Part shown: one piece after another, positions 1-59,023 of the stretch | Layout: the number at the start of each line of letters is the position of its first letter | How positions within the stretch are numbered: position 1 is the stretch's first letter | Source: Candidatus Beckwithbacteria bacterium | GTDB taxonomy: Bacteria; Patescibacteriota; Microgenomatia; UBA1400; CG1-02-47-37 | Direction: 5' to 3' | Length of the DNA: 59,023 nucleotides | Assembly: GCA_026397255.1 (NCBI GenBank) | Contig: JAPLVF010000014.1 | Location: forward strand, 1 to 59,023 | The notes under the pieces: model-generated | Seen by the model: the letters and a program-made list of their open reading frames with translations, nothing else | Told to the model about the DNA's origin: nothing | Databases searched by the model: none | Program-made: the position numbers and the translations under genes

Positions 1-1307
1 TCAGCCGAGGCGACGTTGGGTAAATGATGGTGAATTTTAGTAAATTCTTCCAGGTCGATAGGGGAAAGGAGTTGATAATTAGTATCAAAAACATAGTCAG
101 GAACAAGGAGGTCGACCCCATTAATGGTAACATTGCCGCCATCTTTAATATAAAGACCGTAACCGGCGTTGTCGTAGAGTTTGATGCCGTCGTTGTTGAG
201 AGCCTCGATTTTATTGGTGGTTAGTTTAAGATTGGAAATAACTAATTCATCGTCGACTTGGGCATTTTTAGCCTTGACTTTGAAATCAGGGGAAAAGCCA
301 TAGCTGGTAATACCACCAATCCCCAGGCCGCCGGAGAAAACTAAATAATTATCGACAGAATTGGTAATAGACTCGCCGTAAGCGGAAAAAGTTAAATTGG
401 AGCTAATCGTGGCGTTGCCGGCGACACTTAAGCTGATCACTGAGGCAGACGGATCAAGAAAATAACTTGAGGAATCGCTGTCGATAAATTTATTAGCGTA
501 AAAATTGGCTAAAACTTTTGTGGGTTGGCTGAATAAAACCGGGTAGGCGCTATTCTCATCAATCGTCATAATTGCCTGGTCAGCACTGCCTAAGATTTTA
601 AGAGGCAAGGCGGAGTTGGTGGCCAGAGAAGAATTAAGATTGGCTGATTGGGAAGCGGCTTGATTTAGAGTAACCCAGTCTAACCCGTCAAAATACATGA
701 GGTTGCCGGTAGTTTTATCAACGTACTGGCGGCCGAGCTGATTATCAGGTTTAGCGGAAGGGGCAAATTGAAGAGCGGTAGTTTGAATGACGCCTTCAAC
801 CAGGGCGGAGTTTTTAAGATAAAGATTGCCTTTTTGGTCAAGAAAAGAGAGGGTGCCGGTATCCGAACCGATGGTAATCTGGCCGTTTAAAAAATTGGCT
901 ACCTGAGGCATGGCGATTTGCACATCTTGTTTATTTAAGTCTAGTTGTTGAATGGTCGGAGAAGCGATTTTGGAGGAATTTTGGTAAAAAAGGTAACCAG
1001 CAAGAAATAAAACAATGATTAAAGCGGTTAAGCTTAGAAAGTGAGTGTATTTGGTCCAGAGATTCACACCCGGTGTGTGGACATCCCTGCCTGCGCAGGC
1101 AGGTTTCACTCCGGGAATGGGATTAGGGGCAAGCTGAAGTTTTTTTAACTTCAAAATATCGTCGGGGGAAAAACGGCGCTGATTGCCGGGAGTTCTTTGG
1201 GGAATAAATTTGCCGGATTTTTCCCAGCGCCTAATGGTTTTCGGATGGATCCCTAAAGCTTGGGCAGCGTCTTTAATGCTAAACACTTTTACTCTGGAAA
1301 TGTCCAA
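1..1307 (-). CDS. Membrane-anchored HTH protein: MerR/excisionase-type HTH N-terminus, one TM helix, large beta-rich extracytoplasmic region; C-terminus runs off the left window edge
   Basis: Own translation of the minus strand. It is absent from the ORF track because no stop lies inside the window. Start is TTG 1307 or GTG 1286. Sequence ..VFSIKDAAQALGIHPKTIRRWEKSGKFIPQRTPGNQRRFSPDDI.., then TM FLSLTALIIVLFLAGYLF, then an uninterrupted Gly/Asn/Ser/Thr-rich frame down to position 1. Confidence 0.6.
   Translation of the reverse strand, partial: MDISRVKVFSIKDAAQALGIHPKTIRRWEKSGKFIPQRTPGNQRRFSPDDILKLKKLQLAPNPIPGVKPACAGRDVHTPGVNLWTKYTHFLSLTALIIVLFLAGYLFYQNSSKIASPTIQQLDLNKQDVQIAMPQVANFLNGQITIGSDTGTLSFLDQKGNLYLKNSALVEGVIQTTALQFAPSAKPDNQLGRQYVDKTTGNLMYFDGLDWVTLNQAASQSANLNSSLATNSALPLKILGSADQAIMTIDENSAYPVLFSQPTKVLANFYANKFIDSDSSSYFLDPSASVISLSVAGNATISSNLTFSAYGESITNSVDNYLVFSGGLGIGGITSYGFSPDFKVKAKNAQVDDELVISNLKLTTNKIEALNNDGIKLYDNAGYGLYIKDGGNVTINGVDLLVPDYVFDTNYQLLSPIDLEEFTKIHHHLPNVASA
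1065..1128. repeat. Composite GC-rich palindromic element inside the HTH gene, in-frame (family A copy 1)
   Basis: CACACCCGGTGTGTGGACATC (1065-1085) is identical to 3167-3187. It is followed by the perfect palindrome CCTGCCTGCGCAGGCAGG (1086-1103) and TTTCACTCCGGGAATGGGATTAGG, which is homologous to 3188-3217. Confidence 0.8.
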
Positions 1308-1340
1308 CTTTGTCCATATTTTTAAAAGTTTTCACGATTC

Positions 1341-1369
1341 AGTATGGACTATATGTAAGAAGGTGTCAA
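1341..1369 (-). promoter_or_regulatory. Sigma70-like promoter for the HTH gene (TTGACA-17-CATACT on the minus strand)
   Basis: Minus-strand read is cCTTGACACCTTCttacatatagtcCATACT. The extended -35 CTTGACACCTTC is shared with 5932-5944. Confidence 0.45.
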
Positions 1370-1481
1370 GGTGCTAATAACAGAGGAAAAATACCAATAT
1401 ATTTTGTTATATAAAGTTACATATTGTTATAGTTTATAAATGGTTGAAGAATGAAACTGATAGTGTTAAAGTTAGTTAAGC

Positions 1482-2495
1482 ATGGCTTTAAGTAAAAAAA
1501 TTGGCATTGATTTAGGAACAGCAAATTCGGTGATTTATGTCGAAGGTAAAGGAATTGTGGTACAGGAGCCGACCGTAGTGGCGGTGACTGTGGATGATAA
1601 CCGGGTGGTGGCGGTGGGCAATGAAGCCAAAGAAATGCTGGGCCGGACGCCGGGGTCGATTGCCGCATCGCGGCCGATGCGCGATGGGGTGATTGCCGAT
1701 TACGTGATTACCGAAGCAATGCTCCGGTATTTTATTCAAAAAGTCTGCGGTAAAAGTTGGCTGATCAGACCGGAAGTAATGATTTGTGTGCCGGCCGGCT
1801 GTACTCAAGTGGAGCAGCGGGCGGTGGAAGATGCCACTTACGCGGCCGGAGCCAAAGAAGTTTATATTATCCAGGAGACATTTGCGGCGGCGCTGGGGGC
1901 CGGTATTCCGGTGGGCGAGGCTTCTGGTAATATGGTGGTGGATATGGGCGGTGGTTCGTCTCAGGCGGCAGTAATTTCTTTAGGCGGAGTGGTGGTGGCG
2001 AAAAGTGTCCGGGTTTCCGGCAATGCCTTAGATGATGCGATTGCCCTTTATTTGCGAAAAAAACACGGAATTATTATCGGCGAACAGACAGCAGAAGAGA
2101 TTAAATTAAATATAGGCAGAGCTTTAATGAGTGAAACTGATAATTTGAAGCCAATGTTGGTTAAAGGCAGAGACAGCATTCAGGGTTTGCCGAAAACGGT
2201 CGAGGTGGGTCCGGAAGAAATTGAAGAGGCGATGCGACCGAAAATCAACCAAATTGTGGGAATGATTAAAACAGTTTTGGAGGAAATTCCGCCGGAATTG
2301 GCCTCGGACATTATCGATAAGGGGATTGTAATGGTGGGGGGAACCTCGCTTTTGAAAAATTTTGACAAATTATTGACCAAAGAAACCGGTGTGCCCTGCC
2401 ATGTGGCCGAGGAACCACTGTTGGCTGTGGTTAAAGGAACGGGAATTGCTCTGGAGAATCTGGATTTATACAAGCGGGCAGTCAGCCGGAGATAA
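1482..2495 (+). CDS. mreB: Rod-shape determining actin homolog MreB (copy 1)
   Basis: IGIDLGTANSVIYV, DMGGGSSQAAVISLGG and MVGGTSLL actin-fold phosphate/adenosine motifs over the full 337 aa. Confidence 0.9.
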   Translation: MALSKKIGIDLGTANSVIYVEGKGIVVQEPTVVAVTVDDNRVVAVGNEAKEMLGRTPGSIAASRPMRDGVIADYVITEAMLRYFIQKVCGKSWLIRPEVMICVPAGCTQVEQRAVEDATYAAGAKEVYIIQETFAAALGAGIPVGEASGNMVVDMGGGSSQAAVISLGGVVVAKSVRVSGNALDDAIALYLRKKHGIIIGEQTAEEIKLNIGRALMSETDNLKPMLVKGRDSIQGLPKTVEVGPEEIEEAMRPKINQIVGMIKTVLEEIPPELASDIIDKGIVMVGGTSLLKNFDKLLTKETGVPCHVAEEPLLAVVKGTGIALENLDLYKRAVSRR

Positions 2496-2496
2496 A

Positions 2497-3642
2497 ATGT
2501 TAATCGGTATTGATGCGTCGCGGGCGTTTGGAAAAGACAAAACCGGTACGGAAAATTACTCTAAAGAAATAATTGAGGCGATTTTAAAATTGCCGGAGGC
2601 AAAAAAACATGAATTTATTTTATATGTAAGAAATCCCATAAGGTCCGACCTTGCAGGACTGCAAGGTCGGACCTTGCAGGTAAAAGAAATTAACTGGAAG
2701 ATGTTGTGGACGCAGGGAGGGTTGGCATTAGAGCTTCTTAAAAATCCGGTCGAGGTTTTATGGGTGCCGGCGCATACATTGCCGGTTATCAGAAATCCTA
2801 AAATTAAAACTGTGGTGACGATTCACGGCTTGGAGTATGAGTTTTTACCCCAGTATTATCAGTTTCCCCAGAAATTATGGCTGAATAAGTCAACGGAATA
2901 CGCGGTCAAACAGGCTGACAGATTAATTGCGGTGTCAGCGTGGACAAAAAAACAATTAGCGGCAAGGTTGGGAGCGGATGAGAAAAAAATTACGGTAATT
3001 CACGAAGGGATAAGCCCTAAATTTATTAATAGGCAGTTTAGCGGCGAATATTTAAGACAGATTAGATACAAATACTCTTTGCCGGGAAAATACATTTTGT
3101 TTGTGGGTACAGTCCAGCCGAGGAAGAATTTAGTCAGGTTAATTGAGGCGTTTTCAAAATTAATCACACACCCGGTGTGTGGACATCTTCCACACCGGGT
3201 GTGGAATGGGGATTTGGTCATAGTCGGGAAATTGGGATGGATGTATGAGGAGATTTTGGCGGCACCAAAAAAATATAAAGTGGAAAAAAGAGTGAAATTT
3301 ATCGGCCGGGTGGCCGAAGCGGATTTGGCCGCGGTCTATAAAATGGCCCAAGTGTTTGTCTACCCGAGTTTAATGGAGGGATTTGGTTTGCCGATTTTAG
3401 AGGCTTTGGCTTTAGGCATACCGGTAATTACCTCTGATCGGGGAGCGTTGCCGGAGGTAGCCGGGGAAGGGGCCTTAATCATTAACCCGGAAAAAACAGA
3501 AGAAATTACTCAGGCGATTCGCTTGGTTTTAGAAAACGATGAATTGAGGCAGGGATTGATTGAAAAAGGTTTACGCCAGGTAAAGCAGTTTTCTTGGGAA
3601 AAGGCGGCCCGGGAAACTCTGGAAATTTTAACAGATTGGTGA
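2497..3642 (+). CDS. Glycosyltransferase, GT-B fold (family 4/GT1-like)
   Basis: ATG at 2497 lies 1 nt after the mreB stop; the track start at 2389 overlaps mreB and is rejected. C-terminal YPSLMEGFGLPILEALALGIPVITSD.GALPEV is the typical EX7E region. Confidence 0.85.
   Translation: MLIGIDASRAFGKDKTGTENYSKEIIEAILKLPEAKKHEFILYVRNPIRSDLAGLQGRTLQVKEINWKMLWTQGGLALELLKNPVEVLWVPAHTLPVIRNPKIKTVVTIHGLEYEFLPQYYQFPQKLWLNKSTEYAVKQADRLIAVSAWTKKQLAARLGADEKKITVIHEGISPKFINRQFSGEYLRQIRYKYSLPGKYILFVGTVQPRKNLVRLIEAFSKLITHPVCGHLPHRVWNGDLVIVGKLGWMYEEILAAPKKYKVEKRVKFIGRVAEADLAAVYKMAQVFVYPSLMEGFGLPILEALALGIPVITSDRGALPEVAGEGALIINPEKTEEITQAIRLVLENDELRQGLIEKGLRQVKQFSWEKAARETLEILTDW
2640..2680. repeat. In-frame palindromic element (family B copy 1)
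   Basis: AAGGTCCGACCTTGCAG-GA-CTGCAAGGTCGGACCTT is a perfect 17+17 inverted repeat. It encodes ..IRSDLAGLQGRTLQ.. within the glycosyltransferase. Confidence 0.8.
3167..3217. repeat. In-frame palindromic element (family A copy 2)
   Basis: CACACCCGGTGTGTGGACATC plus the palindrome TTCCACACCGGGTGTGGAA plus TGGGGATTTGG. It encodes THPVCGHLPHRVWNG between the conserved LIEAFSKL and LVIVGK segments. Confidence 0.8.
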
Positions 3643-3656
3643 TAAAATAAGAGCTA

Positions 3657-5000
3657 GTGAGTAAATTAACTTCGATAAATCCAGTAAACGGCGAGATTTT
3701 AGGTGCGGTGAAAATCGCGACTAAAGCAGACATTGAAGAAGCAGTGAGAAAAGCCAAAATTGGTTTTGAGAAATGGCGAGGTGAAGCTTTGGAAAAACGG
3801 GGGAAAATTTTGCTAAAAGCGGCGGAATTAATTAAGAAAAATGCCAAAATTTTAGCCAAACAGATTAGTTTAGAAATGGGCAAGCCGTTAACAGAGGCGG
3901 AAGACGAGGTGAATGGGGGGATAAATGATGTTAAGAATGCGGTTAAATTCGGATTAAAAGTTTTAGCGGATGAGGTTTTAGTTCCCAAAACCAGTTGGCT
4001 GAAATATGATCCGGTCGGGGTGGTGACCCTGATTAAACCCTGGAATTATCCCTTGGATACCCCAATGATGGCTTTAGCGCCGGCTTTAATGGCGGGCAAC
4101 AGCGTGATTTTAAAGCCATCGGAATATGTACCGCTGGTAACCGATATGTGGGTGAAATTATTATGGCAGGCTGGCGTACCTGCCGATGTGTTGCAAGTGT
4201 TGCACGGCCGGGCTTTAGTCGGCCAAATGCTGGTGGATAGCCCAATTGATATGGTCAGTTTTACCGGTTCGACTGTAGTTGGCCAGGAAATTGCCAATAA
4301 ATGCAGTGCCCGGTTAATTAAATTTGTTTTGGAAATGGGTGGAAGTTCACCGGCAATTGTTTGTGCTGACGCGGATTTGGAAAAAACAGCCGAAAAAATT
4401 GTTCATGGCCGGTTTGATAACTGCGGTCAGATTTGTTGTGCCATCAAACGGGTATTTGTGGAGAAAAAAGTTTATAACAAATTAATAAAATTATTAAGTG
4501 AAAAAATTAAAAAATTAGAGTTGCAGCCGTTAGTGAGTGAAGTCCAGCTAAAGAAATTTGAACAGCAAATCACCCGGGGGATAATTCAAGGCGGTCGGAT
4601 AATTGTCGGGGGCCGGAGACTGCGGGACGAAAAACATATTAAGGGTTATTTTCACGAGCCGACGTTAATGATCCATGTGAATAATAAGATGGAAATTATG
4701 CGGCAGGAAACTTTCGGGCCGGTGCTGCCGGTGATGGAGGTGGAGAGCTTTGATCAGGCAATTAAGCTGGCGAATGATTCTGATTATGGTCTAACGGCAA
4801 CGGTGTTTACCAAAGCCAAAGAAAAAATCGCTAAGGCCCAAAAAGAGTTGGTGGCCGGGTCAGTGTATATTAATACGACTTTTGCTTGTCCGGTTGGTTC
4901 GCCGTGGACGGGTTTAAAAAAATCCGGTTTCGGCACTGAAGGCGGCAAGCACGGGATTTGGGAGTTTGTTCATAAAAAGCACTGGTATGTTGAGCGTTAA
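3657..5000 (+). CDS. NAD(P)-dependent aldehyde dehydrogenase family protein
   Basis: FTGSTVVG, LEMGGSSPAIV, NCGQICCAIKR (catalytic Cys region) and QETFGPV motifs. GTG start. Confidence 0.85.
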   Translation: MSKLTSINPVNGEILGAVKIATKADIEEAVRKAKIGFEKWRGEALEKRGKILLKAAELIKKNAKILAKQISLEMGKPLTEAEDEVNGGINDVKNAVKFGLKVLADEVLVPKTSWLKYDPVGVVTLIKPWNYPLDTPMMALAPALMAGNSVILKPSEYVPLVTDMWVKLLWQAGVPADVLQVLHGRALVGQMLVDSPIDMVSFTGSTVVGQEIANKCSARLIKFVLEMGGSSPAIVCADADLEKTAEKIVHGRFDNCGQICCAIKRVFVEKKVYNKLIKLLSEKIKKLELQPLVSEVQLKKFEQQITRGIIQGGRIIVGGRRLRDEKHIKGYFHEPTLMIHVNNKMEIMRQETFGPVLPVMEVESFDQAIKLANDSDYGLTATVFTKAKEKIAKAQKELVAGSVYINTTFACPVGSPWTGLKKSGFGTEGGKHGIWEFVHKKHWYVER

Positions 5001-5655
5001 AATTCTGGGAGTAAGGGTGGATAGAGCGAGCTTAGAGGAGGCAGTGGAGTTGGTCGGTAGATGGGTAAGGCAAGATAAAAAAAGATATATTGCGACTATA
5101 AATCCCGAGTTTGTGATGTTGGCCCAGAAAGATGAGGAATTTAAAAAAATCTTAAATCAGGCGGATTTGGCAATCTGCGACGGAATCGGATTAGCGTGGG
5201 CCATAAAAAGGTCAGACCTTACAAGGTCTGACCTTTTAAGAGTTACGGGTACGGATTTGATGCTGGCATTAATTAAAAAAGGTTATAAAACGGTTTTAAC
5301 CGGTGGTTTTAATAAAGTGGCGGAAAAGGCCGGTAAAAAACTGGGGGTAGTTGGTATGAGCGAACCCAATGTGGCAGAAATTAATAAAATTAAGCCGGAT
5401 TTGCTGTTTGTGGCTTTGGGGATGGGAAAACAGGAGAAATGGATTGTTCACAATTTACCCAAATTAAAAGTTAAGGTAGCGATGGGGGTGGGTGGGGCGC
5501 TGGACCAAGTGGTGAAGCCGTGGTTAAGAGCACCCTTACGGGTGCAAGCGCTTGGGTTGGAATGGCTGTGGCGGTTGATGGTTCAGCCGTGGCGGATAAA
5601 AAGACAGTTAGCGCTAGTTAAGTTTATTAAATTATTTTTCCTGGATACCCAATAA
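4987..5655 (+). CDS. WecB/TagA/CpsF-family glycosyltransferase
   Basis: MLSVKILGVRVD...ATINPEFVM...ADLAICDGIGL...FVALGMGKQEKW is the family pattern. The ATG at 4987 overlaps the ALDH stop. Confidence 0.8.
   Translation: MLSVKILGVRVDRASLEEAVELVGRWVRQDKKRYIATINPEFVMLAQKDEEFKKILNQADLAICDGIGLAWAIKRSDLTRSDLLRVTGTDLMLALIKKGYKTVLTGGFNKVAEKAGKKLGVVGMSEPNVAEINKIKPDLLFVALGMGKQEKWIVHNLPKLKVKVAMGVGGALDQVVKPWLRAPLRVQALGLEWLWRLMVQPWRIKRQLALVKFIKLFFLDTQ
5206..5237. repeat. In-frame palindromic element (family B copy 2)
   Basis: AAAAGGTCAGACCTT-AC-AAGGTCTGACCTTTT encodes ..KRSDLTRSDLLR.. It has the same CCATAA..AGGTCNGACCTT context and the same reading frame as 2640-2680. Confidence 0.8.
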
Positions 5656-5871
5656 CCACAGAACAGCTTCTTTTTTGTAGCGGCGGTCGCCGCGGGAGTT
5701 GATACGGATGGCCGGCAGTTTGCCGCGTTTACCCCAGCGTTTGATGGTGAGTGGAGAGACACGTAAGAGTTCGGCCACTTCCCGGACAGTCAATAAATCC
5801 GGCAAAGATTCTAGAGAAATTTTAGCTTTTTGAGGCAGAGGTTTATCTTGTGATATATTTTGATTGTCCAT
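5632..5871 (-). CDS. Small excisionase/MerR-type HTH DNA-binding protein
   Basis: LLTVREVAELLRVSPLTIKRWGKRGKLPAIRINSRGDRRYKKE is an HTH_17-type motif. Confidence 0.7.
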   Translation of the reverse strand: MDNQNISQDKPLPQKAKISLESLPDLLTVREVAELLRVSPLTIKRWGKRGKLPAIRINSRGDRRYKKEAVLWLLGIQEK

Positions 5872-5914
5872 TGTCTGTTCAAAAGCAGTCTAATTACTAC
5901 TCAAACCATAATCA

Positions 5915-5943
5915 ATATATCAAAGAGGATGGGAAGGTGTCAA
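5915..5943 (-). promoter_or_regulatory. Sigma70-like promoter (TTGACA-17-ATATAT) for the 5632-5871 HTH gene
   Basis: Minus-strand read is aCTTGACACCTTCccatcctctttgATATAT, directly downstream of the rplL stop. Confidence 0.45.
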
Positions 5944-5949
5944 GTAGAG

Positions 5950-6348
5950 TTATTTGAGCTCTACCTGAGCGCCAGCGGCTGTAAGTTTTTTCTTAGCAGC
6001 TTCGGCCTCTTCTTTCTTAAAAGTGCCGATTTCTTTCGGAGCGGCTTCAGCTAAGTCTTTAGCTTCTTTTAGACCTAAGGCTTGGTTGATTTCTCTTAAA
6101 GCCTTGATAACGCCGATTTTGTTGGCGCCAGCAGAGGCGAGAACAACCTGGTATTCGCTTTTTTCTTCAGCAGCCGCAGGAGCGCCTGCGGGAGCGGCGG
6201 GGCCAGCCTGCGCTAAAGCTATGGCTGGTGAAGCAGAAACACCAAATTTTTCCTCAAGAGCCTTAACTAAATCAGCTAATTCCAAAACGGAAAGTTTTTC
6301 GACTTCTTCGATGATTTTGGTTAATTTGGCAGAAAGTTTGTCTGTCAT
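5950..6348 (-). CDS. rplL: 50S ribosomal protein L7/L12
   Basis: [19 protein letters not shown], an Ala/Pro hinge and [19 protein letters not shown]. Confidence 0.95.
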
Positions 6349-6878
6349 TTAGATTTCACCCCCTTGTCCGCCTTAACCTTGGCGATGGCGGATATCGCAT
6401 AAACTAATTTTCTAATGTTACCGGCCAGAACGTTAACAATACCGTAAAGCGGGGATTTAAGCGTGCCGACGGTTTTGGCCAGAAGTTCGACTTTGGTGGG
6501 CAAGCTGGCTAATTGATTAACCTGGGTGTCAGTTAAGGGCTTTTTAGCCAAAAAGCCCAGTTTGATTTTCGGCAGTTCGTTGGTTTTGGCAAATTCGGCT
6601 AGGACTTTTATTGGGGCAATTTCGTCTTCGTAGGCGAAAAGTATCATGACCGGTCCGGTAAGACTGGCGGGGAGGGAGTATTTTTCTGCTTTTAAAGCCA
6701 GAGAAATGAGGCTGTTTTTGGCGACGATTAGTTCGGCGTTAACGGCCTTGACCTGATTTCTTAATTGGCGCTGTTGATTAACGGTTAAACCACGGTAATC
6801 GGACAAAACAACAGATTTAGATTTTTGGAGTTTTTCGGCAAGGGTTGAAACAGTAGTAAGATTTTGTTGACTTGGCAT
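6345..6878 (-). CDS. rplJ: 50S ribosomal protein L10
   Basis: Position upstream of rplL with an ATGA-type overlap, plus the [14 protein letters not shown] motif. Confidence 0.9.
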
Positions 6879-6931
6879 AGTTTCCTCGACAAGACTTATT
6901 TTAGCGCTTGTTGTCTTAGGACAAAGCTGAT

Positions 6932-6959
6932 TTTATAACTATTGATTAACTGGTGTCAA
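6932..6959 (-). promoter_or_regulatory. Candidate rplJL promoter (TTGACA-16-TATAAA, minus strand)
   Basis: Minus-strand read is ccaTTGACAccagttaatcaatagtTATAAA. The TTGTC-TTAG-GACAA hairpin (6910-6923) lies in the downstream leader. Confidence 0.35.
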
Positions 6960-6970
6960 TGGCCTATAAT
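6942..6970 (+). promoter_or_regulatory. Sigma70-like promoter TTGATT-17-TATAAT, 7 nt upstream of ATG 6978 (leaderless prediction)
   Basis: TTGATT at 6942-6947, TATAAT at 6965-6970, ATG at 6978. Confidence 0.5.
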
Positions 6971-6977
6971 TAGTAAT

Positions 6978-7592
6978 ATGACGCAAATTGAAAAAGAGCA
7001 ATGGCAAGATCAACTATCAGATGATCGGATGCTGTATTGGTATAAAGTGCCGAGTGAAACAGGTTTAGTTAGTTATTGGATTAATTTAATTAAAAGGGGT
7101 CAGTCTAAAGAATCAGTTCCGAGCTTACTTTTATCGGTTGATGAAAAGACAAGAACGATAATAAGTCTTGTTCTTACCAGTCAGGACAAGAACATAGTTT
7201 TAGGCTTTGATGGGGTTGGTGATCCGACGCACGTTTCGATTATGACTGATTCTCGGATTTTTAATCTAAGCTATAATCTTTTGACAGGTGGAGTTGATTA
7301 TAGAATGCCCAATGTTGGTTATTATTTAACAGATGAAACTAATGGTCATGTAATTCGGGATGTAGAGGGAAATAATTATTGCCTGGGTTTGGAATGGTTA
7401 AGCGATCAAACAATGATGACGGGGAGTGATTCGTGGAAAGATGAGTATTTAAAGATTGTAATTAAACCTTTATCAATGGACCAATTATTAGTTTTTTCGC
7501 CACATAACTGGGGAAAATCAGATAAAGCAGAATCAGTGGTGAGGATAATGGAGCGGGTAATGAGCGAAAGAATTATTCCAGTTGCAGTTTAA
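6978..7592 (+). CDS. Hypothetical protein (204 aa) inserted on the opposite strand between rplJ and rplA
   Basis: Long open frame. The ATG at 6978 (MTQIEKEQW...) fits the promoter above. I recognise no motif. Confidence 0.5.
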   Translation: MTQIEKEQWQDQLSDDRMLYWYKVPSETGLVSYWINLIKRGQSKESVPSLLLSVDEKTRTIISLVLTSQDKNIVLGFDGVGDPTHVSIMTDSRIFNLSYNLLTGGVDYRMPNVGYYLTDETNGHVIRDVEGNNYCLGLEWLSDQTMMTGSDSWKDEYLKIVIKPLSMDQLLVFSPHNWGKSDKAESVVRIMERVMSERIIPVAV

Positions 7593-8373
7593 TTGACGGG
7601 CTCATGGAGGAGCAGAGATACACAGTCGAAAAATTCTTGGGCTGGAGGGTAGCAATCACGGTGGCAATATTGGCGATCAGTTGTTCGTCTTTAAAGGAAA
7701 GTTTGCCGATGACTAAATGTAAAAGCGGGGCTTTGGGCTCGGATTTATAACGGAAAGCGCCGGCTTCCAGTTTTTTCTTCACCGCTTCGGGCTGGGGAGA
7801 AATTGTGCCGTTTTTCGGGTTGGGCATTAAGCCTTTGGGGCCTAAAATTTTGGCATATTTTGCCAATTTAGGCATAAATTGAGGTTCAGAAACCAAGACA
7901 TCAAAGTCAATGACGCCGTCATTTAATTTGGCGAGCAGTTCTTCGGAAGCAATAACAACTTTTTGTTTCCGGCCGGTACCGTGAGGCAGCGACAGTTCAC
8001 CGGATAATTTTTCGCAGGTTAAATTAGCGTGAAATTCGACGGTAGCATCAAATTTAACCTGAGAGATTTCCCGTAAGAGTTTGACGGCTTCAGGGATCGG
8101 GTAAGTTTTTTTCTTATCAACCAGCTTTTTTGAGTTTAGATAACGTTTCGAGCGATGATGCTTAACTCGTTTTTTAATTTTCTTAATTTCTTTAACAATC
8201 TCTTTTTCTTTTTTAATTGGTTCCTGGAGAGGAATTTCGGCCACGGGCAATGGTGCTTCGACAGTCTTTTTAGTCTTGGTTTTAGTGAGCTTTTGGCTTC
8301 TGACGCCGCTAGCTTTTAGCTGAGCGGTTTCGGATTGGGAGAGATCGACTAGAGCGATTTTCTTTTTGCCCAT
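7573..8373 (-). CDS. rplA: 50S ribosomal protein L1 with a Lys-rich N-terminal extension of about 70 aa
   Basis: SKRYLNSKKLVDKKKTYPIPEAVKLL, then the L1 core (..GTGRKQKVVI.., GPKGLMPNPK.GT). Confidence 0.9.
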   Translation of the reverse strand: MGKKKIALVDLSQSETAQLKASGVRSQKLTKTKTKKTVEAPLPVAEIPLQEPIKKEKEIVKEIKKIKKRVKHHRSKRYLNSKKLVDKKKTYPIPEAVKLLREISQVKFDATVEFHANLTCEKLSGELSLPHGTGRKQKVVIASEELLAKLNDGVIDFDVLVSEPQFMPKLAKYAKILGPKGLMPNPKNGTISPQPEAVKKKLEAGAFRYKSEPKAPLLHLVIGKLSFKDEQLIANIATVIATLQPKNFSTVYLCSSMSPSIKLQLE

Positions 8374-8374
8374 A

Positions 8375-8794
8375 TTACTTCACTTTTATCCCCATTGAGC
8401 GGGCGGTGCCGCTAATAATTTTTTTAGCCGACTCTAAAGAAGTAGTATTTAAGTCATCCAGTTTTTCCCGGGCGATTTTTTCTATCTGACTCATTTTGAT
8501 AGTGGCAATTACTTCTTTGCCCGGAGTGGCCGAACCTTTGGGAAGATTTAACTCTTTTTTAATCAGGGCGGCAACCGGCGGTTTTTTCAGTTCAAAAATA
8601 AAGGAGCGGTCTTCAAAAATGGTGACTAAAGCCGGGATAACTCCCTGCATGGTTTTGGTTTTTTCGTTATATTGCTTGCAAAACTCCATGATGGTCACGC
8701 CGTGCTGGCCCAAGGCCGGGCCGATCGGCGGGGCAGGGTTGGCCTTGCCGGCGGGAATATTCAGCTTGATGATAATTTTAATTTTTTTTGCCAT
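8375..8794 (-). CDS. rplK: 50S ribosomal protein L11
   Basis: [33 protein letters not shown]. The ATG at 8794 is preferred over the GTG at 8812 used in the track. Confidence 0.95.
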
Positions 8795-8816
8795 AGATTC
8801 GACTTCGCTCACTATT

Positions 8817-8843
8817 AAAAAATCCCTGCGTCACAGCAAGGAT
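8817..8843 (-). terminator. Hairpin plus U-tract in the leader just upstream of rplK (attenuator or L1/L11-operon regulatory structure)
   Basis: Minus-strand read is ATCCTTGC-TGTGAC-GCAGGGAT followed by TTTTTT, 22 nt before the rplK ATG. Confidence 0.4.
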
Positions 8844-8939
8844 TAAATTTCGGTCCGATGTTATCGTGACCTCCCTCGCTGTTGACGAAGTAGGGAAAGT
8901 ATAACAAAGAATTAAGTTTAAAACAAGATCGTTTCAATT

Positions 8940-9116
8940 TTAATTATCATCACTATCTTCTTCAGGTTCGCTATAATCTGGATCTTGCCAAACTTTTCCA
9001 TCCCATTCAGTATTATGTTTGATAATTTCTGGAGGAACACTTGGGGCGTCTGGGTTTGGATCTGGGTTTTGTGCTGGCGGTTCTTGTAACCAAAATTGAT
9101 TTGATGTAATAAGCAT
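8940..9116 (-). CDS. Possible small acidic protein (58 aa) between nusG and rplK
   Basis: Own translation: MLITSNQFWLQEPPAQNPDPNPDAPSVPPEIIKHNTEWDGKVWQDPDYSEPEEDSDDN. It is below the 60-aa track cutoff. Same strand as its neighbours, no recognisable homology. Confidence 0.3.
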   Translation of the reverse strand: MLITSNQFWLQEPPAQNPDPNPDAPSVPPEIIKHNTEWDGKVWQDPDYSEPEEDSDDN

Positions 9117-9126
9117 ATTATTTCTA

Positions 9127-9723
9127 TTATATCTTCTGCACTTGCAGGAAGTCGAGTTCGACCGGGGTTTCGCGACCGAAAATGGAAACTAAAACCTTAA
9201 TTTTTCCTCGTGTTTCATCCAAAGATTCAACCGAACCAAGAAAGTCAGCAAACGGGCCTTCAATGATCTTGACCGCTTCGCCAATGGAAAAGACGGATTT
9301 ATATTTAGGCGCGGCCATGGCCATAAATTTCTGGATATTTTCCACTTCGCTTTTCGGCAGAGGGGTGGGTTGATTGCCGATGCCGACAAAGCCGGTAACC
9401 CCTTGGGTGGTGCGGACAGCCAGCCAGGAATCGTCGGTTAAAATCAGTTTAACCAGTAAATAGCCGGGAAAAAGTTTTTCTTTGATGGAGAATTTCTCGC
9501 CTTTTTTAATCTGGATTTTGTTTTGGGTAGGGATTAGAACTTCTAAAATATAGTCAGTTAAATTCATCGATTCAGCCCGTTGTTTTAGGGCTTGGGTGAC
9601 TTTAAGCTCATGGCCGGAGTAGGTGTGGACGACGTACCATTTGGCTTTTGGGGAAGCGGAGTCGTTGATAACGACGTGGTTGGTGTTATCCTTTTCTTCC
9701 TGTTCGATGACAATATCAGTCAT
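9127..9723 (-). CDS. nusG: Transcription termination/antitermination factor NusG
   Basis: KWYVVHTYSGHE (NGN domain) and KOW motif GEAVKIIEGPFADFLGSVE. Lies downstream of secE. Confidence 0.9.
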   Translation of the reverse strand: MTDIVIEQEEKDNTNHVVINDSASPKAKWYVVHTYSGHELKVTQALKQRAESMNLTDYILEVLIPTQNKIQIKKGEKFSIKEKLFPGYLLVKLILTDDSWLAVRTTQGVTGFVGIGNQPTPLPKSEVENIQKFMAMAAPKYKSVFSIGEAVKIIEGPFADFLGSVESLDETRGKIKVLVSIFGRETPVELDFLQVQKI

Positions 9724-9726
9724 AAT

Positions 9727-9909
9727 TTATTTTACTAATAAACCAACAAAATTGGTAAAGACATAATCAAGGCCGCCGATGAAGGCGCCTGTCGCCACAC
9801 TGACGGCAATCACGATGATTGTCAGCCGCAAAACCTGTTTTTTGTTCGGCCAGACAACCTGCTTTAATTCAGCGATCGACGCTTTGATAAAGTTTTGTGA
9901 TTCTATCAT
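9727..9909 (-). CDS. secE: Preprotein translocase subunit SecE
   Basis: 60 aa, ELKQVVWPNKKQVLRLTIIVIAVSVATGAFIGGLD (a single TM), sited upstream of nusG. Confidence 0.8.
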   Translation of the reverse strand: MIESQNFIKASIAELKQVVWPNKKQVLRLTIIVIAVSVATGAFIGGLDYVFTNFVGLLVK

Positions 9910-9938
9910 GATTTAATATGTTATACTAGAGTTTGCTT

Positions 9939-10832
9939 ATGGGCAATAGAAAGATAACTAAGGCAGTAATTGCGGTAGCCGGTTACGGAACGAGATTTTT
10001 ACCGGCCACGAAAAATCAACCCAAGGAAATGCTGCCGATTATCGATAAACCGGTGATCCAGTATTTAGTTGAAGAAGCGGTTAATTCCGGAATTAAGGAC
10101 ATTATTTTAGTCACCCGGTTTGGGCAAACATCTTTGGAAAATCATTTTGATTCAAATTTAGAGCTGGAAATTCAACTGATGAAAAACGGCAAGAAAAAAG
10201 AGTTAGAAGAAGTCCAACGGGTTTACCGGATGGCGAATTATATTTACGTGCGGCAGGGAAGGCATTTGCCTTACGGTAACGGCACGCCGCTTCTATGCGT
10301 TCAGGATTTATTGGCCCCGAACGAGCGGTTTATTTACATGTTCGGCGATGATTTAGTGTTATCCAAAAAGCCATGCACGAAACAGATCATGGAGTATTCG
10401 GATAAAAAGAACGGAGCGGTCACAGTAGCGGTTCAGGAAGTGGCCAAAAGCGAAGTGAGCCGTTACGGGATTTATAAGCTACAAAAAGGGAGCAATGACC
10501 GGGTGCAAAGCGCGGTGGAAAAGCCGGAACCGGAAAAAGCGCCGTCGCGCTTAGCGCAGTTCGGCCGGTTTATTTTAAACACGGACATTGTCAAGATTTT
10601 AAGAAAAAACCAACAAGAGAATAAATTGGGTAAAAGCAATGAATTGTGGTTGATTGATGCCATTATTGAATATGCCAAAGGACGGCCGGTTTATGCGGCC
10701 AGGCTTGAGGGAAAATGGATGACGACCGGTGATCCGCTGCGGTATTTAGAGGCGACGGTAGAGTTTGCTTTGGCGCGACCGGATATGGCCCCGGATTTTA
10801 AAAAATATTTAAAAACACTGGATTTAAGTTAA
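9939..10832 (+). CDS. galU: UTP--glucose-1-phosphate uridylyltransferase
   Basis: AVIAVAGYGTRFLPATKNQPKEMLPIIDKPVIQY N-terminal signature. Confidence 0.85.
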   Translation: MGNRKITKAVIAVAGYGTRFLPATKNQPKEMLPIIDKPVIQYLVEEAVNSGIKDIILVTRFGQTSLENHFDSNLELEIQLMKNGKKKELEEVQRVYRMANYIYVRQGRHLPYGNGTPLLCVQDLLAPNERFIYMFGDDLVLSKKPCTKQIMEYSDKKNGAVTVAVQEVAKSEVSRYGIYKLQKGSNDRVQSAVEKPEPEKAPSRLAQFGRFILNTDIVKILRKNQQENKLGKSNELWLIDAIIEYAKGRPVYAARLEGKWMTTGDPLRYLEATVEFALARPDMAPDFKKYLKTLDLS

Positions 10833-11662
10833 TGAGACGCATCGGTGCCCATTTGTCAATCAGCGGCGGATTGGATAAAGCGGTGGAAGCGGCCGTCAGA
10901 ATGGGTGGAAACTCTTTACAGATTTTTTCTTCGAGCCCGCGGATGTGGCTAGCGGCTCTACCTAAAGAGGATGAGGTCAAAAAATTTAAAGCGACGGCTC
11001 TACAAGATGATATTCAGCCAATTTTTATTCATGCTAAGTATTTAATTAATTTAGGTTCGGATAAAACCGAGCTGGTGGCCATTTCCAAAAAGTCTTTAAA
11101 ACACGATTTATTAGTTGCCAGCTTAATCGGCGCCGAAGGAGTAATTGTTCATTTGGGCAGCCATCAGGGCCGGGGATTCAGTGCGATACAGGAACAATTA
11201 GTGAATAGTATTAAAGAGATATTACAGGATAGTTCTAAAGAGTCAGAGCTGATTATTGAAAATAGTGCCGGACAGAAGGGTAAAATATGTTCTCAATTAA
11301 GTGAAATTAGCTTGTTAATGACAGCTATTAATGATAGTAGAATTAGGTGGTGCTTGGATACCTGTCATGCCTGGGGGGCAGGGTTTTCCTTCGCTAAAGA
11401 TTTGGAAAATACCCTGCAGCAGTTTGATCTAGTTAAATCGTTGGTTTGCCTGCACGTCAATGATTCAAAAGGGGTGTTAGGCGGCGGGTTGGACAGGCAC
11501 GAAAACTTAGGCAAAGGTAAAATGGGACTGGAAGAATTGGCAAAATTCGTTAATTATCCGGCTTTTAAAGATTTGCCTTTGATTATTGAAACGCCGGGAT
11601 TTGACGGACACGGGCCGGATAAAAAGAATTTGGAAATATTAAAAAAATTAGCCAATGAATAA
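10832..11662 (+). CDS. nfo: Endonuclease IV (AP endonuclease family 2)
   Basis: IGAHLSISGG..., VIVHLGSH, LDTCHAW, HVNDSK and LIIETP metal-ligand motifs. Confidence 0.9.
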   Translation: MRRIGAHLSISGGLDKAVEAAVRMGGNSLQIFSSSPRMWLAALPKEDEVKKFKATALQDDIQPIFIHAKYLINLGSDKTELVAISKKSLKHDLLVASLIGAEGVIVHLGSHQGRGFSAIQEQLVNSIKEILQDSSKESELIIENSAGQKGKICSQLSEISLLMTAINDSRIRWCLDTCHAWGAGFSFAKDLENTLQQFDLVKSLVCLHVNDSKGVLGGGLDRHENLGKGKMGLEELAKFVNYPAFKDLPLIIETPGFDGHGPDKKNLEILKKLANE

Positions 11663-12611
11663 AAAAATATTTTATTTAATAGGGTTACTAATAGTAATCG
11701 GGATAAGTTTGTTTTATTTATGGTCAAGGCAAAAGGGAAATTTTTTATCGCCGGCGTCAAAGTGGATTTTTACAGAGAAACCACTGCAAAAATACAGCTT
11801 TCCGGAATTAAGAAAACGAGTGTTTCAGCCGGAGGGAATTTGGGTAGAGGGAGGTAAGTTTTATTATTGGGTGGAAAACAAAAAGGTCAGCGGAAAAATT
11901 AATCAGCCGGCAGGCGAAGTGCCGGCGGACGGATGGCCGGTAGTGATTATGGTTAGAGGCTATGTGGATAAGGAAATTTTCCAAACCGGAATCGGGACTC
12001 AACCAGCCGCGCAATATTTTGCCAAAAACGGTTTCTTAACTTTAGCGCCGGATTTTTTGGGCTACGGTGAGTCGGATAAAGCACCGGAGAATGACTTGGA
12101 AAACAGGTTTTTATGCCCGGTGGAAGCGCTGCAGTTAATTGCGTCAGTGAAAATGTTACCGCAGGCGAACGCGGACAAAATTAATATTTGGGGGCATAGC
12201 AACGGCGGTCAGATTGCCTTATCAGTTTTGGAGATTTCCGGAAAAAACTATCCGACGGTTTTATGGGCGCCAGTATCCAAACCGTTTCCATACTCAATCC
12301 TTTATTACACGGACGAGTATGATGATTATGGCAAAGCGCTGCGGAAGTTAATTGCCGGCTTTGATACCCAATACGACGCCAATGAGTTTTCGATCCATAA
12401 TTATTATGACTGGGTTCAGGCATCGGTCCAAATTCACCAGGGAACGGCCGATGAGTCGGTTCCCTTGAAATGGTCGCAGGATTTGGAGAAAAATTTAAAA
12501 GATAAAGGGAAGACAGTAAAACTTTATATTTATCCCGGAGCGGATCATAATTTACAACCGGGTTGGGATGAAGCAGTGCAAAGAAGCCTAGAGTGGTTTA
12601 AAGAAAATTGA
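11655..12611 (+). CDS. Membrane-anchored alpha/beta hydrolase (S9/dienelactone-hydrolase-like)
   Basis: N-terminal TM, GHSNGG nucleophile elbow, HQGTADESVP and ADHNL (Asp/His of the triad). Confidence 0.7.
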   Translation: MNKKIFYLIGLLIVIGISLFYLWSRQKGNFLSPASKWIFTEKPLQKYSFPELRKRVFQPEGIWVEGGKFYYWVENKKVSGKINQPAGEVPADGWPVVIMVRGYVDKEIFQTGIGTQPAAQYFAKNGFLTLAPDFLGYGESDKAPENDLENRFLCPVEALQLIASVKMLPQANADKINIWGHSNGGQIALSVLEISGKNYPTVLWAPVSKPFPYSILYYTDEYDDYGKALRKLIAGFDTQYDANEFSIHNYYDWVQASVQIHQGTADESVPLKWSQDLEKNLKDKGKTVKLYIYPGADHNLQPGWDEAVQRSLEWFKEN

Positions 12612-12645
12612 TTTTTAGTCAGTAATACTATAAGATATTGGAAAT

Positions 12646-14280
12646 ATGGCGAGGTTAGAAGTAGTTTCAGAACTTCAAGCAATAGAAAAATTAGAGCAAA
12701 GTCCACTGGAAAAATTTCCAGAATTATGGACAGAGGTAAACGGGACTCCAACCATTCATATCTCACTGGTTAAGGCTTTAATTGTCAGAAAAGATGGACA
12801 AGAAACAGGTCCGAAAGATGGAAAATTCAGGACAACAATTTACATAACAATGGAAGCTTTAGAAAAACAGGGAGTGAGGCCGAAGGATAAAAAATTTTGG
12901 GACGTTGAGTATCTTAGGCATTTTTGGCAGCAATTTCAAGGCGGTGCAGATAACTATAGAAGAGTCTATCAAATGCAAGAGATTGACAGTAATGTTCTGG
13001 AGAGATTGAAAGCATTAAAACCAAAAGTTAAAGTGGACAGATGGACTACGGCGGCGGAAAAAACTCCAAAATTAATAGAATTTTCTGAAATTAATGTTTC
13101 TGAACATGATGAGGAATATTCACCTATCAATCGGTTAATCGAACTGGGGCGGAAGAAATCTTATGTCACTTTTGACGACATTGTGCATTTTTTCCCGGAG
13201 GCCGAACAGGATGCGGGACAGTTGGAAGAAGTTTTTGCCGGACTGTTAAGCGAGGGGGTGGTTTTTTTGGAAGATGCGTCGACTGGTGAACCTTTGGATG
13301 ACGAACTGATGGGTGCGGAAGAAACCGAAGCTGAGACAAAGACGGAAGCGTTGCCTGATGATTATCTGGCCAACATTGATGTTGATGATACCATCGGGTT
13401 GTACCTTAAAGAAGTTAGTCGGGTGCCGCTTTTAACCGCTACCGAAGAAGTGGGGTTGGCCCAAAGTATCGAGCGTGGCAGAATGGCCCGTGAAGAATTG
13501 GCCCGCGGCAAAACTTTTCCCAGCCGCCGCTTAGAACTGCATCAAATTATTGAGGATGGTTGGGTTAGCCGTGAGCACCTAATTAATGCCAATGCCCGTC
13601 TCGTTATTTCGGTAGCCAAGAAATATATGGGTCGTGGCGTGCCTTTTCTTGATTTAATTCAGGAAGGGAACATTGGTCTGATGCGGGCTGTCAAGAAATT
13701 TGATTACCGCCGCGGCCACAAATTCTCCACCTATGCGACGTGGTGGATCCGTCAGGCCGTGAGTCGCGCCATTGCCGACGAAGGCCGCACTATCCGTGTA
13801 CCGGTCCACATGGGCGATCAGATTAATAAAATGTTACGTGTTCAGCATCAACTGACCCAAGGTTTGGGACGGGAACCGTCAGTGGAGGAATTGGCTGTCG
13901 CACTCAATACCCAGCCCAAGAAAGTTGAGAATATGATTGCAGTGGCACAGCGGCCGCTTTCATTGGAGACACCGACTGATGATGAGGAAAGCTCTGTTCT
14001 CGGCGATTTTATCGAAGATGATGAAATCTCCCCGCCGGATGAGGCGACTGCGGATTTGTTACGTGAACACTTGAGTGGATTTCTGAATGGCTTACCCCCG
14101 CGTGAAGCCAGGGTTCTGCAACTGCGTTACGGTTTACTGGACGGACAGGCTTATACTCTTGAAGAAGTCGGTCAGAAGATGGGTGTTACCCGTGAGCGTA
14201 TCCGGCAAATTGAAGCTCAGGCATTATCCCGTCTGCGTCACTTGGCAGTCAGGCGGAAATTAAGAGATTATTTGGGATAG
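12646..14280 (+). CDS. rpoD: Primary-type RNA polymerase sigma-70 factor with an unusual extra N-terminal region of about 150 aa
   Basis: Region 2 ([12 protein letters not shown]), region 3, and region 4.2 ([24 protein letters not shown]). Region 1.1-like [21 protein letters not shown] only begins near residue 160. Confidence 0.9.
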
Positions 14281-14285
14281 TAAAG

Positions 14286-14357
14286 CAGGGGTGGAAGGAT
14301 TTGAACCCTCACGAGAGCTTTTGGAGAGCTCCATGCTACCGTTGACATCACACCCCT
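14286..14357 (-). tRNA. tRNA-Trp (CCA)
   Basis: Hand-folded cloverleaf: acceptor AGGGGTG/CACCCCT, anticodon arm GAGCT-CTCCAAA-AGCTC, T arm GAGGG-TTCAAAT-CCTTC. No encoded CCA. Confidence 0.85.
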
Positions 14358-14398
14358 TTGTTAAAACTATTTTAACATATGCTTGTTATAATTATTGA

Positions 14399-15877
14399 GT
14401 GTCTGACAATCGCTTAACTAAAATTTTACTGGTAATATTGCTGTGTTTATTTTACGGCTTGTTTTTGAGTCACAAAATTAATTTGGTCACGGCGGATCTG
14501 GGAAGGCATTTGGTTAACGGACAAGTTTTCTGGGAAAAAGGCCAGATTTTGAAGACAAATACCTATTCTTATACAGAAACCGATTATCCGGTTTTAAATC
14601 ATCATTGGTTGAGTGGAGTGATTTTTTACAAAATTTGGCAAATAGGCGGATTTAGCGGTCTGCAGCTATTTTATATTTTGTTGTCAACGGCGGCTTTGGG
14701 GCTAATGTTGTGGTGGGCGTATGGCTCCGGTAATTTACTAATAACGACTTTATTGGCCTTGCCGGTGATTAATTTATTGGCAGAACGGACAGAGATCAGG
14801 CCGGAGGTATTTACTTACTTTTTTGTCAGTGTATTTTGGTTAATTTTGACAAAGTTTAAAGATAATCAGAAGACAAAATGGATTTGGCTGTTGCCGGTAT
14901 TACAAATAGTGTGGGTTAATACTCACATTTATTTTTTCCTCGGGCCGGGCTTAATCGGCTGTTTTTTATTGGGTAAACGGAGGTTTAAATTATTGACTGT
15001 TTTTATAGTTGATTGCTTGGCAATAATGGTTAATCCGTATGGAGTTAAGGGGTTGCTGGCGCCGCTGACGATTTTTAATAACTACGGTTACCGGCTGGCG
15101 GAAAATCAGCCGGTGTGGATGATTGAAAAAATACTCAGCAACCCGCATTATTTGGTGTTTAAAATAGTATTTTTACTGCTAGTGGCCAGTTTTATTTTTG
15201 TCTTTATCAAACAAAGAAAAGTAGCGGTGACTAATTTATTGGTAGCGGTGGCGATCAGTGCGGCCGGGTGGCTGGCGATCAGGAATTTTGCCTTATTTGG
15301 TTTACTGACTTTACCAATTATGGCGGTTAATTGGTCAGGGATTGCCAAAAATAGTCAAAATCAGTCATTTCTAGGGGTGACGGCGGTAGCAGTGGGAATA
15401 GTCGTTTACAGCCTGACGCATCAATTCGGTTTAGGTCTGGAAGTTAATAATCAAAAAGCTGCCGAGTTTTTTATTAAAGAAAACTTATCCGGCCCGATTT
15501 TTAACAATTATGATATCGGCAGTTACTTAATTTATTATTTTTATCCGCAGGAAAAAGTGTTTGTGGATAATCGGCCGGAAGCTTACACGGCAGATTTTTT
15601 TACTAAAGTTTATGTGCCGATGCAGGAAGACGATCAGGTGTGGCAGAAACAGCTGGAAAAATATCAATTTCAGGCGATTATTTTTTCGATTAAGGACTTT
15701 ACGCCGTGGGGACAGCAATTTTTAATTCAGAGAGTGAAAGATCCGGAATGGGCGCCGGTTTATGCTGATCAAAGAGTCATCATTTTTTTGAAGAGAAATG
15801 AAAAAAATGCGCCGGTGATCTCTCAGTTTGAGTTGCTGAAAGAGCGGTTCAGAATAAGTGGACCCGGAGGGAATTGA
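14399..15877 (+). CDS. Polytopic membrane protein (at least 10 predicted TM helices), possibly a glycosyl/lipid transferase of the GT-C type
   Basis: Highly hydrophobic 492 aa. GTG start lies 6 nt after TATAAT (14387-14392). The last 19 nt overlap tRNA-Ala on the other strand. Confidence 0.55.
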   Translation: MSDNRLTKILLVILLCLFYGLFLSHKINLVTADLGRHLVNGQVFWEKGQILKTNTYSYTETDYPVLNHHWLSGVIFYKIWQIGGFSGLQLFYILLSTAALGLMLWWAYGSGNLLITTLLALPVINLLAERTEIRPEVFTYFFVSVFWLILTKFKDNQKTKWIWLLPVLQIVWVNTHIYFFLGPGLIGCFLLGKRRFKLLTVFIVDCLAIMVNPYGVKGLLAPLTIFNNYGYRLAENQPVWMIEKILSNPHYLVFKIVFLLLVASFIFVFIKQRKVAVTNLLVAVAISAAGWLAIRNFALFGLLTLPIMAVNWSGIAKNSQNQSFLGVTAVAVGIVVYSLTHQFGLGLEVNNQKAAEFFIKENLSGPIFNNYDIGSYLIYYFYPQEKVFVDNRPEAYTADFFTKVYVPMQEDDQVWQKQLEKYQFQAIIFSIKDFTPWGQQFLIQRVKDPEWAPVYADQRVIIFLKRNEKNAPVISQFELLKERFRISGPGGN

Positions 15878-15929
15878 ACCCTCTACTCTTCCATGCCATG
15901 GAAGCATGTTACCGGTATACCACGGGCCC
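15859..15929 (-). tRNA. tRNA-Ala (GGC)
   Basis: Acceptor GGGCCCG/CGGGTCC carries the G3:U70 Ala identity pair. Anticodon arm CTTCC-ATGGCAT-GGAAG, T arm GAGGG-TTCAATT-CCCTC. Confidence 0.8.
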
Positions 15930-15935
15930 GGAAAT

Positions 15936-16115
15936 TTATTTTAATTTACTGGTTTCTTTGTGAATGGTGTGTTTACGGCACTTGCGGCAATACTTGGTTA
16001 ACGCCAATTTTTCCGGAGTATTGGTCCGGTTTTTTTGGGTAATGTAGTTTTGCCGATTGCAGACGGAACACTTAAGAGCAATCAGTCCGCGCGGGCCTTT
16101 AGATTTTTTTGCCAT
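15936..16115 (-). CDS. rpmG: 50S ribosomal protein L33
   Basis: Own translation (59 aa, below the track cutoff): [59 protein letters not shown]. It has the CxxC...CxxC zinc ribbon typical of L33. Confidence 0.9.
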
Positions 16116-16154
16116 AGACTGAAATATTAGCAGTAATTAGTGTTTTTGGCAATT

Positions 16155-16230
16155 TGGAGCCGTCTCCGGGATTTGAACCCGGGACCCCGCCCTTACCATG
16201 GGCGTGCTCTACCAACTGAGCTAAGACGGC
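16155..16230 (-). tRNA. tRNA-Thr (GGU), CCA encoded
   Basis: GCCGTCT-TA-GCTC-AGTTGGTA-GAGC-A-CGCCC-ATGGTAA-GGGCG-GGGTC-CCGGG-TTCAAAT-CCCGG-AGACGGC-T-CCA. Confidence 0.9.
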
Positions 16231-16254
16231 GTGCTTGCACTGAGCAAAGCGAAG

Positions 16255-16337
16255 TGCTGGGGGCAGGGTTCGAACCTGCGTAGCCGTAAGGCACGTGTTT
16301 TACAGACACGGGTAATTGACCGCTCTACCACCCCAGC
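16255..16337 (-). tRNA. tRNA-Tyr (GUA) with long variable arm
   Basis: Acceptor GCTGGGG/CCCCAGC, anticodon arm CGTGT-CTGTAAA-ACACG, long variable arm, T arm GCAGG-TTCGAAC-CCTGC. Confidence 0.9.
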
Positions 16338-16364
16338 TTTTTAACTTCATGCTATTATAGCAAT

Positions 16365-16697
16365 ATGACTACAGTTTTGATAAGGAATAAAGTTGATGAA
16401 GAAGGCTTAAATCAAGCCAAAAAAGATTACGGCGAATATATTAAAGTGGTTGTAGATATAAAAACAAAATTAATAACAATCGGGGGGGAATGGCATGCAG
16501 GCGGAGAGAAAATATTGATAGCCAATGGAAGCAAGCAGAGCGATTTGTGGGGCGGCGGAATTAATTTAAAAAATCAGCAGTTTGATTATACAGCCTTGAT
16601 TAATATCCGCGGTCAGACAAACCCCAGCCATGTGATTATGGATGTAAAAATAAGAGAAAAATTTGATAAAATTGTGAGAGAAAAACTAAATTTATGA
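16365..16697 (+). CDS. Small hypothetical protein (110 aa); I believe this resembles a DUF-type family common in CPR genomes, but that is from memory and unverified
   Basis: Open frame between tRNA genes with an ATGA overlap to the next ORF. ..ITIGGEWHAGGEKIL..DLWGGGINL.. Confidence 0.5.
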   Translation: MTTVLIRNKVDEEGLNQAKKDYGEYIKVVVDIKTKLITIGGEWHAGGEKILIANGSKQSDLWGGGINLKNQQFDYTALINIRGQTNPSHVIMDVKIREKFDKIVREKLNL

Positions 16698-16930
16698 ATC
16701 ATAAAAAAAATTTATCGGCAGATTTAATGAGGATTGGGGAGTGGTTGTATCATGGCGAGATAAATTTGGCCAGCCAATTTTTGGAGAGAGATATCAAGTT
16801 GTATGGAAATAAGGGACTGAAAATTGGTAATTTACCTGCCGGGTCATGGTTAAATAAGATAAAAAATCTAAGCGGAGAAAAATTGAAGGCGGCAGAGAAG
16901 GCGTGGACGGCGGCGGCAATTTTGGTTTAG
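16694..16930 (+). CDS. Small hypothetical protein (78 aa)
   Basis: Translationally coupled (ATGA) to the preceding ORF. No recognisable motif. Confidence 0.45.
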   Translation: MNHKKNLSADLMRIGEWLYHGEINLASQFLERDIKLYGNKGLKIGNLPAGSWLNKIKNLSGEKLKAAEKAWTAAAILV

Positions 16931-16944
16931 TTTTTTTATAGTTG

Positions 16945-17016
16945 AGCCGCCTCTCAGATTTGAACTGAGGACCTTCGCTTTACAAAAGCGTTGCTCTACC
17001 ACTGAGCTAAGGCGGC
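16945..17016 (-). tRNA. tRNA-Thr (UGU)
   Basis: GCCGCCT-TA-GCTC-AGTGGTA-GAGC-A-ACGCT-TTTGTAA-AGCGA-AGGTC-CTCAG-TTCAAAT-CTGAG-AGGCGGC-T. Confidence 0.9.
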
Positions 17017-17114
17017 GTGGAAGAATACAAACTACCCTACACATGGTCGTTGGTTGAAACTGTTCCCCGAACTAAAGTTCAAGGTGGAAAGCTAATCAAA
17101 AATCCACAGATTTC

Positions 17115-17172
17115 TGGTATAATGCCTTCCTTATAGAAAGCGTTGAGGAAAAATTTTTCAACTTGTCAACGC
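17115..17172 (+). promoter_or_regulatory. Extended -10 promoter (TGgTATAAT, 17115-17123) followed by a long imperfect hairpin in the GGDEF leader
   Basis: GCGTTGA (17140-17146) pairs with TCAACGC (17166-17172). They enclose the perfect palindrome GAAAAATTTTTC (17148-17159). Confidence 0.3.
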
Positions 17173-17216
17173 GCCCGGTAGGGCAGTAAAATCATTATAG
17201 CAGGTTGTCAAGCATT

Positions 17217-17867
17217 ATGAATCAAGCCCTTAGTACACCAGAAACGCATGCAGAAGCACTAGAATGGAATAAGATTATCAATGAGCAGGCGGACACCAAA
17301 GCTGGCCTTGATGAGTTAACCGGTGCCTATAACAGAAAAGGACTTAGAAGACTTTTAAGAAAAATGATTGCGGTTCCTGATAAATATAAAGATATTAACG
17401 GTCAGGATTTGGTTGGACAAAAAGTAGCGGTTTTAATGCTGGACTTAGACCATTTTAAAAGAATAAATGATATGTATGGTCATGGAGTTGGAGATAGAGT
17501 CCTTAACTCTTTCGCCCGACTTTTATTAAGGAATATTCATAACACTGATGCTTTAGTAAGAGTGGGGGGAGAGGAATTTTTACTGATACTGTTTGGAGAA
17601 GATAAATCCGGCAGAGCAACATACGAGGGAATTGATGAGAGATTAAAAGAATTGCCAATTTTAACAGGGAAAAATTCCAAGACAATGAGGGTGAATTTTA
17701 GCGCTGGTTTATGTGAGGTTGGTTGGGATAAAATGGTTAAGATTGCCGAAACGGATGACAGTCAATTAACGAACGTTTTTGCAGATGTTTATAAGCCGGC
17801 GGACAGGGCTTTATATCAGGCAAAACAAAGAGGAAGAGGTCAATTAGTAATTGCTTCAGAGCAGTAA
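17217..17867 (+). CDS. Stand-alone GGDEF-domain diguanylate cyclase (no recognisable sensor domain)
   Basis: LTGAYNRKGL, LDLDHFKRINDMYGH and the active site VRVGGEEFLLIL. ATG at 17217 is preferred over TTG at 17205. Confidence 0.8.
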   Translation: MNQALSTPETHAEALEWNKIINEQADTKAGLDELTGAYNRKGLRRLLRKMIAVPDKYKDINGQDLVGQKVAVLMLDLDHFKRINDMYGHGVGDRVLNSFARLLLRNIHNTDALVRVGGEEFLLILFGEDKSGRATYEGIDERLKELPILTGKNSKTMRVNFSAGLCEVGWDKMVKIAETDDSQLTNVFADVYKPADRALYQAKQRGRGQLVIASEQ

Positions 17868-18446
17868 ATTCGTAATCACATTTATCACCGGCATAATGAG
17901 TTTGATGGCTAAAGATGAGCCGCCGATGGGGAGAATTAACAAAATCAGTAAAACCGTACCGTAAGAGCGCATAAAGTCGTTGTATTCGTCAGCCCAGTCT
18001 AAAGGCAAGATGCCGTAAAGGATTTTAGAACCGTCAAGCGGGGGTATGGGCAGAAGATTGAAAATAGCCAGGTTAACATTAATAATAATTAAGGGAAGAA
18101 AAATAAGAGATAAGAGAGGGATGCCGGAAAGTTTGGTAATAATAGAAAGAATAGTGGCTAAAATCAGATTGCTGGCCGGACCGGCAAGAGAAATTAAGGC
18201 GGCGTCGCGTTTGGGGTGGCGCAGGTTAAAGGGGTCAAAAGGGACGGGTTTGCCCCAGCCGAAATGGAAAAATAAAAGCATCAAGGTGCCGATGGGGTCA
18301 AGATGGTTTAAGGGGTTAAGACTTAAACGTTTCATTAGTCTGGGAGTAGGGTCGCCTAATTTATCGGCCACCAGGGCGTGGCTAAATTCATGAACAGTTA
18401 GGGCGATTAAAAGCGCGGGAATAAAAATCAGGAAATCATTGAACAT
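17856..18446 (-). CDS. M50-family site-2 metalloprotease (short form, no PDZ)
   Basis: HEFSHALVA (HExxH) and NLLPIPPLDGS (NxxPxxxxDG) within a polytopic membrane protein. Confidence 0.8.
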   Translation of the reverse strand: MFNDFLIFIPALLIALTVHEFSHALVADKLGDPTPRLMKRLSLNPLNHLDPIGTLMLLFFHFGWGKPVPFDPFNLRHPKRDAALISLAGPASNLILATILSIITKLSGIPLLSLIFLPLIIINVNLAIFNLLPIPPLDGSKILYGILPLDWADEYNDFMRSYGTVLLILLILPIGGSSLAIKLIMPVINVITNLLL

Positions 18447-18450
18447 AATT

Positions 18451-18491
18451 TTAAATTAACCTAATTATTCTAATTGACCTAATTGACCTAA
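18451..18491 (+). promoter_or_regulatory. 41-nt AT-rich element shared with 50062-50102 (upstream of rpmB)
   Basis: TTAAATTAACCTAATTATTCTAATTGACCTAATTGACCTAA matches the rpsB-upstream copy at 37 of 41 positions. It contains tandem TAATTNACC units. Confidence 0.7.
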
Positions 18492-18502
18492 TGAATTATA
18501 GT
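18474..18502 (+). promoter_or_regulatory. Candidate rpmB promoter TTGACC-17-TATAGT, 10 nt before the ATG
   Basis: TTGACC at 18474-18479, TATAGT at 18497-18502. The 12-mer TTATAGTATATC recurs before topA (28150-28161). Confidence 0.45.
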
Positions 18503-18512
18503 ATATCCTGAT

Positions 18513-18704
18513 ATGTCACACAGGTGTCAAAAATGCGGTAAAGGTATCCAGTACGGGCATTTTGTATCGCATGCCAAAAACAGGGTATTAAGAGTATTCC
18601 AACCCAACTTAAAGCGGATAACGGTAATGGTTGACGGGAAAAAACAGAGAATGATTTTGTGTACCAGCTGTGTCCGCGCATTTAAGAAGCAAAATTTTAA
18701 ATAA
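18513..18704 (+). CDS. rpmB: 50S ribosomal protein L28
   Basis: MSHRCQKCGKGIQYGHFVSHAKNRVLRVFQPNLKR is the L28 pattern. Confidence 0.9.
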   Translation: MSHRCQKCGKGIQYGHFVSHAKNRVLRVFQPNLKRITVMVDGKKQRMILCTSCVRAFKKQNFK

Positions 18705-18729
18705 AAATTTCCTGCCCGGAAAAGCAAGT

Positions 18730-19062
18730 ATGGTAGGGGGGATCGAGTTAAGTAGTTTGGAAAAGCTGGTGACGGCAAGAGACGTGGGGTCTTTTATTCT
18801 TTTTATGGTAAATAGCCATATGGTTGAAGAAAATTTGGGAACACTGGAACAGAAATACCATGAAGCGGTTAACTTATGTGGCTACCCTTTTGTAATTAAA
18901 GAAGCATTAAGGAATATGATGGCAAGCCCGGCTGGGTTAGATAAGGACACAGGAGAGTTAAAACCCAAAGCACGGGAATTAATAGGGAAATTAGCGATTG
19001 ATGGATATTTAGATAGTTTTGTCCAGGAAATTAAAGCTGAAGTTCAAGCTCCTCAAATATAG
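18730..19062 (+). CDS. Hypothetical protein (110 aa)
   Basis: Open frame. ATG at 18730 is preferred because the track start at 18670 overlaps rpmB. No motif recognised. Confidence 0.4.
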   Translation: MVGGIELSSLEKLVTARDVGSFILFMVNSHMVEENLGTLEQKYHEAVNLCGYPFVIKEALRNMMASPAGLDKDTGELKPKARELIGKLAIDGYLDSFVQEIKAEVQAPQI

Positions 19063-19625
19063 AGACGGTTTTTATTAATATAGGCGGCAATTTTTTCAGG
19101 AACGAGGTGGTTAATGGTTAGGCCGGCTTGGAGGCGTTTGCGGACAATGGTAGAGGAAATATTGGTAATGACTTGTAAAGGATGTTCCAGAGTTTTCATG
19201 TTGGGATAAAGCGGCTGAAAAGTAAAGCCGGCGCGGGGGTAGATGTAAAAAGTCATGAGTTTTAATAATTTCTGCCAGTCATTCCAGAGGTCAAAAGTTT
19301 TTAACTGGTCCGAGCCCATCAGGAAAGAAAATTGGTGCTGCGGATAAGTCTTTTTTAAAAATTTAACCGAGTCAATGGTTTGTCCGGACATTTTTTTATC
19401 GATTTCGCAGGTTTGGACTTTAATGCGGTCCGTGGCTAATAATTTTGCCATGGCGAGGCGGAAATTGACCGGAGCTAAATCGTTATTTTTGACAAAAGTG
19501 TGCTGGTAGGTGGGCAGAAGCCAAATTTCATTTAAGTTTGGGATTAAGTCAAAAGTCTGGGTTAAAACAATTTCGTGGCCGAGGTGCGGTGGGTTGAAAC
19601 TGCCGCCGAAAAGAGTTATATTCAT
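19053..19625 (-). CDS. nadD: Nicotinate-nucleotide adenylyltransferase
   Basis: GGSFNPPHLGH (HxGH) and ISSTIVRKR (ISST) motifs. Confidence 0.85.
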   Translation of the reverse strand: MNITLFGGSFNPPHLGHEIVLTQTFDLIPNLNEIWLLPTYQHTFVKNNDLAPVNFRLAMAKLLATDRIKVQTCEIDKKMSGQTIDSVKFLKKTYPQHQFSFLMGSDQLKTFDLWNDWQKLLKLMTFYIYPRAGFTFQPLYPNMKTLEHPLQVITNISSTIVRKRLQAGLTINHLVPEKIAAYINKNRLYI

Positions 19626-19652
19626 GTCTTATTGTAACAGAAAAGGAGACAT

Positions 19653-19889
19653 ATGGCTGAAAAAGCCCCGATTCCCGTAGTAGGATTTGATTGCGGGAAA
19701 TTCCCAAGAGATTTATTAGAACAGTTTGGAGAGACAGCTGAAAGTATCCAGGTGAATATATTAAAGTTAGCAGGTTTAATGATCGTGAATGAACGATGTA
19801 GGAAAATTTTTGAAGAAGAGATTGGTAGGCCAATAACCGAGTATTTTAAAGAAATTGCCGATAACCCGCTTGAAACTGTTTCCAAGTAA
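19653..19889 (+). CDS. Hypothetical small protein (78 aa)
   Basis: Open frame with AAGGAG 7 nt upstream of the ATG. The 3' end overlaps the convergent fmt by 44 nt. Confidence 0.4.
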   Translation: MAEKAPIPVVGFDCGKFPRDLLEQFGETAESIQVNILKLAGLMIVNERCRKIFEEEIGRPITEYFKEIADNPLETVSK

Positions 19890-20526
19890 TTGGCTGTTTA
19901 GCTTCAAGCTGGAGCAAATTTTTGGGTAGAAGCTTTAAGGTTTTTTTATTGGGCATAGTAGTCCAGACACCCGGCCAGGGGAAAAGCGCGCGGATTTTAC
20001 GGTCTAGGGTTGGGGATTGGCGGGATTTTTTAAATTCTTCCCAAGAGATAAAGCCGTCTTGTTTGGTAAATTTACGGGTGAAGGTGGCTTGCGATTCGTC
20101 TTGTTTTTTTTGAGTAATTTTATTGTTCAAATAAGCAGGGAGGATGTTAACTAAAAGGTTCGCACCTTTAGTAAAACAGCGTTTCAGTAAATCCGGGGTG
20201 GTGTCGTCAGGTAAAATCGGTACTTTTTCCTGGGCGACAATCGGACCGGCGTCAAACTGATCAGTCATTTGAATAATGGAAATCCCCGATTCGGTTTCTC
20301 CTTTTAAGATTTGGCAAGGAACAGGCGTGGAGCCGCGGTAACGGGGCAAAAGCGAGGGGTGGAGATTGAGACCAGCGCTCTTTAGTTTTTGGCCATAGTC
20401 GGCGCTGATAACCAGATTGGTTTTGTCCGGCTGGTCAACAAGAGTATAGCCGGCCTGGATTAGGGCTTTTTTAACAATAGCCGAGTTGGCTGAAGAACCG
20501 AAGAAAAGAATAGAAATTGGCGGCAT
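19846..20526 (-). CDS. fmt: Methionyl-tRNA formyltransferase (short, 226 aa)
   Basis: LNLHPSLLPRYRGSTPV formyltransferase motif. It lies on the same strand as, and downstream of, def (21414-21944). Confidence 0.75.
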   Translation of the reverse strand: MPPISILFFGSSANSAIVKKALIQAGYTLVDQPDKTNLVISADYGQKLKSAGLNLHPSLLPRYRGSTPVPCQILKGETESGISIIQMTDQFDAGPIVAQEKVPILPDDTTPDLLKRCFTKGANLLVNILPAYLNNKITQKKQDESQATFTRKFTKQDGFISWEEFKKSRQSPTLDRKIRALFPWPGVWTTMPNKKTLKLLPKNLLQLEAKQPITWKQFQAGYRQFL

Positions 20527-20546
20527 AGATACAGTATAATAGGAGT

Positions 20547-20819
20547 ATGCCGTTAGGAAAACAACAATTAGCGAGCTGGCTGGACGAACATCGGGGTTTA
20601 TGGTGGTGGGTGGCAGATGTGACGAAACTATCTGATGAAAGTATTCTTGAGGGAGTAATGAATTACGGCGACTGGGCAGATTTTTTACAGCTAAAAAAAT
20701 GGTGGGGGTTAGATAAAATCCGTCTGTTATTTGAAAAAATGACCACCCAGAGGCGGGTTAATTTGCGGCCGCCTGTCCGGGTTTTGTTTAATGATTATTT
20801 AACTTTTCATGCTGACTAA
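20547..20819 (+). CDS. Small Trp-rich protein, putative partner/antitoxin of the downstream nucleotidyltransferase
   Basis: 90 aa, overlaps the next ORF by 11 nt. TATAAT (20535-20540) lies 6 nt upstream of the ATG. Confidence 0.45.
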   Translation: MPLGKQQLASWLDEHRGLWWWVADVTKLSDESILEGVMNYGDWADFLQLKKWWGLDKIRLLFEKMTTQRRVNLRPPVRVLFNDYLTFHAD

Positions 20820-21417
20820 AATTTTAACAAAAAATCAGCAGGAATTACTGCCTTTAATCAGCCAATTCTCTCCGCAGTTTTATTTGGTTGGCGGAACGGC
20901 GTTGACGCTGCAGTTGGGCCATCGGCGGTCGATTGATTTTGATCTGTTTTCAGAGAAAGATTTTAGAAATGACCTGATTATTAAAAAAATTAACCGGTAT
21001 TATCCGATCAGCCAAACTTATATTAATAGTAAAGATGAATTAACAGTTAAGGTAAATCAGGTAAAAATGAGTTGGTATAATTTTCCTTTCGTTGTACCGC
21101 ACGAAGTTAGTTGCGAAAAAATCATCACCATGCCGGATGTATTAACGATCTCTGCCATGAAAGTTTATGCCTTGGGCCAGCGGGCGAAATGGAAGGATTA
21201 CGTGGACTTGTATTTTATTTTCAGAAAATATTCGTTAGTAGAAGTTGTCAATCGGGCGAGTCAGTTATTTCCTAATCATATTAATGAACGTTTGCTGCGG
21301 GAGCAACTGGATTATTTTGCGGATGTTGATTATTCCGAAGATATAGAATACCTGCCGGGAATGGCGGTGAAAGATGAGATTATCAAAGAGGAGTTAAAAA
21401 AAATTGCAGTCAGTTAA
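20809..21417 (+). CDS. AbiEii/AbiGii-like nucleotidyltransferase (type IV TA toxin family)
   Basis: FYLVGGTALTLQLGHRRSIDFDLF N-terminal NTase signature and a length near 200 aa. Family assignment is from memory. Confidence 0.55.
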   Translation: MLTKILTKNQQELLPLISQFSPQFYLVGGTALTLQLGHRRSIDFDLFSEKDFRNDLIIKKINRYYPISQTYINSKDELTVKVNQVKMSWYNFPFVVPHEVSCEKIITMPDVLTISAMKVYALGQRAKWKDYVDLYFIFRKYSLVEVVNRASQLFPNHINERLLREQLDYFADVDYSEDIEYLPGMAVKDEIIKEELKKIAVS

Positions 21418-21944
21418 AACGGATTTTTAACTGGTTTGAGGTGGTCGCGGCCGGAGCCGAAATAAAGCTGTTCATCTGACTTTTTAATATAATCAATAAA
21501 TAAGATGCCGTTTAGGTGGTCGAGTTCGTGCTGAAAGTAAATCGAGTAAGGGGCGGTCAGGCGGACTGTTTTTGTCAGACTGCTGAGAGTTTGGTAGGAA
21601 ACTTTAATTTTTACCGGCCGGTCAACAAAGCCGTAGTAACCGGGGAAAGACAGACAACCTTCAAGAAATTGGTCGTTTTTGGGTAAAGACGAAAGCATTT
21701 TTTTTGAAGATTTTAAAATCTGGGGATTAATAATTACTTCAATTTTTTTAGTAGGGAACATCATGACAAAGACACGCCAAAGAGAGCCGATTTGGTTGGC
21801 GGCCAGGCCGACGCCGAGCGGTTCCCGGGGATCGGGAATAACCGTGGCCAGCAAATTTTTGGCCAGCTCGCGAATTTCTTCGTTAATAGTTTTGACAGGT
21901 TTAGCGGTTTGGCGCAGGATGGGGTTAGGGTAATTTAATATCAT
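21414..21944 (-). CDS. def: Peptide deformylase
   Basis: GVGLAANQIG, EGCLSFPG and QHELDHLNG motifs. Confidence 0.9.
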   Translation of the reverse strand: MILNYPNPILRQTAKPVKTINEEIRELAKNLLATVIPDPREPLGVGLAANQIGSLWRVFVMMFPTKKIEVIINPQILKSSKKMLSSLPKNDQFLEGCLSFPGYYGFVDRPVKIKVSYQTLSSLTKTVRLTAPYSIYFQHELDHLNGILFIDYIKKSDEQLYFGSGRDHLKPVKNPF

Positions 21945-23757
21945 AATTAGGTTTTAATTCCAGGGCTTGCTGAAGAGCTTGTTTAGCCAGTTGAGTTTGG
22001 TTTATTTGCTCATAAATCAGGCCTAAATTATAGTAAAGCTTGGCATCGGTGGGGGCCAGATAAATGGCTTTTTGAAGAGATTCGACAACATTTTGAGTAT
22101 ATTTTGTATCCAAGCTGCTTAAAAGCAGAAAAACTTTAATCCGGGATTTCCAGTAATTTAAGTGGACAGGGTTGGCTTGAATCACCTGGTCAGATTGGCT
22201 AATGGCCTCTTTAAGATAAAGGCCGCTTAATTTGGCGGCTTCGGTGGAGACCTGAGGGTTAGAGATTTGTCCGGAATAAAGATAAGCTAATTTAGCCAGG
22301 CTTTCGCTGTAGTCGTTCCGAAAAAGCGGTTCATTGGGTGAGAGGTCCACGGCCTGTTTTAAAGTTTGCGCGGCGCGGGGGATTTGGTTGGCATTGAGTA
22401 AATTGTGGCCTAAATTAAAAATTTTGTCGGCGCGCCAGAGATTAATAATAAAGATTAAAGAATAAAGATTAAGGAATAAAATAGTAATGATAAAAAGAGA
22501 TTGCCATTTGTTTAGAGAATAATTTGAATTTTTTGATATTGTTAGCCTAGGAGTTTGAAAGTTAACGGCGAAGGCGGGAAATAAGAAGAAAAATAAAGCG
22601 ACCGGGACGACGGAAAAGCCAAAAAAATTGGTGATTAAAATAGAAATAAAGCCTAAAAGAAGGGCAATAGCGTTTAGGGAGTAGGGCCTAGATAAAATCC
22701 AGATTAAAACCCAGAAGATAAATAATAAATAGGTGCCGAGGCCGAAAGCGCCGGTGGTAGCGAGATAGTTGACATATTCGTTATGGGCCTTGTTGTACAA
22801 GAAATCCCATTCGGAGAGCAGATTGTGGGCCGCGGGACGGAAGTTGTAATAAGAATAAGCGAAAGTCTCCACGCCGGAGCCAAAAACCGGATAGTGCTTC
22901 CAGACATCAAAGGCTCCCTGCCAGACGACGCGGCGGATTAACAAGGAAGAGGAACCGCCGAGCCGGGTGAGATTTTCCTCATTAATCAATTGGAGTGTTT
23001 TTTGATTATTGACGGCTAGCGGTGAAGACAGTAAATAATAACTGCCTCCGGTCAGTAAGGCGGCGATTAGAATAATTTTTAACAATCGTTTTTTGACTAG
23101 AAAAAAAACAAAGATTAAAAAAAGAGTAATTAAGGTAGCCCCCAAGCCGGACTGGCTTTTGGTGAAGTAAATGGTAAGTAAAAAAATTGGGGCGAGCCAG
23201 CGGGATAAAGGCACCAGAGCAATCAGGTAGGCGGCGAGCCAGTTAGGTTGGCCTAAGGTCGAAAAGACCCGGCTTTGGACATCCTGGACCCAAATAGTTT
23301 TATCAATCCCGAAATGTTCGGCGATAGCGTAAAGAGAAACAATCACAGCGGTTGATAAAATTACTTTTAAGCTTTTTTTAACCGAAATATTATTAGAAAC
23401 AAAGGCAAAATAAAGAGTGAGATAACAGATGGTGGATATCAAACCGCCGTGAAAGCGGGAATAGTAGCCCCAGAGTGAGGTGTGGACGTCAATCGAAAAA
23501 ACCGTCGAAAGAATTTGGGAGAGTAAAAATAAAACTAAAGGAATGTCAAACGGCGTCCGGCTGATGAGAATTTTTTTATTAACAATCATTTTAATAATCC
23601 AAGCTGAGGCAATAATTACCGTTAAGAAATAAACCGTAAGCATTTTATTAAATTCAAACAGCTCGTAGTTGTAAGGGGTGAGAATCAGGGGAACGATGAT
23701 AAATAAGGCGTAAAAAGAGAATTCGATGACTTTTGAACAGATTTTATTGAGGTTCAT
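21925..23757 (-). CDS. O-antigen ligase/polymerase-like polytopic membrane protein with C-terminal TPR repeats
   Basis: At least 10 TM helices, then TPR-like AKLYYNLGLIYEQINQTQLAKQALQQALELKPNY. The start at 23757 (MNLNK..) is preferred because 23790 would overlap the divergent mreB ATG. Confidence 0.65.
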   Translation of the reverse strand: MNLNKICSKVIEFSFYALFIIVPLILTPYNYELFEFNKMLTVYFLTVIIASAWIIKMIVNKKILISRTPFDIPLVLFLLSQILSTVFSIDVHTSLWGYYSRFHGGLISTICYLTLYFAFVSNNISVKKSLKVILSTAVIVSLYAIAEHFGIDKTIWVQDVQSRVFSTLGQPNWLAAYLIALVPLSRWLAPIFLLTIYFTKSQSGLGATLITLFLIFVFFLVKKRLLKIILIAALLTGGSYYLLSSPLAVNNQKTLQLINEENLTRLGGSSSLLIRRVVWQGAFDVWKHYPVFGSGVETFAYSYYNFRPAAHNLLSEWDFLYNKAHNEYVNYLATTGAFGLGTYLLFIFWVLIWILSRPYSLNAIALLLGFISILITNFFGFSVVPVALFFFLFPAFAVNFQTPRLTISKNSNYSLNKWQSLFIITILFLNLYSLIFIINLWRADKIFNLGHNLLNANQIPRAAQTLKQAVDLSPNEPLFRNDYSESLAKLAYLYSGQISNPQVSTEAAKLSGLYLKEAISQSDQVIQANPVHLNYWKSRIKVFLLLSSLDTKYTQNVVESLQKAIYLAPTDAKLYYNLGLIYEQINQTQLAKQALQQALELKPNYDIKLP

Positions 23758-23788
23758 AAGCAAAGTATAACATGATAGAATAAAATTC

Positions 23789-24835
23789 ATGTTAGATAAA
23801 TTGTTCGGACTTTTCAGTTATGATTTAGCGATTGATTTAGGGACGGCGAACACAGTGATTTTGGTGTTAGGTAAAGGGGTGGTGGTGAGGGAACCGACGG
23901 TGATTGCCAAAAGAAAAAAAACCAAAGAATTATTAGCAGTGGGTTCTGAAGCCAAAAAAATGTTAGGGAAAAATCCGGCAGGGATTGAGGTAATTAAGCC
24001 TTTGGAAGACGGGGTAATTGCCGATTTCGATGCTACCCGGGAAATGCTGAAGCACTATTTTGAGGAAATCCACCAGCACGTGGGTTTGATGCCTAAGTTG
24101 GCGCGGCCGAAAGTATTAATCGGTATTCCGGCCGGAGTGACTGAAGTAGAAAAGCGGGCGGTGCAGGAGGCGGCGTTGTCCGCCGGCGCCCGAGAAGCAT
24201 TGTTGGTGGAAGAACCGTTGGCATCGGCGATCGGCGTGGGTTTAAAAATTGACCGGGCGGAAGGACGGTTAATTGTGGACATTGGCGGCGGCACGACAGA
24301 AATTGCCGTGATTTCGTTAAACGGAATTGTGCTTAATAAATCACTGCGTTTGGCCGGGGAAGAAATGAATGAAGCCATTATTAAGTCGGTCCGGCTAAAA
24401 CACGGGATGTTACTGGGAGAGACAACGGCGGAAGATGTGAAGATTAACATTGGTTCGGCAATCCCCTTTGAAAAAGAAAAAAGTTTTGTGGTGCGCGGCC
24501 GGGATATGGAAAAAGGCTTACCGCGGTCGTTAAAATTAAAAAGCAGTGAAGTTCGGGAAACCATCGCGCCGGTAGTTCAGGAAATTATTGGGGCCATTGC
24601 TCAGACAATTGAAGAAACACCGCCGGAGCTGGTGGCAGATATTTTAAAACACGGGATTATTATGGCCGGGGGCGGGAGCAAACTTTATGGTATTGACAAG
24701 GTGGTGACGGAAATTACCAAAATGCCGGTTTGGGTGGCGGAAGAACCTCAGGATGCGGTGGTGAAAGGCTGTGCCAAGCTTTTGGCGGATGGAAAACTTT
24801 TAAGTGAGCTTAGGGTGCGAAGGGGGCTAAGATGA
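23789..24835 (+). CDS. mreB: MreB paralog (copy 2), adjacent to PBP2
   Basis: LAIDLGTANTVILV, DIGGGTTEIAVISLNG and MAGGGSKL. Confidence 0.9.
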   Translation: MLDKLFGLFSYDLAIDLGTANTVILVLGKGVVVREPTVIAKRKKTKELLAVGSEAKKMLGKNPAGIEVIKPLEDGVIADFDATREMLKHYFEEIHQHVGLMPKLARPKVLIGIPAGVTEVEKRAVQEAALSAGAREALLVEEPLASAIGVGLKIDRAEGRLIVDIGGGTTEIAVISLNGIVLNKSLRLAGEEMNEAIIKSVRLKHGMLLGETTAEDVKINIGSAIPFEKEKSFVVRGRDMEKGLPRSLKLKSSEVRETIAPVVQEIIGAIAQTIEETPPELVADILKHGIIMAGGGSKLYGIDKVVTEITKMPVWVAEEPQDAVVKGCAKLLADGKLLSELRVRRGLR

Positions 24836-25052
24836 GTTTCATGCCTTGCTGGTGACGTTGGCGCAAGTCACTAATTGTGTTTTTCAGCGAAGGTTGCCGG
24901 GGAACTTCCAGTTGGTAGATTTGAGCGTCGGGCGAGCCGGCGGATTGAACCGGCGGCAGTTTCGATGGGACAATTAAAATCGGAAATAAAATATAAATTA
25001 AAGCTAGGGTAAGAATGAAGACGAGGGAGTGCCAAAGAATGCGGACAGACAT
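24810..25052 (-). CDS. Possible small membrane protein (80 aa)
   Basis: MSVRILWHSLVFILTLALIYILFPILIV has an N-terminal TM. It fills the mreB-PBP2 gap on the opposite strand. Weak support. Confidence 0.3.
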   Translation of the reverse strand: MSVRILWHSLVFILTLALIYILFPILIVPSKLPPVQSAGSPDAQIYQLEVPRQPSLKNTISDLRQRHQQGMKLILAPFAP

Positions 25053-25080
25053 ACAATAGTTATACAATAATGATAAATAT

Positions 25081-26502
25081 ATGTCCAGATTAACTTGGTT
25101 TTACTGTTTGTTAATTCTTTCAACCGGGATTTTGGGAGTCCGGTTAGTTTATTTACAAATTTTTGAAGGGAAATATTACCAAATTCTGGCGGATGAAAAT
25201 CGGGTGAAGCAGAAGATTTTAGCGGCAACAAGAGGAGAAATTTTTGACCGGTACGGGGAAAAATTAACAGTGAGTGAAGCGACTGGGCATGTTTTAGGTT
25301 ATACGGGCGAAGCAGATGAGCAGGAAGCGGAGCAATTTTATTTGGGGGCAATTGTGGGTAAGACTGGCTTGCAAAAGCAGTATGACCAAAAATTAAGAGG
25401 AACTGACGGTTTTTCGATTGTGGAGCAGGATGCCAACGCGCAGGAATTAAGAGAATTAAAAAGAATTGAGCCGACCACGGGGGAAGATTTAAAGACGACT
25501 TTGGATGCCGGTTTGCAGAAAAAAGCCTATGAATTATTAAATCACCGGAGAGGGGCGGTGGTGGTCAGCGACCCGAACACCGGAGAAATTTTGGCGTTGG
25601 TTTCCAGTCCCGGGTTTGACCCGAAGAATTTAGGAAAATATTTAAACGATAAAAATCTAGCGATGTTTAATCGAGCCTTAGGGGGTGAATATCCGCCGGG
25701 TTCAACTTTTAAGGTAATTACGGCTGTCGGGGCTTTGGAAGAAGGGGCAATTGACGGCCAAACACAAATTGAGGATACCGGGGAAATCGTCATCGGTCCC
25801 TACCGTTACACTAACTGGTATTTTACCCAATACGGGAAAAAAGAAGGATGGATAAATATTGTTAAAGCGTTAGCGCGGAGTAACGACGTCTTTTTTTACC
25901 AATTGGGAGAAAAACTAGGGATAGCCAAAATGGCGGATTGGGCCAAGTATTTTGGTTTCGGAACGGAGACGGGGGTGGATTTGGCCGGTGAAGCCAAAGG
26001 GTTAATGCCGGACCCGGTCTGGAAAAAAGAAGTGATGAAAGAAGATTGGTATACCGGGGACACGTTTATCACCGCGATCGGGCAAGGACATGTGTTGACC
26101 ACACCACTACAGATTAACCAAATGATGAGCATAGTTGCCGCAAAAGGAAACTTATGCCGGCCAACACTGACTAAAGACAGGATTGATTGTAAAAAGTTAG
26201 ATATTAGTCAAAAGACGATTAATTTAGTGACGGAAGGGTTGAAACAGGTGTGCGAGACCGGGGGGACAGCCTGGCCGTTTTTTGATTACAAAGTTAAAGT
26301 GGCGGGAAAAACCGGGACGGCGGAGTTTGGGCCTGGCGTTAAATCGGAACCAGCCCAGACGCACGCTTGGTTTACGGGTTTTGCACCTATAGACAAACCT
26401 CAAATTACGGTGACGGTGTTACTGGAAGGAGCGGGTGAAGGGTCATATCAGGCGGCGCCGGTGGCCAAAGATCTGTTAAGCTATTGGTTTGAAAGGCAGT
26501 AA
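25081..26502 (+). CDS. mrdA: Penicillin-binding protein 2-type transpeptidase (short, 473 aa)
   Basis: N-terminal TM, then SxxK (GSTFKV), SxN (RSNDVFF) and KTG (AGKTGTAE). Confidence 0.85.
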   Translation: MSRLTWFYCLLILSTGILGVRLVYLQIFEGKYYQILADENRVKQKILAATRGEIFDRYGEKLTVSEATGHVLGYTGEADEQEAEQFYLGAIVGKTGLQKQYDQKLRGTDGFSIVEQDANAQELRELKRIEPTTGEDLKTTLDAGLQKKAYELLNHRRGAVVVSDPNTGEILALVSSPGFDPKNLGKYLNDKNLAMFNRALGGEYPPGSTFKVITAVGALEEGAIDGQTQIEDTGEIVIGPYRYTNWYFTQYGKKEGWINIVKALARSNDVFFYQLGEKLGIAKMADWAKYFGFGTETGVDLAGEAKGLMPDPVWKKEVMKEDWYTGDTFITAIGQGHVLTTPLQINQMMSIVAAKGNLCRPTLTKDRIDCKKLDISQKTINLVTEGLKQVCETGGTAWPFFDYKVKVAGKTGTAEFGPGVKSEPAQTHAWFTGFAPIDKPQITVTVLLEGAGEGSYQAAPVAKDLLSYWFERQ

Positions 26503-26505
26503 AGA

Positions 26506-27372
26506 ATGGATCAAAATGAGCTCAAATATTGGGTGGGATTAAGCGGATTCAGGGGTTTGGGAATAAAACGGTTAAAGTTATTAAGGCAGTATTTTGGCTC
26601 AATCAAAAAAATTTATGAGGCGAATTCAACAGGTTGGATAAAATTAGGGATTAAACCAGAAATGGCTAAGAATTGGCAAAAAAGGGACTTGGATAAAGAG
26701 ATGGAGGTGTTGGCAAAGAGTTTGATTAAAGTTATTACGATTGAAGATAAAAGATACCCAAAATTATTAAAAGAGATTGATTCTCCGCCATTTGTTTTAT
26801 TTGTTAAAGGACAGATTGAAGTTTTAAACCAACCTAGTTTGGCGGTCGTGGGGACCCGGCAACCGACGACTTACGGCTGTCAGGCGGTACAAAAATTAGT
26901 GCAAGATTTGGTCAAAAATAAATTGGTAATTATTTCCGGTTTGGCCCGGGGAATCGACGGCTTAGTCCACCGAAATTGTTTGGTCTGGGGCGGGAAAACT
27001 GTGGCCGTTTTAGGTCATGGGTTAGAACGGGTTTACCCGCCTGAAAATCGGCCTTTGTCCGAGGAAATTGTGGCTAAGGGGGGTGCCTTAGTGACAGAAT
27101 ACCCGCTGAATTTTCCTATCAGCAAAACTAATTTCCCTCAAAGAGACAGAATTATGGCCGGATTAAGTTTGGGGACATTAGTGATTGAGGGTGGAGAAAA
27201 ATCCGGAACAAAAATTACCGCCAATTTTGCGGCCGATTACGGCCGCGAGGTGTTTTGTGTGCCTGGACCGATTGGTAGTCCGCAATCTGAAGGGCCGGCG
27301 CAACTCATTCAACAAGGGGCAAAGTTGGTAACGAAAGTAGAGGATATTTTGGAAGAGCTTAATTTGATTTAG
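26506..27372 (+). CDS. dprA: DNA-processing protein DprA (Smf)
   Basis: AVVGTRQPT.YG....LV......VIISGLARGIDGLVH Rossmann-like core, upstream of topA as in many bacteria. Confidence 0.85.
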   Translation: MDQNELKYWVGLSGFRGLGIKRLKLLRQYFGSIKKIYEANSTGWIKLGIKPEMAKNWQKRDLDKEMEVLAKSLIKVITIEDKRYPKLLKEIDSPPFVLFVKGQIEVLNQPSLAVVGTRQPTTYGCQAVQKLVQDLVKNKLVIISGLARGIDGLVHRNCLVWGGKTVAVLGHGLERVYPPENRPLSEEIVAKGGALVTEYPLNFPISKTNFPQRDRIMAGLSLGTLVIEGGEKSGTKITANFAADYGREVFCVPGPIGSPQSEGPAQLIQQGAKLVTKVEDILEELNLI

Positions 27373-28144
27373 TCCATTTGCAGTCCGGAATCCCATCCGG
27401 TTTTGAAAAATCTTTTTGAGAAAGATTGTAAATATCTACCTTAAGACAGTCACTTTCATTGTCTTTATTAAGACATTCCTGGGAATAGGTTTGTTCAGCA
27501 GATAATTCGGGGGTTTGTATCACCTCGTAGGTAGGTTTACAAACCGCTTTTTCTGATTCAGTAAATTTAAAGGTGGAGAGAATCTGGTCAAACTTTATCG
27601 TTAAATCATTTGGTGTTTTTATGTTGTCATATGGTCCGAGCATAAATCTATATATTAAACCGTTGGGATCCTTATAAATATAATTTAAAGTAAGGTACAT
27701 GTCTGCCACAATGTATTTTTCAAAATTATATCCGTTGATTTTTTCCGTACCTAAAGATTGAGTACTTTCGTATTTGGTCCAGGTATCAAAATTACTCTGC
27801 GGATCGAGGGATATTTGAATATAATAGTTAAATTTTTCCGGGGTATCAGTATCGGAAACCATGAAACTTTCGACATTAGTTTTGATTGTCGTAAAAGTCG
27901 GCTGGCTTGTCACGGTATATTCCGAGGGATATTTAAATGAGAATTGGTTGGAGGAGTTAGTATATTTTTTCCAGTCGGCTGTGGGGTCGAGCGAGGGGCT
28001 GGGAGAAGGTTTAACGAGAAGAGAAACGGGTGATTGCAAAACGGCGATTTGTTTTTGCAGCTGGAGGTTTTGATAAAAGAGGAAAGCAGAGGTTAAACTT
28101 GACAGACAGATTAAAATTATTAGGACTTGCTTAAACTTGTCCAT
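27359..28144 (-). CDS. Hypothetical secreted/membrane-anchored protein
   Basis: N-terminal TM/signal anchor VLIILICLSSLTSAFLFY. No recognisable domain. Confidence 0.5.
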   Translation of the reverse strand: MDKFKQVLIILICLSSLTSAFLFYQNLQLQKQIAVLQSPVSLLVKPSPSPSLDPTADWKKYTNSSNQFSFKYPSEYTVTSQPTFTTIKTNVESFMVSDTDTPEKFNYYIQISLDPQSNFDTWTKYESTQSLGTEKINGYNFEKYIVADMYLTLNYIYKDPNGLIYRFMLGPYDNIKTPNDLTIKFDQILSTFKFTESEKAVCKPTYEVIQTPELSAEQTYSQECLNKDNESDCLKVDIYNLSQKDFSKPDGIPDCKWTKSN

Positions 28145-28165
28145 ACTATTTATAGTATATCAAAT

Positions 28166-30091
28166 ATGAAATTGATTGTGGTGGAGTCACCGACTAAGGC
28201 GCGGACACTGGCTAAGTTTTTAGGCGGGGAGTTTACGATTGAGGCCTCGATGGGGCACGTGCGGGATTTGCCCCAGAAAAATTTAGGGGTGGATGTGGAG
28301 CATGATTTTAAACCGGAATATGTGATTGTCAAGGGGAAAACAGCGGTGGTAAAAAAATTAAAAGAGCTGGCGAAAAAGTCTGACAGGGTGATTTTGGCAA
28401 CCGATCCGGACCGGGAAGGAGAAGCGATCGCCTGGCATGTGCAATATTTGCTTAAAGGAAAAAATAAGTTCTCGCGAATTGTGTTTCATGAGATTACCAA
28501 AACAGCGATTGAAGCGGCGTTAAAAAATCCGGGCGAGGTGGATTTAAAGTTGGTGGATGCCCAGCTGGGCCGAAGAATTTTAGACAGATTGGTGGGTTAT
28601 AAACTGTCGCCGATTTTATGGCAGAAGGTGCGCAGGGGGCTGTCGGCCGGCCGGGTGCAAAGCGTAGCCGTGCGGTTGATTGTCGAGCGGGAGGAAGAAA
28701 TTAAGGTGTTTAAGCCGGAGGCTTTTTGGGTGGTGGGGGCAGTCTTAGGCAAAGACAAAGAAGAGTTTGAGGCTTATTTAAATAAAATTACGGATGAGAT
28801 GAAGGCTAAAGCGGCGGCCGCGGTTTTGGCTAAAGCTAGCTATCAGGTGAAAAATGTGGAAACTAAAGAAGTTAGGCAGTGGCCGTTGCCGCCATTTATC
28901 ACTTCAACCCTGCAGCGGTCAGCAGGAAATCGGCTGAAGTGGAGTGCCAAAAAAACCATGCGTCAGGCACAGCAGTTATATGAACAAGGCTTAATTACTT
29001 ACCACCGGACAGACAGTGTTAATTTGGCCATGGAAGCAGTCGGTAAGGCTAGGGATTTTATCGGGAAAAAATTTGGGGGAGAATATTTACCGGAAAAGCC
29101 GATTGGTTATAAAAGCGGTTCCAAGAATGTCCAGGGGGCGCACGAAGCCATCCGGCCGACGGATATGACAAGAGAAATAGTGGAGGACCAGTCAGCGAAC
29201 CGATTGTACCGTTTAATCTGGGAAAGATTTGTGGCTTGTCAGATGAAGCCGGTGCTTGTGGAAAAGACGACAGTAACCGTTAGCGCAGCTGACTACGAAT
29301 TAAAAGCCGAAGGCGAGCGGTTAGTGTTTGATGGTTGGTGGAAAGTTGATAAAAGATTAATGATTAAAGATTTAAAATTACCGGAGTTAAAACAGAGAGA
29401 TCAATTAGATTTAATTAAGGTTTTGTCAGAACAAAAACTGACTCAACCGCCGGCCAGATACACTGAGGCGAGTTTAATCAAAGTGTTGGAGCAAAAAGGG
29501 ATTGGCCGGCCATCTACCTATGCGCCGATTCTGTCAACCATTCAGGACAGATTTTACGTGGAGAAAAAGGAACAGAAATTAATACCGACGAGTATTGGTA
29601 CGACGGTGACGAAATTTTTAATGGAATATTTCCCGAAGATTATGGACTATGAATTTACGGCCAAAATGGAAGGGGATTTGGATGAAATCGCCCAGGGTAA
29701 ACAAAGTTCACAAGAATTACTCAAAAACTTTTATTCAGATTTTGACAGTAATCTAATTAAAGTTAAAGAAAAAGCCAAAAGAGCCAAAATTGAGGTGGAG
29801 ACAACGGGGGAAAAGTGTCCTGAGTGCAAAGAAGGTGACGTGGTTATCCGCACCGGCAGGTTTGGCAAGTTTTTCAGCTGTTCGCGGTTTCCGGAATGCA
29901 AATACACTAAACAGTACAAAGAAATTATTCAGGGAGTGAAATGTCCCGAGTGCGGCGGCGAGGTGGTGGTCAGGAAAACCCGGCGGGGAAAACAGTTTTA
30001 CGGCTGTGGAAATTACCCCAAGTGCAAGTGGATGAGTTGGAATAAACCAAAGAGCCTGCAAGGAGTCTCCTCGCAGGCAGTTATTGTATAA
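28166..30091 (+). CDS. topA: DNA topoisomerase I
   Basis: TOPRIM (MKLIVVESPTKA, DPDREGEAIAWH), active-site Tyr region ITYHRTDS, and two C-terminal CxxC zinc ribbons. ATG at 28166 lies 9 nt after TATAGT. Confidence 0.95.
   Translation: MKLIVVESPTKARTLAKFLGGEFTIEASMGHVRDLPQKNLGVDVEHDFKPEYVIVKGKTAVVKKLKELAKKSDRVILATDPDREGEAIAWHVQYLLKGKNKFSRIVFHEITKTAIEAALKNPGEVDLKLVDAQLGRRILDRLVGYKLSPILWQKVRRGLSAGRVQSVAVRLIVEREEEIKVFKPEAFWVVGAVLGKDKEEFEAYLNKITDEMKAKAAAAVLAKASYQVKNVETKEVRQWPLPPFITSTLQRSAGNRLKWSAKKTMRQAQQLYEQGLITYHRTDSVNLAMEAVGKARDFIGKKFGGEYLPEKPIGYKSGSKNVQGAHEAIRPTDMTREIVEDQSANRLYRLIWERFVACQMKPVLVEKTTVTVSAADYELKAEGERLVFDGWWKVDKRLMIKDLKLPELKQRDQLDLIKVLSEQKLTQPPARYTEASLIKVLEQKGIGRPSTYAPILSTIQDRFYVEKKEQKLIPTSIGTTVTKFLMEYFPKIMDYEFTAKMEGDLDEIAQGKQSSQELLKNFYSDFDSNLIKVKEKAKRAKIEVETTGEKCPECKEGDVVIRTGRFGKFFSCSRFPECKYTKQYKEIIQGVKCPECGGEVVVRKTRRGKQFYGCGNYPKCKWMSWNKPKSLQGVSSQAVIV
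30054..30078. repeat. GC-rich palindrome forming the extreme C-terminus of topA
   Basis: GCCTGCAAGGAG-T-CTCCTCGCAGGC (11 of 12 bp) encodes ..SLQGVSSQA.. It uses the same CCTGCAAGG/CCTTGCAGG words as family B. Confidence 0.6.
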
Positions 30092-30132
30092 TATGGCTTA
30101 ATTTAGAAATCTCCTGCCTGGAAAGATTTTTT

Positions 30133-30924
30133 ATGCCGTCGTTGCCGGAAATAGCAAAAAAACTTGGAGTTGGTGTTAGTGATTTTTGGGACGTTAATTC
30201 AACAGTGAGGGAATATAGAAACGTGACTGATTCTAGAAAGCGGCTAAAACTTTTGGCTTTTTATGAACGTCCGGGCTGGAAAAATTTCATGTATCGTATT
30301 GCCGCTAAATTGCGGCAGGAATGGGATATGCCGTCAGACAGTCTGCGACAAGAAATTATCACTCAGGGCTTTATTGACCGCAACGTTAATAAGTGGGAAG
30401 GGGTTGATAAGGAATGGCAGCCGTTAATCTGGGAGTTTCTTGGTACAAAGGCGAAAGCCAGCTTAAGGGAGGTAGAGATAAATTTGCATAAGCAATGGGA
30501 AGAGGGTCAACCGGTTGTTCAAGGACTGATTGGCGGTTACGGCAGTCAGGCGCTTGGCGGGACAATAGATAGTCTGGCAGGAGAAATGGGGTTAGCAGGA
30601 ATCAGACATGATCAGTCCCAGGCAGAAAAAATTGCCAGGTTCATGGACCCGTATCCCTATTTGGTGGTGGCTGGGTGTTTTAAAGCCGGCCTGAAGTTAT
30701 GCCGTGAAGAAAATATTCCCATTAAAACTGGAGTTCAGTGGGGAATAAGGTTTGGCTTTATTAAGCGGAACACCTTTGACTTTGCCAGAGAACAAGATGA
30801 CAACAGGAGAGGAGAGATTTTCAGTTGGTTTAAAGATAAGGCACAGACAGATCAGACTTTAGGGATATTGACGGAGGAATTAGAGGTAGCCTGGGCGTGT
30901 GCCGGTGCCAAAAAATTAGCCTAA
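30133..30924 (+). CDS. Hypothetical protein (263 aa) immediately upstream of the RNR gene
   Basis: Open frame with no motif recognised. It is preceded by AAATCTCCTGCCTGGAAAG, which resembles AAATTTCCTGCCCGGAAAAG at 18707-18726. Confidence 0.5.
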   Translation: MPSLPEIAKKLGVGVSDFWDVNSTVREYRNVTDSRKRLKLLAFYERPGWKNFMYRIAAKLRQEWDMPSDSLRQEIITQGFIDRNVNKWEGVDKEWQPLIWEFLGTKAKASLREVEINLHKQWEEGQPVVQGLIGGYGSQALGGTIDSLAGEMGLAGIRHDQSQAEKIARFMDPYPYLVVAGCFKAGLKLCREENIPIKTGVQWGIRFGFIKRNTFDFAREQDDNRRGEIFSWFKDKAQTDQTLGILTEELEVAWACAGAKKLA

Positions 30925-31021
30925 ACTAAAATCACCTTCAAGGATAATCCCTGTAGGTTTAGTTTGATATAGTAAGTTCTGGTTGAAGAAAGGGAAATTT
31001 TTTGGGATATTGGTCAAGAAT

Positions 31022-33193
31022 ATGGAAAATGATTGGCAGGTGAAAAAAAGAAGCGGAGAAATCCAGGTTTATGTCGCCAGTAAAATTAGCCACTCAATTT
31101 TTCGGGCGCAACAGAATATTAATAAAGAGGATCAAATCAAAGCTTCCAAAATCGGTCAACTGGTCAGAGAAGAATTAAAGCAAAAATTTGAGAAGGAAAA
31201 GATTTTAGGCACGGATGAAATCGGCGATGTGGTCGAGCGGGTGTTAATTGATCAAAAGCTTTACGATGTGGCCCGGGCGTTTATTATCGCCAGAGAGAAA
31301 CAGCGCCAGGAGGCCAAAGCGGAAAAAGGTTTGGGGGTCATTGACGATATCGGACTGCCTTACAACTCGATTTTGGTGATGAAGAATAAGTATTTATTAA
31401 AAAATGAAACTCCGAAGGGTTGTTTCAAGAGGGTGGCTAAAGCGTTGGCAAAAGCGGAGAAAACAGAGAAAAAGCGGGCATTTTGGGAGGATAAATTTTT
31501 GGAAATAATGAGCAGTTTAAGGTTTTTGCCGGGCGGCCGAACTTTAGCTAATGCCGGAACGACTAATAATCAACTGGCTAACTGCTTTGTGATGCCGATG
31601 CCTGATTCGGTGGAAGGCATTTTTGAGAGTATTAAAGAATCGTCGATTTTGAAAAAAAACGGCGGCGGTGTCGGTTTTTCTTTTTCCCATATCCGCCCCA
31701 AGGGAGATAAGGTTGCCGGGACTTCCGGTAAAGCGGCTGGGCCGGTGGCTTTTATGAGAATTATCAACGAAGCCAGTGAGATTTTACAGCAGGCCGGGGG
31801 TCGGCGCAGCGGCAACATGGTGATTTTGCACATTACTCATCCGGATATTTTGGAATTTATTACCTGTAAAGAAGACGAAGGGCAGTTAAATAATATTAAT
31901 TTTTCTCTGGGTATTACTGATAAATTTATGGTGGCGGTTAAGAAAGACAGGCCTTGGAATCTGATTAATCCGCATACCGGTACTGTAGCTAACAAGGTTT
32001 CGGCCCGCTCAATTTTTGAACTAGCTGCCTCTTATGCGTGGAAAAACGGTGATCCGGGAATGATTTTTCTGGATAGGATTAACCGGGATAACCCGACGCC
32101 TCAGGCTGGAGTTTTGGAAGCAGTCAATTTATGCGGTGAACAACCGTTGTTGGCTTATGAGGCCTGTAATTTAGGGAGTGTAAATTTGGCAAGGCACGTA
32201 AAGGTTGACCCCACTTCTCCGACCAGCCGGCGGATTCGTGGGGTGGACTGGTCTAAATTAAAAGAAACAGTCGAGGTTGGCGTTAGGCTGTTAGACAACG
32301 TCGTATCAATTTGTAAGTATCCTTTAAAGAAAGTTGAGCAAGTGGTGAGAGCTAACCGTAAAATCGGTTTAGGAGTGATGGGTTGGGCGGATATGCTGGC
32401 GAAATTGAACATTCCTTATAATAGTCAGGAGGCTTTAAGGCTGGCGGGGAAATTAATGAAGTTTATTCAAGAGACTACTTGGCAAGTTTCCGAAAGTTTA
32501 GGTAAAGAAAAAGGCAGTTTTCCAAATTTTGAAACGAGTATTTGGCCAAAGCGAAGTTTTAAATCTTTTAGAAATGCGACTTTAATTACGATTGCTCCGA
32601 CCGGATCAATTTCCATGCTGGCGAATTGCAGTTACGGAATAGAACCGCATTTTGCCAACGCTTTTTATAAAGAGGCTTTGGGTGGGGTTCGATTACCGGA
32701 AATCAATAAAGATTTATTAGCTAAATTAAGAACAGAGGGATTAGATATGAGCAATGGTTTAATTGATCAAATTAGTAATAATGGTACACTTCAATTAATT
32801 AAAGAAATCCCTGAAAAAATTAAAAAAATATTTTTAACGGCACATGAGTTGGAATTTGAAGATCATATTAAAATGCAGGCGGCCTGGCAAAAATATACAG
32901 ATAATGCCGTGTCTAAAACAATTAATATGCGTAGTGACGCGCGGATTGAAGATGTGGTTAAAGCTTACATATTAGCTTGGGAGTTGGGGTGCAAGGGAAT
33001 CACGGTTTACCGGGACCAAAGCCGGAAAGAACAAGTACTAAACGTTGGATACAGCAAAAGATTAAAGATTAATGATGAAAGATTAACGAGAAATCAGAAA
33101 TCAGAAAAATGTCCCCAGTGCGGGACTAAAATGTTAAAAACAGAAGGGTGTGCGACCTGTCCCAATTGTGCTTTCTCTGTTTGCAGTTTATGA
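31022..33193 (+). CDS. nrdJ: Class II (adenosylcobalamin-type) ribonucleotide reductase with N-terminal ATP-cone and C-terminal zinc ribbon
   Basis: ATP-cone WQVKKRSGEIQVY.., catalytic NLCGEQPLLAYEACNLGSVNL, and C-terminal CPQCG..CATCPNC. ATG at 31022 is preferred over the TTG at 30983. Confidence 0.85.
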   Translation: MENDWQVKKRSGEIQVYVASKISHSIFRAQQNINKEDQIKASKIGQLVREELKQKFEKEKILGTDEIGDVVERVLIDQKLYDVARAFIIAREKQRQEAKAEKGLGVIDDIGLPYNSILVMKNKYLLKNETPKGCFKRVAKALAKAEKTEKKRAFWEDKFLEIMSSLRFLPGGRTLANAGTTNNQLANCFVMPMPDSVEGIFESIKESSILKKNGGGVGFSFSHIRPKGDKVAGTSGKAAGPVAFMRIINEASEILQQAGGRRSGNMVILHITHPDILEFITCKEDEGQLNNINFSLGITDKFMVAVKKDRPWNLINPHTGTVANKVSARSIFELAASYAWKNGDPGMIFLDRINRDNPTPQAGVLEAVNLCGEQPLLAYEACNLGSVNLARHVKVDPTSPTSRRIRGVDWSKLKETVEVGVRLLDNVVSICKYPLKKVEQVVRANRKIGLGVMGWADMLAKLNIPYNSQEALRLAGKLMKFIQETTWQVSESLGKEKGSFPNFETSIWPKRSFKSFRNATLITIAPTGSISMLANCSYGIEPHFANAFYKEALGGVRLPEINKDLLAKLRTEGLDMSNGLIDQISNNGTLQLIKEIPEKIKKIFLTAHELEFEDHIKMQAAWQKYTDNAVSKTINMRSDARIEDVVKAYILAWELGCKGITVYRDQSRKEQVLNVGYSKRLKINDERLTRNQKSEKCPQCGTKMLKTEGCATCPNCAFSVCSL
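32209..32243. repeat. In-frame hairpin element (family D copy 1) in nrdJ
   Basis: CCCCACTTC...CGTGGGG stem pair encoding DPTSPTSRRIRGV. The partner is at 45259-45286. Confidence 0.55.
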
Positions 33194-34530
33194 AATCAAG
33201 AGGACAATTAGTGGTTAGGTTTGGGCCGATGTGGTCAGATAAAACCAGTTGGTTAATCCGACAATACGGTAAAGGGAAAGGGGTGGTGGCTTTTAAGCCG
33301 ACCTTAGACAAACGTTACACTAATAGAGCGGTATTAAAGAGCCATCATGGTCGAGAAGTAGCGGCAAGTTTTATTGATAGCCGGCAACCGGACTTAATTC
33401 TTAAAAAAGCGTTAAATAAAAAAACGGTTAAAGTGTTGATTGACGAAGTTAATTTTTTTGATGAACAGCTAGTAGGGGTGGTAAAAGAACTTTTAAGTCA
33501 TCAGGTTGATGTTTATGCTGCCGGACTATTACTGGATTCTGAGAGGCGGCCGTTCGGCGCTACGCCGCAACTATTGTCTTTGGCGGATGAAGTAGTGGAA
33601 GGGTTTGCTCATTGTGATTATTTTAAGAATGGCCTTAGATGTGAGAAACGAGCCAAATACACATACGCTAAATTCAAAAAAGAAAAGCAACTGGTGGTGG
33701 GTGCGGCCAGTCTTTATGGGGCGAGCTGTGAAGATCATTATGAAGAGTTGCAGCAACTGGGCGGCCAGTCTTTAAGCTGGTTTGAGCGGGTGAAAGAAAG
33801 CAGTTACGGTAAATTAATTCAGTCGCCACCGGCGTGGTTAAAAACCGTTTCTTTGCCTTACCAAAGACGGCCTTTAGAGATAAAGCGGCGTTACCCCAGA
33901 ATTGAAATCGGTTCAGATAGCATGCGGATCGGCAAAACCACGGCGGCCCAGGTTTTAGCTGAAGGTTTTAAAAAATTAAAATTGCCGGTGGAACTGTCAT
34001 TGGAAGATTGGCCGAATAACCCGTATTTAAAGAAAAGTTACAGTGATCCGTCCAGGGGATTATTACAGTCGCAAAAATGGTTTATTAAAAGAAAACATGA
34101 ACAGTTGTGGAAGGCGGATAAAAACTCAATTTGGATTCAAGATGTGCATCCGGAAATGGATTTTGGCTATGCTTTTACCAATACGCTTTTGAAACGGATG
34201 TCGGGGAAGCATTTTGCCGAGTATATTAAATATTTTAATACCTTTAATTGGTTAAAGGCGCCGGCGCCGGATTTATTAATTTATTTAACGGCCAGCGATG
34301 AAGTGTTAATTAACCGGGCGAAAAAGACGAAAAGAAAATTTGAGCGGGTGGCCAGCAAATACTTTTTATTAATGAAAGCGGTTAATCGGATTTGGGTTTT
34401 AGGGACGGATTATATTAATGTATTAATGATTGATACTGACCACTTTAATTATTCAAAGAATGGAAAAGCCCAAAATGAATTAACGGAAAGGGTAGTAAAA
34501 ACCTTAAAACATTTAGGGTGGAAATTATGA
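33190..34530 (+). CDS. tdk: Fusion protein: thymidine kinase (TK1 type) + deoxynucleoside kinase domain
   Basis: N-terminal half has FGPMWSDKTSWLIR (P-loop), IDEVNFF and the zinc motif CDYF..C...C..H. C-terminal half has a second P-loop GSDSMRIGKTT and dNK-like motifs. The ATG at 33190 overlaps the nrdJ stop (ATGA). Confidence 0.8.
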   Translation: MKSRGQLVVRFGPMWSDKTSWLIRQYGKGKGVVAFKPTLDKRYTNRAVLKSHHGREVAASFIDSRQPDLILKKALNKKTVKVLIDEVNFFDEQLVGVVKELLSHQVDVYAAGLLLDSERRPFGATPQLLSLADEVVEGFAHCDYFKNGLRCEKRAKYTYAKFKKEKQLVVGAASLYGASCEDHYEELQQLGGQSLSWFERVKESSYGKLIQSPPAWLKTVSLPYQRRPLEIKRRYPRIEIGSDSMRIGKTTAAQVLAEGFKKLKLPVELSLEDWPNNPYLKKSYSDPSRGLLQSQKWFIKRKHEQLWKADKNSIWIQDVHPEMDFGYAFTNTLLKRMSGKHFAEYIKYFNTFNWLKAPAPDLLIYLTASDEVLINRAKKTKRKFERVASKYFLLMKAVNRIWVLGTDYINVLMIDTDHFNYSKNGKAQNELTERVVKTLKHLGWKL

Positions 34531-35165
34531 GTTTGATTGTTTTTGAGGGCATCGACGGTTCGGGGAAATCGACCCAGGTACAAATGCTCTTTAATTATTT
34601 AAAGAGCAAAAAAGTTAAGGTCGAAAAGTTGGATTTTCCCCGCTATGATTGTTTTTTCGGGAAAATAATCCATTTTATTTTGCATCAAAAATGGGGGAAA
34701 GAAATCAGTCCGTACTGGGTGGCGTGGCTCTTCGCGACTGACAGATTATTGGCAAAGAGAATGATTAATAATTGGCTGAAAGCGGGCAAGACGGTTTTAA
34801 TTGATCGGTATACCGGCTCCAGCCAAGCCCACCAGGGGGCGAAATTAAAAGGAAAAGAAAGGGAGAAAATAATTAATTGGATTGAAAGGTTGGAAGATCA
34901 ATGGTACGGATTGCCGAAGGCGGACGAGGTGTTTTGGTTAAAGATGCCGGCTCAAGTTACCAGCCAGTTAATCAGCGGCCGGAAACGGGAGAAAGATGAA
35001 GCAGAGAAAGACTTGGAACACCAGCGTCAGGCGTTTGAAATTTATCAGCAGTTGGCAAAAAGAAAAAAATGGCAGATAATTAATTCCCTGGATAAAAATA
35101 ATCAACTTTTATCAGCGCAAAAAATTCATGAAGAAATTATCTCTCGACTTTGCTCGAGATTATAA
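34527..35165 (+). CDS. tmk: Thymidylate kinase
   Basis: MSLIVFEGIDGSGKSTQ P-loop and DRYTGSS. ATGA overlap with the upstream gene. Confidence 0.85.
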   Translation: MSLIVFEGIDGSGKSTQVQMLFNYLKSKKVKVEKLDFPRYDCFFGKIIHFILHQKWGKEISPYWVAWLFATDRLLAKRMINNWLKAGKTVLIDRYTGSSQAHQGAKLKGKEREKIINWIERLEDQWYGLPKADEVFWLKMPAQVTSQLISGRKREKDEAEKDLEHQRQAFEIYQQLAKRKKWQIINSLDKNNQLLSAQKIHEEIISRLCSRL

Positions 35166-35571
35166 ACCAGAATTAATTAAACAAGCGATTGAAGCGTCGA
35201 AGAATTTTTACGCGCCGTATTCCAAGTATCAGGTCGGGGCGGCGTTATTAACTGTTGGCGGCGAGATTTTTTCCTCCTGTAATGTGGAAGTTTGTTCTTA
35301 TGGTTTGACTGATTGTGCCGAGTCAAGTTTAATTTCTAAGGCAGTCAGCGAAGGTATGGTGAAAAAATACGGCCGGAAATTTATTAAAGCGGTAGCGATA
35401 GTGACTAAGAACGGCGGTATGTCCTGCGGCCGTTGCCGGCAGAGAATAGCCGAACATTGTGATGATTGTGAAATTATCAGCGGGAATTTAAAAGGTAAAA
35501 TTTTAAAAATAACGAGTTTGAAAAAAATGTTGCCGGAAGCGTTTACGCCGACTTCGCTGGGGATAGAGTAA
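35128..35571 (+). CDS. cdd: Cytidine deaminase
   Basis: YSKYQVGAAL, the zinc ligands C-A-E (DCAESS) and CGRCRQ. Confidence 0.8.
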   Translation: MKKLSLDFARDYKPELIKQAIEASKNFYAPYSKYQVGAALLTVGGEIFSSCNVEVCSYGLTDCAESSLISKAVSEGMVKKYGRKFIKAVAIVTKNGGMSCGRCRQRIAEHCDDCEIISGNLKGKILKITSLKKMLPEAFTPTSLGIE

Positions 35572-35767
35572 TATCGATTTTGCCTTCAGGAGTGATCATT
35601 AGTTTTTTTGCTTCCAATAATTGCTTAAGGGCAACTTTTGATGCTCCAGGTGCCAAAGGCGTACCATTAGCTAATTGCTGTTGTCCGATTAATTCAGTGG
35701 CTTTAAAGGCGCTTTTGTTAAAAATTGTTACTGCTAGATTAGCGGCCCATTCTGGAATTTGTGGCAT
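35543..35767 (-). CDS. Possible small protein (74 aa) on the opposite strand between cdd and the nucleoside phosphorylase
   Basis: Fills a gap of about 220 nt. A plus-strand ORF of the same size competes for the region. No motif recognised. Confidence 0.3.
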   Translation of the reverse strand: MPQIPEWAANLAVTIFNKSAFKATELIGQQQLANGTPLAPGASKVALKQLLEAKKLMITPEGKIDITLSPAKSA

Positions 35768-35793
35768 AGACTTTTTTAGACTATACTCTTATT

Positions 35794-36582
35794 ATGAGCT
35801 TTAAGTCAAGTTCGGCGGAAAAACCGACCGAAAAAGGTTTGCAGTATCATATCCGGTTAAAAGCCGGGGATATTCCGCCTTTTGTGTTGATGCCGGGAGA
35901 TCCGAAACGGGTCGTGAAAATCGCCTCTTTGTGGGATAAAAATCAGTTTGTGGCTGATTACCGGCAGTATGTGACTTACAAAGGTGAGTATCACGGGGTA
36001 AAGTTGGCCTGTGTTTCCAGCGGGATCGGCTCGCCGGCATTGGCGATTGCCTTGGAAGAGTTGGTAAGAATTGGTACTAAGACAGTGATTCGGGTGGGGA
36101 CGTGCGGCAGTTTACAGCCGGAGATGTATCCGGGTGATTTAGTGATTACGACCGGGGCGGTGCGATTGGACGGGGCGTCGAAAGATTATGTGATTCCGGA
36201 ATATCCGGCCGTAGCGGATTATCGGGTGGTGGAAGCTTTAATTAAAGCTTCCAAAAAATTAAAGGTTAAATATCATGTTGGCATTACCGCTTCGACCGAT
36301 ACATTTTATTGTGGGCAGGGGCGGTCGGGATTTAATGATTATTTGCCTAGCCATAAAGAGAATATTTTTAAAGATATGCAAAAAGCGAGAGTGAAAAACT
36401 TTGAGATGGAAGGCGGGTGTTTGTTAACGTTAGCGTCAGTGTTCGGTATCAGCGCGGGCATGGTTTGTGTGGTGGTGGCTGACAGGGTTCATAATCAGTT
36501 TAAAATTACCGATGAAATGGAACAATCGGCAGCCTTAGTGGCCAGTGAAGCAATTAGGCTCTTGCAAATAAAATATAAATAG
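35794..36582 (+). CDS. PNP/UDP-1 family nucleoside phosphorylase (Udp/DeoD-like)
   Basis: MPGDPKRV, RVGTCGSL and NFEMEGG motifs. Confidence 0.8.
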   Translation: MSFKSSSAEKPTEKGLQYHIRLKAGDIPPFVLMPGDPKRVVKIASLWDKNQFVADYRQYVTYKGEYHGVKLACVSSGIGSPALAIALEELVRIGTKTVIRVGTCGSLQPEMYPGDLVITTGAVRLDGASKDYVIPEYPAVADYRVVEALIKASKKLKVKYHVGITASTDTFYCGQGRSGFNDYLPSHKENIFKDMQKARVKNFEMEGGCLLTLASVFGISAGMVCVVVADRVHNQFKITDEMEQSAALVASEAIRLLQIKYK

Positions 36583-36773
36583 TTTAAATAATTAAGTATG
36601 TTTCCTGATAGATTGCCGGAAATTAAAAGAGACAGAATTGATCCTGAATTAAAATCTGATTTACCCGGGACGGTTTCGGGAAGCACAGGGATGTCAGAAG
36701 AGACGGCTCAAGTTTATAAAACAGTAAAAGTTAGTGACGGGAATCTTGGACAAGCAGATAAATTAATTCCCGC

Positions 36774-36802
36774 TTGACAAGAAAAATTAATTTTAGTATT
36801 GT
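36774..36802 (+). promoter_or_regulatory. Sigma70-like promoter TTGACA-17-TATTGT for the pyr operon leader
   Basis: TTGACA at 36774-36779, TATTGT at 36797-36802. Confidence 0.5.
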
Positions 36803-36806
36803 TAAA

Positions 36807-36843
36807 TCCCAGAGCTATGAAACATAATTCTGGGAGTTTTTTT
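36807..36843 (+). terminator. Leader hairpin 1 plus U7 (attenuator candidate)
   Basis: TCCCAGA (36807-36813) pairs with TCTGGGA (29-35), followed by TTTTTTT (36837-36843). Confidence 0.45.
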
Positions 36844-36867
36844 ATCATAAAATTAACAGGAGGTAAC

Positions 36868-36889
36868 CCCGCGAGAGCGGGATTTTTTT
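36868..36889 (+). terminator. Leader hairpin 2 (CCCGC-GAGA-GCGGG) plus U7
   Basis: 5-bp GC stem with a GNRA loop, followed by TTTTTTT (36883-36889). Confidence 0.45.
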
Positions 36890-36907
36890 CCGCCAAAGGC
36901 GGACAAG
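36883..36907 (+). promoter_or_regulatory. 25-nt leader motif TTTTTTTCCGCCAAAGGCGGACAAG (copy 1), ending 1 nt before the start codon
   Basis: 24 of 25 nt identical to 43471-43495. Contains the hairpin CCGCC-AAA-GGCGG. Confidence 0.7.
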
Positions 36908-36908
36908 T

Positions 36909-38351
36909 ATGAAAAAAATAAACTTTAACGACCATTTTGCCAATTTAACCAAGATTAATGCCAGCTTGAATAATGGGGCCAGGGAAAACTATCAAAAAAC
37001 CGGGCTAACTTATGTGGATGTGCCGGAAATTGTGGGTATTACCGGCGCCTGCGAGAATGTGGATACTTTATTTAAGGTCGGTAACCGCTTAGATATTCCT
37101 TTGTTTTTTACCCAAACCGGCCAGCTTTCTTTAGAGCAGGCCTTGCAATCGTTTCACGGGGCTTTTACGGTGATTCATTCCGGCCGGGATGAAGAAGTGG
37201 AAGACGAACGGCATCTAAGACAATTTCGCCTGACGGAAGAAGAGTTTGACTGCACTTTGGCAGGAATGACCAGAAAAAATTACGATGAAGAAAAAATGTT
37301 TGAGGCGCTTTTACAGCATATCCAAAAAGCGATTCAGGGGATGATTAAAGCGGTTCTAAAAGACAATAAAACAATTCTTAAAAAGTTCTATGACCGGGAT
37401 ATTCTCAAGTTGGAGCAGGCCGCCAAAGTTAATTTTTTAAGAATTAATTACGAAGAGGCGGTTAAGCTGTTAAATAAACACGGTTTTAATAAATTAAAGT
37501 TTGGCGATGACTTAAAAGCTGATCACGAACAAATGGTGGTGAAATTACTAAACAAAAAAGGTTCAGAATTGCCGGTGTTTATCATGCGTTATCCCAAAGA
37601 AATTAAGTTTTTCAACATGAAGGTATCGAATAAAGATCCGCGGGTGGTTTTGTCGGCCGATTTAATCCTGCCCCATAGCGGTGAAGCGACCGGTTCGGCA
37701 GTGCGGGAACATGATTTTAATAAACTAAACCAGCGCTTACTGACATCAACGATGTACCGGCTGCATTTACAACGGGGTGGGGTTTATGCAGACTTTGGCT
37801 GGTATTTAAAGATTATTAAAGGTCAGGGGACGAATCCTCATGCCGGTTATGGTATCGGTAATGAACGCGTAATGCAGTATATTTTCGGGGAAAAAGATAT
37901 TAGGAATGTTTCCTTGTTTTCCCAGCTTAATAAGCAGTCACAGGATTGGCACGAAAAGCGCTATGGACAGGCAGCGCTGTACAGTATTGATAAAAAACAG
38001 CTGCTGTTAACGATCGGTAAATTAAGCGACAAAAAGAAACTTTTGCCTTATATTGCCAAATTAAATAAAAATTTTACCCTTTATGCGACCCAAAAAACGC
38101 ATGAATTTTTGAAAACTAAAGGAATTAAAACTGCCATGGTGCATAAAATTTCGGCGATCGGCCAAAAGCCGAACATCGGCGATTTATTAACCCGTCGGGT
38201 GTTTGACTTAGTGATTAATATCCCTCAAGGAAAGTCGGACGAGTTAACTGATGGTAAGCTGATCCGCCGGGCCTCGGCCGAAGCGGGAATATCCTTGATA
38301 ACCGATATGCCAATGGCTAAGCTAGTGTTAGAAAATCTATGCCGACACTAA
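36909..38351 (+). CDS. Class II aaRS-core / AsnA-like ligase (no anticodon-binding domain) fused to a C-terminal MGS-like domain
   Basis: Motif 2-like HLRQFRLTEEEF and motif 3-like HAGYGIGNERVMQYIFG. C-terminal LLLTIGKLSDKKKLL..LYATQKTHEFLKTKGIKTAMVHKI..FDLVINIP..GKLIRRASAEAGISLITD resembles the CarB C-terminal/MGS fold. Confidence 0.65.
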   Translation: MKKINFNDHFANLTKINASLNNGARENYQKTGLTYVDVPEIVGITGACENVDTLFKVGNRLDIPLFFTQTGQLSLEQALQSFHGAFTVIHSGRDEEVEDERHLRQFRLTEEEFDCTLAGMTRKNYDEEKMFEALLQHIQKAIQGMIKAVLKDNKTILKKFYDRDILKLEQAAKVNFLRINYEEAVKLLNKHGFNKLKFGDDLKADHEQMVVKLLNKKGSELPVFIMRYPKEIKFFNMKVSNKDPRVVLSADLILPHSGEATGSAVREHDFNKLNQRLLTSTMYRLHLQRGGVYADFGWYLKIIKGQGTNPHAGYGIGNERVMQYIFGEKDIRNVSLFSQLNKQSQDWHEKRYGQAALYSIDKKQLLLTIGKLSDKKKLLPYIAKLNKNFTLYATQKTHEFLKTKGIKTAMVHKISAIGQKPNIGDLLTRRVFDLVINIPQGKSDELTDGKLIRRASAEAGISLITDMPMAKLVLENLCRH

Positions 38352-39259
38352 AAGTTAATTTTTTAGGCGTTAGTTTTCCTAATCCATTAGTATTGCCGTC
38401 GGGGATTCTACAGGAGATTCCCGGCCACATGGTGGCCGTAAAAGCCGGGGTGGGCGGGGTGACGTTAAAATCTTTAACCCGTGAAAAACGGGAAGGAAAC
38501 CCAATGCCGCGGGTAATCAAATATGAATCTGGGATTTTAAACTCAGTCGGTTTAAGAAATCCGGGGATTGATAAGGGAATAGAATTGGCGGGTGAGTTTA
38601 TTAAAGTTTGTCCGGTGCCGGTAATTGTCAGCATTTTCAGTGTCAAAACCAGCGAGTTTGCTGAGTTAGCTAAAAAAGCTTTGGTGATTAAACCCCAGTT
38701 TTTAGAATTAAACTTATCTTGTCCGAATGCGGTGAACGAAATGGGTCAACCTTTGGGAATGGGGGTTGATTCAACAACTGCGGCAGTCAAAGCGGTTAAA
38801 AAAACAGTTGGCGCAAAAGTTAAATTAATTGCTAAGTTGTCACCGAATGTGATCAATATCGGCGAAGTGGCTAAGGCAGCGGAGGCAAGCGGTGCGGATG
38901 CGATTTGCGCGATTAATACGGTTGGTCCGGGCATGGTGATTGATATTAAAACCAGAAAGCCGATGTTGGGCAATTTAATCGGCGGTGTGTCCGGTCCGGG
39001 AATCCGGCCAGTGGCGGTTAAATGCGTTTGGGAAATTTATAAATCAGTTAAGTTGCCGATTATCGGTATGGGCGGAGTGGAGAAGGCTCGTGATGTAGTG
39101 GAAATGATGCTGGCCGGAGCGACGTTAGTCGGCGTCGGTTCAGCCATGTACCGCCACGGTTTTGAGGTTTATGAAAAAATTAAAGCTGATTTGGTTAAAT
39201 ATATGGAGGATAATAAAATTAATAAATTAGCAGAAATTATTGGAGGTGTCCATGAGTAA
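38339..39259 (+). CDS. pyrD: Dihydroorotate dehydrogenase, class 1 catalytic subunit
   Basis: FPNPLVLPSG, LNLSCPN (active-site Cys), IGGVSGPGIRP and MGGV..A.D..E...AGA. Confidence 0.9.
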   Translation: MPTLKVNFLGVSFPNPLVLPSGILQEIPGHMVAVKAGVGGVTLKSLTREKREGNPMPRVIKYESGILNSVGLRNPGIDKGIELAGEFIKVCPVPVIVSIFSVKTSEFAELAKKALVIKPQFLELNLSCPNAVNEMGQPLGMGVDSTTAAVKAVKKTVGAKVKLIAKLSPNVINIGEVAKAAEASGADAICAINTVGPGMVIDIKTRKPMLGNLIGGVSGPGIRPVAVKCVWEIYKSVKLPIIGMGGVEKARDVVEMMLAGATLVGVGSAMYRHGFEVYEKIKADLVKYMEDNKINKLAEIIGGVHE

Positions 39260-39881
39260 AATATTAACAATTTTAAAAAGAACTAAGGCAATTACGACTG
39301 ACAGCCATATTGTTTTAACTTCCGGAAAACACAGCAGTAAATATTTAAATAAAGATGCGTTGTATCCGCATACAAAAGAAGTTTCGCGCGTGGGAAAGAT
39401 GATTGCTCAAAAATATAAAGATAAAGAAATTGATGCCGTGATCGGGCCAGCCATGGGGGGAATAATCTTATCCCAGTGGACGGCTTACCACTTAACTAAA
39501 TTAAAAAGAAAAGAAATTTTAGGCGGGTATAGTGAAAAAGATGAACAAAACAATCAAATTTTTCGGCGAGGTTATGATCAGTTGGTTAAGAATAGAAAAG
39601 TCTTAGTGGTGGAGGACTTTACGACGACTGGCGGTTCGGTAAAAAAGACCGTGGATAGCGTGAAGGCTTTGGGGGGGGAAGTGGTGGGAGTTTGCGTGAT
39701 GGTGAATCGTGACCCTAAAAATGTAACGGCAAAAGTAATCGGAGCACCGTTTACTTCTTTAGGAATTTTCAGTGCCGATGCTTATGAGGAAAAATTCTGC
39801 CCGATGTGTAAAGCTAAAATGCCGGTTAATACTACCCTTGGTCATGGCCGGGAATATTTAAAAAAGAAAGCGGGAAAATGA
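39252..39881 (+). CDS. pyrE: Orotate phosphoribosyltransferase
   Basis: PRPP loop VLVVEDFTTTGGS. GGAGG sits 6 nt upstream of ATG 39252. Confidence 0.85.
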   Translation: MSKILTILKRTKAITTDSHIVLTSGKHSSKYLNKDALYPHTKEVSRVGKMIAQKYKDKEIDAVIGPAMGGIILSQWTAYHLTKLKRKEILGGYSEKDEQNNQIFRRGYDQLVKNRKVLVVEDFTTTGGSVKKTVDSVKALGGEVVGVCVMVNRDPKNVTAKVIGAPFTSLGIFSADAYEEKFCPMCKAKMPVNTTLGHGREYLKKKAGK

Positions 39882-40618
39882 ACTTTCAGGACAAGCTGGA
39901 CAAAATTGTTGCCAAAAATAATTCACTTCTTTGCGTAGGGTTGGACCAGGGAGAATGGGAGTTTAACCAGAAAATTATTGACCAAACCCATGATTTGGTG
40001 TGTGCTTATAAGCCTAATTTTGCTTTTTACGAAGCGTTGGGAATCAGAGGCTGGGAAAATTTAAAAAAAACAGTGGAATATATAAAAACATTCCACTCCG
40101 GAGTGGTAGTAATTGCTGATGCCAAGCGGGCGGATATCGGTAATACTAACGAGGGATACGTCAAGTCAATTTTTGATGATTTAGGATTTGATGCGGTGAC
40201 GGTTAACCCGTATTTTGGCCGGGAAGCGCTCCAGCCGTTTTTAGACCGAGCGGATAAGGGGATTATCATTTTATGTAAAACTTCTAATCCGGGTAGTGGT
40301 GAATTCCAGGACTTAGTTTGGGAAAAAGTTGCCAGAAATGTGGTCAATGATTGGAATAAAAATAACAACTGTTTGTTAGTGGCGGGGGCGACTTATCCGG
40401 AAGAATTAGCCAAAATCAGAAAAATTGCGGGGGAAATGACGCTATTAGTGCCGGGAATCGGGGAGCAGGGCGGGGATGTCGAAAAGACGGTTAAAGCCGG
40501 ATTAAACCGTCAGAAAGCCGGTATGATTATTAATTCTTCGCGCGGGATAATTTTTAGTGAAAATCCCCGCTTGGAAGCGCAAAAATTAAGAGATAGAATT
40601 AATCAATACCGCCAATGA
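39878..40618 (+). CDS. pyrF: Orotidine-5'-phosphate decarboxylase
   Basis: LCVGLD and IADAKRADIGNT (DxKxxD) motifs. ATGA overlaps at both ends. Confidence 0.85.
   Translation: MNFQDKLDKIVAKNNSLLCVGLDQGEWEFNQKIIDQTHDLVCAYKPNFAFYEALGIRGWENLKKTVEYIKTFHSGVVVIADAKRADIGNTNEGYVKSIFDDLGFDAVTVNPYFGREALQPFLDRADKGIIILCKTSNPGSGEFQDLVWEKVARNVVNDWNKNNNCLLVAGATYPEELAKIRKIAGEMTLLVPGIGEQGGDVEKTVKAGLNRQKAGMIINSSRGIIFSENPRLEAQKLRDRINQYRQ
40082..40116. repeat. 35-nt segment with an 18-nt palindrome core (family C copy 1) inside pyrF
   Basis: ATAAAAACATTCCACTCCGGAGTGGTAGTAATTGC is 33 of 35 nt identical to 42772-42806 in guaB, in the same reading frame (FHSGVVVIA). Confidence 0.85.
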
Positions 40619-41454
40619 AATACAAAATTGTCAGCGCTAAACCAAAAGAAAAACTGGATGTTGCCAAATTAATAAAATATCCGAAAGATTTTCACGGCTC
40701 GACGAAAGTTGATCATTTAGTTAAATTCGGGGATTCGTTTGTCAGTTTAATTGGTAAAAGCGAGGCGGATTTGCCTAAAGATGGAGTGGTGATTTTGGAA
40801 CATGATTTTGACGAAGCCAGAAAATTAATGGATAAGATTAATGAGTTGGCCCAACAGGTAATCAGCGACGCGACTAAATATGACGATGTTGGTTTTTGCC
40901 GGGAATACTTTAATTTGGCTCAAGCTGGTTACAGAATGCTGGATAAATATAAACCGGTGGGAATACCTGTTAGTTTAGAGCGGGCCGGATTAGTAACAAC
41001 CAGACTGGTTTTAGGGGTAGACAGAGATGCGGTGATTGAGAATGAGCAGCGGGTAGTGACTAAGCGAACACATCTTGTTGCCGAGCCGGACACAAATTTG
41101 TCGGTCACGGTTCAGTGGCGGGATATCCCTAAGCTAAAACAAATCTCAAGCCGGGAAATTCTTTTAAGCGATTTTGTTAATCCGGCCTCCGGAGCTTCCG
41201 GGCTGGCTTTTATTGTGGCGGCTCAGGCCAAAGGCCTAGCCGTAGCGAAAATTAACCATCGGTCAATCAGCTGTACCCGGCAAGGATTGATTTTTACCAG
41301 AAAAACATTAGCCGATATGGGGATTAAAAGTAGTTTTACAAGTGTGGGTGAAGCGAACGAATTAAATGAAATGTATTATTTAACCGGCCAGAGGGCGGTC
41401 GCCGATGCCGGGCACTTATTGCGTCACTTCCTACCCAAGTGGTATAAACAGTAG
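40615..41454 (+). CDS. Uracil-phosphoribosyltransferase-like protein with an N-terminal extension of about 90 aa
   Basis: LLSDFVNPASGASG resembles the Upp PRPP-binding loop (DPMLATGGS), and the C-terminal YYLTGQRAV.DAG resembles the uracil-binding region. Sequence is divergent. Confidence 0.55.
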   Translation: MKYKIVSAKPKEKLDVAKLIKYPKDFHGSTKVDHLVKFGDSFVSLIGKSEADLPKDGVVILEHDFDEARKLMDKINELAQQVISDATKYDDVGFCREYFNLAQAGYRMLDKYKPVGIPVSLERAGLVTTRLVLGVDRDAVIENEQRVVTKRTHLVAEPDTNLSVTVQWRDIPKLKQISSREILLSDFVNPASGASGLAFIVAAQAKGLAVAKINHRSISCTRQGLIFTRKTLADMGIKSSFTSVGEANELNEMYYLTGQRAVADAGHLLRHFLPKWYKQ

Positions 41455-41456
41455 AT

Positions 41457-42344
41457 ATGTTGGTTTTTTCCGGCACTTCAAATAAGTTATTGGCAGCCAG
41501 GTTAGCTAAAGCGTTAAAAACGAGACTGGGAAAAATTGAATTATCTAAGTTTCCGAATGACGAAATCAGAGTGTGGGTGACAGAAAAAAATGTGGGCAAG
41601 CGAGCCGTGGTGGTGCAGTCTTTGTCGCATCGGACAGACAACCATTTGATGCAATTTTGCTTGATTTGCGATGCTTTAAAAAGAAAAGGGGTTAATAAAA
41701 TTATTGCGGTGATTCCCTGGATGGGTTATTCCAAACAGGATAAAGCTTTCCGGCCGGGCGAGCCGTTATCAGCTCAGGTGGTCGCTAAAATGTTAGAAGT
41801 AACACAGTTAACAAAAATAATTACTTATGATTTACACAAACCGGAGATTGCCAGATTTTTCAAAACTAAAGTAATTAATTTGTCCGGCAGAAGAGTTTTT
41901 CGGGAGTATTTTAAAAATAAAGTCGATCAAAATACGGTCGTGGTGGCGCCGGATGAAGGAGCCCGTAATTCCTCCAAGCGGTTTGCTTATGATTTAAAGG
42001 CACATGTGGCCTACATTAAGAAAAAAAGAGATTTAAATACCGGCAAAGTCACGGTTAGAGGCATCAGCCGGAGCGTGGCCGGTAAGAAAATTCTCATTAA
42101 AGATGACATGATTGCTACCGGCAGCACTTTAATCGAAGCGGCTAAATTTTTAAAAACCCAAAACGTGGCGTCGATTGCCGTGGCCGCGACGCACCATTTG
42201 TATTTGCCGGGAGTGCAGGAAAAGTTAGACCAAAGCGGGATTACCAACTTAGTGGTGACGGATACGGTCGAGCCAAAAGCACGATCAAAAAAACTAACGG
42301 TGGTGAGTGTGGCGGAAATGATTGCTAAAGAAATTAGAAACTGA
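41457..42344 (+). CDS. prs: Ribose-phosphate pyrophosphokinase (PRPP synthetase)
   Basis: FPNDEIRV, PWMGYSKQDK, TYDLH and DDMIATGSTL. Confidence 0.9.
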   Translation: MLVFSGTSNKLLAARLAKALKTRLGKIELSKFPNDEIRVWVTEKNVGKRAVVVQSLSHRTDNHLMQFCLICDALKRKGVNKIIAVIPWMGYSKQDKAFRPGEPLSAQVVAKMLEVTQLTKIITYDLHKPEIARFFKTKVINLSGRRVFREYFKNKVDQNTVVVAPDEGARNSSKRFAYDLKAHVAYIKKKRDLNTGKVTVRGISRSVAGKKILIKDDMIATGSTLIEAAKFLKTQNVASIAVAATHHLYLPGVQEKLDQSGITNLVVTDTVEPKARSKKLTVVSVAEMIAKEIRN

Positions 42345-42348
42345 TTTG

Positions 42349-43422
42349 ATGAACAAAGTCATTAATTTAAATAATCAAAGCGAGTGGTTGACGTTTGACG
42401 ATGTGTTATTGCTGCCGAATTATTCGGAAGTGACGCCTTCAAAAACGGATACAACAACTAAGTTAACAGAAAAAATTAAATTGCCAATTCCGATTTTAGC
42501 CTCACCGATGGACACAGTTTGCGAATCAGCGATGGCCCTCCGTTTAGGTAAAATCGGCGGGTACGGCATTATCCATCGTAACTTATCAATCGAAAAACAA
42601 GTGGGCGAATTAAAATTGGTTTTAAAAGCAGGGGTAAAAGCAGGAGCGGCGGTTGGGGTAGGGGTGGATTTTAAAGATAGAGTGGCGGCTTTAATTAAAG
42701 CCGGGGTGAAGGAGATTTGTGTGGATTCGGCCCACGGCCACACGAAACACGTTATTGAGGCAATTAAAAAGATAAAAATATTCCACTCCGGAGTGGAAGT
42801 AATTGCCGGCAATGTGGCTACTTATGAAGGCGCTGATGATTTATTTAAAGCCGGCGCGGCGGCAGTCAAAGTAGGGATGGGGCCGGGTTCGATCTGCACC
42901 ACCAGAATTATGTCCGGCATGGGAGTGCCGCAGTTGTCAGCGATTGTGGCTGGGGCCAAAGCGGCTAAAAAATATAAAAAAAGCATTATTGCCGACGGCG
43001 GTATCCGTACCAGCGGAGATCTGGTGAAAGCTTTGGCGGCCGGAGCGGCTGCAGTGATGCTGGGTTCTTTATTAGCCGGGACTGACGCGGCGCCGGGGAA
43101 ATTAGTCACTTATCAAGGTAAAAAATATAAAACTTACCGGGGAATGGGTTCGGTTGGAGCGATGAAGCAAGGGAGTGCCGAACGTTATGGTCAGAAAAAA
43201 ACCGATAAAATCCTGGTGGCGGAGGGGGTGGAGGGATTAGTAGAATACAAAGGCAAGCTGGAAGATTTTGTTTACCAGTTAGTCGGCGGGTTAAGATCAG
43301 GTTTAGCCTACCTGGGAGCAAAAAACTTAAAAGAATTGCGGCAAAAGGCCAAGTTCATCCGGATTTCCCGCGCCGGCGTGTATGAATCCCGGCCGCACAG
43401 CATTTTGCTGCTTGACAGGTAA
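42349..43422 (+). CDS. guaB: IMP dehydrogenase lacking the CBS (Bateman) subdomain
   Basis: [33 protein letters not shown] (catalytic Cys), IADGGIR and the IMPDH flap [15 protein letters not shown]...VAEGVEG. Only 357 aa. Confidence 0.85.
42772..42806. repeat. 35-nt segment with the perfect 18-nt palindrome TTCCACTCCGGAGTGGAA (family C copy 2) inside guaB
   Basis: See 40082-40116. Encodes FHSGVEVIA. Confidence 0.85.
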
Positions 43423-43440
43423 AAAATAATCGATTATTTT
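43412..43440 (+). promoter_or_regulatory. Sigma70-like promoter TTGACA-17-TATTTT overlapping the guaB stop
   Basis: TTGACA at 43412-43417, TATTTT at 43435-43440. Confidence 0.45.
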
Positions 43441-43451
43441 GGAAGTAGATT

Positions 43452-43477
43452 AGGGCTAAGGAAGCCCTATTTTTTTT
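43452..43477 (+). terminator. Hairpin AGGGCT-AAGGA-AGCCCT plus U8 (guaB terminator and/or attenuator of the downstream operon)
   Basis: 6-bp stem at 43452-43468, T-run at 43470-43477. Confidence 0.5.
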
Positions 43478-43495
43478 CTGCCAAAGGCGGACAAG
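43471..43495 (+). promoter_or_regulatory. 25-nt leader motif TTTTTTTCTGCCAAAGGCGGACAAG (copy 2)
   Basis: 24 of 25 nt identical to 36883-36907. Followed by GGGCAG, AAAGGAGGT and then ATG 43515. Confidence 0.7.
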
Positions 43496-43514
43496 GGGCA
43501 GAAAGGAGGTAAAA

Positions 43515-43694
43515 ATGGTTAATTCAGAGAGGTTATTACCAGATCCTCCAGTTCCACAAGAAGCAACACCGGCGGAAACACATTCCAGACTAGAGTATTT
43601 GTCGCCAGAAGTACGGGAAAGATTACAAAAGCTCGCTGAAACTAGGGGGGAAGCGGCGGCGGCGGCGGAAACCGTGGGATTGATGGATGCATAG
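43515..43694 (+). CDS. Small ORF (59 aa) with a near-perfect Shine-Dalgarno, first cistron of the PRTase-guaA unit
   Basis: Own translation: MVNSERLLPDPPVPQEATPAETHSRLEYLSPEVRERLQKLAETRGEAAAAAETVGLMDA. AAAGGAGGT lies 5 nt upstream. It is below the track cutoff. Confidence 0.45.
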   Translation: MVNSERLLPDPPVPQEATPAETHSRLEYLSPEVRERLQKLAETRGEAAAAAETVGLMDA

Positions 43695-43713
43695 TTTTCC
43701 GCTATAATTAAAT

Positions 43714-44319
43714 ATGGCGAATGAGTTAGCTTTTTTAAAGCAGGAGTTTTTAAGGGAAGCGAAAGTCATTGATGCAACAAGAGGTTATATTTCAGTCGGC
43801 TCTTTTAATTTGCGGATGAAGCCGGAGGTGTTAAAGGCAGCAGCCCGATTAATCGCCAATGTTTTTAAAAACGATAAGATTGATACGGTCCACGGCATTC
43901 CTCATTCCGGCAATTATTTGGCAACGGCAGTGGCTCTGGAATTGGGAAGTAAAGTCCGGTTACACAGTTCACGTAAAGACCAGAATATTCCGACCAGCTG
44001 GAAAGATGTTTATCGTCAGGAAGTGCGGTCGTTTACGACTTCGTCCGGCGGGGTGGATGTTTTTTCCGGGATTAATTTATCTTTTGTGAAAAAAGGCGAC
44101 CGGGTGCTCTTATTGGACGATGTTTGTGCCAAAGGGGAAACCGGTTATAGAATTGTTAAAGGCTTGTTGGAGCGGGGAGTGAAAGTAGTCGGATTTGCGG
44201 TTTTATTTGATAAAGTTTTTCAGGGCGGATTAGAGCAAGTGCAGACTTTGGGGGTGAAAGTATTTTCCTGCGTGAGGGTAAAAAGTATCGACAAGAATGA
44301 TCAGGTGAAGTTGTTATGA
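43714..44319 (+). CDS. Type I phosphoribosyltransferase (purine/adenine-PRT-like)
   Basis: PRPP loop VLLLDDVCAKGETG. Overlaps the guaA start (ATGA). Confidence 0.7.
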   Translation: MANELAFLKQEFLREAKVIDATRGYISVGSFNLRMKPEVLKAAARLIANVFKNDKIDTVHGIPHSGNYLATAVALELGSKVRLHSSRKDQNIPTSWKDVYRQEVRSFTTSSGGVDVFSGINLSFVKKGDRVLLLDDVCAKGETGYRIVKGLLERGVKVVGFAVLFDKVFQGGLEQVQTLGVKVFSCVRVKSIDKNDQVKLL

Positions 44320-45800
44320 TTATTGTCATCGATTTTGGTTCGCAAACAGCCCATTTAATTAATCGAAGAATCAGGGATTTGGGAGTAGAGAGCCGGGTCG
44401 TCAGTTATAAAATAAGCCTTGAAAAACTTAAAAACCTTAAGGGAATAATTTTATCCGGTGGGCCAAGCTTTGTAAACTTGCCTAATTCGCCGACAATTTC
44501 CAAAAAAGTATTTAGCTTGGGGGTGCCGGTTTTAGGGATTTGTTACGGCATGCAGCTGATGGGTAAAATTTTAGGCGGCGAGGTTGGCAAAGGAAAAAAT
44601 AAAGAGTTCGGTGTGGTTGAGGTAGATCTAAAAAAATCTAAGCTGTTTAAAGGAATAAACGGCAAACAGCAAGTGTTAATGAGCCATGGCGATCAGGTGT
44701 TAAGACTACCGCCGGGATTTATTAATTTAGGTTCGTCTAAAGATGTGCCTAATGTCGCCATGGGTAAGGAGAAGCTTTTAGCGATTCAATTCCATCCGGA
44801 AGTAATCCACACAAAGAACGGGATAAAAATTCTTAAAAATTTTATTTTTAATATTTGCCTGGCGAGGAAAGACTTTAATCAATTAAAGTGGCAGAAAAGT
44901 GAAATTAAAGGCAGGGCAATCTGCGGTTTATCCGGCGGAATAGATTCGTCAACCGCGGCGGCTTTAGTTTATCAGGTAATAGGACGACAATTAAAATGTG
45001 TTTATGTGGATACTGGTTTAATGAGATTGGGGGAAACAGTCCAAATTGAAAAAGATTTTAAGAAATTTTTTAAAGAAGATTTAATTATTATCCGGGCGGA
45101 AAAGCAATTTTTAGAAGCCTTAAAGGGAGTGGAAGAGCCGGAAGAAAAAAGGAAAATAATCGGTAATTTATTCATTAAATTATTTGAAGCGGAAGCCAAA
45201 AAATGGGGAGCAAAATGGTTAGTCCAGGGGACGATTTATCCGGATGTGATTGAGAGTGCCCCCACTTCGCTAAAGCTACGTGGGGTTTCTGCTGAAACAA
45301 TTAAAAGTCATCATAATGTCGCTGGGTTGCCGGAAGAAATGAAGCTGAAATTAATCGAACCGCTGCGGGATTTATACAAGGATGAAGTGCGGCAGTTAGC
45401 CGCAAAATTGGGTTTGCCTAAAAATATTATTAAGCGTCAGCCGTTTCCCGGACCGGGGTTGGCCATCAGAATCAGGGGGGAAGTCACTAAGGAAAGATTA
45501 GATCGCTTGCGGCAGGCGGATAAAATTTTACAGGAAGAAATCAAAGAGCCGGTTTGGCAGACTTTTGCAATTTATGTGCCGTTAAAAACTACCGGGGTGA
45601 AAGGTGACGGTCGCAGTTTTGAAGACATGATTGCTATCCGTTCGGTGACTGCCAAAGATGCGATGACGGCCGACTGGACGCGTTTGCCCTATAAATTATT
45701 AGCTAAAGCTTCGGCTAGAATTGTCAATGAAGTAGCGGGGATTAACCGGGTGGTTTATGACATTACCACCAAACCGCCGGCAACAATGGAATGGGAGTAG
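44316..45800 (+). CDS. guaA: GMP synthase (glutamine-hydrolysing)
   Basis: GATase GICYGMQL and FHPE, PP-loop SGGIDSS, and IKSHHNVAGLP. Confidence 0.95.
   Translation: MIIVIDFGSQTAHLINRRIRDLGVESRVVSYKISLEKLKNLKGIILSGGPSFVNLPNSPTISKKVFSLGVPVLGICYGMQLMGKILGGEVGKGKNKEFGVVEVDLKKSKLFKGINGKQQVLMSHGDQVLRLPPGFINLGSSKDVPNVAMGKEKLLAIQFHPEVIHTKNGIKILKNFIFNICLARKDFNQLKWQKSEIKGRAICGLSGGIDSSTAAALVYQVIGRQLKCVYVDTGLMRLGETVQIEKDFKKFFKEDLIIIRAEKQFLEALKGVEEPEEKRKIIGNLFIKLFEAEAKKWGAKWLVQGTIYPDVIESAPTSLKLRGVSAETIKSHHNVAGLPEEMKLKLIEPLRDLYKDEVRQLAAKLGLPKNIIKRQPFPGPGLAIRIRGEVTKERLDRLRQADKILQEEIKEPVWQTFAIYVPLKTTGVKGDGRSFEDMIAIRSVTAKDAMTADWTRLPYKLLAKASARIVNEVAGINRVVYDITTKPPATMEWE
45259..45286. repeat. In-frame hairpin element (family D copy 2) in guaA
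   Basis: CCCCACTTCGCTAAAGCTACGTGGGG encodes APTSLKLRGV in the variable loop before IKSHHN. Confidence 0.5.
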
Positions 45801-46520
45801 CTAAAATTTTCCAATAATGCCGGTCAGCAATTTGGACATGTTCGGAGCGGCTTTGGCGGATTCGGCCAGCACCTCGCCGTGGGAGTGTTTGACAAAAGCC
45901 AGATTAGTGACAAAGGTTAGGCCGAGAACCTTCATGCCTAAATAATTAGCCATAATTGTTTCCGGGACATTACTCATGCCGACGACGTCGGCACCCATGG
46001 CGATCAACGCCCGCTTATCCGCCGGCGTTTCATACTGCGGGCCGTGACAATAAGCGTAAACACCGCGATGGCAACGCAACCTTAATTTTTTAGCCTGCTT
46101 TTCGGCTAGTTTAATTAATTGAAGATTAAAAACTTGGGACATATCAACAAATTTCGGGCCGACTAAGGGAGTTTGGGAGAGTAGAGTAATAATGTCCGAC
46201 AAGACCACAAAATCCCCAACGCGATATTTAGGGTTAAGCCCGCCGACAGCATTGGTAATAATTAAATTTTTAACACCAAGTTTTTTTAAATATTGAATTG
46301 GCCGGGTGACTTGTTGGGGAGAATAGCCTTCGTAAAGATGGAATCGGCCGGACATAATTAAGATCTCCTGATGTTTCAGGCGGGCGTGAATCAATTCGCC
46401 GCTATGGCCGGGAACAGTCGATTTTAAGTGAAAAAGCTTTTGGTAAGATTCGCGTTTGAGAATGACGACTTGGTTAATGATTGCGTTCCAGCCGCTGCCT
46501 AAAATTAAAGCCGTTTCCAT
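45801..46520 (-). CDS. Purine nucleoside phosphorylase (PNP family 2, PunA/MTAP-like)
   Basis: VPGHSGEL, GRFHLYEGY, TNAVGGLNP, HGPQYETPAD and VGMSNVPE. The start at 46520 (METALILGSGW) is preferred. Confidence 0.85.
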   Translation of the reverse strand: METALILGSGWNAIINQVVILKRESYQKLFHLKSTVPGHSGELIHARLKHQEILIMSGRFHLYEGYSPQQVTRPIQYLKKLGVKNLIITNAVGGLNPKYRVGDFVVLSDIITLLSQTPLVGPKFVDMSQVFNLQLIKLAEKQAKKLRLRCHRGVYAYCHGPQYETPADKRALIAMGADVVGMSNVPETIMANYLGMKVLGLTFVTNLAFVKHSHGEVLAESAKAAPNMSKLLTGIIGKF

Positions 46521-46548
46521 AATAAATATTTTAACATATAATAAATCC

Positions 46549-47190
46549 ATGCGTTTTAAGCCAAAGATGATCACGGTTGTCGGCAACATCGGTTCGGGAA
46601 AAACAACAGTGTCGCCGATTATTGCCAAAATGTTAAAGGCGAAACACGTGGACGCGGATAATTTATTTCAGACAATTGATCCGTTCCGGGAACTGTATTT
46701 GAATGATGTCAAAAGGTGGGCATTGGCCAATGAGCTGTGGTTGACTTTGGAGCGGGTAGTTTTGGTCAAAAAGTATCTGCGGGCAAATAAAGATAAATTA
46801 TTGGTGGTCGATTCCGGCCTCTTGATGAGCTGGGCGTATACCCACGGCCATTTTTTGGCCGGGACGATGACAAAGGAAGAATGGCAGCTTTACCGCCGGC
46901 TGTTTGATAAAATTGCTATCAATTTATTTGCCAGCTCGTTGGTGGTGGCCTTGGACTGTTCGGTTCCCACTTTAATTAAACGAATTAAGAAGCGTGGTCG
47001 GGGATTTGAACTGAAATATTATAATCCGACCTATTTAAAACAAATTGACAACGGCTTAGTCAAATTAAAGGAAAAACTGGAAAGAAAAAAAATTAAAGTT
47101 GTCAGCTTGACAGAAGACGAGGTGAAGCAGGATAATAACGGAAAAATTGAGATGAGTCAGGCTTTAAAAGTAATTAAGCAAGCGATTTAA
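46549..47190 (+). CDS. Deoxynucleoside kinase (dAK/dGK family)
   Basis: P-loop MITVVGNIGSGKTT. ATG at 46549 lies 6 nt after TATAAT (46537-46542), and only 28 nt separate it from the divergent PNP gene. Confidence 0.8.
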   Translation: MRFKPKMITVVGNIGSGKTTVSPIIAKMLKAKHVDADNLFQTIDPFRELYLNDVKRWALANELWLTLERVVLVKKYLRANKDKLLVVDSGLLMSWAYTHGHFLAGTMTKEEWQLYRRLFDKIAINLFASSLVVALDCSVPTLIKRIKKRGRGFELKYYNPTYLKQIDNGLVKLKEKLERKKIKVVSLTEDEVKQDNNGKIEMSQALKVIKQAI

Positions 47191-47191
47191 T

Positions 47192-48745
47192 ATGCCAGCG
47201 GAACAAAGATCAGGACAGCCAGAGGGGTCTTTGACCACTGTTTTTGGTCACTCTATTTTAAAAGATTTGGCTGAAATTGTATCTCACAACGAAGCCTGGG
47301 AAGCGTTAGGCGGAAAAGTTGAATCAGAAGTTAAAGTTAAGTGGTATGCCGGAGAATTTATTCATCAAGTATTGCCCCGTGCCAGACTGTATGGTTCAAG
47401 ATTATTCGATCAGGTTTTACCACAAGGATTAAGAGAGAAAATGTACGACCCGTTTTATAGCGATCATGATGTTAATCATAGTTTCCGGGTAACTCAAAAT
47501 GGCAAAGTTCATTTAATATTTGACCCGAGAGTAAGGAGTTTAGATAATTATCAGGATAAAATTGATGTGGCGATTAGTTTAGGAGCGATTTGGCCAGATC
47601 ATGATTGTTTACAAGTGGATTCGACTTTACCAGAGCGTAAAAGACTGGGACATGATCAAATCGGCGGCCGTTTTTTTATACCCGGATTGATGTGGTTGGG
47701 GAATTTATTAGGTAAGACCACTTATACCGACAGACAGATTGCTTTAGCAGCTTATGCGGTGGCTAATCATGAGCTGGAAAGTAAGACTATGAAGATGGTT
47801 GACTTTTCCAGACCGGCAGAGTTGATCAAGTCTTACGAAAAAATTTTTGGCAAAAGCTTAACTGAAGTTTATCCTTCTTTAGGTCAATTAGAAAAAAGCT
47901 TGGCCGCTTTTGGGGTGAATTTATGGTCGTTAGAGTTAGACTTTTCCCATATTACTGAATTAATGGCAGAGTTGGTCAGAGGCCATTTAACGGCGGCAGA
48001 TGTGCGTGACCAAGTGGCACCGCCGTCATTTGCAGCCTTAAGGGCAATCAAGGCGATTCCCGGCAGACAATATTTATCTTTGTCAAAACAAATTACAGAT
48101 TATTATACGTTTGTCGATAGAATAGTTGATGGATACAATCCGGAAAGTAAAGATTTTGAGGATGATACTTTACGGGCGGCTTATGAAACCTGCCGTAGTT
48201 TTGAAGATACTACGGGTTTAACTCCTTTTGCCCAATCCTGGCTAAGATATTCTCAATTAAAACGGGGAAATTATCACATTAAGTTTGCCAAAGATATGGT
48301 TTTGATTAGCCGTCATAATTTAAAAGCCACGACGTTATTCAGTAAATCTTTAGAATTAACTCATGAGCTTCAGAAAGAATTGTGGTTAGAATATAGTGAG
48401 AAAACAGAAGAATTAACAAAAGCTTTAACCAGAATAGCGGCAATGAATTTTGATGATCTAAATAAAGTTATTGATGGGAGATTAGATATAAGATTAGCCA
48501 ATCCTTATATGAGAAAGATTGGTATTTATGTTTTGCGTCAGTTTTCCAGCCAGGCAGTCAGTTTGCTTAATAAATATATTTTGATGACGAAGCAGCCAGG
48601 ATTTAGTCCCAGCGATTTTGTGTCCAGAGTGGAAAAAGTAATGAGTTATGCTCAACAAAAAAGTAGATTCTTTACAACAGTTGTGCCTAGAGAAATTTTA
48701 GATTTAAAAATGAAGAAATTAACCGTTGATTACTCGAATTTTTAG
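47192..48745 (+). CDS. Large hypothetical protein (517 aa) with a possible HD-type metal-dependent phosphohydrolase motif
   Basis: ..SDHDVNHSFRV.. then about 40 aa later ..AIWPDHDCL.., then GHDQIGG and VANHE. This pattern fits H...HD...H...D but is unverified. Confidence 0.4.
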   Translation: MPAEQRSGQPEGSLTTVFGHSILKDLAEIVSHNEAWEALGGKVESEVKVKWYAGEFIHQVLPRARLYGSRLFDQVLPQGLREKMYDPFYSDHDVNHSFRVTQNGKVHLIFDPRVRSLDNYQDKIDVAISLGAIWPDHDCLQVDSTLPERKRLGHDQIGGRFFIPGLMWLGNLLGKTTYTDRQIALAAYAVANHELESKTMKMVDFSRPAELIKSYEKIFGKSLTEVYPSLGQLEKSLAAFGVNLWSLELDFSHITELMAELVRGHLTAADVRDQVAPPSFAALRAIKAIPGRQYLSLSKQITDYYTFVDRIVDGYNPESKDFEDDTLRAAYETCRSFEDTTGLTPFAQSWLRYSQLKRGNYHIKFAKDMVLISRHNLKATTLFSKSLELTHELQKELWLEYSEKTEELTKALTRIAAMNFDDLNKVIDGRLDIRLANPYMRKIGIYVLRQFSSQAVSLLNKYILMTKQPGFSPSDFVSRVEKVMSYAQQKSRFFTTVVPREILDLKMKKLTVDYSNF

Positions 48746-48769
48746 TGTGTTATACTTAAAAAAAGATTT

Positions 48770-50059
48770 ATGGATCAGATTTTTAAGATAATAAAAAAGG
48801 AGAAACAAAGACAGAGGGAGGAGTTGGAGCTGATCCCCTCGGAGAATTTTGTTTCAAAAGCAGTAATGGAAGCGGTCGGGTCGTGCTTAATGAATAAATA
48901 TGCGGAGGGTTATCCGAAGAAACGTTATTATCAGGGAAATAGAAATGCGGATGAGATAGAAAGCTTATGCCAAAAACGCGCTTTGCAAGCCTTTGGCTTA
49001 TCTGACAAGGAGTGGGGAGTGAATGTTCAGCCGCACTCCGGTTGCGAGGCTAATTTGGCAGTTTACAATGCCTTGCTTCAGCCGGGGGATAAAATCATGG
49101 CGATGTATTTGCCGGACGGCGGACATTTGTCCCACGGCTGGTCGCTGCCTAACAAAAAAGTGACTTTAGTGTCGAAGATTTGGGAGGTCCAGTTTTACCA
49201 TGTTAACCAAAAAACTGAAGTTTTTGATTATGACCAGATTGAGAAGCAGGCGTTAAAATTTAGGCCCAAATTAATTATTTCCGGCGGGACAGCTTACCCG
49301 CGGACGATTAACCATAAACGAATGAGCCAGATTGCCAAAAAAGTGAGGGGTTATTATTTGGCGGATATTGCCCACGAGGCGGGTTTGGTGGTAGGCGGAG
49401 CACACGCCTCGCCGTTTCCTCATGCCGACGTGGTGACTTTCACGACCCACAAAACTTTGCGGGGGCCAAGAGGCGCAATGATTATTGGAAGGATTGATTT
49501 AATTGACAAAATTAATTTTTCAGTGTTTCCCGGGCTACAAGGTGGGCCGCATCTGCACACGATTGCCGGAATCGCGGTCGCTCTTCGTGAAACTCAGAGC
49601 AAGCCCTTTAAGAAGTATGCTTGGCAAGTGGTTAAAAATGCTAAGGTATTAGCGCTGGATTTAAAAAAAGGTGGTTTAAAGATTGTTTCCGGCGGGACAG
49701 ACAAGCATTTGGTGTTAATTGATTTACGTAACAAAAATCTGACCGGTTGGGTGGTGGCCTGGGCATTGGAAAAAGCGGGGATAATCGCTAACCGTAACAC
49801 CGTGCCTTACGATACCGGTTCAGCGTTTTATCCCTCGGGATTACGCCTCGGGACACCGGCCTTGACCAGCCGGGGGATGAAAGAAGAAGAAATGAAGCAG
49901 ATTAGCCAGTGGATTTTAAGCGTAATTAATTACCTTAAAGATAAAAATTTAGCTAATGATAGAGATACGCTCAAAAAATTATCCCAAGATAAATTTTTAC
50001 AAAACTTAAAAGCCAAAGTAAACGCATTGGCCAAAAAATACCCCTTGCCGGGAAAATAG
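48770..50059 (+). CDS. glyA: Serine hydroxymethyltransferase
   Basis: LIPSENF, VQPHSG and TTHKTLRGPRG (PLP lysine). Confidence 0.95.
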   Translation: MDQIFKIIKKEKQRQREELELIPSENFVSKAVMEAVGSCLMNKYAEGYPKKRYYQGNRNADEIESLCQKRALQAFGLSDKEWGVNVQPHSGCEANLAVYNALLQPGDKIMAMYLPDGGHLSHGWSLPNKKVTLVSKIWEVQFYHVNQKTEVFDYDQIEKQALKFRPKLIISGGTAYPRTINHKRMSQIAKKVRGYYLADIAHEAGLVVGGAHASPFPHADVVTFTTHKTLRGPRGAMIIGRIDLIDKINFSVFPGLQGGPHLHTIAGIAVALRETQSKPFKKYAWQVVKNAKVLALDLKKGGLKIVSGGTDKHLVLIDLRNKNLTGWVVAWALEKAGIIANRNTVPYDTGSAFYPSGLRLGTPALTSRGMKEEEMKQISQWILSVINYLKDKNLANDRDTLKKLSQDKFLQNLKAKVNALAKKYPLPGK

Positions 50060-50073
50060 ATTTAAATTATACT
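50045..50073 (+). promoter_or_regulatory. Candidate rpsB promoter TTGCCG-17-TATACT
   Basis: TTGCCG at 50045-50050 (inside the glyA 3' end), TATACT at 50068-50073. Confidence 0.4.
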
Positions 50074-50102
50074 AATTATTCTAATTTACCTAATTAACCT
50101 AA
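50062..50102 (+). promoter_or_regulatory. 41-nt AT-rich element shared with 18451-18491 (upstream of rpsB, ending 3 nt before the ATG)
   Basis: TTAAATTATACTAATTATTCTAATTTACCTAATTAACCTAA. Confidence 0.7.
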
Positions 50103-50105
50103 ATA

Positions 50106-50807
50106 ATGACTAAAAAAACTACAGAATATAAGATCAGTTTAAAGGAGCTTTTGGAGGCTGGATGCCATTTTGGCCACCAGGCGCGGCGTTGGAATCCAAA
50201 GATGAAGACATATATTTATGCTAAGCGTGAAGGGGTGCATATTTTTGATTTAGGCCAGACGGCCAAAAAGCTCGAAGAAGCGATGAAGTTTGTCCGGGAT
50301 TTAGTGAAAGAAAAAAAACAGCTGGTTTTTATCGGGACTAAGCGTCAGGCGGCGACGGTGATTAAAGAAGAAGCTGTCAAGTGCAGTATGCCTTACGTGG
50401 CTGTCCGCTGGCTGGGCGGGATTATTACCAATTGGGAGCAGATCAAAAAAAGTGTGGATAAAATGATGGATTTGGAAAAACGGAAAGCAGCCGGAGAGTT
50501 TAAGAAATATACCAAGCGGGAAAACGTCTTGATTGACCGGGATATTGATAAGTTAAACCGGTTTTTAGGAGGGTTAAGAAATTTGATACAACAACCCTCG
50601 GCTATTTTTGTGGTGGATATTAAAAAAGAAATTGCGGCGGTAAGGGAAGCCCGGAAAAAAGGCATCACGGTAATCGGTATTGTGGATACAAACGTCGACC
50701 CGGAATTAGTGGATTTAGCGATTCCGGCCAATGATGACGCAGTGGCCTCGATAAAATATATTGTTGGGAAAATTAGTCAGGCGGTAGTAGATGGCAGTAA
50801 AAATTAA
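50106..50807 (+). CDS. rpsB: 30S ribosomal protein S2
   Basis: LLEAGCHFGHQARRWNPKM, and VVD...E..AV.EA.K.GI.VI.IVDTN. Confidence 0.95.
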   Translation: MTKKTTEYKISLKELLEAGCHFGHQARRWNPKMKTYIYAKREGVHIFDLGQTAKKLEEAMKFVRDLVKEKKQLVFIGTKRQAATVIKEEAVKCSMPYVAVRWLGGIITNWEQIKKSVDKMMDLEKRKAAGEFKKYTKRENVLIDRDIDKLNRFLGGLRNLIQQPSAIFVVDIKKEIAAVREARKKGITVIGIVDTNVDPELVDLAIPANDDAVASIKYIVGKISQAVVDGSKN

Positions 50808-51249
50808 GGCTAACCAGATTAAAAAAATCCGGGAAGAGACCGGCGCTGGGGTAATGGAAATTAAAGGAGCCTTAGAAGAAGCCAAGGGCAGTGAAACCAA
50901 GGCCAAAGAAATTTTGGCAAAGAAAGGATTGGAAAAAGTGGCCAAGCGGGCCGATAAGGATACTAAAGAAGGTCAGATTTATGCTTATGTCCACAGCGGC
51001 GGCCGGGTAGCGGCCATGGTAAAAATTTTATGCGAAACCGATTTTGTCAGCCGAAGCGAAGAGTTTCAAAAATTAACCAAAGAATTGACGATGCAGGTGG
51101 CCAGCATGGATCCGAAAGACATTAAAGATTTGTTAAAACAGCCTTACATCCGCGATGCCAAAAAAACAGTAGCGGATTTGGTGAATGAGATGGCGGCCAA
51201 GTGCAAAGAAAGGATTACAGTGAAAGAGATTGCCAGAATGAGCCTTTGA
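50791..51249 (+). CDS. tsf: Elongation factor Ts, short form (152 aa)
   Basis: IKKIREETGAGVMEIKGALEEA (UBA-like N-terminus) and YVHSGGRVAAMVKILCETDFV. Confidence 0.85.
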   Translation: MAVKIKANQIKKIREETGAGVMEIKGALEEAKGSETKAKEILAKKGLEKVAKRADKDTKEGQIYAYVHSGGRVAAMVKILCETDFVSRSEEFQKLTKELTMQVASMDPKDIKDLLKQPYIRDAKKTVADLVNEMAAKCKERITVKEIARMSL

Positions 51250-51267
51250 TGTTAGATTGATATCAGT

Positions 51268-51831
51268 ATGGATGAGAGTAAATTAGCGCGGGCAAGACAG
51301 AAAATGGACGGGGTAATTCAATTGGTTAAAGATGATTTATTAAGCGTGCAGACCGGCCGGGCCAAACCGGCAATGGTGGAAAATGTCAAAGTAGCGGCTT
51401 ATGAAGGCTCGGGGCCGATGGAGATAAGAGAATTAGCGACAATTTCGGCACCGGACCCGCACAGCCTGGTGATTAAACCCTGGGACCAAACGGTTTTAGC
51501 CAAGATTGCCAAAGCCCTTCAGGAAGCTAATTTGGGAATTAATCCGGTGGTGGACAACGAGATTATCCGGCTGTCTATACCGGCATTAACTGAGGAAAGA
51601 CGGCAGGAGTTGGTCAAGTCAGTTAAACAAAAAATTGAAGGCGGCAAAGCAATGCTGCGACAAGCCCGGGGGGAAGCTAAAAAAGAAATCGATGACCAAA
51701 AAGGCGTGGCCGGCGTGTCCGAAGACGACATTTTTAGGTTAAACGAGAAACTGCAAGGGGTAGTGGATGAATATAATAAGAAATTAGATGAGCTGGAGAA
51801 AGTTAAAGAACAAGAGCTGATGCAAATATAA
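51268..51831 (+). CDS. frr: Ribosome recycling factor
   Basis: LLSVQTGRAKPAMVENVKV, and PALTEERRQELVK. Confidence 0.95.
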   Translation: MDESKLARARQKMDGVIQLVKDDLLSVQTGRAKPAMVENVKVAAYEGSGPMEIRELATISAPDPHSLVIKPWDQTVLAKIAKALQEANLGINPVVDNEIIRLSIPALTEERRQELVKSVKQKIEGGKAMLRQARGEAKKEIDDQKGVAGVSEDDIFRLNEKLQGVVDEYNKKLDELEKVKEQELMQI

Positions 51832-52880
51832 TGGCGATTTTAAGCTTTCTTATAATTCTTTCAATTTTGGTTTTTGTCCACGAGCTGGGACATTTTTTGG
51901 CGGCGAAAAAGTTAAAAGTCAAAGTGGAAGAGTTTGGTTTCGGCTACCCGCCGAGAATTTTAGGGATTAAAAAGCGGGGAACAATTTACAGTTTAAATCT
52001 TTTGCCGTTTGGGGGATTTGTCAGAATGCGAGGTGAAGATCCTTCGACTTCGCTCAGGGCAGGTTTGCCTCAAGCTAAAGGAGCCTTTTTTTTGAAATCA
52101 AAACGAGTACGGTTGATAATTTTAATTGCCGGCGTGGTAATGAATTTTATCTTGGGAGTGGTGCTGTTCGGGGCGATTTACACCAAAACCGGCATTCCCC
52201 AGAAAACTGATTATTTGACTTTAACTGCCGTAGCGGTTGGCTCACCGGCGGAAAAGTCGGGCCTGAAACCGGACGACAAAATTTTGGGTTTTAAGGGGAG
52301 CGAAGAATTTATTAATTATATTAACGATCAGCGCGGCCAAGAAATAAGATTAAAGATTAAAGATGGACGAGAGTTGACTGTTATACCCAGATTGGTCCAG
52401 GACACGCCGGAAGGCCAGGGGGCGCTGGGAGTAGGAATAACTGATACAGAGACGGTATTTTACCCGATTTGGCAGCGGCCGTTTCGGGGAATGTGGCTGG
52501 GATTGCAGGAGGCGCTGGCTTGGGGCGGGGAGATTTTGGCCGGTTTGGGAACAATGATCGCTGGTTTGTTACACGGACAGATGCCGAAAGACGTAGCCGG
52601 GCCGGTGGGAATTTATCAAATCAGCAAAACCGTGGCCAAGGCCGGCTTTTTAGCGGTTTTACAGTTTATGGGGATTTTGTCAGTTAATTTGGCAATTTTA
52701 AATTTGCTGCCTTTGCCGGCCTTAGACGGGGGCAGGTTGCTGTTTCTGGGGATAGAAGCGGTGACGCGCAAGCGGATTAAACCGGGAATTGAGCAGGCGA
52801 TCCATATGGCAGGAATGTTAGTATTAATTGGTTTGATGGTGTTAGTGACAATCGGAGATATTAAAAGGTTGATGGGGTAG
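51831..52880 (+). CDS. rseP: RseP/RIP-type M50 zinc metalloprotease with PDZ domain
   Basis: HELGHF (HExxH), PDZ-like GSPAEKSGLKPDDKIL, and NLLPLPALDGG. Confidence 0.85.
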   Translation: MAILSFLIILSILVFVHELGHFLAAKKLKVKVEEFGFGYPPRILGIKKRGTIYSLNLLPFGGFVRMRGEDPSTSLRAGLPQAKGAFFLKSKRVRLIILIAGVVMNFILGVVLFGAIYTKTGIPQKTDYLTLTAVAVGSPAEKSGLKPDDKILGFKGSEEFINYINDQRGQEIRLKIKDGRELTVIPRLVQDTPEGQGALGVGITDTETVFYPIWQRPFRGMWLGLQEALAWGGEILAGLGTMIAGLLHGQMPKDVAGPVGIYQISKTVAKAGFLAVLQFMGILSVNLAILNLLPLPALDGGRLLFLGIEAVTRKRIKPGIEQAIHMAGMLVLIGLMVLVTIGDIKRLMG

Positions 52881-52902
52881 TTTTGTGTTATAATTGAGAT
52901 AT

Positions 52903-53151
52903 ATGAAAAAAATTAAAAAATCTGTTAAAAAATTCGGTCTTAATGCCTTGGTTTGGCGTGAGGGTGATTGGTTTGTGGCGAAAGCGGTGGAAATTGAAGT
53001 TGCCAGTCAGGGGAAAACCGTTAAGCAGGCATTAGTGAATCTTCAGGAAGCGCTGGAACTTTATTTTGAAGACGAAAAAGTGCCGGTTGATGATGTTATT
53101 TTGCCTGATCTGAGGCTGGAGAAACTCTTTCCCAATATTCGGTATGCCTAG
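52903..53151 (+). CDS. hicB: HicB-like antitoxin (module 1)
   Basis: REGDWFVAKAVEIEVASQGKTVKQALVNLQEALELYFED is the UPF0150/HicB N-domain pattern. Extended -10 TGTTATAAT lies 8 nt upstream. Confidence 0.65.
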   Translation: MKKIKKSVKKFGLNALVWREGDWFVAKAVEIEVASQGKTVKQALVNLQEALELYFEDEKVPVDDVILPDLRLEKLFPNIRYA

Positions 53152-53242
53152 ATTTTACTCGGCCAAAGAGTTAATCAAAAGATTAAAAAGACTAGGTTTC
53201 ACAATTATTTCCCAGAAGGGCTCATTTGCAAAATTAAATTAA
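53144..53242 (+). pseudogene. hicA: Truncated, degenerate HicA toxin remnant (32 codons)
   Basis: Own translation: MPRFYSAKELIKRLKRLGFTIISQKGSFAKLN*. It aligns with the N-terminus of the intact HicA at 53534, but the GSH His is replaced (GSF) and the frame stops early. Confidence 0.6.
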
Positions 53243-53301
53243 AGGGGTTATTATAGGGTAGTTATGATTTTTGTCAGGAAAAGTGTTACAATTAATTACA
53301 T

Positions 53302-53556
53302 ATGCCAAAAGTTTTAAATTATCGAGTGCTCATTGAACAGGACGAAGACGGGGTTTTTGTGGCTTCGGCGCCGTCTCTGCAAGGTTGTTATACAGAGGGA
53401 GATACTTTTGAAGAAGCGATGAGGAATATTAAAGACGTGATTAAGCTTCATTTGAAAGCAAGAAAGACGAATGTTTCTCTTCCCGATGACAGCCAGACAG
53501 AATTTGTCGGTATTAAGAATTTAATTTTTCCTTATGGCTTATTTGCCAATTCTTAA
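53302..53556 (+). CDS. hicB: HicB-family antitoxin (module 2)
   Basis: YRVLIEQDEDGVFVASAPSLQGCYTEGDTFEEAMRNIKDVIKLHL. Confidence 0.75.
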   Translation: MPKVLNYRVLIEQDEDGVFVASAPSLQGCYTEGDTFEEAMRNIKDVIKLHLKARKTNVSLPDDSQTEFVGIKNLIFPYGLFANS

Positions 53557-53752
53557 ACCGAATGAGTTGGTTAGGATAATTGAGAAACAGGGTTTTTCTA
53601 AAGATCGGCAGAGTGGTAGTCACGCTATATTTTCCCATAAAGACGGTCGATGGACTTCGGTGCCAATTCACAGAAAAACCATTGGTAAGGGTTTATTGCG
53701 CAAAATTCTTCGAGACATTCAATTAACGGTAAATGATATTAAAAGAAAATAA
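53534..53752 (+). CDS. hicA: HicA-family mRNA interferase toxin (module 2)
   Basis: LKPNELVRIIEKQGFSKDRQSGSHAIFSHKDGRWTSVPIHRKTIGKGLLRKILRDI. Overlaps hicB by 23 nt. Confidence 0.8.
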   Translation: MAYLPILKPNELVRIIEKQGFSKDRQSGSHAIFSHKDGRWTSVPIHRKTIGKGLLRKILRDIQLTVNDIKRK

Positions 53753-53807
53753 GGCGCATTTGTATAATTAAATTGTATGTGATATTATAGGGTATAATAT
53801 ACCTTAT

Positions 53808-56327
53808 ATGACAAATGCTGATAAGGCTTTTTTAAATATGTCAATGCCATTAGGTGAAGGAATCAGAGCGCGGACAGAGGCCCGTTTGAATCGGCCGCTC
53901 GTAAGAAACGCTGATGAAACTAGCATTCAGGGACAAGTGGATCAATTACAGGTACAAGATTTTGTTGCTTTTGCTATAGATCATCTTTTAAGTTTAAACG
54001 GACCGGAAACAACGGTGGACCGTTTAAAAAAAACCGATCCACAAACTGCGAGAGAGTTAATAAAGCAAGAGACTCGAGAGAATTGGAGTTTAATTTTAGA
54101 TGGGAAACCTAATAAGAAGGCTTTAGCAAGATATGGGGCAATTACTTTGGTAAGTCTGACTGGCTTGGCTGTATTGGCGGCGTGTTTAGGCCGCAGTCCT
54201 ACGCCAGGCGGCGGCGGAAGCACAGCCACAGCGACACCTGATTTGTGTTCCAATTTATTACATGCGGCGACAATTTATTCAGCGCAAGTGGAGCAGGCGG
54301 TGGTAATTACTCCGGATGCTTTGGTTAATACAGCCGCTCTTAATCAGCAATTGGTTTGTTATGATAGCCATTTAACAGCGACGGCGATTTTGCCGGATGC
54401 CGACGGAATCGCTAACGGCGGGGCAATTTTAAGCTTGGCAGTGGCGGGCGTAGATTCAAACAATCAGCCCACCCTGACAGGTTATTTAGGGGTGGAATTG
54501 AAGCCGGTGGATATTGATAATAACGGCCAGTTGGAAGCGCCGATAATGGTGGTCGATCCGGACGGAGTCAGATGGCAGGATAACGGCGGGAGCCAATTGA
54601 TAGCGACTTTGCCCCAAGTGGCGGTTAATGCCCAGACCGGACAATTAGAGCCAACCGGAGATATGGTCAGGATAACGGCAGATAAAACAGACAACGGGAT
54701 TAATTTTGCTCTGACAGCCGGCGATCAGCAAATTACGATAGCTAACGACCAATTGAGAAGTTTAGGAGCAGGGTTGCAATTAGCGGAAAATGCCAGGGCC
54801 ATAATTGAAGCGAGAGCGCAACTGGCGGCAGAGTTTGTAGCGGGCGTCAGCCCGGAGCAATTTTTAAACGGAGAGGCGATTCAAAACGGCTTTACTTTGC
54901 CGGATGATGTCCGGGCCTTGGCCCGGGCCAATCACTTGGCGCCGATCCAGGATGAAAATAAAATTGTCGGTTGGGTTCCTACAGCGGGAGAACTAAGCGT
55001 GATGCTGACGGACCATTTGGTCAGCGGAGCAAAACTAATGCAGATGGATGACGGCCGGGTGACTTATAGCTTTGACGGCCAGCCGGGTTCAATTGCCGTG
55101 CATGATTTTCCGGTAATAGAGGGCGTCGGCGGAGCGGCCTTTGTGGCGCAGAAAGACAATCCCTGGGGATTAAAAGAAGGCACAGTGGTAGTGTGGTTTT
55201 TTACAGGCGGGGGGAAAGCGCCGAGTGTGGTGTTAAACCAGGATGTGCCGCTAAGGATTATGGTGGATGCGCCAAATAAAATTAGTGTAGCGCAAACGCC
55301 AAATGGTCTGACATTAACGTCAACCGACCAAGCCGGGCTAGAAATAGAAAAACAAAAGGTGGAGTTTTTGCCGCCTCTGCCGCCGGAATTTCTGGCTCAG
55401 CTAAGTGGCACAAATTTTAGCTACGAATCCGGGAACTTGGTGTACACGACACCGGATGGGGAGAAGATTACTATACCGGGAATGTTTTATACCGGAGGAC
55501 TGAGTGTAGATTTGGGTAGAGGAAAGGTTATCATTGTCCCGTTTGATGAATTGGTAGATAGAGTGAAGATTGGGCAAGGTGACATTTTGCAGATTTATGA
55601 CCAAAAAGGCGAAATTGTTGGTTTTTTTGACTGGAAAAATGAAGTTTGGGTGGATATAGTCACTTTACGGCCTGACTTTGAATCAATGACGGATGATCAA
55701 CTGCTTAGTGAAACACAAAGGTTGGGTGAATTTTTCGCAAAGCAGATTGATTGCACTGCCGGATTAGAGGGTTTGTTGGTTTCAACCCAAGCGCCGGAGC
55801 GGGTGACGGGAGGAAATTATACTTGGGAGGCGGAGTATTTGGGGGTTTGGCAAATGCCTTTAACTAATGAAGACGGGTTACCGGTAGGACATATAAATTG
55901 TCTATATTTTGGAGCTCCCGGAGACAGTGTGGCTAATAGACAAGTATTTGCCGTTTGGGGTGGAGGAAAGTTGTGGGGAGAGATACTTCCGTTTGGTGCG
56001 GATACAAATTTATTTGGAGTGCCACAAATGGTATATGGATACGAAACTGTTAATCCTGAATATATAAATACATTACTCCAACCGGGAACAATGTATAAAT
56101 TACTCATGACTCCCAAGAGGGATACGTGGAGTAACAAAAATCATGAAGAAAAAATTGTCGAGACTAAAAGACCGGTAAATCGCGGATTTGGATGGATTAA
56201 TGGACCAGTTGTTTTTAGAATGACTGAAGCACTTATAAAAAGATTGGTTGCTGATCCCTCGCAAATAGGAATTTTTAACAATCCGGCAGTGCCTGATCCG
56301 GCATACATAAAGCCAGGCAGTAAATAA
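53808..56327 (+). CDS. Large (839 aa) membrane-anchored or lipoprotein-like surface protein of unknown function
   Basis: N-terminal cytoplasmic region of about 105 aa, TM/lipobox-like ITLVSLTGLAVLAACLG, Gly/Thr linker, ectodomain of about 700 aa. TATAAT lies 9 nt before the ATG. Confidence 0.6.
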   Translation: MTNADKAFLNMSMPLGEGIRARTEARLNRPLVRNADETSIQGQVDQLQVQDFVAFAIDHLLSLNGPETTVDRLKKTDPQTARELIKQETRENWSLILDGKPNKKALARYGAITLVSLTGLAVLAACLGRSPTPGGGGSTATATPDLCSNLLHAATIYSAQVEQAVVITPDALVNTAALNQQLVCYDSHLTATAILPDADGIANGGAILSLAVAGVDSNNQPTLTGYLGVELKPVDIDNNGQLEAPIMVVDPDGVRWQDNGGSQLIATLPQVAVNAQTGQLEPTGDMVRITADKTDNGINFALTAGDQQITIANDQLRSLGAGLQLAENARAIIEARAQLAAEFVAGVSPEQFLNGEAIQNGFTLPDDVRALARANHLAPIQDENKIVGWVPTAGELSVMLTDHLVSGAKLMQMDDGRVTYSFDGQPGSIAVHDFPVIEGVGGAAFVAQKDNPWGLKEGTVVVWFFTGGGKAPSVVLNQDVPLRIMVDAPNKISVAQTPNGLTLTSTDQAGLEIEKQKVEFLPPLPPEFLAQLSGTNFSYESGNLVYTTPDGEKITIPGMFYTGGLSVDLGRGKVIIVPFDELVDRVKIGQGDILQIYDQKGEIVGFFDWKNEVWVDIVTLRPDFESMTDDQLLSETQRLGEFFAKQIDCTAGLEGLLVSTQAPERVTGGNYTWEAEYLGVWQMPLTNEDGLPVGHINCLYFGAPGDSVANRQVFAVWGGGKLWGEILPFGADTNLFGVPQMVYGYETVNPEYINTLLQPGTMYKLLMTPKRDTWSNKNHEEKIVETKRPVNRGFGWINGPVVFRMTEALIKRLVADPSQIGIFNNPAVPDPAYIKPGSK

Positions 56328-56368
56328 CACGCTTTTGAATTAAGTCTTTTTTTGCTATAGTTAAAAGG

Positions 56369-58411
56369 ATGAAGCAGTTTGGCTGGTTTATTTTTTCACT
56401 ATTAGTGGTATTGATGTTGGGATTGTGGCAAGCGCCAAAAGCAATAGCCGGTCAATATTGTGCGGGAGAGCGTGTGGTAGATTATCACTGGATAGGGTGT
56501 AGTGAAAAAACAGGTCTTGAAGGTTGGTGTTACAATGATGACTATACTAGTCAGTGGTATATTTCTTGTCCTCATGCAAACTGTTCGTCAGGAGGATATT
56601 ATGATAAGACTTCAAGATGCAGAAAGTCTGATGGTACAGGCCGTGGTGATACTGATAATGTTTGTGATGGAGACTATCCGGGTGAGACGCATTGTGATCC
56701 AAACCCTGATGTAGGATGTTATCCAGTTTCTGACTATCAAAATTTAAGTAGCAGTTGGGGTTACACTCAGTGTTATGTGACTTGCGATGAGAATAATTGG
56801 AGTGAGTGCGATTGCGACACAAATTTAAAGACGAATGATTGCGGGGATACAGTGCCATGCAGCTGTGGAGGTCCATCACCATCGTCGTCGCCGGGGACGT
56901 CGCCATCGCCATCGCCTTCGCCCTCGCCCTCGCCATCGCCGAGCTGTACAGTTGGAACTTGGACAAATGATAGCTGTGGTGGTGGTGATTGTGAGACTGA
57001 TCAAATGAGGCAAACAAAGACAGATTCTCCGGTAAATTGCAGTCCGCCTTCCGTACGGTGTGTAGATGATCCTACCTGCCGTCCCGATGTTTGTGATAGT
57101 TCCTCAATTGATGGCACTGTCCTTAAAGATGGTTCTCCAATTGAGATTACAATGACCGGCGATCCGCCTAAATCAACAATAGACTACTTTACGCTGGCTT
57201 TTTACAACAAGGACAATCTTGGTCCACCTCCAAATTATACCCCCAAACCTATCTGGTTTACGGGTAGCACTCAGTATGGAAGAATATGCTATGCCGCCAC
57301 GGGAGGGACGGATTGTACAATAAGCACTGATAAAAAAAGCGCCACTTTTACCATTTACTATGACGAGTTGAACCATCCTGATTTAAATTGGGGAGGCAAT
57401 TATCCGACTGATATCCAAGTTAATGGCTACTTCAGGCTGAGCGATGGAGGAGTTTCCCGGGCTGACGGAAAAAAAGTTTCACTGTTGGTACACCTAGCTG
57501 CAACGTTACTCTGACACCAGCTAATAGTTCGGTAGTCAATGGGCAGACAAAACTTTATACTGCCTACGTTAATATGCCCGGCTGGAATATTGAGAGAGTT
57601 GATTTTTCTGCGGAAGACCCTCTTGTGGCTAGTGTTAATCCCTCTTCTGTTTGGACTACTATTCTTGACCAGACTATTTACCAGACTACAGCAAAAGGTC
57701 TAAAGATAGGTTCAACCCATATAAACGCCAATGTGATAAAGCCAGCGGGCCCACCCTGTCCGGCTGCTGCATCTATACAAGTTACCAATCCGGGACCTTG
57801 GTGGCAGGTGGTGGGCGGGAATGTCCATGCTAATGGCGGCGATGTCAGTTCAAATATTCCCAGCACAGCCACAAAGCCGTATTTAATTACTGAGGCGGCA
57901 AACCATACAACCGGTTTAGCCTCTTATACCGGCGCGCTCGATACAGGTTATGGAACTATCAGTGAAGACGGCAATAATTGGCAGGCGCAGACAACTTATC
58001 ACGGGGGACCAACAGGTTATGATTATTTTAACAGGAGGAAATTGGTCAATCGATAGCGGCATCAAGGCGGTAATTTTAGTGCCGAATGATCTGATAATTA
58101 CTCAAAATATTAGTGTGGCTAAGGGCGGATTTTTGGCGATAATTGCTTCAGGGAATATCGAGGTTGAGCCAAGCGTGAAGAATCTTCAAGGTGTGTATAT
58201 TGCTGATGAGGTAATTGATACTGGGGGGCTCACGAATCCATTACAGGCAGAGGGAATTTTTGTCGGTTGGGGAGGAATTAATCTGCAACGGAATTTAACG
58301 GATAATAGTCATCTACCGGCGGAGAGATTTACTTACCGGGGAGATTTAGTGGTGAATGCTTACCGATATTTATTAAAGCCGCATATTAATTGGCAGGAGG
58401 TGGCGCCGTAA
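56369..58411 (+). pseudogene. Secreted Cys-rich surface protein gene split into three ORFs (56369-57514, 57574-58056, 57950-58411) by two compensating frameshifts
   Basis: Signal peptide MKQFGWFIFSLLVVLMLGLWQAPKAIAG, many Cys, and a (SP)n linker. Reading -1 at A7 (57469-57475) joins ..RADGKK to SFTVGTPSCNVTL...MPGWNIERV. Removing one G of G5 (58003-58007) joins ..TTYHG to DQQVMIILTGGNWSIDSG. Confidence 0.55.
56900..56941 (+). repeat. Imperfect hexanucleotide repeat (TCGCCN)7 encoding an SPSPSPSPSPSPSP linker
   Basis: Direct reading of the sequence. Confidence 0.9.
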
Positions 58412-58414
58412 GAT

Positions 58415-58987
58415 ATGAAGAGAAAATCGCTGACGATTTTATTATTAATTTTGGTCGGGGGATTAAGTTTGGTGGTTTTTTGGCTTTATAAACAGGTGAG
58501 TCTTGAAAAACAAAATCAAGCGGCTCAAACCCTTCAAGTGGCTCAAACCCCTGAATATCCGTATTTTCCGGCTAAGGCAGAAACATATTTAGATGCAGAG
58601 AAAACCTGGCAGAGAAAATCGTTTCAGCCGATTTTTAAAGAATTTGTGGAAGCGGATAACAAAAGGTATTTAGTGGTCAATTATTCCACCGGTGCCAGTG
58701 GAACTTTAGAGGAAGGGAAAATTTTTGTCACTAGAGGAATTCCATATATCGATGAACAGGCTAAAACGACAATTATTGATAGCTTAACATTAAAGGATAA
58801 GTTAAAGCCGGGAGATAGATTCGGAGTGGATTATTTATCTCAAATACCCCAAGATTTTTCTTTAAAGATGCCTCATTGTCAGAATCAGGCGATTGAATGT
58901 CTGCTGGCCGCTTATAAGCAGGAAAGCGATAAAAAAGGCGAGAAAGCGTTTTATGCAATGTTTATTTATCGGATTTTAAAGAAGTAG
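58415..58987 (+). CDS. Hypothetical membrane-anchored protein (190 aa)
   Basis: N-terminal TM LTILLLILVGGLSLVVFWLY. The start lies 4 nt after the preceding stop. Confidence 0.5.
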   Translation: MKRKSLTILLLILVGGLSLVVFWLYKQVSLEKQNQAAQTLQVAQTPEYPYFPAKAETYLDAEKTWQRKSFQPIFKEFVEADNKRYLVVNYSTGASGTLEEGKIFVTRGIPYIDEQAKTTIIDSLTLKDKLKPGDRFGVDYLSQIPQDFSLKMPHCQNQAIECLLAAYKQESDKKGEKAFYAMFIYRILKK

Positions 58988-59023
58988 GGAGTGTGGTAAA
59001 TTAGAGGGATGAGATATTCTTTA

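Follow-up and report, generated by a model that had tools for sequence, protein, structure and literature searches.

An intragenic palindromic doublet in a Candidatus Beckwithbacteria genome, a probable REP/REPIN-like hairpin element

Introduction

The closest described relatives of the element reported here are the REP and REPIN repeats. Intragenic REPs are mostly dimers that encode 20-30 amino acids and are often located in repair genes (PMC3733652), and REPINs have two alternative folds (PMC3116915). Compensatory change has been reported in REPIN stems, where it is expected from the turnover of mobile palindromes (PMC3116915). We analyzed a 59,023-nt contig of a Candidatus Beckwithbacteria bacterium (JAPLVF010000014.1; hereafter, the window), in which a palindromic doublet occurs within genes. 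The doublet resembles REPs and REPINs in its architecture (a short GC-rich palindrome arranged as an inverted doublet with a spacer, forming one long or two small hairpins), in the compensatory changes of its stems, in the presence of several families per genome, and possibly in its association with Y1 transposase genes flanked by the cognate palindrome. It differs from them in size, having a 37-nt core and about 47 nt in total, whereas in Pseudomonas REPINs the REPs are spaced 71 and 110 bp apart, and in location, being found mainly in genes, whereas REPs are typically extragenic. Classical REP superfamilies carry a GTAG or CGTC tag at the stem end, and the doublet consensus has neither; a GTAGG...CCTAC core is present in another, long-hairpin family of the relatives.

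Rickettsia palindromic elements (RPEs) of about 100-150 bp share with the doublet the in-frame location of a palindromic repeat in many unrelated housekeeping genes of a small genome, in permissive parts of proteins (PMC10969869). However, each RPE family encodes a conserved peptide, while the doublet is only about 47 nt long (18 nt for a palindrome nested in one copy) and is read in five frames. The doublet is not known to resemble the RPEs, whose lineage is unrelated. The preliminary description of this locus had named RPEs as the precedent, which holds for in-frame insertion into unrelated genes; given the apparent link between the family and RAYT-like transposases, the nearest known kind is REP/REPIN with intragenic copies, a kind already reported from other lineages (PMC3733652).

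Small dispersed repeats of Nostoc were reportedly described by Elhai and colleagues (Genome Research 2008) as mobile units of 21-27 nt; their secondary structure is said to be conserved, with compensatory changes, and nested insertions are reported among them. They are like the doublet family in being mobile units of only about 20 nt; they are reportedly cyanobacterial, mainly intergenic, and proposed to spread by an RNA route. GC-rich hairpins of organelles (yeast mitochondrial GC clusters in var1, the Allomyces double-hairpin and sponge repetitive hairpin-forming elements) are likewise very short, reside in compact genomes, are polymorphic between close relatives, and sometimes occupy length-variable sites in coding or rRNA genes (PMC2800124). 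In contrast to the doublet, they are organellar, mostly intergenic and without an associated transposase, and for some of them a mechanism via RNA has been proposed. We rejected a classification as MITE, since MITEs measure 70-300 bp (PMC3733652), and the doublet, at 37-47 nt, is below this size and shows no consistent target-site duplication. PATE-like elements derived from IS200/IS605 insert 3' of a fixed 4-5-nt target and are oriented by the replication strand; for the doublet we found a weak flank consensus and no fixed target, together with an orientation bias towards the G-rich strand (32 versus 13 copies). In the literature, no description of such an element was found for this lineage.

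The repeat in the window

The 21-mer CACACCCGGTGTGTGGACATC occurs exactly twice in the window, at positions 1065-1085 and 3167-3187, both on the plus strand. The complete identity of these segments (21/21) had been noted before, and we confirmed it; none of 100 dinucleotide-preserving shuffles matched the 21-mer, even with three mismatches allowed. Each copy is contained in an intact reading frame, and the two host genes are encoded on opposite strands. In the scanned genome-contig and metagenome-contig collections no match to the exact 21-mer was found, and therefore those collections include no relative close enough to share it.

Copy A (3163-3209, plus strand) is a REPIN-like double hairpin. 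It consists of the palindrome X, CACACCCGGTGTG (3167-3179), the 11-nt spacer TGGACATCTTC, and X', CACACCGGGTGTG (3191-3203), and it fits the doublet pattern that recovered 68 metagenome contigs. The two arms can form local hairpins at 3165-3181 and 3188-3206. As single-stranded DNA, copy A folds into one long hairpin on either strand (-16.4 kcal/mol, z = -3.7 for the plus strand; -16.3 kcal/mol, z = -4.7 for the minus strand).

Copy B (1063-1127, plus strand) is composite. Here X (1065-1077) is followed by TGGACATC, the first 8 spacer bases, which complete the shared 21-mer, then by a perfect 18-nt palindrome, CCTGCCTGCGCAGGCAGG (1086-1103), nested in the spacer, and finally by a decayed second arm, TTTCACTCCGGGAATGGGATTAGG (1104-1127), which is degenerate and has a 5-nt deletion. 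In the predicted fold, the 18-mer forms its own hairpin inside the loop of a degenerate outer stem. The proposed homology of the flanking sequences proved to be real (21 of 24 aligned bases, with gaps of 5 nt and 1 nt), and is visible only because the 18-nt palindrome, which the preliminary description had passed over, is treated as a nested insertion. The size of about 50 nt given in the preliminary description applies to copy A; copy B is longer, about 65 nt, owing to the nested palindrome. Palindromes of 13-19 nt are located in the window at positions 1065, 3167, 3191, 40094 and 42784.

Host genes and their orthologs

Copy A is located in a gene for a GT4-family glycosyltransferase (2497-3642, plus strand, 381 aa) and is translated as ITHPVCGHLPHRVWNGD. 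In the AlphaFold2 model of this protein (mean pLDDT 87.6), the insert is a predicted loop between a helix (residues 212-224) and a strand (residues 239-243). This loop, where pLDDT falls below 50 at residues 228-232, is of low confidence, in agreement with the earlier expectation of a surface loop. Among 44 orthologs, the gene has three length-variable hotspots. Within GT4 proteins the element occupies four different sites, in line with independent insertions. L119 and L143 carry it in opposite orientations at one orthologous site, and the copies at another differ in four stem bases that change in a coordinated way; at two of the GT4 sites there is no net change of length relative to homologs.

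Copy B is located in a minus-strand gene (3-1292) for a MerR-type HTH protein with a membrane helix, whose C-terminal part extends beyond the window. It is translated as PNPIPGVKPACAGRDVHTPGV, within the linker that joins the HTH domain to the membrane helix. Orthologs of this protein have Pfam MerR/HTH_17 domains. The closest of them (L001, 52% identity) has a shorter, non-palindromic linker, and the closest orthologs of both host genes lack the element.

Across both sites, independent assemblies preserve the gene order HTH / MreB / GT / aldehyde dehydrogenase / WecG. Elements of the same kinds recur at shared sites in contigs of related strains from ENA, JGI, NCBI and Logan.

The doublet family in related genomes

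The unit of the family is a doublet, in which an 11-nt spacer separates a 13-nt palindrome, CACACCCGGTGTG, from a downstream copy in reverse complement. The core thus comprises 37 nt, or about 45-47 nt with the conserved flanks, and the family consensus is ..CAGA-CACACCCGGTGTG-TGGGMGCCCTT-CACACCGGGTGTG-TTGGG.. Five odd-centred doublets were examined; each has as X' the reverse complement of its X, and the order is always CCCGG, then CCGGG.

We identified 75 exact doublets in 68 metagenome contigs, 72 of them within ORFs of at least 60 aa, which is a weak criterion in six frames. The count was therefore repeated with ORFs of at least 200 aa, which contain 54 of 58 internal doublet copies in these contigs versus 82% of random positions. 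All copies in the window are inside genes. The hosts fall into 32 unrelated protein clusters, most of them with clear Pfam housekeeping domains, and include ribonucleotide reductase, translation factor IF-2, MreB, Obg, UvrB and DprA, as well as TsaD, TruB, ComEC, DNA ligase and Pol IV. The doublet DNA is translated in five of the six reading frames and on both strands, the commonest peptide of the family being TPGVKG(A/S)HTPGV. This use of frames and strands, the 32 unrelated families and the orthologs without the element bear out the earlier proposal of a DNA-level repeat inserted in frame, as opposed to a protein motif.

By analyzing orientation, we found that 32 of 45 copies run along the G-rich strand and 13 opposite to it (p = 0.007); both copies in the window follow the majority. 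Orientation and coding strand are not randomly associated (Fisher p = 0.0003 by copy and 0.012 by host cluster), although doublets occur in both orientations relative to transcription. Selection for TPGVKG(A/S)HTPGV as the mildest peptide can account for part of the orientation bias. The spacer seems to flip in place.

The exact-match set has invariant stems, and covariation was assessed with a loose family pattern, which gave 25 matches in 1.4 Mb of related loci versus a mean of 4.5 and a maximum of 9 in triplet shuffles. The matches are paired, 23-24 nt apart. Stem pairs were counted by a script from the hairpin centre; a MAFFT alignment of eight doublets had been set aside because it placed even- and odd-centred hairpins out of register. 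The stem position left free by the pattern forms a Watson-Crick pair in 17 of 18 hairpins (A-T in 7, T-A in 6, C-G in 4; p = 8e-10), and its pair type is always identical in both hairpins of one doublet.

Across 29 copies, the flanks of the doublets show no fixed insertion target and only a weak consensus, with A at position -1 in 26 copies and T at position +1 in 20, which may belong to the element itself. No consistent target-site duplication was found at these flanks.

The nested 18-nt palindrome and changes between strains

The palindrome nested in copy B is an insertion/deletion unit in its own right. Strains with 98.3-99.8% identity differ in the identical 18-mer CCTGCCTGCGCAGGCAGG as a precise in-frame indel; of the independent contigs, which come from different samples, four contain it and six lack it. 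It is also found in other genes and lineages, in different reading frames. The indel does not repeat its flanks in inverted form, and no consistent target-site duplication accompanies it, the only trace being a 2-nt ambiguity. As a candidate duplication we considered TCCGTTAA, which lies on both sides of the 18-mer in L028; nothing comparable is present at other copies, and the candidate was rejected. No enzyme could be tied to the 18-nt palindrome. A further change between strains involves a 40-nt hairpin, which is exchanged for a variant with four compensatory pair changes in strains with identical flanks. Both this exchange and the 18-mer indel speak for recent mobility.

Palindromes flanking RAYT-like transposase genes

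Matching palindromes flank a RAYT-like gene in one of the related loci (L148), where a CACACC doublet lies ahead of a Y1_Tnp gene and AATTCCACACCCGGTGTGGAATT lies behind it. The product of this gene matches Pfam PF01797 (E = 1.4e-8), and its best NCBIfam match is REP-associated tyrosine transposase (E = 1.7e-17). All RAYT-like proteins of this set, about 220 aa in length, score below the NCBIfam curated cut-off of 80 bits and match the RAYT model only distantly. The L148 gene contains an in-frame TAG and is the only RAYT-like gene flanked by the CACACC type. Its homologs in L197 and L199 (about 52% identity) are each flanked on both sides by their own palindromes; the palindrome of L197 recurs elsewhere on the same locus, and that of L199 has the core CACACCCGATGTG. 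In L113, L122, L123 and L030, RAYT-like genes are flanked by other palindrome families that are present in the window. Altogether, at least six loci have a RAYT-like gene with matching palindromes on either side. The 59-kb window itself contains no RAYT-like gene.

Other palindromic repeats in the window

The glycosyltransferase gene that hosts copy A possesses a second, different palindromic repeat in its first length-variable hotspot (2640-2679, plus strand), which is translated as RSDLAGLQGRTLQ and has a stem of 16-17 bp (-19.9 kcal/mol, z = -8.9). Its unit, CTGCAAGGTCGGACCTTGCAG, resembles the palindromes flanking the RAYT-like genes of L122 and L123. The gene for a WecG/TagA-type glycosyltransferase contains a hairpin of the AAGGTC-N-GACCTT family (5206-5237, plus strand; -14.6 kcal/mol, z = -7.3), translated as KRSDLTRSDLL in a loop that is length-variable among orthologs. 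A similar palindrome, GGTCAGACC, adjoins the RAYT-like gene in L030. This hairpin had been considered a conserved orthologous insertion in the window, L002 and L004; the protein alignment placed it at different positions, with only L002 and L004 sharing a site.

Two further genes contain single hairpins, on the plus strand. The first, TTCCACTCCGGAGTGGTA (40091-40108), is of another flavour of the doublet family and is translated as FHSGVV in the OMP decarboxylase gene. The second, TTCCACTCCGGAGTGGAA (42781-42798), is translated as FHSGVE in the IMP dehydrogenase gene, and its region has 36 of 40 nt in common with the copy at 40077-40116. Neither changes the length of its protein, by comparison with a PDB homolog of OMP decarboxylase and with the Thermotoga IMP dehydrogenase (1vrd). 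Simple insertion therefore fails to explain these two hairpins and the two GT4 sites of equal length. An Rfam search of the window returned five tRNAs and one sub-threshold chance match near 5203-5261, and no family matches the hairpins.

Proposed mechanism and alternative explanations

The element is a DNA-level repeat that lies in frame in both host genes and is absent from their orthologs. Our preferred interpretation, which we consider probable, is that it is a REP/REPIN-like, non-autonomous selfish hairpin DNA that persists in frame where protein loops permit it, much as RPEs and the known intragenic REPs do. A RAYT-like Y1 (HUH) tyrosine transposase would copy or move the doublet in trans, acting on single-stranded DNA hairpins and leaving no target-site duplication; the palindromes around its genes make the RAYT-like protein a candidate for the mobilizing enzyme. 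Most insertions would fall in genes, because these genomes have very little intergenic space. The survivors would be those that keep the frame, bring no stop codon, and land where a loop can accommodate 10-15 additional residues, such as the helix-strand loop of the GT4 protein and the linker between HTH domain and membrane. There, the insert would be neutral for the protein. The spacer of copy B would later have gained the second, smaller palindrome of 18 nt.

The alternative that best survives is nonetheless rather unlikely in our assessment. It holds that the palindromes spread without a dedicated transposase, by template switching at hairpins during replication and by short-patch gene conversion, the RAYT-like genes being incidental. 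It would account for those copies that substitute a segment of equal length and add no residues, and for the exchange of a hairpin for a family variant at the same site in near-identical strains. The identical pair type in both hairpins of a doublet is what copying from arm to arm would give, and beyond the weak flank consensus neither a target duplication nor a conserved target was seen. On the other hand, the same sequences are found in distant lineages and in 32 protein families that are unrelated to one another, which requires dispersal to non-homologous sites, the 18-mer indel does not copy its flanks in inverted form, and the matching palindromes that enclose RAYT-like genes at six or more loci would have to be incidental.

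It is improbable that the hairpins are retained for a host function as RNA or DNA structures, for example as pauses of translation or transcription at domain boundaries, as mRNA stabilizers, or as protein-binding sites. Compensatory changes do maintain the pairing of the stems, yet the turnover of mobile palindromes predicts them as well (PMC3116915). Folds far more stable than those of shuffled controls and the position of the copies at boundaries between secondary-structure elements are also in line with such a function. However, the closest orthologs manage without the hairpins, the sites vary between relatives, and copies are polymorphic within species. Moreover, the hairpins occur in both orientations relative to transcription and match no Rfam family.

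The remaining explanations are very improbable. A true protein motif, in which a short peptide is selected for its function and the identity of the DNA is a by-product, could be suspected from the prevalence of TPGVKG(A/S)HTPGV. This reading is already contradicted by the two copies in the window, which encode unrelated peptides on opposite strands, by the use of five of six frames, and by orthologs without the peptide; furthermore, the predicted structure assigns no fold to the insert, and the DNA identity exceeds what any shared peptide would need. Equally hard to credit is a DNA uptake signal, or another over-represented recognition word of the host, that likewise builds up where genes tolerate it. 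In its favor, competence proteins are encoded in CPR genomes, the hosts of the doublet include ComEC and DprA, and known uptake sequences often occur in inverted pairs; still, with two doublets and two single hairpins the density in the 59-kb window is far too low, and the compensatory variation of the stems suggests that a structure, and not a fixed word, is recognized. An artefact of assembly or sequencing, for instance a chimeric junction at a short repeat, has in its favor only the general risk of metagenome assembly, and is practically dismissed by the intact frames through both copies, the conserved gene order in independent assemblies, and the recurrence of the same element types at the same sites in contigs from four sources.

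Implications

If the palindromes are REP/REPIN-like selfish DNA, as we favor, REP-type elements are not necessarily extragenic and can persist in housekeeping genes where spacer DNA is nearly absent. A broader proposition, which we put forward only tentatively and regard as somewhat doubtful, is that REP-RAYT repeats of CPR/Patescibacteria live mainly inside essential genes, that the 18-nt palindrome inserts or excises precisely in frame, that the turnover of hairpins is a major ongoing source of loop insertions and length variation, and that orientation is set jointly by the replication strand and the tolerated frame. The 18-nt palindrome would then be one of the smallest mobile DNA units known. 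Together, the 18-nt indel between strains and the apparent link to a distinct clade of RAYT-like proteins make these bacteria well suited to the study of single-strand DNA transposition with minimal substrates.

For protein annotation, the palindromes explain some of the short inserts and unusual low-complexity peptides that recur in predicted CPR proteins (TPGVKGAHTPGV, FHSGV, LPAQAG, RSDL), and such peptides can mislead alignments, domain calls and phylogenies. Conversely, the intragenic repeats provide a natural map of the loops of conserved enzymes that tolerate 6-15 extra residues, and they could be used as strain markers in metagenomes. A scan of viral contigs with the 18-mer returned 25 matches, mostly in contigs of 58-67% G+C, which were taken as unrelated.

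Structure of the two element copies

The 21-mer CACACCCGGTGTGTGGACATC occurs exactly twice in the window, at 1065-1085 and 3167-3187, both times on the plus strand; the shuffled window contained zero matches, even at 3 mismatches. The G+C content of the window is 43%, and homologues place its source organism among relatives of Candidatus Beckwithbacteria (Microgenomates, CPR/Patescibacteria). The first element copy (copy A, 3163-3209) lies in a GT4 glycosyltransferase gene (2497-3642, plus strand), where it is translated as ITHPVCGHLPHRVWNGD. The second (copy B, 1063-1127) is within a gene on the minus strand (3-1292, truncated at the window edge), which encodes a MerR-type helix-turn-helix (HTH) domain, a linker and a membrane helix; here the opposite strand is translated, as PNPIPGVKPACAGRDVHTPGV, inside the linker.

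Copy A is a doublet, read on the plus strand as the 13-nt palindrome X (CACACCCGGTGTG, 3167-3179), an 11-nt spacer (TGGACATCTTC) and X' (CACACCGGGTGTG, 3191-3203), the reverse complement of X. Both halves are palindromic in their own right, giving local hairpins at 3165-3181 and 3188-3206, and the stable fold is a single long hairpin with X paired to X' (-16.4 kcal/mol, z = -3.7, on the plus strand; -16.3 kcal/mol, z = -4.7, on the minus strand). Copy B begins with X and the first 8 spacer bases identical to those of copy A, continues with a perfect 18-nt palindrome (CCTGCCTGCGCAGGCAGG, 1086-1103), and ends with a decayed X' (TTTCACTCCGGGAATGGGATTAGG), in which 21 of 24 aligned bases agree with copy A besides gaps of 5 nt and 1 nt. 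Since the 18-mer sits inside otherwise copy-A-like sequence, copy B is, on its sequence, a copy-A-like element with a nested insertion within the loop. The flank alignment of the two copies in the preliminary description was correct, except that it skipped this nested 18-mer.

The element family in related loci and metagenomes

A loose family pattern with one stem position left free, scanned over ~1.4 Mb of related loci, gave 25 matches; triplet shuffles averaged 4.5 and never exceeded 9. The matches are paired at a spacing of 23-24 nt, and their hosts in other Beckwithbacteria-like genomes include the glycosyltransferase, the HTH protein and a Sua5/TsaE gene. Of 18 hairpins, 17 have Watson-Crick pairing at the free position (A-T, T-A or C-G; p = 8e-10), and the pair type is always equal in both hairpins of one doublet. 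At the copy A site, the window carries CACACC.GGTGTG, and the related loci L002 and L004 carry CACTCCGGAGTG and CACCCCGGGGTG, respectively. The reversed orientation of the L004 element speaks for separate events at a permissive site.

Scanning JGI metagenome contigs for X, 10-12 bases and X' recovered 75 copies in 68 stretches, most commonly with the spacer TGGG(A/C)GCCCTT. Among copies away from contig ends, 54 of 58 lie inside ORFs of at least 200 aa (82% for random positions). The hosts form 32 protein clusters with Pfam names that include ribonucleotide reductase, TsaD, UvrB, TruB, ComEC, Obg, DprA, MreB, IF-2, ATP-dependent DNA ligase, Pol IV, ABC ATPase, MacB/FtsX, mannosyltransferase, histidine kinase and GT4 enzymes; GT4 proteins alone have four distinct element sites. 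The copies are translated in five reading frames, the commonest peptide being TPGVKG(A/S)HTPGV.

Insertion sites in host proteins

The 44 orthologues of the GT4 glycosyltransferase (349-445 residues) vary at three hotspots, of which the copy A site is the third. The segment separating the EAF motif from the LVIAG strand is typically ~8-12 residues long in relatives and 20 in the window protein. Locus L001 encodes the closest orthologue of the glycosyltransferase (71-73% identity), which lacks such hairpins at this site; the linker of the HTH orthologue encoded there (52% identity) is shorter and non-palindromic. AlphaFold2 models the glycosyltransferase with a mean pLDDT of 87.6. The insert, residues 225-238, is modelled as an irregular loop that connects helix 212-224 to strand 239-243, and pLDDT is below 50 at residues 228-232.

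Larger inserts are common to different hotspots within one GT4 protein in L007 and in orthologues P0025 (EGSELALRDRLSINSRLEVRN in hotspots 1 and 3), P0042 and P0049 (VEPSLANARVNIPQMPGFRK in hotspots 2 and 3). This recurrence suggests that these genomes contain additional, larger families of imperfect-hairpin repeats (~60-70 nt).

Orientation and strand composition

Taking the spacer TGGG..CTT as the + orientation, both window copies are +, which bears out the earlier observation of a common chromosomal orientation despite different coding strands. Of 45 copies, 32 are oriented along the G-rich strand (p = 0.007) and 34 against the coding strand (p = 0.0008). Both preferences hold for all 20 copies in C-rich-strand genes; copies in G-rich-strand genes divide 11 to 13 (Fisher p = 0.0003 for copies and 0.012 for host clusters). 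GC skew is strongly positive on the plus strand in every 2-kb block of the window (0.09 to 0.30), and still so across its minus-strand genes (0.215 over 1-1290). A report on a complete Microgenomates genome notes an unusual disparity in nucleotide composition between the two DNA strands (PMC7143001). The bias in these 45 copies, a small sample, fits a strand-specific DNA process acting together with selection at the peptide level, with the caveat that in-place flipping of the spacer also seems to occur.

Signs of recent movement

Within one Beckwithbacteria population, we compared 10 contigs that came from different samples and assemblers and were 98.3-99.8% identical. A precise 18-nt indel separates them: 4 contigs have CCTGCCTGCGCAGGCAGG, neither more nor less, and 6 lack it. 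The indel keeps the frame of a 500/506-aa ORF, and its junction is ambiguous by just 2 nt. In the same population, a 40-nt HTH-linker hairpin is swapped for a variant with four compensatory pair changes and identical flanks. Davies-, Falkow- and further CPR bacteria also carry the 18-mer and a 20-nt relative in other genes, where the reading frames differ. The sole 18-mer copy with anything like a target duplication is at L028:1742-1783, where the direct repeat TCCGTTAA stands on either side of the palindrome.

Ordinary slippage-type variation is found alongside the palindrome indel: 12-nt tandem-repeat copy number differs in a large ORF between L004 (at 14671 and 14082; GTTGATAATGTT and CGGTCAAACCAA) and L005, L088, L089 and L092, and an AbiEii-like gene has a 66-nt deletion in some strains of the L004 comparison.

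RAYT-like transposase genes

A motif search of all comparison DNA, followed by tblastn, identified eight loci encoding ~220-aa proteins with HUH and tyrosine motifs. In Pfam they fall into Y1_Tnp; their best NCBIfam match is the REP-associated tyrosine transposase (RAYT), with E-values of 1.7e-17 to 4.7e-9 that fall under the curated cut-off. The RAYT-like gene L148:2790-3502 has a CACACC doublet upstream (2729-2765) and ACCTAATTCCACACCCGGTGTGGAATTAGGT 10 nt past its stop codon. It contains a single in-frame TAG after the YHHVMNKSIVGF segment and may thus be a pseudogene or carry a sequencing error. Its protein has 753 homologues at E <1e-10, with CPR names wherever sources give names.

Homologues in L197 and L199 (~52% identity to that of L148) have their own palindromes on both flanks; the L197 palindrome recurs elsewhere on its locus, and the L199 core is CACACCCGATGTG. 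For the RAYT-like genes of L113, L122, L123 and L030, the flanking palindromes are of the AAGG..CCTT and CCTGCGAGG types, which are those found in the window at 2640-2679 (a second, unlike palindrome of the GT4 gene), 5206-5237 (in a WecG-type gene) and 30054-30078. Judging by gene neighbourhood, which for the CACACC type comes from one contig, RAYT-like transposases probably move the element.

Nature of the element

The element is best read as REP/REPIN-like and non-autonomous. It shares with REPINs the inverted doublet, two alternative folds, compensatory changes and flanked RAYT genes (PMC3116915). It differs from classical REPs in being small and mainly intragenic, in lacking a GTAG or CGTC tag, and in the distant relationship of its putative transposase. 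Reported intragenic REPs are mostly dimers that encode 20-30 residues, and they frequently lie in repair genes (PMC3733652). Rickettsia palindromic elements are a functional analogue (PMC10969869), and organellar hairpin elements a looser one (PMC2800124). A full-text literature search found no description for CPR bacteria, which is not proof of absence. Selection would filter insertions, leaving as survivors the in-frame, stop-free copies in tolerant loops.

In IMP dehydrogenase, OMP decarboxylase and at two GT4 sites, the replacements keep the length, a pattern that suggests an additional role for conversion or template switching. In the first two genes, the window has single hairpins of the T-A flavour (42781-42798 and 40091-40108, respectively) that are identical at 36 of 40 nt and leave protein length unchanged relative to solved homologues. 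The hairpins could also, less probably, serve a host function.

Other palindromes and repeats in the window

The window contains 24 G+C-rich hairpins whose stems are 8 bp or longer, compared with a shuffle mean of 7. The palindrome at 30054-30078 (GCCTGCAAGGAGTCTCCTCGCAGGC; 11-bp stem, one mismatch) falls within the last codons of ORF 28124-30088, lies immediately 5' of a TATAAT-like sequence, and resembles CCTGCGAGGATGATCCTCGCAGG, directly 3' of the RAYT-like gene in L122. An AT-rich 56-nt direct repeat (18441-18496 and 50052-50107; 84% identical, with internal CCTAATT(G/A)A units) has no relation to the GC-rich palindromes. A 42-nt direct repeat (53219-53260 and 53753-53794; 81% identical, 534 nt apart) ends in TTATAGGGTA. 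The minus strand carries a five-tRNA gene cluster at 14286-17016; the palindrome at 15888-15904 from the hairpin scan lies inside a tRNA gene (15859-15929) and is simply tRNA structure.

Follow-up and report, generated by a model that had tools for sequence, protein, structure and literature searches.

The question raised by this locus is whether two nucleotide-biosynthesis operons of a Candidatus Beckwithbacteria genome, pyr and gua, are controlled by a common RNA signal. Both lie within the same 59,023-nt stretch of DNA (the window, here meaning the whole stretch that was analyzed), and both start with a leader in which a promoter, a hairpin with a U-run and a nearly identical 25-nt motif follow one another on the plus strand. 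To our knowledge, gene regulation in CPR/Patescibacteria is almost unstudied. The first-pass annotation of this DNA had located the two leaders, their promoters and hairpin/U-run terminators, the shared motif and a 31-codon upstream open reading frame (uORF), and our analysis confirmed all of these positions. What the parts do is read differently here. The best joint explanation, to which we assign a probability of about 0.6, is that pyr and gua have two separate attenuator-type leaders without a common sensor, the pyr leader being a leader-peptide attenuator, and that the 18-mer within the shared motif is an insertion of a dispersed mini-hairpin.

Architecture and conservation of the pyr leader

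The pyr promoter (36774..36802) consists of TTGACA (36774-36779) and TATTGT (36797-36802) boxes separated by 17 nt, with 10 of 12 matches in a consensus scan. Hairpin 1 and its U7 run occupy 36807..36843 (stem 36807-36835, T7 36837-36843; -13.7 kcal/mol, z = -3.9). The 5' arm of this hairpin, UCCCAGAG, covers the nucleotides 5-12 nt downstream of the -10 box, and its loop holds the ATG (36817) of the 31-codon uORF MKHNSGSFFIIKLTGGNPARAGFFSAKGGQV (36817..36912), whose TGA stop overlaps the main ATG. The same scan approach detected terminator 2, CCCGCGAGAGCGGG plus U7, at 36868..36889 (hairpin 36868-36881, T7 36883-36889; -10.6 kcal/mol), which is directly followed by an 18-nt mini-hairpin, CCGCCAAAGGCGGACAAG (36890..36907; CCGCC-AAA-GGCGG plus ACAAG, -9.6 kcal/mol). 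The uORF traverses both hairpins and the 18-mer, with Phe-Phe encoded by the U-runs. AAGGCGG of the mini-hairpin, 6 nt upstream of the ATG, provides the only Shine-Dalgarno (SD)-like sequence in the pyr leader before the main start codon. The first gene of the operon (36909..38351) encodes a class II aaRS-like/AsnA-like domain fused to an MGS-like domain and is followed by pyrD, pyrE, pyrF, an unknown gene, prs and guaB, as assigned with Pfam and NCBIfam. A GC-rich stem-loop with a subsequent U-run of at least 5, as in intrinsic terminators, is present in hairpin 1 with its T7, in the hairpin at 36868-36881 with its T7 and, in the gua leader, in the hairpin at 43451-43469 with its T8. Since sigma-70-type promoters are followed by intrinsic-terminator hairpins in both cases, both leaders appear to be of the attenuator type.

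The succession of promoter, hairpin 1 with U-run, short ORF and second terminator is common to 11 Microgenomates leaders from several candidate phyla, and the -35/-10 layout is kept in 10 related leaders. Hairpin 1 followed by U6-U8 occurs in 11 of 11 leaders, forming a U-rich pause region ahead of the attenuator as in pyrBI. Its stem shows compensatory changes in relatives (UCCCAGA/UCUGGGA, UCUCAGA/UCUGAGA and UCCAGG/CCUGGA), and its SD-like purine run reads AGGAG in two of them (L043 and L060); terminator 2 is almost identical in L013 and L014. A short ORF that reaches or crosses the second terminator, the leader-ORF arrangement of pyrBI, is likewise found in all 11 leaders compared, which upholds the earlier uORF idea for the pyr leader. 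An ORF as long as that of the window arises in only 3.5% of shuffles, and the combined p for uORF length against shuffles is ~0.01, a modest value from leaders that are not mutually independent.

Leader-peptide attenuation of pyrBI (and pyrE) in Escherichia coli and Salmonella reportedly works through UTP-sensitive transcription-translation coupling. The pyr leader shares with pyrBI the order of promoter, hairpin with U-rich tract and rho-independent terminator just ahead of the first pyr gene, a short leader ORF running through the terminator with Phe codons derived from the U-runs, and pyrimidine-synthesis genes downstream. Unlike pyrBI, it packs two full tandem terminator-like units into only ~100 nt, its leader ATG sits in the loop of hairpin 1 with an SD-like sequence in the 5' arm, and its first gene is the aaRS-like/MGS fusion instead of pyrB; the host is a CPR bacterium, and UTP dependence is a prediction here.

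The transcription start region points to a second enterobacterial parallel. C6-C8 after the -10 box are followed by A9 and G10, and the 5' arm of hairpin 1 lies inside this register. (T)CCC-AG occupies positions 5-10 in 7 leaders and is offset by one nucleotide in 3 more, so that 10 of 11 leaders are in register. In the window, the computed stability of hairpin 1 falls to only -2.5/-1.4 kcal/mol when the transcript starts at A9/G10 and not at C6/C7; across the leaders, the computed values range from -9 to -12 kcal/mol for a C6/C7 start and from -1.4 to -5.5 kcal/mol for an A9/G10 start. By computation, then, the leaders combine C-then-purine start positions with a 5' hairpin that is stable only in the longer, C-started transcript. 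Start-site switching is described for pyrC/pyrD (PMC6524683), where C residues likewise lie 6-8 nt past the -10 box before a purine and the extra 5' Cs are required for a stable 5' hairpin covering an SD-like sequence. Unlike in pyrC/pyrD, a U-run follows the hairpin here, so that the predicted output is termination plus ribosome access to the leader ORF; the start sites are likewise predicted.

On these parallels, the pyr leader resembles a conserved leader-peptide attenuator, like enterobacterial pyrBI attenuation and pyrC/pyrD start-site switching. The input would be a pyrimidine-sensitive choice of start site, as in pyrC/pyrD, together with UTP-sensitive pausing at the U-runs: a C start would give a stable hairpin 1, and an A or G start a weak one. 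By analogy with pyrBI, a ribosome translating the uORF would keep both pyr hairpins from forming. A passage of PMC4824070 describes terminators immediately downstream of a translated ORF as suppressed. The 18-mer lies within the uORF, whose TGA overlaps the main start codon, which makes it probable that the first gene is translationally coupled to the uORF.

The gua leader and other readings of the two leaders

The gua promoter, TTGACA(GG)-17 nt-TATTTT (43412..43440; boxes 43412-43417 and 43435-43440, 10 of 12 matches), overlaps the 3' end of guaB. It is followed by a promoter-proximal terminator found in the consensus scan, UAGGGCU-AAGGA-AGCCCUA plus U8 (43451..43477; hairpin 43451-43469, T8 43470-43477), and by the second copy of the mini-hairpin, CTGCCAAAGGCGGACAAG (43478..43495; CUGCC-AAA-GGCGG plus ACAAG), which has a U-G wobble in its stem and whose CUGCC could alternatively pair with GGCAG at 43498-43502. 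A 59-codon small ORF with a strong SD (43515..43694; GGAGG at 43505-43509) heads the PRTase-guaA unit, and small ORFs with a PPET(Q/H) motif stand at the equivalent place in three relatives (G003, G006 and G007). The promoter is kept in 5 genera, including cases in which prs precedes it and the TGA stop falls within TTGACA, and promoter and terminator together are kept in 6 family genomes whatever the upstream gene. The stem sequence of the terminator is constant and its loop variable in 6 family members. Retention of the -35 box despite differing upstream genes and reading frames argues that the leaders are genuine promoter-then-terminator units. In the gua leader, then, a promoter-proximal terminator is conserved and a uORF is lacking. 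A promoter, a 5' hairpin, U6 and an ATG also follow one another in front of other genes in the genome, and such hairpins may represent a general 5'-UTR design, or serve as terminators of upstream genes too, instead of being regulated attenuators.

Could the leaders be explained without leader-peptide attenuation? The first-pass annotation had taken terminators between promoter and gene as a sign of attenuation or a riboswitch and had considered a PyrR-type mechanism for pyr. The first part stood, in that both leaders are promoter-then-terminator units conserved in relatives; a protein-mediated attenuator of the PyrR type or a riboswitch is by now largely refuted and scarcely credible. The pyr leader does share with Bacillus PyrR attenuators (RF00515) an internal terminator and a purine-rich hairpin of the UCC(C)AGAG type, the PyrR-loop-like stretch of hairpin 1, and PRT-fold proteins are encoded in both operons. 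Unlike those attenuators, it comes without PyrR, without a covariance-model match and without an antiterminator/anti-antiterminator arrangement. The best PyrR score (NF003549) across the whole genome was 18.4 bits against a cut-off of 138, indicating no homologue, and the operon PRTases are assigned to pyrE and to an XPRT-like enzyme. Rfam returned only tRNAs for the whole window at the gathering threshold, and neither PyrR nor a riboswitch for the two leaders at E up to 10 (cmscan; 36500-37000 for pyr). Fold energies describe both leaders as simple hairpins; the pyr leader, with three of them, has no space left for an aptamer. The purine run can be accounted for as the SD of the uORF, in keeping with AGGAG in the relatives, and the likeness of AAUCCCAGAG to the PyrR loop is more readily attributed to the SD-like 5' arm of the hairpin that holds the uORF start. 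A 279-aa protein of the operon (40615-41454) is still without an assignment (single-sequence model pLDDT 37; no PDB sequence relative) and counts among the points in favor of a PyrR-type protein. A simpler reading, that the hairpins only terminate the upstream units (udp on one side, pyr-prs-guaB on the other) and that the promoter-like boxes are nonfunctional or initiate past the hairpins, is very improbable. It fits the position of the gua hairpin immediately after the guaB stop, the overlap of terminators and promoters expected in a compact genome, and the predicted loss of hairpin 1 from pyr-promoter transcripts if they start at A9/G10. It is at odds with promoter boxes that are kept independent of upstream gene and frame and with the constant register that hairpin 1 keeps with the -10 box (10 of 11 leaders); nor would a simple gene-end terminator need the uORF and the second terminator that come after it.

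The shared 18-mer and its distribution

The 25-mers at 36883-36907 and 43471-43495 differ at a single position (24 of 25 identical). When up to 3 mismatches are allowed, the 18-mer occurs twice in the window, compared to 0.05 copies expected, and two or more copies appeared in 0 of 100 shuffles. A third copy elsewhere in the genome, CAGCCAAAGGCTGACAAG, lies 2 nt upstream of tRNA-Leu(CAG) and carries a compensatory C-G to A-U change in its stem. Thus AAA and ACAAG are invariant among the three copies and the stem is kept via the U-G wobble and the compensatory A-U pair; all three have sense orientation, with a functional RNA 1-20 nt downstream. The genome has 3-4 copies of the hairpin in total. 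The 9-mer GCCAAAGGC shows no excess in this genome over non-hairpin controls. Matches at L006, at L007 and to CGGCCAAAGGCCGACACG are located inside coding sequence (glycosyltransferase and NrdJ) and were taken as coding or chance.

The pyr-leader 18-mer stands at the position of an ancestral AAGGAGG SD; the orthologous pyr leaders L012-L014 lack it and carry an SD there, and the mini-hairpin would thus have replaced the SD. Compared with G004, which has no insert, the gua site contains exactly 18 extra nucleotides, located between the U-run and GGGCAGAAAGGA, and G007 and G003 have other, 12-nt hairpins at this site that covary with each other (UGGC/GCCA versus UGGA/UCCA). The orthologous tRNA-Leu site is devoid of a hairpin in G003; in G006 it carries the same hairpin followed by another tail. 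The closest relatives do possess the 18-mer, but at other places. The proposal that the shared 25-mer is a common pyr/gua signal is not supported: it is absent from orthologous pyr leaders, gua leaders have other hairpins or nothing in its place, it also precedes tRNA-Leu, and it belongs to a family dispersed over the phylum. In these comparisons, the 18-mer C(C/U)GCCAAAGGCGGACAAG behaves as a GC-rich mini-hairpin of a dispersed family that was inserted in this lineage, and it belongs to neither conserved leader.

The 13-nt core of the hairpin, CCGCCAAAGGCGG, has ~348 copies in 128 of 401 Patescibacteria genomes, compared to ~20 for the reversed control, and is also found beyond Patescibacteria. 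Its flank consensus upstream is (A)(A)U. The ACAAG tail accompanies 8 of the 348 copies (~2%), yet this is a ~20-fold enrichment. The complete 18-mer was detected in 4 other scattered genomes (in a 23S-5S spacer, ahead of a tRNA and 3 nt upstream of the ATG of atpD) and in at least 120 metagenome contigs, ~70% intergenic. The location of 61 of 88 copies outside long ORFs is that of a dispersed, mostly extragenic palindrome. No shared neighbor gene of the 18-mer was found across the metagenome contigs, and the link of these copies to T-runs or terminators is weak. The first-pass annotation had allowed that the motif might be simply another dispersed repeat, and this is nearly what was found, except that full 18-mer copies in metagenomes lean ~2:1 to the strand of the neighboring gene (~30 to 14), whereas the generic 13-mer is unbiased. 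An Rfam scan of 28 motif-bearing loci matched tRNA, rRNA and one group I intron only, leaving the motif itself unmatched. A phage motif or phage-polymerase promoter was rejected, with the CAAG tail in just 1 of 80 IMG/VR matches to the 14-mer, and so was an ops-like GGCGG element for an RfaH/LoaP-type antiterminator, with exactly one NusG per genome tested and no specialized paralogue. A literature search for the hairpin sequence returned solely an unrelated human-RNA paper, and one on Patescibacteria hairpin repeats returned TIGR-Tas papers only.

Comparable elements include REP/REPIN palindromes with their RAYT (TnpA-REP) transposases and the GC-rich palindromic clusters of AT-rich genomes. 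The mini-hairpin resembles REP/REPIN in being a short, mostly intergenic GC-rich palindrome that reaches high copy numbers in the genomes of some lineages, is often arranged in tandem with further hairpins and shares its genome with RayT-like genes and bona fide REPs. Unlike REP/REPIN, it is just 13-18 nt long, keeps one core sequence across the phylum and beyond, has 3-4 copies here, and is neither headed by GTAG nor found flanking a RayT; some copies are tied instead to tRNA-nested GIY-YIG genes. This genome encodes RayT-like Y1 transposases in 6 genes. It also has two clear REP families; copies of one are inserted in frame within pyrF and guaB of the window. The hairpin was rejected as the REP of a RayT gene, since each of the six is flanked by its own, different palindromes, none of them this hairpin. 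The hairpins of G248 and G264 lie kilobases from Y1 genes. Y1 genes are present in 12 of 12 hairpin-rich genomes versus 5 of 12, again not adjoining the hairpins, and a GTAG/CGTC-type head is absent beside the hairpin. At 4 of 31 loci, the 13-mer has a GIY-YIG nuclease gene within ~60 nt. The 18-mer splits a duplicated 5' fragment of tRNA-Leu in L115 and a duplicated 5S fragment in G170. This genome has tRNA-nested GIY-YIG nucleases of its own (C7:4981, C7:6044, C15:64414 and C15:71628).

Origin of the mini-hairpin and biological meaning

What, then, is the 18-mer? If it is a dispersed insertion, it would serve at most as an RNA structural module of a generic kind, such as a 5'-leader hairpin that separates a terminator U-run from a ribosome-binding site. 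The invariant AAA and ACAAG, the compensated stem and the ~20-fold enrichment of the tail make a sequence-specific partner conceivable. The 18-mer might accordingly be an RNA signal, a binding or cleavage site for a trans-acting protein or RNase, through which the two mRNAs (pyr and gua) are coordinated with the tRNA-Leu precursor, e.g., by 5' processing with a protective hairpin left behind or by growth-rate control. We consider this unlikely, although the sense-strand placement of the three copies just ahead of functional RNAs, the occurrence of the 18-mer before tRNA, 5S rRNA and the atpD ATG elsewhere, and the sense bias in metagenomes all suit such a signal. A regulon signal would not be expected to be missing from the orthologous pyr, gua and tRNA-Leu sites of sister genera while the closest relatives carry it elsewhere beside no shared neighbor gene; nor does it agree with a generic 13-mer free of strand bias, or with a search that yielded neither a specialized NusG paralogue nor any other candidate partner. 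The opposite extreme is distinctly unlikely: a selfish element at the DNA level, whether a REP-like palindrome or the terminus of a GIY-YIG cassette that targets tRNA genes, whose leader copies would be neutral footprints without a part in expression. The sporadic, multicopy spread across the phylum, the RayT-like genes and REP families of this genome, and the GIY-YIG neighbors together with the split tRNA-Leu and 5S duplications are consistent with it. No RayT gene is flanked by the hairpin, however, no target-site duplication is visible at the three sites in this genome, and neutrality is difficult to reconcile with the 15-nt tRNA-Leu hairpin, which is identical in G000 and G006 despite differing flanks and hence suggests constraint, or with a pyr leader whose sole SD-like sequence comes from the hairpin. 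A more specific idea, which we put forward tentatively and hold to be rather unlikely, is that the hairpin (plus ACAAG) is the recognition or end structure of an undescribed mobile unit with ~80-aa GIY-YIG nucleases, which would target tRNA/rRNA genes of Patescibacteria and other phyla, duplicate the 5' part of the target and shed solo hairpins that are co-opted as 5'-leader modules. If such a unit exists, its hairpins would have been co-opted three times in this genome: as ribosome-binding site of the pyr operon, within the gua leader and in the leader of tRNA-Leu.

Taken as two separate attenuator-type leaders with an inserted mini-hairpin, the locus also offers a caution: when two leaders of related function share a striking motif, that motif may be a dispersed mini-hairpin and not a regulon signal. 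The phylum-wide excess of the 13-nt hairpin, the GIY-YIG genes nested in tRNAs to which it is linked and the in-frame REPs in pyrF and guaB indicate active selfish-DNA dynamics in genomes of ~0.9 Mb. The pyr leader itself would unite two enterobacterial principles, the leader-peptide attenuator and start-site switching, in ~100 nt, and would be a concrete, conserved and testable case of regulator-free nucleotide sensing in the CPR.

Anatomy of the pyr and gua leaders

The source genome (G000) comprises 895 kb in 19 contigs; the closest relatives in public databases carry the label Candidatus Beckwithbacteria (Microgenomates/Patescibacteria). The pyr unit encodes, in order, an aaRS-like/AsnA-like plus MGS-like fusion, PyrD, PyrE, PyrF, a 279-aa protein for which neither a family nor a PDB relative was found, Prs, and IMP dehydrogenase; the gua unit encodes a small ORF, an XPRT-like phosphoribosyltransferase, and GuaA.

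The leader elements listed by the first-pass annotation (promoters, hairpins, U-runs, shared motif, and upstream ORF [uORF]) are present as described. In the pyr leader, the promoter (TTGACA, 17 nt, TATTGT; 36774-36802) precedes hairpin 1 with U7 (36807-36835; computed fold, -13.7 kcal/mol), hairpin 2, CCCGCGAGAGCGGG, with U7 (terminator 2; 36868-36881; computed fold, -10.6 kcal/mol), and a copy of an 18-mer, CCGCCAAAGGCGGACAAG (36890-36907), 1 nt from the ATG at 36909. This 18-mer is a mini-hairpin, CCGCC-AAA-GGCGG, with an ACAAG tail. An open uORF of 31 codons (36817-36912) ends in a TGA that overlaps the main ATG. The gua leader consists of a promoter (TTGACA, 17 nt, TATTTT; 43412-43440), a terminator hairpin, UAGGGCUAAGGAAGCCCUA, with U8 (43451-43469), and the second 18-mer copy, CTGCCAAAGGCGGACAAG (43478-43495), followed by a 59-codon small ORF behind a strong Shine-Dalgarno sequence (SD) (ATG at 43515; 43515-43694). 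An independent consensus scan also recovered both promoters and two of the terminators, and with up to 3 mismatches allowed, the 18-mer occurs exactly twice in the window versus 0.05 expected.

Proposed attenuation of the pyr unit

We fetched homologues of the aaRS-like/MGS protein from 80 genomes and examined 55 leaders, the window included, of which ~38 carry at least one hairpin with a T-run in the 260 nt before the ATG. One common architecture is found in 11 leaders (the window, L012, L013, L014, L020, L023, L027, L029, L030, L043, and L060), from genomes labelled Beckwith-, Levy-, and Amesbacteria, among others: TTGACA, 17 or 18 nt, TAnnnT; hairpin 1 with U6 to U8; a short ORF; terminator 2 with U7 to U9; and the gene. 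Hairpin 1 shows compensatory changes (UCCCAGA/UCUGGGA, CCAGAGC/GCUCUGG, UCUCAGA/UCUGAGA, UCAGG/CCUGA, and UCCAGG/CCUGGA), and in every leader the 5' arm contains a purine run resembling an SD (AGAG, AGAAG, or, in L043 and L060, AGGAG). In seven leaders the uORF ATG sits in the loop of hairpin 1, so that the 3' arm and U-run are read as Phe-Phe or Phe-Leu, and these uORFs reach terminator 2 or pass through it; in the remaining four, an ATG with its own SD immediately follows U-run 1 and the uORF stops at, or a few nucleotides from, terminator 2. Compared with mononucleotide shuffles, uORF length gave a combined p of ~0.01 for leaders that are mutually related, which is suggestive, not overwhelming. 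The fusion itself (36909-38351; homologues L011 to L090) heads pyrD-pyrE-pyrF commonly throughout Patescibacteria and has ~40%-identical relatives among archaea, including DPANN; in many homologues the match is confined to the first ~350 residues, which precede the MGS-like domain.

Which kind of control do these leaders support? The first-pass annotation had considered a PyrR-type attenuator or a riboswitch. At threshold, an Rfam scan of the window returned tRNA only, and with E values up to 10, neither leader matched a PyrR site or any riboswitch family. The best match to the PyrR model NF003549 in the whole genome scored 18 bits where the cut-off is 138, meaning that PyrR is absent, and the phosphoribosyltransferases of the two operons were assigned as PyrE-type and XPRT-like. 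Neither reading is supported. In attenuation of the pyrBI/pyrE type, a ribosome on a leader ORF that runs through a rho-independent terminator blocks the terminator hairpin; low UTP slows the polymerase at U-tracts and lets the ribosome keep pace. Terminators a few bases past a translated ORF are suppressed almost completely (PMC4824070). In start-site switching of the pyrC/pyrD type, a high CTP/GTP ratio leads to initiation at C, 6 to 7 nt after the -10 box, and the extra C residues permit a 5' hairpin that hides the ribosome-binding site, while a low ratio leads to initiation at a G further on (PMC6524683).

As far as can be judged from its sequence, the pyr leader resembles both enterobacterial systems, its anatomy fitting both principles. 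The 5' arm of hairpin 1 lies exactly in the pyrC/pyrD-type start window in 10 of the 11 leaders, with (T)CCC at positions 5 to 8 followed by A9 and G10 in 7 and the same register shifted by 1 nt in 3. The computed hairpin energy is -9 to -12 kcal/mol for a start at C6/C7 and -1.4 to -5.5 kcal/mol for a start at A9/G10. We infer a mechanism combining start-site switching with leader-ORF attenuation, in which the start sites, the termination events, and translation are predictions. With plentiful pyrimidines, transcription would start at C, hairpin 1 would form with the uORF SD buried in it, transcripts would end at U-run 1, and the remaining read-through would stop at terminator 2. With scarce pyrimidines, a purine start would leave hairpin 1 weak, the uORF would be translated, and both terminators would be overridden. 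The window uORF also extends over the 18-mer, its stop codon overlapping the main ATG (GUAUGA), and the first pyr gene lacks a canonical SD, so its translation is probably coupled to the uORF. Elsewhere in G000, three genes (C17:216136, C17:292935, and C19:35003) have a promoter, a 5' hairpin 1 to 4 nt past the predicted start, U6, and the ATG without a separate SD, one of them with GGAGGA in the 3' arm, which suggests that this organism uses such a 5'-UTR layout repeatedly.

The gua leader

Six genomes of the same family keep the gua leader: TTGACAGG, 17 nt, TATTTT, UUAGGGCU, a variable loop, GGCCCUA, and a U-run. This conservation persists where prs instead of guaB lies upstream, with a stop codon inside TTGACA, and such conservation behind a different upstream gene indicates that the promoter is real; the varying loop length likewise marks the hairpin as an RNA element. 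The hairpin also terminates the operon upstream. Since it lies just past the start window and no uORF is present, the pyr model does not extend to this leader. Attenuation, which the first-pass annotation had raised for both units, is supported for pyr and plausible for gua.

In the stretch from the U-run to the conserved GGGCAGAAAGGA SD, relative G004 has no insert, G007 and G003 have the covarying inserts UGGCAAAACGCCA and UGGACAAAUUCCA, respectively, and the window has the 18-mer. The minimum-free-energy fold of the window leader pairs the U-run and CUGCC with GGCAGAAAGGAGG, SD included (-13.6 kcal/mol). Because the mini-hairpin CUGCC/GGCGG is transcribed before this competing partner, a short hairpin in this position may stop the U-run from occluding the ribosome-binding site. 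The small ORF has positional counterparts in G003, G006, and G007, all with a PPET(Q/H) motif and most also with an AAxARGxLIE-like C terminus, so the 59 codons probably encode a real small protein.

A dispersed mini-hairpin and its possible origin

The 25-mer (the 18-mer plus the preceding U-run) had been put forward as a joint regulatory signal of pyr and gua, a view that the distribution of the motif contradicts. None of the 10 related pyr leaders contains the 18-mer, and the closest (L012 to L014; 71 to 80% protein identity) have an AAGGAGG SD in its place. A third copy in G000, CAGCCAAAGGCTGACAAG (C15:67295-67312), keeps its stem by a compensatory C-G to A-U change and lies behind a TATAAAT box, 2 nt upstream of mature tRNA-Leu(CAG). 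At the orthologous site, G003 lacks the hairpin, with TATAAATCAA leading directly into the tRNA, and G006 has UCAGCCAAAGGCUGA, with a different tail. The -10-like TATAAAT box of G003 (contig C67, L251) is just 3 nt from the mature 5' end, so this tRNA may be transcribed almost leaderless. The closest relatives, G456 and G459, carry CCGCCAAAGGCGGACAGG elsewhere, one copy overlapping a tRNA 3' end, CCGCCA.

Among 400 other Patescibacteria genomes, only four, scattered, have the 18-mer. There it lies within a duplicated 5S fragment of a 23S-5S spacer, and at other sites it precedes a tRNA by 19 nt, precedes the atpD ATG by 3 nt, or heads a 130-nt repeat. At L229 (G170), the 18-mer breaks the partial 5S duplicate of the 23S-5S spacer, and positions 1-1700 include a group I intron-like insert in the 23S rRNA (Rfam, 46 bits, just under threshold). 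The 13-nt core, CCGCCAAAGGCGG, is greatly over-represented: 128 of 401 genomes contain ~348 copies in total, with as many as 15 in one genome, versus ~20 for the reversed control. The stem of the core usually continues into the flanking sequence, other GC-rich mini-hairpins, e.g., CCGCCUCUGGCGG, frequently lie in tandem with it, and its orientation relative to neighbouring genes shows no strand bias. The 18-mer is also present in at least 120 metagenome contigs that differ widely in GC content. About 70% of its copies there fall outside long ORFs, and many form the tip of a longer hairpin; the sense-strand bias is ~2:1, and no common neighbouring gene was found. In viral contigs, no enrichment of the ACAAG tail was found. 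This distribution identifies the shared motif as a member of a dispersed mini-hairpin family rather than a pyr/gua-specific signal, and the 25-mer is such a hairpin abutting pre-existing U-runs in two cases. G000 also has a four-copy repeat, ...CGTGCTCACGCGTGCCCGAAGGGCAACATGATTGCGCGCG... (C7:44851, C8:1161, C19:34841, and C19:49150).

Two kinds of mobile element were weighed as the source of the CCGCC hairpin. G000 (~0.9 Mb) encodes six RayT/IS200-like Y1 (HUH) proteins with HFH and YIHxNP motifs (C18:19458, C16:35273, C15:24806, C13:13743, C17:170126, and C15:37978). Each gene bears its own flanking palindrome, and two of the palindromes, ACATTCCACTCCGGAGTGGAATGT and ATCACACACCGGGTGTGTGAT, are also dispersed in 8 copies each. 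The first, (A)TTCCACTCCGGAGTGGAA, lies on both sides of a RayT-like gene (C15:37737 and 38440) and in frame within pyrF (40093-40106) and guaB (42783-42796) of the window, inside a 35-nt segment common to both (40082-40116 and 42772-42806). Its place on both sides of a RayT-like gene and its 8 genome copies identify this palindrome as a REP-like element that has entered two enzyme genes in frame; the second family has a copy at ~3163 of the window. None of the six genes is flanked by the CCGCC hairpin, which argues against its REP/RAYT membership. Genes for ~80-aa GIY-YIG nucleases nested in tRNA clusters lie ~60 nt or less from the 13-mer at 4 of 31 sampled loci. Such genes sit between tRNA genes in G000 (C15:64331-64686, C15:71628-71909, and C7:4981-6298) and at L115, L378, L384, L385, and L389, and two of those in G000 have CGGAC-AAR-GUCCG plus CCAAG upstream. 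At two loci (G000 C15:64414 and L115), the nuclease gene comes after a hairpin and a duplicated 5' fragment of the next tRNA; at L115, the 18-mer splits the duplicated fragment of a tRNA-Leu located after that gene. These units look like tRNA-targeting mobile cassettes, and their association with the CCGCC hairpin is a lead to its origin, not a result.

Follow-up and report, generated by a model that had tools for sequence, protein, structure and literature searches.

The six steps of de novo pyrimidine synthesis are regarded as universally conserved, and a CPR genome without carAB, pyrB and pyrC is usually taken to lack the pathway. The protein described here, X, may be an unrecognised ATP-dependent entry to this pathway. 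Its closest described functional counterparts are AsnA and AS-AR, which use ATP on Asp or Asn without tRNA and provide the obvious analogy (PMC9437257); according to the literature, AS-A is of AspRS-like ancestry. A second point of comparison is the allosteric domain of CarB, in which T977, K993, T1042 and S948 have effector-site roles, T1042 being an ornithine-site residue (PMC6245113).

Domains and active site of X

The window is the whole stretch of DNA analysed, 59,023 nucleotides in length. The open reading frame at 36909..38351 (plus strand) encodes X, a protein of 480 residues, and is present as the earlier note gave it. X is the first gene after an attenuator-like leader, in an operon with the order X–pyrD–pyrE–pyrF–unknown–prs–guaB. 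The features are:

36774..36802, plus strand: promoter-like site TTGACA-17 nt-TATTGT (10/12 matches), in the 326-nt gap 5' of X
36808..36908, plus strand: attenuator-like leader with three hairpins and two U7 tracts
36817..36912, plus strand: possible 31-codon leader ORF, a candidate from sequence
36909..37958, plus strand: X core, AsnRS-type class II catalytic domain, aa 1–350 (Pfam, NCBIfam, conservation, model)
37971..38351, plus strand: CarB-type MGS-like (allosteric) domain of X, aa 355–480 (Pfam, NCBIfam and PDB matches)
38339..39259, plus strand: pyrD, class-1 dihydroorotate dehydrogenase (NF005574, 303 bits versus cut-off 269)
39240..39881, plus strand: pyrE, orotate phosphoribosyltransferase, Thermus type (TIGR01367, 134 bits, slightly below the cut-off of 150; Pfam)
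39878..40618, plus strand: pyrF, OMP decarboxylase subfamily 2 (TIGR02127, 221 bits versus cut-off 111)
40615..41454, plus strand: conserved 279-aa protein with no assigned function, an operon member in this lineage
41457..42344, plus strand: prs, ribose-phosphate diphosphokinase (Pfam)
42322..43422, plus strand: guaB, a short form of IMP dehydrogenase that has no CBS domains (Pfam)

The core of X is matched by tRNA-synt_2 (PF00152) at residues 8–339 with 122 bits (cut-off 25, E 2.8e-35; Pfam), and by asnS (TIGR00457) over the catalytic part only, profile positions 133–452, with 184 bits (cut-off 343; NCBIfam). Pfam gives no match to the anticodon-binding domain PF01336, and the protein begins at asnS profile position 133, in the catalytic domain. 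Motif 2 (HLRQFRLTEEEF, at aa 102) and motif 3 (GYGIGNERVMQYIFG, at aa 313) were both located, bearing out the earlier reading of class II aaRS catalytic motifs without an anticodon-binding domain. The AF2 model of X (pLDDT 84) has AsnRS structures as its best matches (1x54, E 1.5e-23).

All class IIb ATP/adenylation residues are retained in X (R93, E95, H102, F106, D251, E259 and R320); the conserved P39, R93/E95/F106, G313–R320, D251 and E259 represent class II motifs 1, 2 and 3 and the ATP/Mg ligands. The catalytic ATP and Mg residues are strictly invariant across X members from CPR, DPANN and Oligoflexales. X also keeps the AsnRS-type amino-acid determinants Q72, L75, E110 and R266, and E49, T70 and Q72, which in AsnRS bind the free alpha-amino group, are invariant in the family. 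By contrast, the motif-2 loop, basic in true AsnRS (K/R-R), is acidic in X (positions 96 and 98 are E/E), and the Tyr of the AsnRS KAFYM motif is replaced (Y236N); both changes argue against tRNA charging by X. Judged by these residues, the ATP and amino-acid site of X is intact and its tRNA-binding features are lost. X proteins form a large family with no prior characterisation, set apart from true AsnRS by the acidic loop and Y236N and separate from known AsnA/AS-AR; full-text literature searches found no account of this fusion or of a pyrimidine bypass in CPR bacteria. The AsnA likeness claimed at the outset holds as far as an AsnRS/AsnA-like core is concerned, but X resembles AsnRS far more than it does AsnA/AS-AR. 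Two candidates were discarded: C48 as an X-specific catalytic residue, since it is common in archaeal-type AsnRS too, and P0379 as a bridge to the AS-AR alignment, since it is a true AsnRS truncated at its N-terminus.

The C-terminal part of X carries an MGS domain (PF02142) at residues 386–465, with 51.9 bits (cut-off 24.1, E 8.4e-14; Pfam). It matches the CarB C-terminus at profile positions 931–1050 (NCBIfam) and the CPS1 MGS domain (PDB 2yvq, E 1e-8), and residues 363–479 alternate between strand and helix in the AF2 model (pLDDT 80–93). The earlier note's reading of the protein, as a tRNA-independent AsnRS/AsnA-like ligase core with a CarB-type allosteric domain, is supported. The equivalents of E. 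coli CarB K954, T974 and N1015, which we take to be UMP/IMP-site residues, and of T977, K993 and T1042 have a conservation of at least 0.96 in 47 X tails and at least 0.88 in eight ArgG tails. The X tail therefore keeps the CarB UMP/IMP-site and ornithine-site residues, that is, a conserved putative effector site. The MGS tails of X, ArgG and PyrD-like proteins are closer to each other (74–97 bits) than to CarB (about 30–70 bits). As ArgG carries the domain too, and so do PyrD-like proteins of one canonical cluster (L110), it is no unique mark of X as the committed step.

The attachment of MGS directly to PyrD-like proteins would also suit a role for X outside the pathway proper, either as a subunit that regulates or scaffolds DHOD/OPRT, much as HisZ serves HisG, or as an enzyme that passes Asn from Asn-AMP to a non-tRNA acceptor. 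Regulatory and transfer aaRS paralogues are known (HisZ, EpmA; PMC9437257), and a fully AsnRS-like pocket most simply predicts activation of the Asn alpha-carboxyl. However, the invariance of the catalytic ATP/Mg residues across these three groups argues for catalysis, PyrD functions without X in canonical CPR clusters, and no candidate acceptor gene recurs beside X. We regard a role of this kind as a long shot.

The operon and its leader

The overlap of the X stop codon with the pyrD start, which the earlier note had observed, measures 13 nt. The ATGA-type coupling it described along the operon is found at pyrE/pyrF and at pyrF/279-aa gene, but prs follows after a 2-nt gap and the guaB start is ambiguous (TTG at 42322, or ATG at 42349 right after the prs stop). 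A hairpin and T-run resembling a terminator (43451–43479), 3' of guaB, are likely to mark the operon end. The downstream identities stand for pyrD, pyrE, pyrF, prs and guaB, but not for the supposed upp-like gene, for whose 279-aa product no homology to Upp or any other protein could be detected: there is no Pfam, NCBIfam or PDB match, a profile search of PDB was empty and hhalign against E. coli Upp gave a probability of 0.8%. The single-sequence AF2 model of this product has a pLDDT of 37, too low to be of use. In L037, the gene for this protein lies directly after X. No pyrK is present alongside pyrD. Across the 59-kb window, phmmer (E. coli and CPR-type queries) and Pfam on the remaining large ORFs found no carA, carB, pyrB or pyrC, consistent with the earlier note, and no argG or argF. 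AsnRS, AspRS, AsnA and AsnB were likewise not found nearby in the window or in the other loci, a scale too small for their absence to carry weight.

In the leader, hairpin 1 (36808–36834) and a GC hairpin (36868–36881) are each followed by a U7 tract, and a third hairpin (36890–36902) covers the SD-like region. The same design precedes X in five relatives (L009, L010, L011, L182 and L183), and in L180 a homologous leader stands before argF in the order argF–pyrB–pyrC–X. TTGACA does not vary among the homologous leaders that six relatives contribute to alignment A3. Of the cells in the terminator-hairpin alignment, 92.9% are paired, compared with 26–57% in slid controls, and three of the six pairs show a compensatory change. 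A T-box, a PyrR site or another known RNA before X was discounted, since no Rfam match was found upstream of X at E up to 1. The candidate leader ORF spans both U-tract hairpins and ends in an ATGA that also holds the start codon of X; relatives' leader ORFs are Lys/Ile-rich, have 14–17 codons and end just 5' of the terminator hairpin. A promoter, a putative leader ORF and, immediately 5' of the first gene, a conserved intrinsic terminator together form a pyrBI-type layout.

X, pyrD and alternative entry modules

In CPR genomes, pyrD lies immediately downstream of X on the same strand in 25 of 42 loci in which X bears MGS, versus 1 of 22 core-only loci. The two are also fused, as X–MGS–DHO_dh (L001, 833 aa) and as X–MGS–DHO_dh–PRTase (L030, 1129 aa; representative P0241, 1134 aa), so that the link to pyrD proposed from the window alone proves strong and recurrent. 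Late pyrimidine genes also adjoin distant X homologues, at one archaeal locus (L077) and two Oligoflexales loci (L083 and L087). Canonical early pyrimidine genes are missing from most X operons (about 10 kb searched per locus, and 59 kb for the window): CarA, CarB or PyrB was found within 10 kb in none of 45 X–MGS loci, and X in none of 80 PyrC-anchored loci. A shared syntenic frame, consisting of an ATP synthase operon, an entry module and PyrD–PyrF–PyrE–PyrG, contains CarA–CarB–PyrB–PyrC in L095 and X–MGS in L041, with downstream enzymes that are 57–65% identical. X–MGS and CarA–CarB–PyrB–PyrC are alternative entry modules in this one frame. In about 20% of loci, an ArgG–MGS and a CodA/AtzC-like hydrolase are encoded just upstream of X. 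The amidohydrolase of L001, considered as a possible PyrC, was rejected because it belongs to the CodA/AtzC-like family PRK06886.

The slot directly 5' of pyrD is that of PyrC in canonical CPR clusters, in line with the suggestion of the earlier note that X substitutes for dihydroorotase; it would adenylate the beta-carboxyl of carbamoyl-aspartate, with the ureido nitrogen closing the ring. The ArgG–MGS and CodA/AtzC-like hydrolase could in principle supply this substrate from citrulline and aspartate, but most X operons contain no visible source of carbamoyl-aspartate, and the invariant alpha-amino-binding residues E49, T70 and Q72 suit an N-carbamoylated substrate poorly. Canonical pyrB and pyrC in the same genome as X had been named beforehand as refuting the substitution, and they are found in a close relative (L180, X 84% identical), in which argF–pyrB–pyrC lie directly in front of X and an intact PyrC gene overlaps the X start by 20 nt. 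PyrC and X also occur together in L016 and in L070, where X adjoins a complete canonical gene set. Relatives' genuine PyrC proteins have an amidohydrolase domain, which Pfam does not find in X. An ATP-driven cyclase beside a reversible dihydroorotase would run a futile cycle, so X is not simply a dihydroorotase substitute, and a replacement of this kind is very unlikely.

Core-only relatives are 55–75% identical to X, share its active-site consensus and are mostly unlinked to pyrimidine genes. Their neighbours include genes for SHMT, an AspC-like aminotransferase and PEP carboxylase and, in archaea, TrmB regulators and aaRS genes, surroundings that fit an enzyme of Asp-to-Asn interconversion. 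X could accordingly be an ammonia-dependent asparagine synthetase (Asp + NH3 + ATP to Asn + AMP + PPi) that supplies Asn for translation, the product of a second, independent AsnRS-to-AsnA conversion, with pyrD adjacency reflecting a shared aspartate supply or the remnant of an early-gene deletion. That the AsnRS-like core stands alone, has a pocket shaped for Asn and lacks tRNA-binding features, and that the family is widespread in CPR and DPANN genomes, often remote from pyrimidine genes, is compatible with such an enzyme, for which archaeal AS-AR and bacterial AsnA are precedents (PMC9437257); deletions from a canonical set with X, as in L070, could leave X–pyrD behind. However, asparagine synthesis leaves unexplained the X–MGS–DHOD(–PRTase) fusions, the CarB-type nucleotide-effector domain, the correlation of MGS with pyrD adjacency and the absence of X from canonical PyrC-anchored clusters. 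It also begs the question of why coupled pyrD–pyrE–pyrF would be kept in many reduced genomes without a source of dihydroorotate, and X scores far under the AsnA/AS-AR family cut-offs. We consider this explanation, the chief competitor of the reading preferred below, somewhat unlikely. Even if X were only an asparagine synthetase, it would represent an independent AsnRS-to-synthetase conversion that had also acquired an effector domain transplanted from CarB, and its physical fusion to DHOD/OPRT would be an unusual regulatory arrangement.

Proposed role and comparison with known systems

The reading we prefer, tentatively and with a little less than even confidence, is that X is a nucleotide-regulated, adenylate-forming, tRNA-independent Asp/Asn ligase that feeds dihydroorotate dehydrogenase. 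X would derive from an AsnRS catalytic domain, work by ATP-dependent formation of an acyl-adenylate, and have been recruited into pyrimidine synthesis in Microgenomates-type CPR bacteria as a regulated step, delivering dihydroorotate or its immediate precursor. The CarB-type domain would sense a nucleotide monophosphate (UMP/IMP-like) for feedback control, and the leader-peptide and terminator attenuator would add a second level of control on the operon. As an entry module, X might act alone before pyrD, as in the window, or accompany carbamoyl-donor modules: argF–pyrB–pyrC, ArgG–MGS with the CodA/AtzC-like hydrolase, or CarAB–PyrB–PyrC.

Three chemistries can be ranked for such a ligase. The first, in itself unlikely, starts from the arithmetic that Asn + CO2 − H2O equals dihydroorotate: Asn, CO2/bicarbonate and ATP would give dihydroorotate by activation of an N-carboxy group, the side-chain amide closing the ring. 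BioD (dethiobiotin synthetase) and TsaC/Sua5 convert an amine, CO2 and ATP to an activated carbamate, BioD making a ureido ring and TsaC threonylcarbamoyl-AMP; they are precedents for this chemistry with folds unrelated to X, and we know of no class II aaRS-like enzyme that activates a carbamate. The second, which we find quite improbable, is AsnA-type activation of the beta-carboxyl, the C4–N3 amide being made at the expense of ATP; it could proceed via Asn or carbamoyl-Asn, with ring closure losing NH3, or with urea as nucleophile. The third, direct ATP-driven cyclisation of carbamoyl-aspartate, seems to us highly improbable. That X alone turns Asn, CO2/bicarbonate and ATP, or alternatively Asp, urea and ATP, into dihydroorotate is rather improbable; if it did, one UMP-regulated enzyme would replace carbamoyl-phosphate synthetase, aspartate carbamoyltransferase and dihydroorotase, and X would be a fourth kind of pyrimidine entry and the first aaRS-fold enzyme to build a heterocycle. 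If X supplies dihydroorotate by any route, many Microgenomates called pyrimidine auxotrophs would be prototrophs that enter the pathway by another, ATP-driven route, the reconstructed metabolism of ultrasmall symbionts would have to be revised, and the class II aaRS fold would have a new catalytic use.

The best sequence and fold match of X is the AsnRS catalytic domain (class IIb; Pyrococcus horikoshii, PDB 1x54), with which it shares motifs 1–3, the Mg/ATP ligands, the Asn-discriminating pair L75 and E110 (AspRS K198 and D233) and R266. Unlike AsnRS, X lacks the anticodon-binding domain and has the acidic motif-2 loop, Y236N, T99D, an extra S280–M282 insertion and the added C-terminal MGS domain. 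AsnA/AS-AR (PDB 3p8t and 1nnh) are stand-alone class II aaRS-like cores as X is, but the relationship is remote: 3p8t is matched at E 1e-3, PRK06462 families score 33–74 bits against cut-offs of 309–389 (NCBIfam), and Pfam gives no AsnA match in X. These scores, far under the family cut-offs, exclude X from the known AS-AR family; archaeal and Oligoflexales members of the X family reach 55–109 bits against the AS-AR families. X is also AsnRS-like, whereas AS-A descends from an AspRS-like ancestor. PyrC, of the amidohydrolase superfamily, occupies the same operon slot directly 5' of pyrD in alternative cluster types, but it has no homology to X, which is predicted to use ATP. The UTP-sensitive attenuator of E. 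coli pyrBI (pyrL) has no sequence similarity to the X leader, whose ORFs are Lys/Ile-rich and A-rich, but shares its layout of promoter, short putative leader ORF, U-tracts and intrinsic terminator. Finally, the CarB allosteric domain has in common with the X tail the match to the MGS fold and the UMP/IMP-site and ornithine-site residues; in CarB it is attached to ATP-grasp synthetase domains, in X to an aaRS-like core.

An AsnRS-derived core with a CarB-type tail

It is firmly shown that X, the protein encoded upstream of pyrD, represents a new and coherent family that derives from AsnRS and no longer has the tRNA-binding features. The window features referred to below are as follows.

Features in the window
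33148–34530: thymidine kinase fused to deoxynucleoside kinase, 460 aa
36909–38351 (+): X, 480 aa
38339–39259: PyrD, class 1 (LSCPN cysteine)
40615–41454: conserved operon member, 279 aa
42322–43422: short IMP dehydrogenase, 366 aa, without CBS pair

Pfam tRNA-synt_2 covers X residues 8–339 (E = 2.8e-35) and Pfam MGS residues 386–465 (E = 8.4e-14). Residues 11–343 match the catalytic part of NCBIfam asnS (profile positions 133–452) at 184 bits, far under the cut-off of 343 bits, and residues 355–475 match the final 120 residues of NCBIfam CarB. Among solved structures, Pyrococcus horikoshii AsnRS is the closest relative (1x54, E = 2e-30); the archaeal asparagine synthetase AS-AR (3p8t) matches at only E = 1e-3. 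For the tail, human CPS1 gives a match through its MGS domain. In an AlphaFold2 model built from 39 family members (pLDDT 84.3), the predicted core superposes on AsnRS structures (1x54, E = 1.5e-23), and the sole low-confidence stretch, residues 43–69, is the most conserved loop in the family (GITGACENVDTLF). The motifs and gene overlaps described in the earlier note needed small corrections only.

The family conserves motif-2 R93 and E95, H102, F106, the Mg ligands D251 and E259, and motif-3 R320. Also conserved are E49, T70 and Q72, which hold the α-amino group in class IIb enzymes, and the AsnRS-type side-chain determinants L75 (AspRS K198), E110 (AspRS D233) and R266. Together with consistent differences from true AsnRS, these residues point to an adenylating enzyme that is catalytically competent, binds Asn/Asp and works independently of tRNA.

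Positions distinguishing the X family from true AsnRS
50: N in X; G or D in true AsnRS
96 and 98 (motif-2 loop): acidic or neutral in X; basic (K/R, R) in true AsnRS
99: D in X; T in true AsnRS
236: N in X; Y in true AsnRS
280–282: S...M insertion in X; no insertion in true AsnRS
323: Q in X; variable in true AsnRS

Over 120 clusters (90% identity) have the core+MGS architecture and are 64–88% identical to the window X; those with names are Microgenomates (Beckwith-, Gottesman-, Roizman- and Levybacteria), the group in which X is firmly shown to have gained its CarB-type effector domain. When 1.8 billion representatives were searched exhaustively, about 100 clusters matched at E values up to 1e-30; multi-domain forms of 1134, 822, 857 and 807 aa were found as well. 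Relatives without the MGS domain (core-only) abound in other CPR lineages (55–75% identity) and in DPANN/other archaea and Oligoflexales (about 40%, about 330 aa). All subgroups score best against the AsnRS catalytic domain and fall well short of the AS-A families. MGS-bearing and core-only CPR groups have an identical consensus at every conserved position; they probably share one reaction. In a recurrent architecture (locus L070, 8603–11128; representative proteins P0243, P0255 and P0357), the core follows an N-terminal extension (about 470 aa) that had no family match.

Equivalents of E. coli CarB K954, T974, T977, K993, N1015 and T1042 hardly vary across the tails of 47 X and 8 ArgG proteins. 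We take K954, T974 and N1015 to be effector-site residues, from the CPS–IMP structure. UMP binding and inhibition depend critically on T977 and K993, T1042 is an ornithine contact, and the nucleotide response needs S948 (PMC6245113). The MGS domain therefore most likely acts as a nucleotide-effector module. This type of domain is also fused to bona fide ArgG in several CPR loci (508 bits against a cut-off of 334) and to a PyrD-like–PRTase protein in L110.

Genomic context of X

The window is ordinary CPR (Beckwithbacteria-like) chromosomal sequence, with MreB, a glycosyltransferase, sigma-70, PBP2, DprA and TopA among its products. Its nucleotide-metabolism block (30983–46628) comprises 16 consecutive genes, in the order RNR, TK–dNK fusion, tmk, cdd, udp, X, pyrD, pyrE, pyrF, a conserved unknown gene, prs, guaB, xpt, guaA and a PNP/MTAP-like gene, with SHMT slightly beyond. 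A terminator-like hairpin 3′ of guaB (43451) suggests that the unit ends there, the transcription unit probably being leader–X–pyrD–pyrE–pyrF–unknown–prs–guaB. Searching the 59-kb window for carA, carB, pyrB, pyrC, argF and argG found none, in agreement with the absence of the first four reported earlier.

No pyrK was seen in any locus, though the window PyrD scores best as a 1B catalytic subunit. Aspartase or fumarase genes lie inside several such operons (L002, L007, L044, L070 and L095), a hint that fumarate may be what accepts the electrons. The 279-aa protein, with invariant SLERAGL and DFVNPASGAS motifs, has orthologues in L008, L009, L010, L037 (directly 3′ of X) and L180; homology searches with it gave no detectable homologue, and its former upp-like label lacks support (hhalign against E. 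coli Upp, probability 0.8%).

Context was sampled in 84 non-redundant X loci (1.23 Mb). Every absence given here refers to the 10 kb around an anchor gene or, in the window, to its 59 kb.

PyrD or PyrD-like immediately 3′ on the same strand, and CarA/CarB/PyrB present
CPR X with MGS (45 loci): 25 of 42 with enough downstream sequence, 2 fused; 0/45
CPR core-only X (28 loci): 1/22; 1/28 (L070)
Distant X homologues (11 loci): 0/8; 0/11

It is firmly shown that X has become part of the late pyrimidine operon, in some cases as a fusion with the operon's enzymes, that a conserved attenuator-like leader precedes it, and that it usually stands where the canonical early genes are absent. Fusions are X–MGS–DHO_dh (L001, 833 aa) and X–MGS–DHO_dh–PRTase (L030, 1129 aa; P0241, 1134 aa). 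In 80 metagenome loci anchored on CPR-type PyrC (738 kb), no X homologue was found, PyrB occurring in 43 and CarB in 14; in these canonical clusters PyrC lies just 5′ of PyrD or PyrD-like, followed by AspA, PyrF and PyrE. L095 and L041 share a frame of ATP synthase alpha–gamma–beta–epsilon, an entry module and PyrD–PyrF–(PyrE)–PyrG, with downstream enzymes 57–65% identical; the entry module is CarA–CarB–PyrB–PyrC in L095 and X–MGS in L041. In L019 it is ArgG–MGS, a CodA-like gene and X–MGS.

The main rival reading is a housekeeping AsnA-type asparagine synthetase, favoured by the aspartate-related neighbours of core-only relatives and by their wide spread away from pyrimidine genes; such an enzyme would not account for the effector domain, for the X–DHOD fusions or for the exclusion pattern with respect to canonical clusters. 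Among distant homologues, one lies near pyrG–pyrF (archaeon L077) and two between PRTase and OMP decarboxylase (Oligoflexales L083 and L087); most archaeal copies adjoin TrmB regulators or aaRS genes.

ArgG–MGS occurs in 7 MGS-bearing loci and a CodA/AtzC-like amidohydrolase (PRK06886 family) in 9, usually directly upstream of X. In L001 (7413–9991) a genuine ArgG with C-terminal CarB-type MGS precedes the amidohydrolase, and the pair recurs in L013, L014, L019, L022, L028, L044 and L048. As pure inference, it might transfer the citrulline carbamoyl group to aspartate. L001 also encodes a cyclodipeptide synthase (PF16715; 15396–16109) just 3′ of the pyrimidine cluster of this CPR genome. In many CPR operons a divergent dihydroorotate-dehydrogenase-like family (about 350–375 aa, scoring only about 60 bits against pyrD models), often PRTase-fused, stands in for canonical PyrD.

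Divergent dihydroorotate-dehydrogenase-like proteins
L003, 11502–12557
L014, 11433–13352
L021, 11456–13309
L110, 12490–14751 (N-terminal MGS domain besides the PRTase fusion)

Coexistence with PyrC and the putative reaction

X and PyrC are both present in three loci. L070 carries CarA–CarB–PyrB–PyrC, then an 841-aa protein joining the N-terminal extension to an X core without MGS; L016 carries PyrC–X–MGS. The most telling is L180, with the operon argF–pyrB–pyrC–X–pyrD–pyrE–pyrF (argF 411 bits against 306, pyrB 316 against 237), where X is 84% identical to the window X and the stop region of an intact DHOase gene overlaps its start. Two other close relatives, L182 and L183, resemble the window; in near relatives, X is a fixed component, preceded by an optional module. 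Metagenome loci L107, L109 and L112 have two adjoining OTCase-family genes then pyrC, the argF–pyrB–pyrC module of L180, with no X or pyrD adjoining.

The earlier proposal of a strict dihydroorotase substitute is disfavoured by L180, because an ATP-driven carbamoyl-aspartate cyclase beside a reversible DHOase would waste ATP. The simplest functional inference has X feeding DHOD, as an alternative or additional entry to dihydroorotate that would be ATP-driven and nucleotide-regulated. One candidate reaction is Asn + CO2 + ATP -> dihydroorotate, the stoichiometry of which balances; it would suit the Asn pocket and the want of carbamoyl donors, and would agree with PyrC coexistence. X might instead perform an AsnA-type amidation, ATP paying for the C4–N3 amide, or cyclise carbamoyl-aspartate, of the three the least compatible with L180.

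The leader upstream of X

Conserved leader
Window, 36774–36912
L009, 104–263
L010, 6293–6450
L011, 9802–9958
L180, 3962–4088
L182, 9881–10000
L183, 5760–5915

The 326-nt gap upstream of X contains a promoter-like site (TTGACA-17-TATTGT), a 5′ hairpin then U7, a GC hairpin then U7, a third hairpin covering the SD-like region, and a small ORF ending within the ATGA of the X start. Leaders homologous to this one precede X in L009, L010, L011, L182 and L183, and argF, the first operon gene, in L180. Their common design is a TTGACA promoter, a hairpin with U-run, a short leader ORF and a covarying GC terminator with U7–8. Across 7 sequences the terminator hairpin is 93% paired (slid controls, 26–57%), with compensatory change in 3 of 6 pairs; an Rfam search of the leader gave no family match. 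The layout resembles that of the E. coli pyrL–pyrBI attenuator, and the leader may sense nucleotides.

Follow-up and report, generated by a model that had tools for sequence, protein, structure and literature searches.

The window, a stretch of 59,023 nucleotides from a Candidatus Beckwithbacteria genome, carries two nucleotide-biosynthesis genes on the plus strand that have a short sequence in common. The first, pyrF (39878 to 40618), encodes orotidine-5'-phosphate decarboxylase; it matches Pfam PF00215 (OMPdecase) at 126.9 bits and 1.4e-36, and its D-A-K-R-A-D-I-G motif is intact. The second, guaB (42322 to 43422), belongs to the IMP dehydrogenase/GMP reductase family, has no CBS insert, and matches PF00478 (IMPDH) at 449.5 bits and 9.3e-135. 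An ATG at 42349 is a possible alternative start codon for guaB, and the 357-aa form is present in the database. The shared 35-nt segment is ATAAAAACATTCCACTCCGGAGTGGTAGTAATTGC in pyrF (40082 to 40116, plus strand), where it reads I-K-T-F-H-S-G-V-V-V-I-A, and ATAAAAATATTCCACTCCGGAGTGGAAGTAATTGC in guaB (42772 to 42806, plus strand), and it lies in frame 0 of both ORFs. The preliminary description had singled out this near-identical, same-frame match, and the observation stands: 33 of the 35 nt are identical, repeat finding lengthens the match to 40 nt at 90% identity, and window shuffles allowing up to three mismatches give an expectation of 0.01 matches against the 2 seen. With a control pattern also occurring 0 times in the genome, a chance origin was ruled out.

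A perfect 18-nt palindrome had been ascribed to both genes. This is correct for guaB (42781 to 42798, TTCCACTCCGGAGTGGAA), but in pyrF one of the nine symmetric pairs of TTCCACTCCGGAGTGGTA is broken, which leaves eight pairs and a perfect 14-nt core at 40093 to 40106. The left arm of the pyrF copy is the consensus of its own genome; the right arm, GTGGTA, is that of a TTACCAC...GTGGTAA variant known from relatives. Together with the A-rich stretch before it, each palindrome forms a REP-like copy, to which no strand is assigned. The pyrF copy, AAAACA plus TTCCACTCCGGAGTGGTA (40085 to 40108), encodes F72, the loop H73-V76, and V77, and the guaB copy, AAAATA plus TTCCACTCCGGAGTGGAA (42775 to 42798), encodes F154, the loop H155-V158, and E159.

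The 35-nt identity has three sources, namely the 18-nt core, the A-rich left arm of the element, and the native I-K and V-I-A codons. Alignment of the copies identifies AAAA[CT]A as the left arm. Both enzyme families natively have the residues that ATA AAA (I-K) and ATT GC (I-A) encode; as for the V codon, GTA is of the native type in guaB, and in pyrF it falls within the range of natural variation. If the same residues are assumed, the chance of identical flanking codons is ~0.05. For FHSGVE to be encoded by precisely these codons, which include the minority codons TTC (19%), TCC (20%), and GGA (19%), the probability is 5.6e-4 per occurrence, so the core is not an effect of codon bias. Because the flanking identity uses the rare codons ATA (12%) and GTA (13%), there is room for a small extra direct exchange between pyrF and guaB beyond the copying of an element, and such an exchange is possible.

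AlphaFold2 models (mean pLDDT of 91.7 for pyrF and 83.7 for guaB) put the 18-mer at the same spot in both barrels, covering the last helix residue (F72 or F154), the loop H-S-G-V, and the first strand residue. The strand after the loop comprises residues 77-81 in pyrF, with D81, just before K83, and residues 159-165 in guaB, with G163 and N164; the models of both enzymes thereby uphold the earlier placement of the segment just before the catalytic beta-strand of a TIM barrel. The alpha-to-beta loops of a TIM barrel lie on the face opposite the active site, and in both models the element is predicted to take up such a loop on the noncatalytic face. The native K-[YF]-P-x-[VI]-E is replaced in both genes, with a net length change of 0 codons in every carrier lineage, and other lineages have a local variant of the palindrome at the same pyrF and guaB sites.

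A palindrome family and its putative transposase

The palindrome is not limited to pyrF and guaB, as had been supposed when they were described as a pair. The genome they come from, a metagenome bin like all other genomes compared here (895 kb in 19 contigs), was counted for it as the preliminary description had proposed; it holds 7 exact copies of TTCCACTCCGGAGTGGAA and the pyrF copy with one mismatch, on 4 contigs, against 0 for a control pattern. The consensus of the eight aligned copies is AAAACATTCCACTCCGGAGTGGAATGTTTT. Besides pyrF and guaB, the copies lie in the genes for LeuRS (C18:13288, read as IPLRSGM), an AAA_18 kinase-like protein (C17:201166, TFHSGVEC), a polytopic membrane protein (C17:73075, HSTPEWN), and an unknown protein (C15:49299, HSTPEWN); two intergenic copies (C15:37735 and C15:38438) lie on either side of a transposase gene. 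Six of the eight copies are thus inside ORFs of at least 150 aa, which make up ~90% of the genome, and long ORFs contain 41 of the 59 copies counted for eight palindrome families in this genome. A GTAG or CGTC tag is absent at the hairpin feet of all eight copies, whose flanks read (A)AAA[CT]A...TGT(TT). A census with a degenerate pattern found one dominant symmetric variant per genome and 0 control matches everywhere.

The gene between the two intergenic copies lies outside the window (C15:37756-38421, minus strand) and encodes a Y1/HUH transposase of RAYT type (221 aa). It matches Pfam PF01797 (Y1_Tnp) at 32.2 bits, against a cut-off of 23, and has the motifs HFH (PNHFHFLI) and YIHLNP (SRYIHLNP). 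Its best and only NCBIfam match is REP_Tyr_transpos (NF047646, an equivalog model), whose curated RAYT cut-off of 80 it misses at 40.9 bits; the protein therefore looks like a divergent relative of the curated RAYTs. The 28-nt palindrome at C15:37730-37757 overlaps the stop codon, and the 22-nt palindrome at C15:38436-38457 ends 15 nt before the start codon.

The association recurs in related genomes, with changes to the palindrome that differ from genome to genome. Orthologs of the C15 transposase are bracketed by their own variants in G013 (TAATATTCCATCCCGGGATGGAATATTA), G010 (ATATTACCACTCCGGAGTGGTAATAT), and G004 (AAATATTCCACCCCGGGGTGGAATATTT), and the G001 ortholog has the variant TATATTACCGTTCCGGAACGGTAATATA on one side only. 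Transposase and palindrome covary, with compensatory changes in both arms, in five pairs (G013, G001, G010, G004, and G008). Paralogs of the transposase number 1 to 19 per genome of the family and 6 in the genome under study, where three further paralogs adjoin other palindrome families; a second transposase clade goes with a different palindrome, ATCACACACCGGGTGTGTGAT. Taken together, these sequence comparisons point to the palindrome as the putative cognate hairpin of the C15 RAYT-type transposase. A palindromic element was one of the options raised earlier for the shared segment, and it is borne out: the element belongs to a family that is dispersed through the genome and linked with a RAYT-like transposase. 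The difference is that native sequence in pyrF and guaB was replaced and not added to.

Copies in orthologs and in other genes

The alignment of pyrF and guaB orthologs that the preliminary description called for gave the same picture for both genes: most orthologs lack the segment, and other lineages have their own variant at the same sites. The native form in pyrF is K-[YH]-P-E-[VI]-V-T; in its place, [YF]H[PS]GVVT is found in ~40 of 120 homologs. At least four changes are required for the element on the pyrF tree, a count taken from a protein tree that mosaicism can mislead, as it can the guaB tree below. The pyrF studied here falls into a 31-member clade in which 30 members have the element, and its copy is old and common to that clade. 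Its sister carries ACATTCCACCCCGGGGTGGTAACA, the same hybrid of arms with the centre CCCGGG in place of TCCGGA, which is the centre of both our pyrF copy and the palindrome of its genome. The pyrF copy of G011, CGTTACCACCCCGGGGTGGTAACG, is the dispersed variant of G011 itself, and that of G013 is found again elsewhere in G013. The pyrF copy of G003 differs from the dominant variant of G003, so any updating of copies is not universal.

A close pair of metagenome pyrF loci gives a before-and-after view of one site. With 738 nt each, L120 (NYPEIVT) and L121 (YHSGVVT) differ at 49 positions and have no indel; 21 of the 49 differences fall within 27 nt (204-230), which are exactly the element, AACGTTACCACTCCGGGGTGGTAACG, and 0 fall in nt 381-738, so that the 3' 358 nt are identical. 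The pair is a recombination mosaic, and recombination between lineages of this kind may be part of the scattered distribution and of the seemingly independent gains. Import of the element with long flanks from carrier lineages was considered and rejected: with the patch masked, the flanks of the element-bearing pyrF P0159 and guaB P0029 are nearest to element-free relatives, while the flank affinity of guaB P0012 is less clear.

At the guaB site, the nearest orthologs have KANYPVIEIIAGN (76% identity) and KNKFPKIEVISGN, with no difference in length, and the native form across 120 homologs is IK.KYP.[VI]E[VI]I[AS]GNV. Four other homologs (three distinct sequences, with three loci read as DNA) have KTFHPGVE, encoded by AAAACATTCCACCCCGGGGTGGAA. 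Their codons show no synonymous variation within the peptide, and flanking codons vary; one of the four has a full 30-nt perfect palindrome, in which the strand residues V-I become C-F. Element-bearing homologs are scattered in the guaB protein tree, whose well-supported branches need at least three changes. The copy in our guaB is without a counterpart in its nearest relatives, and there is no before-and-after pair for it, since a collection of 5.8 billion proteins holds no relative above 77% identity. The earlier argument that protein-level constraint is insufficient to explain the identity is confirmed by these alignments: orthologs mostly have K-Y-P-x-V-E, and carriers of FH[PS]GVE use the codons of the palindrome exactly, without synonymous drift.

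In the kinase, membrane protein, and unknown protein, different variants occur at the same loop in several genera, in G001 even a different palindrome family, with a net change of 0 to +4 codons; genomes with the element have a kinase loop extended by 1-4 codons. The doublet in LeuRS is a true insertion of 19 codons, at a position common to G013 and G007 and built in each from its own palindromes, which demonstrates that ordinary insertion also occurs.

Origin of the copies

Our preferred explanation is that the shared segment consists of two in-frame copies of the genome's own REP-like palindrome, spread by short-patch replacement, and as a whole we consider this probable. Its two parts differ in strength. 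There is little doubt about the identity of the segment as intragenic copies of a REP-like, transposase-associated palindrome. The mechanism, a short-patch and template-directed replacement, is one that we infer and put forward tentatively. Copies would arise, and stay updated, by replacement from other copies of the family, probably started by the transposase at a hairpin on single-stranded DNA. A genome without MutS would let mismatched patches persist, and a MutS_V domain was not found in the 895-kb bin. A patch would be retained only at a site whose native loop is similar to the K-T-F-H-S/P-G-V-E that it encodes. We favor replacement because the equal-length patches have borders that match the element, because copies recur at sites that were already similar (an A-run, a central CCGG, and T-rich strand codons), because half-element hybrids and symmetric switching of centres are seen, and because copies agree with the dominant variant of each genome. 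Classical insertion would be the less likely route. More generally, RAYT-type transposases in these CPR bacteria might spread and homogenize their hairpins by equal-length overwriting of host sequence with some prior similarity rather than by insertion ("replacement transposition" or hairpin-patch conversion), a broader proposal that we regard as speculative. Length-neutral replacement is not predicted by the insertion chemistry of the IS200/IS605 type.

The main rival of replacement is insertion followed by trimming, that is, classical transposition that placed extra DNA in the loops, with later deletion of neighboring native codons restoring the length. In its favor are the net 19-codon insertion in LeuRS and the 1-4 extra codons of the kinase loop in carrier genomes, and it agrees with the description of intragenic REPs as insertions (Di Nocera et al. 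2013, PMC3733652). Yet the net change is zero in pyrF and guaB of every carrier lineage, and L120 and L121 differ by a 27-nt substitution block with no indel and an identical 3' 358 nt, which makes this route unlikely. Somewhat less likely still is direct ectopic gene conversion, in which either pyrF or guaB, which lie 2.7 kb from each other, donated the whole 35-40-nt tract to the other. The match does continue past the 18-nt core through ATAAAAA and GTAATTGC, where both genes use the rare codons ATA and GTA, and the guaB copy is missing from the nearest relatives. But the differences between the two segments sit exactly at the positions that distinguish variants (ACA/ATA and GTGGTA/GTGGAA), six more identical cores lie elsewhere in the genome, the pyrF copy is old within its 31-member clade, and the I-K and V-I-A residues are native to both families, with the ~0.05 chance of identical flanking codons given above. 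Gene conversion, which had been offered as one explanation, thus holds in the broad sense of templated copying from a repeat family, whereas a purely pairwise exchange is not needed and leaves six other copies unaccounted for.

A copy could also have originated in situ, without any donor, if template switching within the molecule turned a native quasipalindrome around CCGG into a perfect palindrome. Quasipalindrome mutagenesis by template switching (Ripley; Lovett lab) does this in a single step, changes several bases at once, and by its nature leaves the length as it was. The site in native pyrF reads TCCGGA or CCGGAA, and the right arm GTGGTAACG is similar to its native V-V-T codons. In that process, however, one arm is copied from the other in cis, and the product here is the consensus of a dispersed family, which would require a donor in trans. 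The same genome-wide consensus also brackets the transposase, the same sequence arises in unrelated genes, and the intragenic palindromes of each genome largely match its dispersed family arm for arm. In L120/L121, departures from the native sequence affect both arms, including five bases of the right arm. An in situ origin is improbable. The idea of a selected cis-acting DNA or RNA site (an operator, pause, or processing site) coordinating nucleotide-biosynthesis genes draws on the two copies within one operon, in the same frame and at equivalent structural positions, and on a hairpin potential that is kept across genera with compensatory changes. However, further copies lie in LeuRS, the kinase, the membrane protein, the unknown protein, and around the transposase, variants follow the genome and not the gene, and most orthologous operons lack the site. 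The in-gene mRNA hairpins are weak (-7.8 and -7.9 kcal/mol, with z of only -1.3 and -1.0), compared with -14.3 kcal/mol and a z of -4.9 for the full 28-nt element, and Rfam gave no match at E <= 1 in the region 36000-46000 of the window. We hold a regulatory role to be very improbable, and this earlier option is left without support; instead, we read the pyrF and guaB copies as apparent tolerated passengers and not as operon regulators, which persist because K-T-F-H-S/P-G-V-E imitates the enzymes' own loop, K-x-Y-P-x-V-E. Least credible of all is convergent protein constraint on FHSGV-VIA combined with an AT-rich codon bias. Both native loops do share a K-[YF]-P-x-V-x-[VI]-I-A pattern, but the peptide is missing in most orthologs, its codons are invariant in carriers whose flanking codons vary, and they are minority codons with the P value of 5.6e-4 per occurrence; on these three grounds, codon bias plus a shared peptide was refuted.

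Relation to known systems

The closest parallel is with the REP/RAYT units (REPtrons and REPINs) of Proteobacteria (Nunvar 2010, PMC2817692; Bertels & Rainey 2011, PMC3116915; Di Nocera 2013, PMC3733652; Quentin 2018, PMC6006769). As in those units, a Y1/HUH transposase gene is bracketed by its short palindrome and the same palindrome is dispersed in the genome; palindrome variants covary with the transposase, and there are several transposase-palindrome pairs per genome. By its bracketing, dispersal, and covariation, the system appears to work like a REP/RAYT unit, although it departs from the extragenic location, the GTAG or CGTC tag, and the curated HMM score that mark such units. There are 8 copies here and not hundreds, and 6 of the 8 are intragenic and not extragenic. 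The palindrome is perfectly symmetric and without the GTAG or CGTC tag (Di Nocera 2013, PMC3733652), 6 transposase paralogs are found in 0.9 Mb, the curated RAYT HMM cut-off is missed, and single copies replace host sequence at equal length. No REP-like partner was described for subclass 2.1 by Quentin et al. (PMC6006769).

Intragenic REPs and the Rickettsia palindromic elements (RPE) are known as insertions, which lengthen the protein by 20-80 residues and mostly lie at its surface (PMC3733652). They resemble the present case in that in-frame palindromes lie in genes that are still functional, including tRNA synthetases, for which the LeuRS doublet is a counterpart. Unlike RPE, the copies in pyrF and guaB add no residue and rewrite a core alpha-beta loop of an essential enzyme; added length of the RPE type is seen only for the LeuRS doublet (19 codons, against 0 in pyrF and guaB). 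Very small dispersed hairpin repeats also occur in another phylum, in Nostoc. There, the repeats SDR1-8 treated by Elhai and colleagues in 2008 are reportedly about 21-27 nt long and hairpin forming, seem to be mobile, and can sit inside other sequences; no associated transposase is said to have been identified for them, and the repeats described here differ in being linked to one.

In the published picture, REPs insert into intergenic DNA, and coding insertions are seen either as lethal or as added surface loops (PMC3733652). In the literature on REPINs, insertions into coding sequence count as detrimental to the host, and conversion goes unmentioned. Ever since RAYTs were connected with REPs, the question of how REPs are copied has stood open. 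What we describe is a low-copy system of apparent REP/RAYT type in a 0.9-Mb genome that is ~90% coding. Its copies are mostly intragenic; at recurrent sites in pyrF and guaB they have overwritten core loops more than once, base for base and without a change in length, in step with the variant of their own genome. If replacement transposition is true, particular alpha-beta loops of essential enzymes would become recurrent landing pads, old copies would be kept at the current variant of the transposase, and an undescribed way of mobile-element spread would offer a concrete handle on how REPs spread. The natural before-and-after pairs, together with a short list of defined substrates, would serve for testing replacement. 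Short and unexpected DNA identity between unrelated CPR genes can be the footprint of a repeat element, which bears on annotation, recombination scans, and protein-family alignments.

The relatives and homologs compared here are recorded as Candidatus Beckwithbacteria or Patescibacteria. An exact 20-mer of the palindrome family also occurs, as a single copy each, in four Omnitrophota bins and one Lachnospiraceae bin.

Y1_Tnp paralogs and their palindromes

The RAYT-type transposase gene bracketed by the palindrome seen in pyrF and guaB (C15:37756) is one of six Y1_Tnp paralogs in the 0.9-Mb genome, the others being located at C17:169910, C18:19440, C15:24641, C16:35108, and C13:13584; related genomes carry up to 19. 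Four of the six are adjacent to separate palindrome families, namely, TTCCACTCCGGAGTGGAA, ATCACACACCGGGTGTGTGAT, TGTAAGGTACCGTACCTTACA, and CGACCTACAGG-loop-CCTGTAGGTCG. In one related genome, ATATTACCACTCCGGAGTGGTAATAT occurs four times within 2 kb at a spacing of 510 to 760 bp (L043, G001:C110:30200-33700), and the transposase query had no match between these four copies.

The preliminary description had likened the core of the pyrF and guaB palindrome to the family A module. In this module, TTCCACACCGGGTGTGGAA (window 3188-3206, inside 3167-3217), the outer arms are TTCCAC...GTGGAA, as in the pyrF and guaB family, and the core is ACACCGGGTGT, from the palindrome of a second transposase, which belongs to another Y1_Tnp clade. 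The module is adjoined by CACACACCCGGTGTGTG.

Repeats were also found within the LeuRS gene (C18:12015-14495), where TPGVKDVHTPGV and TPGVKEVSTPGV are present in addition to an inserted 19-codon doublet. Both look like members of the CACACCSGGTGTG family. LeuRS of the related genome G011 has a doublet at a different site.

The exact 20-mer ATTCCAC[CT]CCGG[GA]GTGGAAT was seen as single, mostly intergenic copies outside the phylum, in four Omnitrophota bins (L096, L099, L100, and L106) and one Lachnospiraceae bin (L105). Convergence, transfer, or binning error could each account for these occurrences.

Composition and flanks of the pyr-gua operon

A second repeat, the 25-nt TTTTTTTC[CT]GCCAAAGGCGGACAAG containing the hairpin TCCGCC-AAA-GGCGGA, was identified by repeat search of the window (D18, I10, and I12). 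One copy (36883-36907) is directly 5' of the gene that opens the pyr-gua cluster (ATG start codon at 36909), and another with 96% identity to it (43471-43495) lies 49 nt downstream of the guaB stop, so that the pair flanks the entire 6.5-kb operon. An inverted copy is found at 6354-6374.

The first gene (36909-38351) encodes a 480-aa fusion in which a class II aminoacyl-tRNA-synthetase-like core (Pfam tRNA-synt_2, 2.8e-35) is joined to a C-terminal MGS-like domain (Pfam, 8.4e-14), an unusual architecture for the leading gene of a pyrimidine cluster. Between pyrF and prs, there is a 279-aa open reading frame (ORF) (40615-41454) with no match in a Pfam search; its position is kept in the related operons L120, L121, L122, and L123, which have 272- to 284-aa genes there, likewise without Pfam matches.

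L120, whose pyrF is without the palindromic element, and L121, whose pyrF has it, are near-identical pyr operons that differ in gene content: L121 has no guaB downstream of prs and has additional small ORFs. Their 738-nt pyrF genes form a mosaic, with 8% divergence over nt 26 to 380 and 0% over nt 381 to 738.
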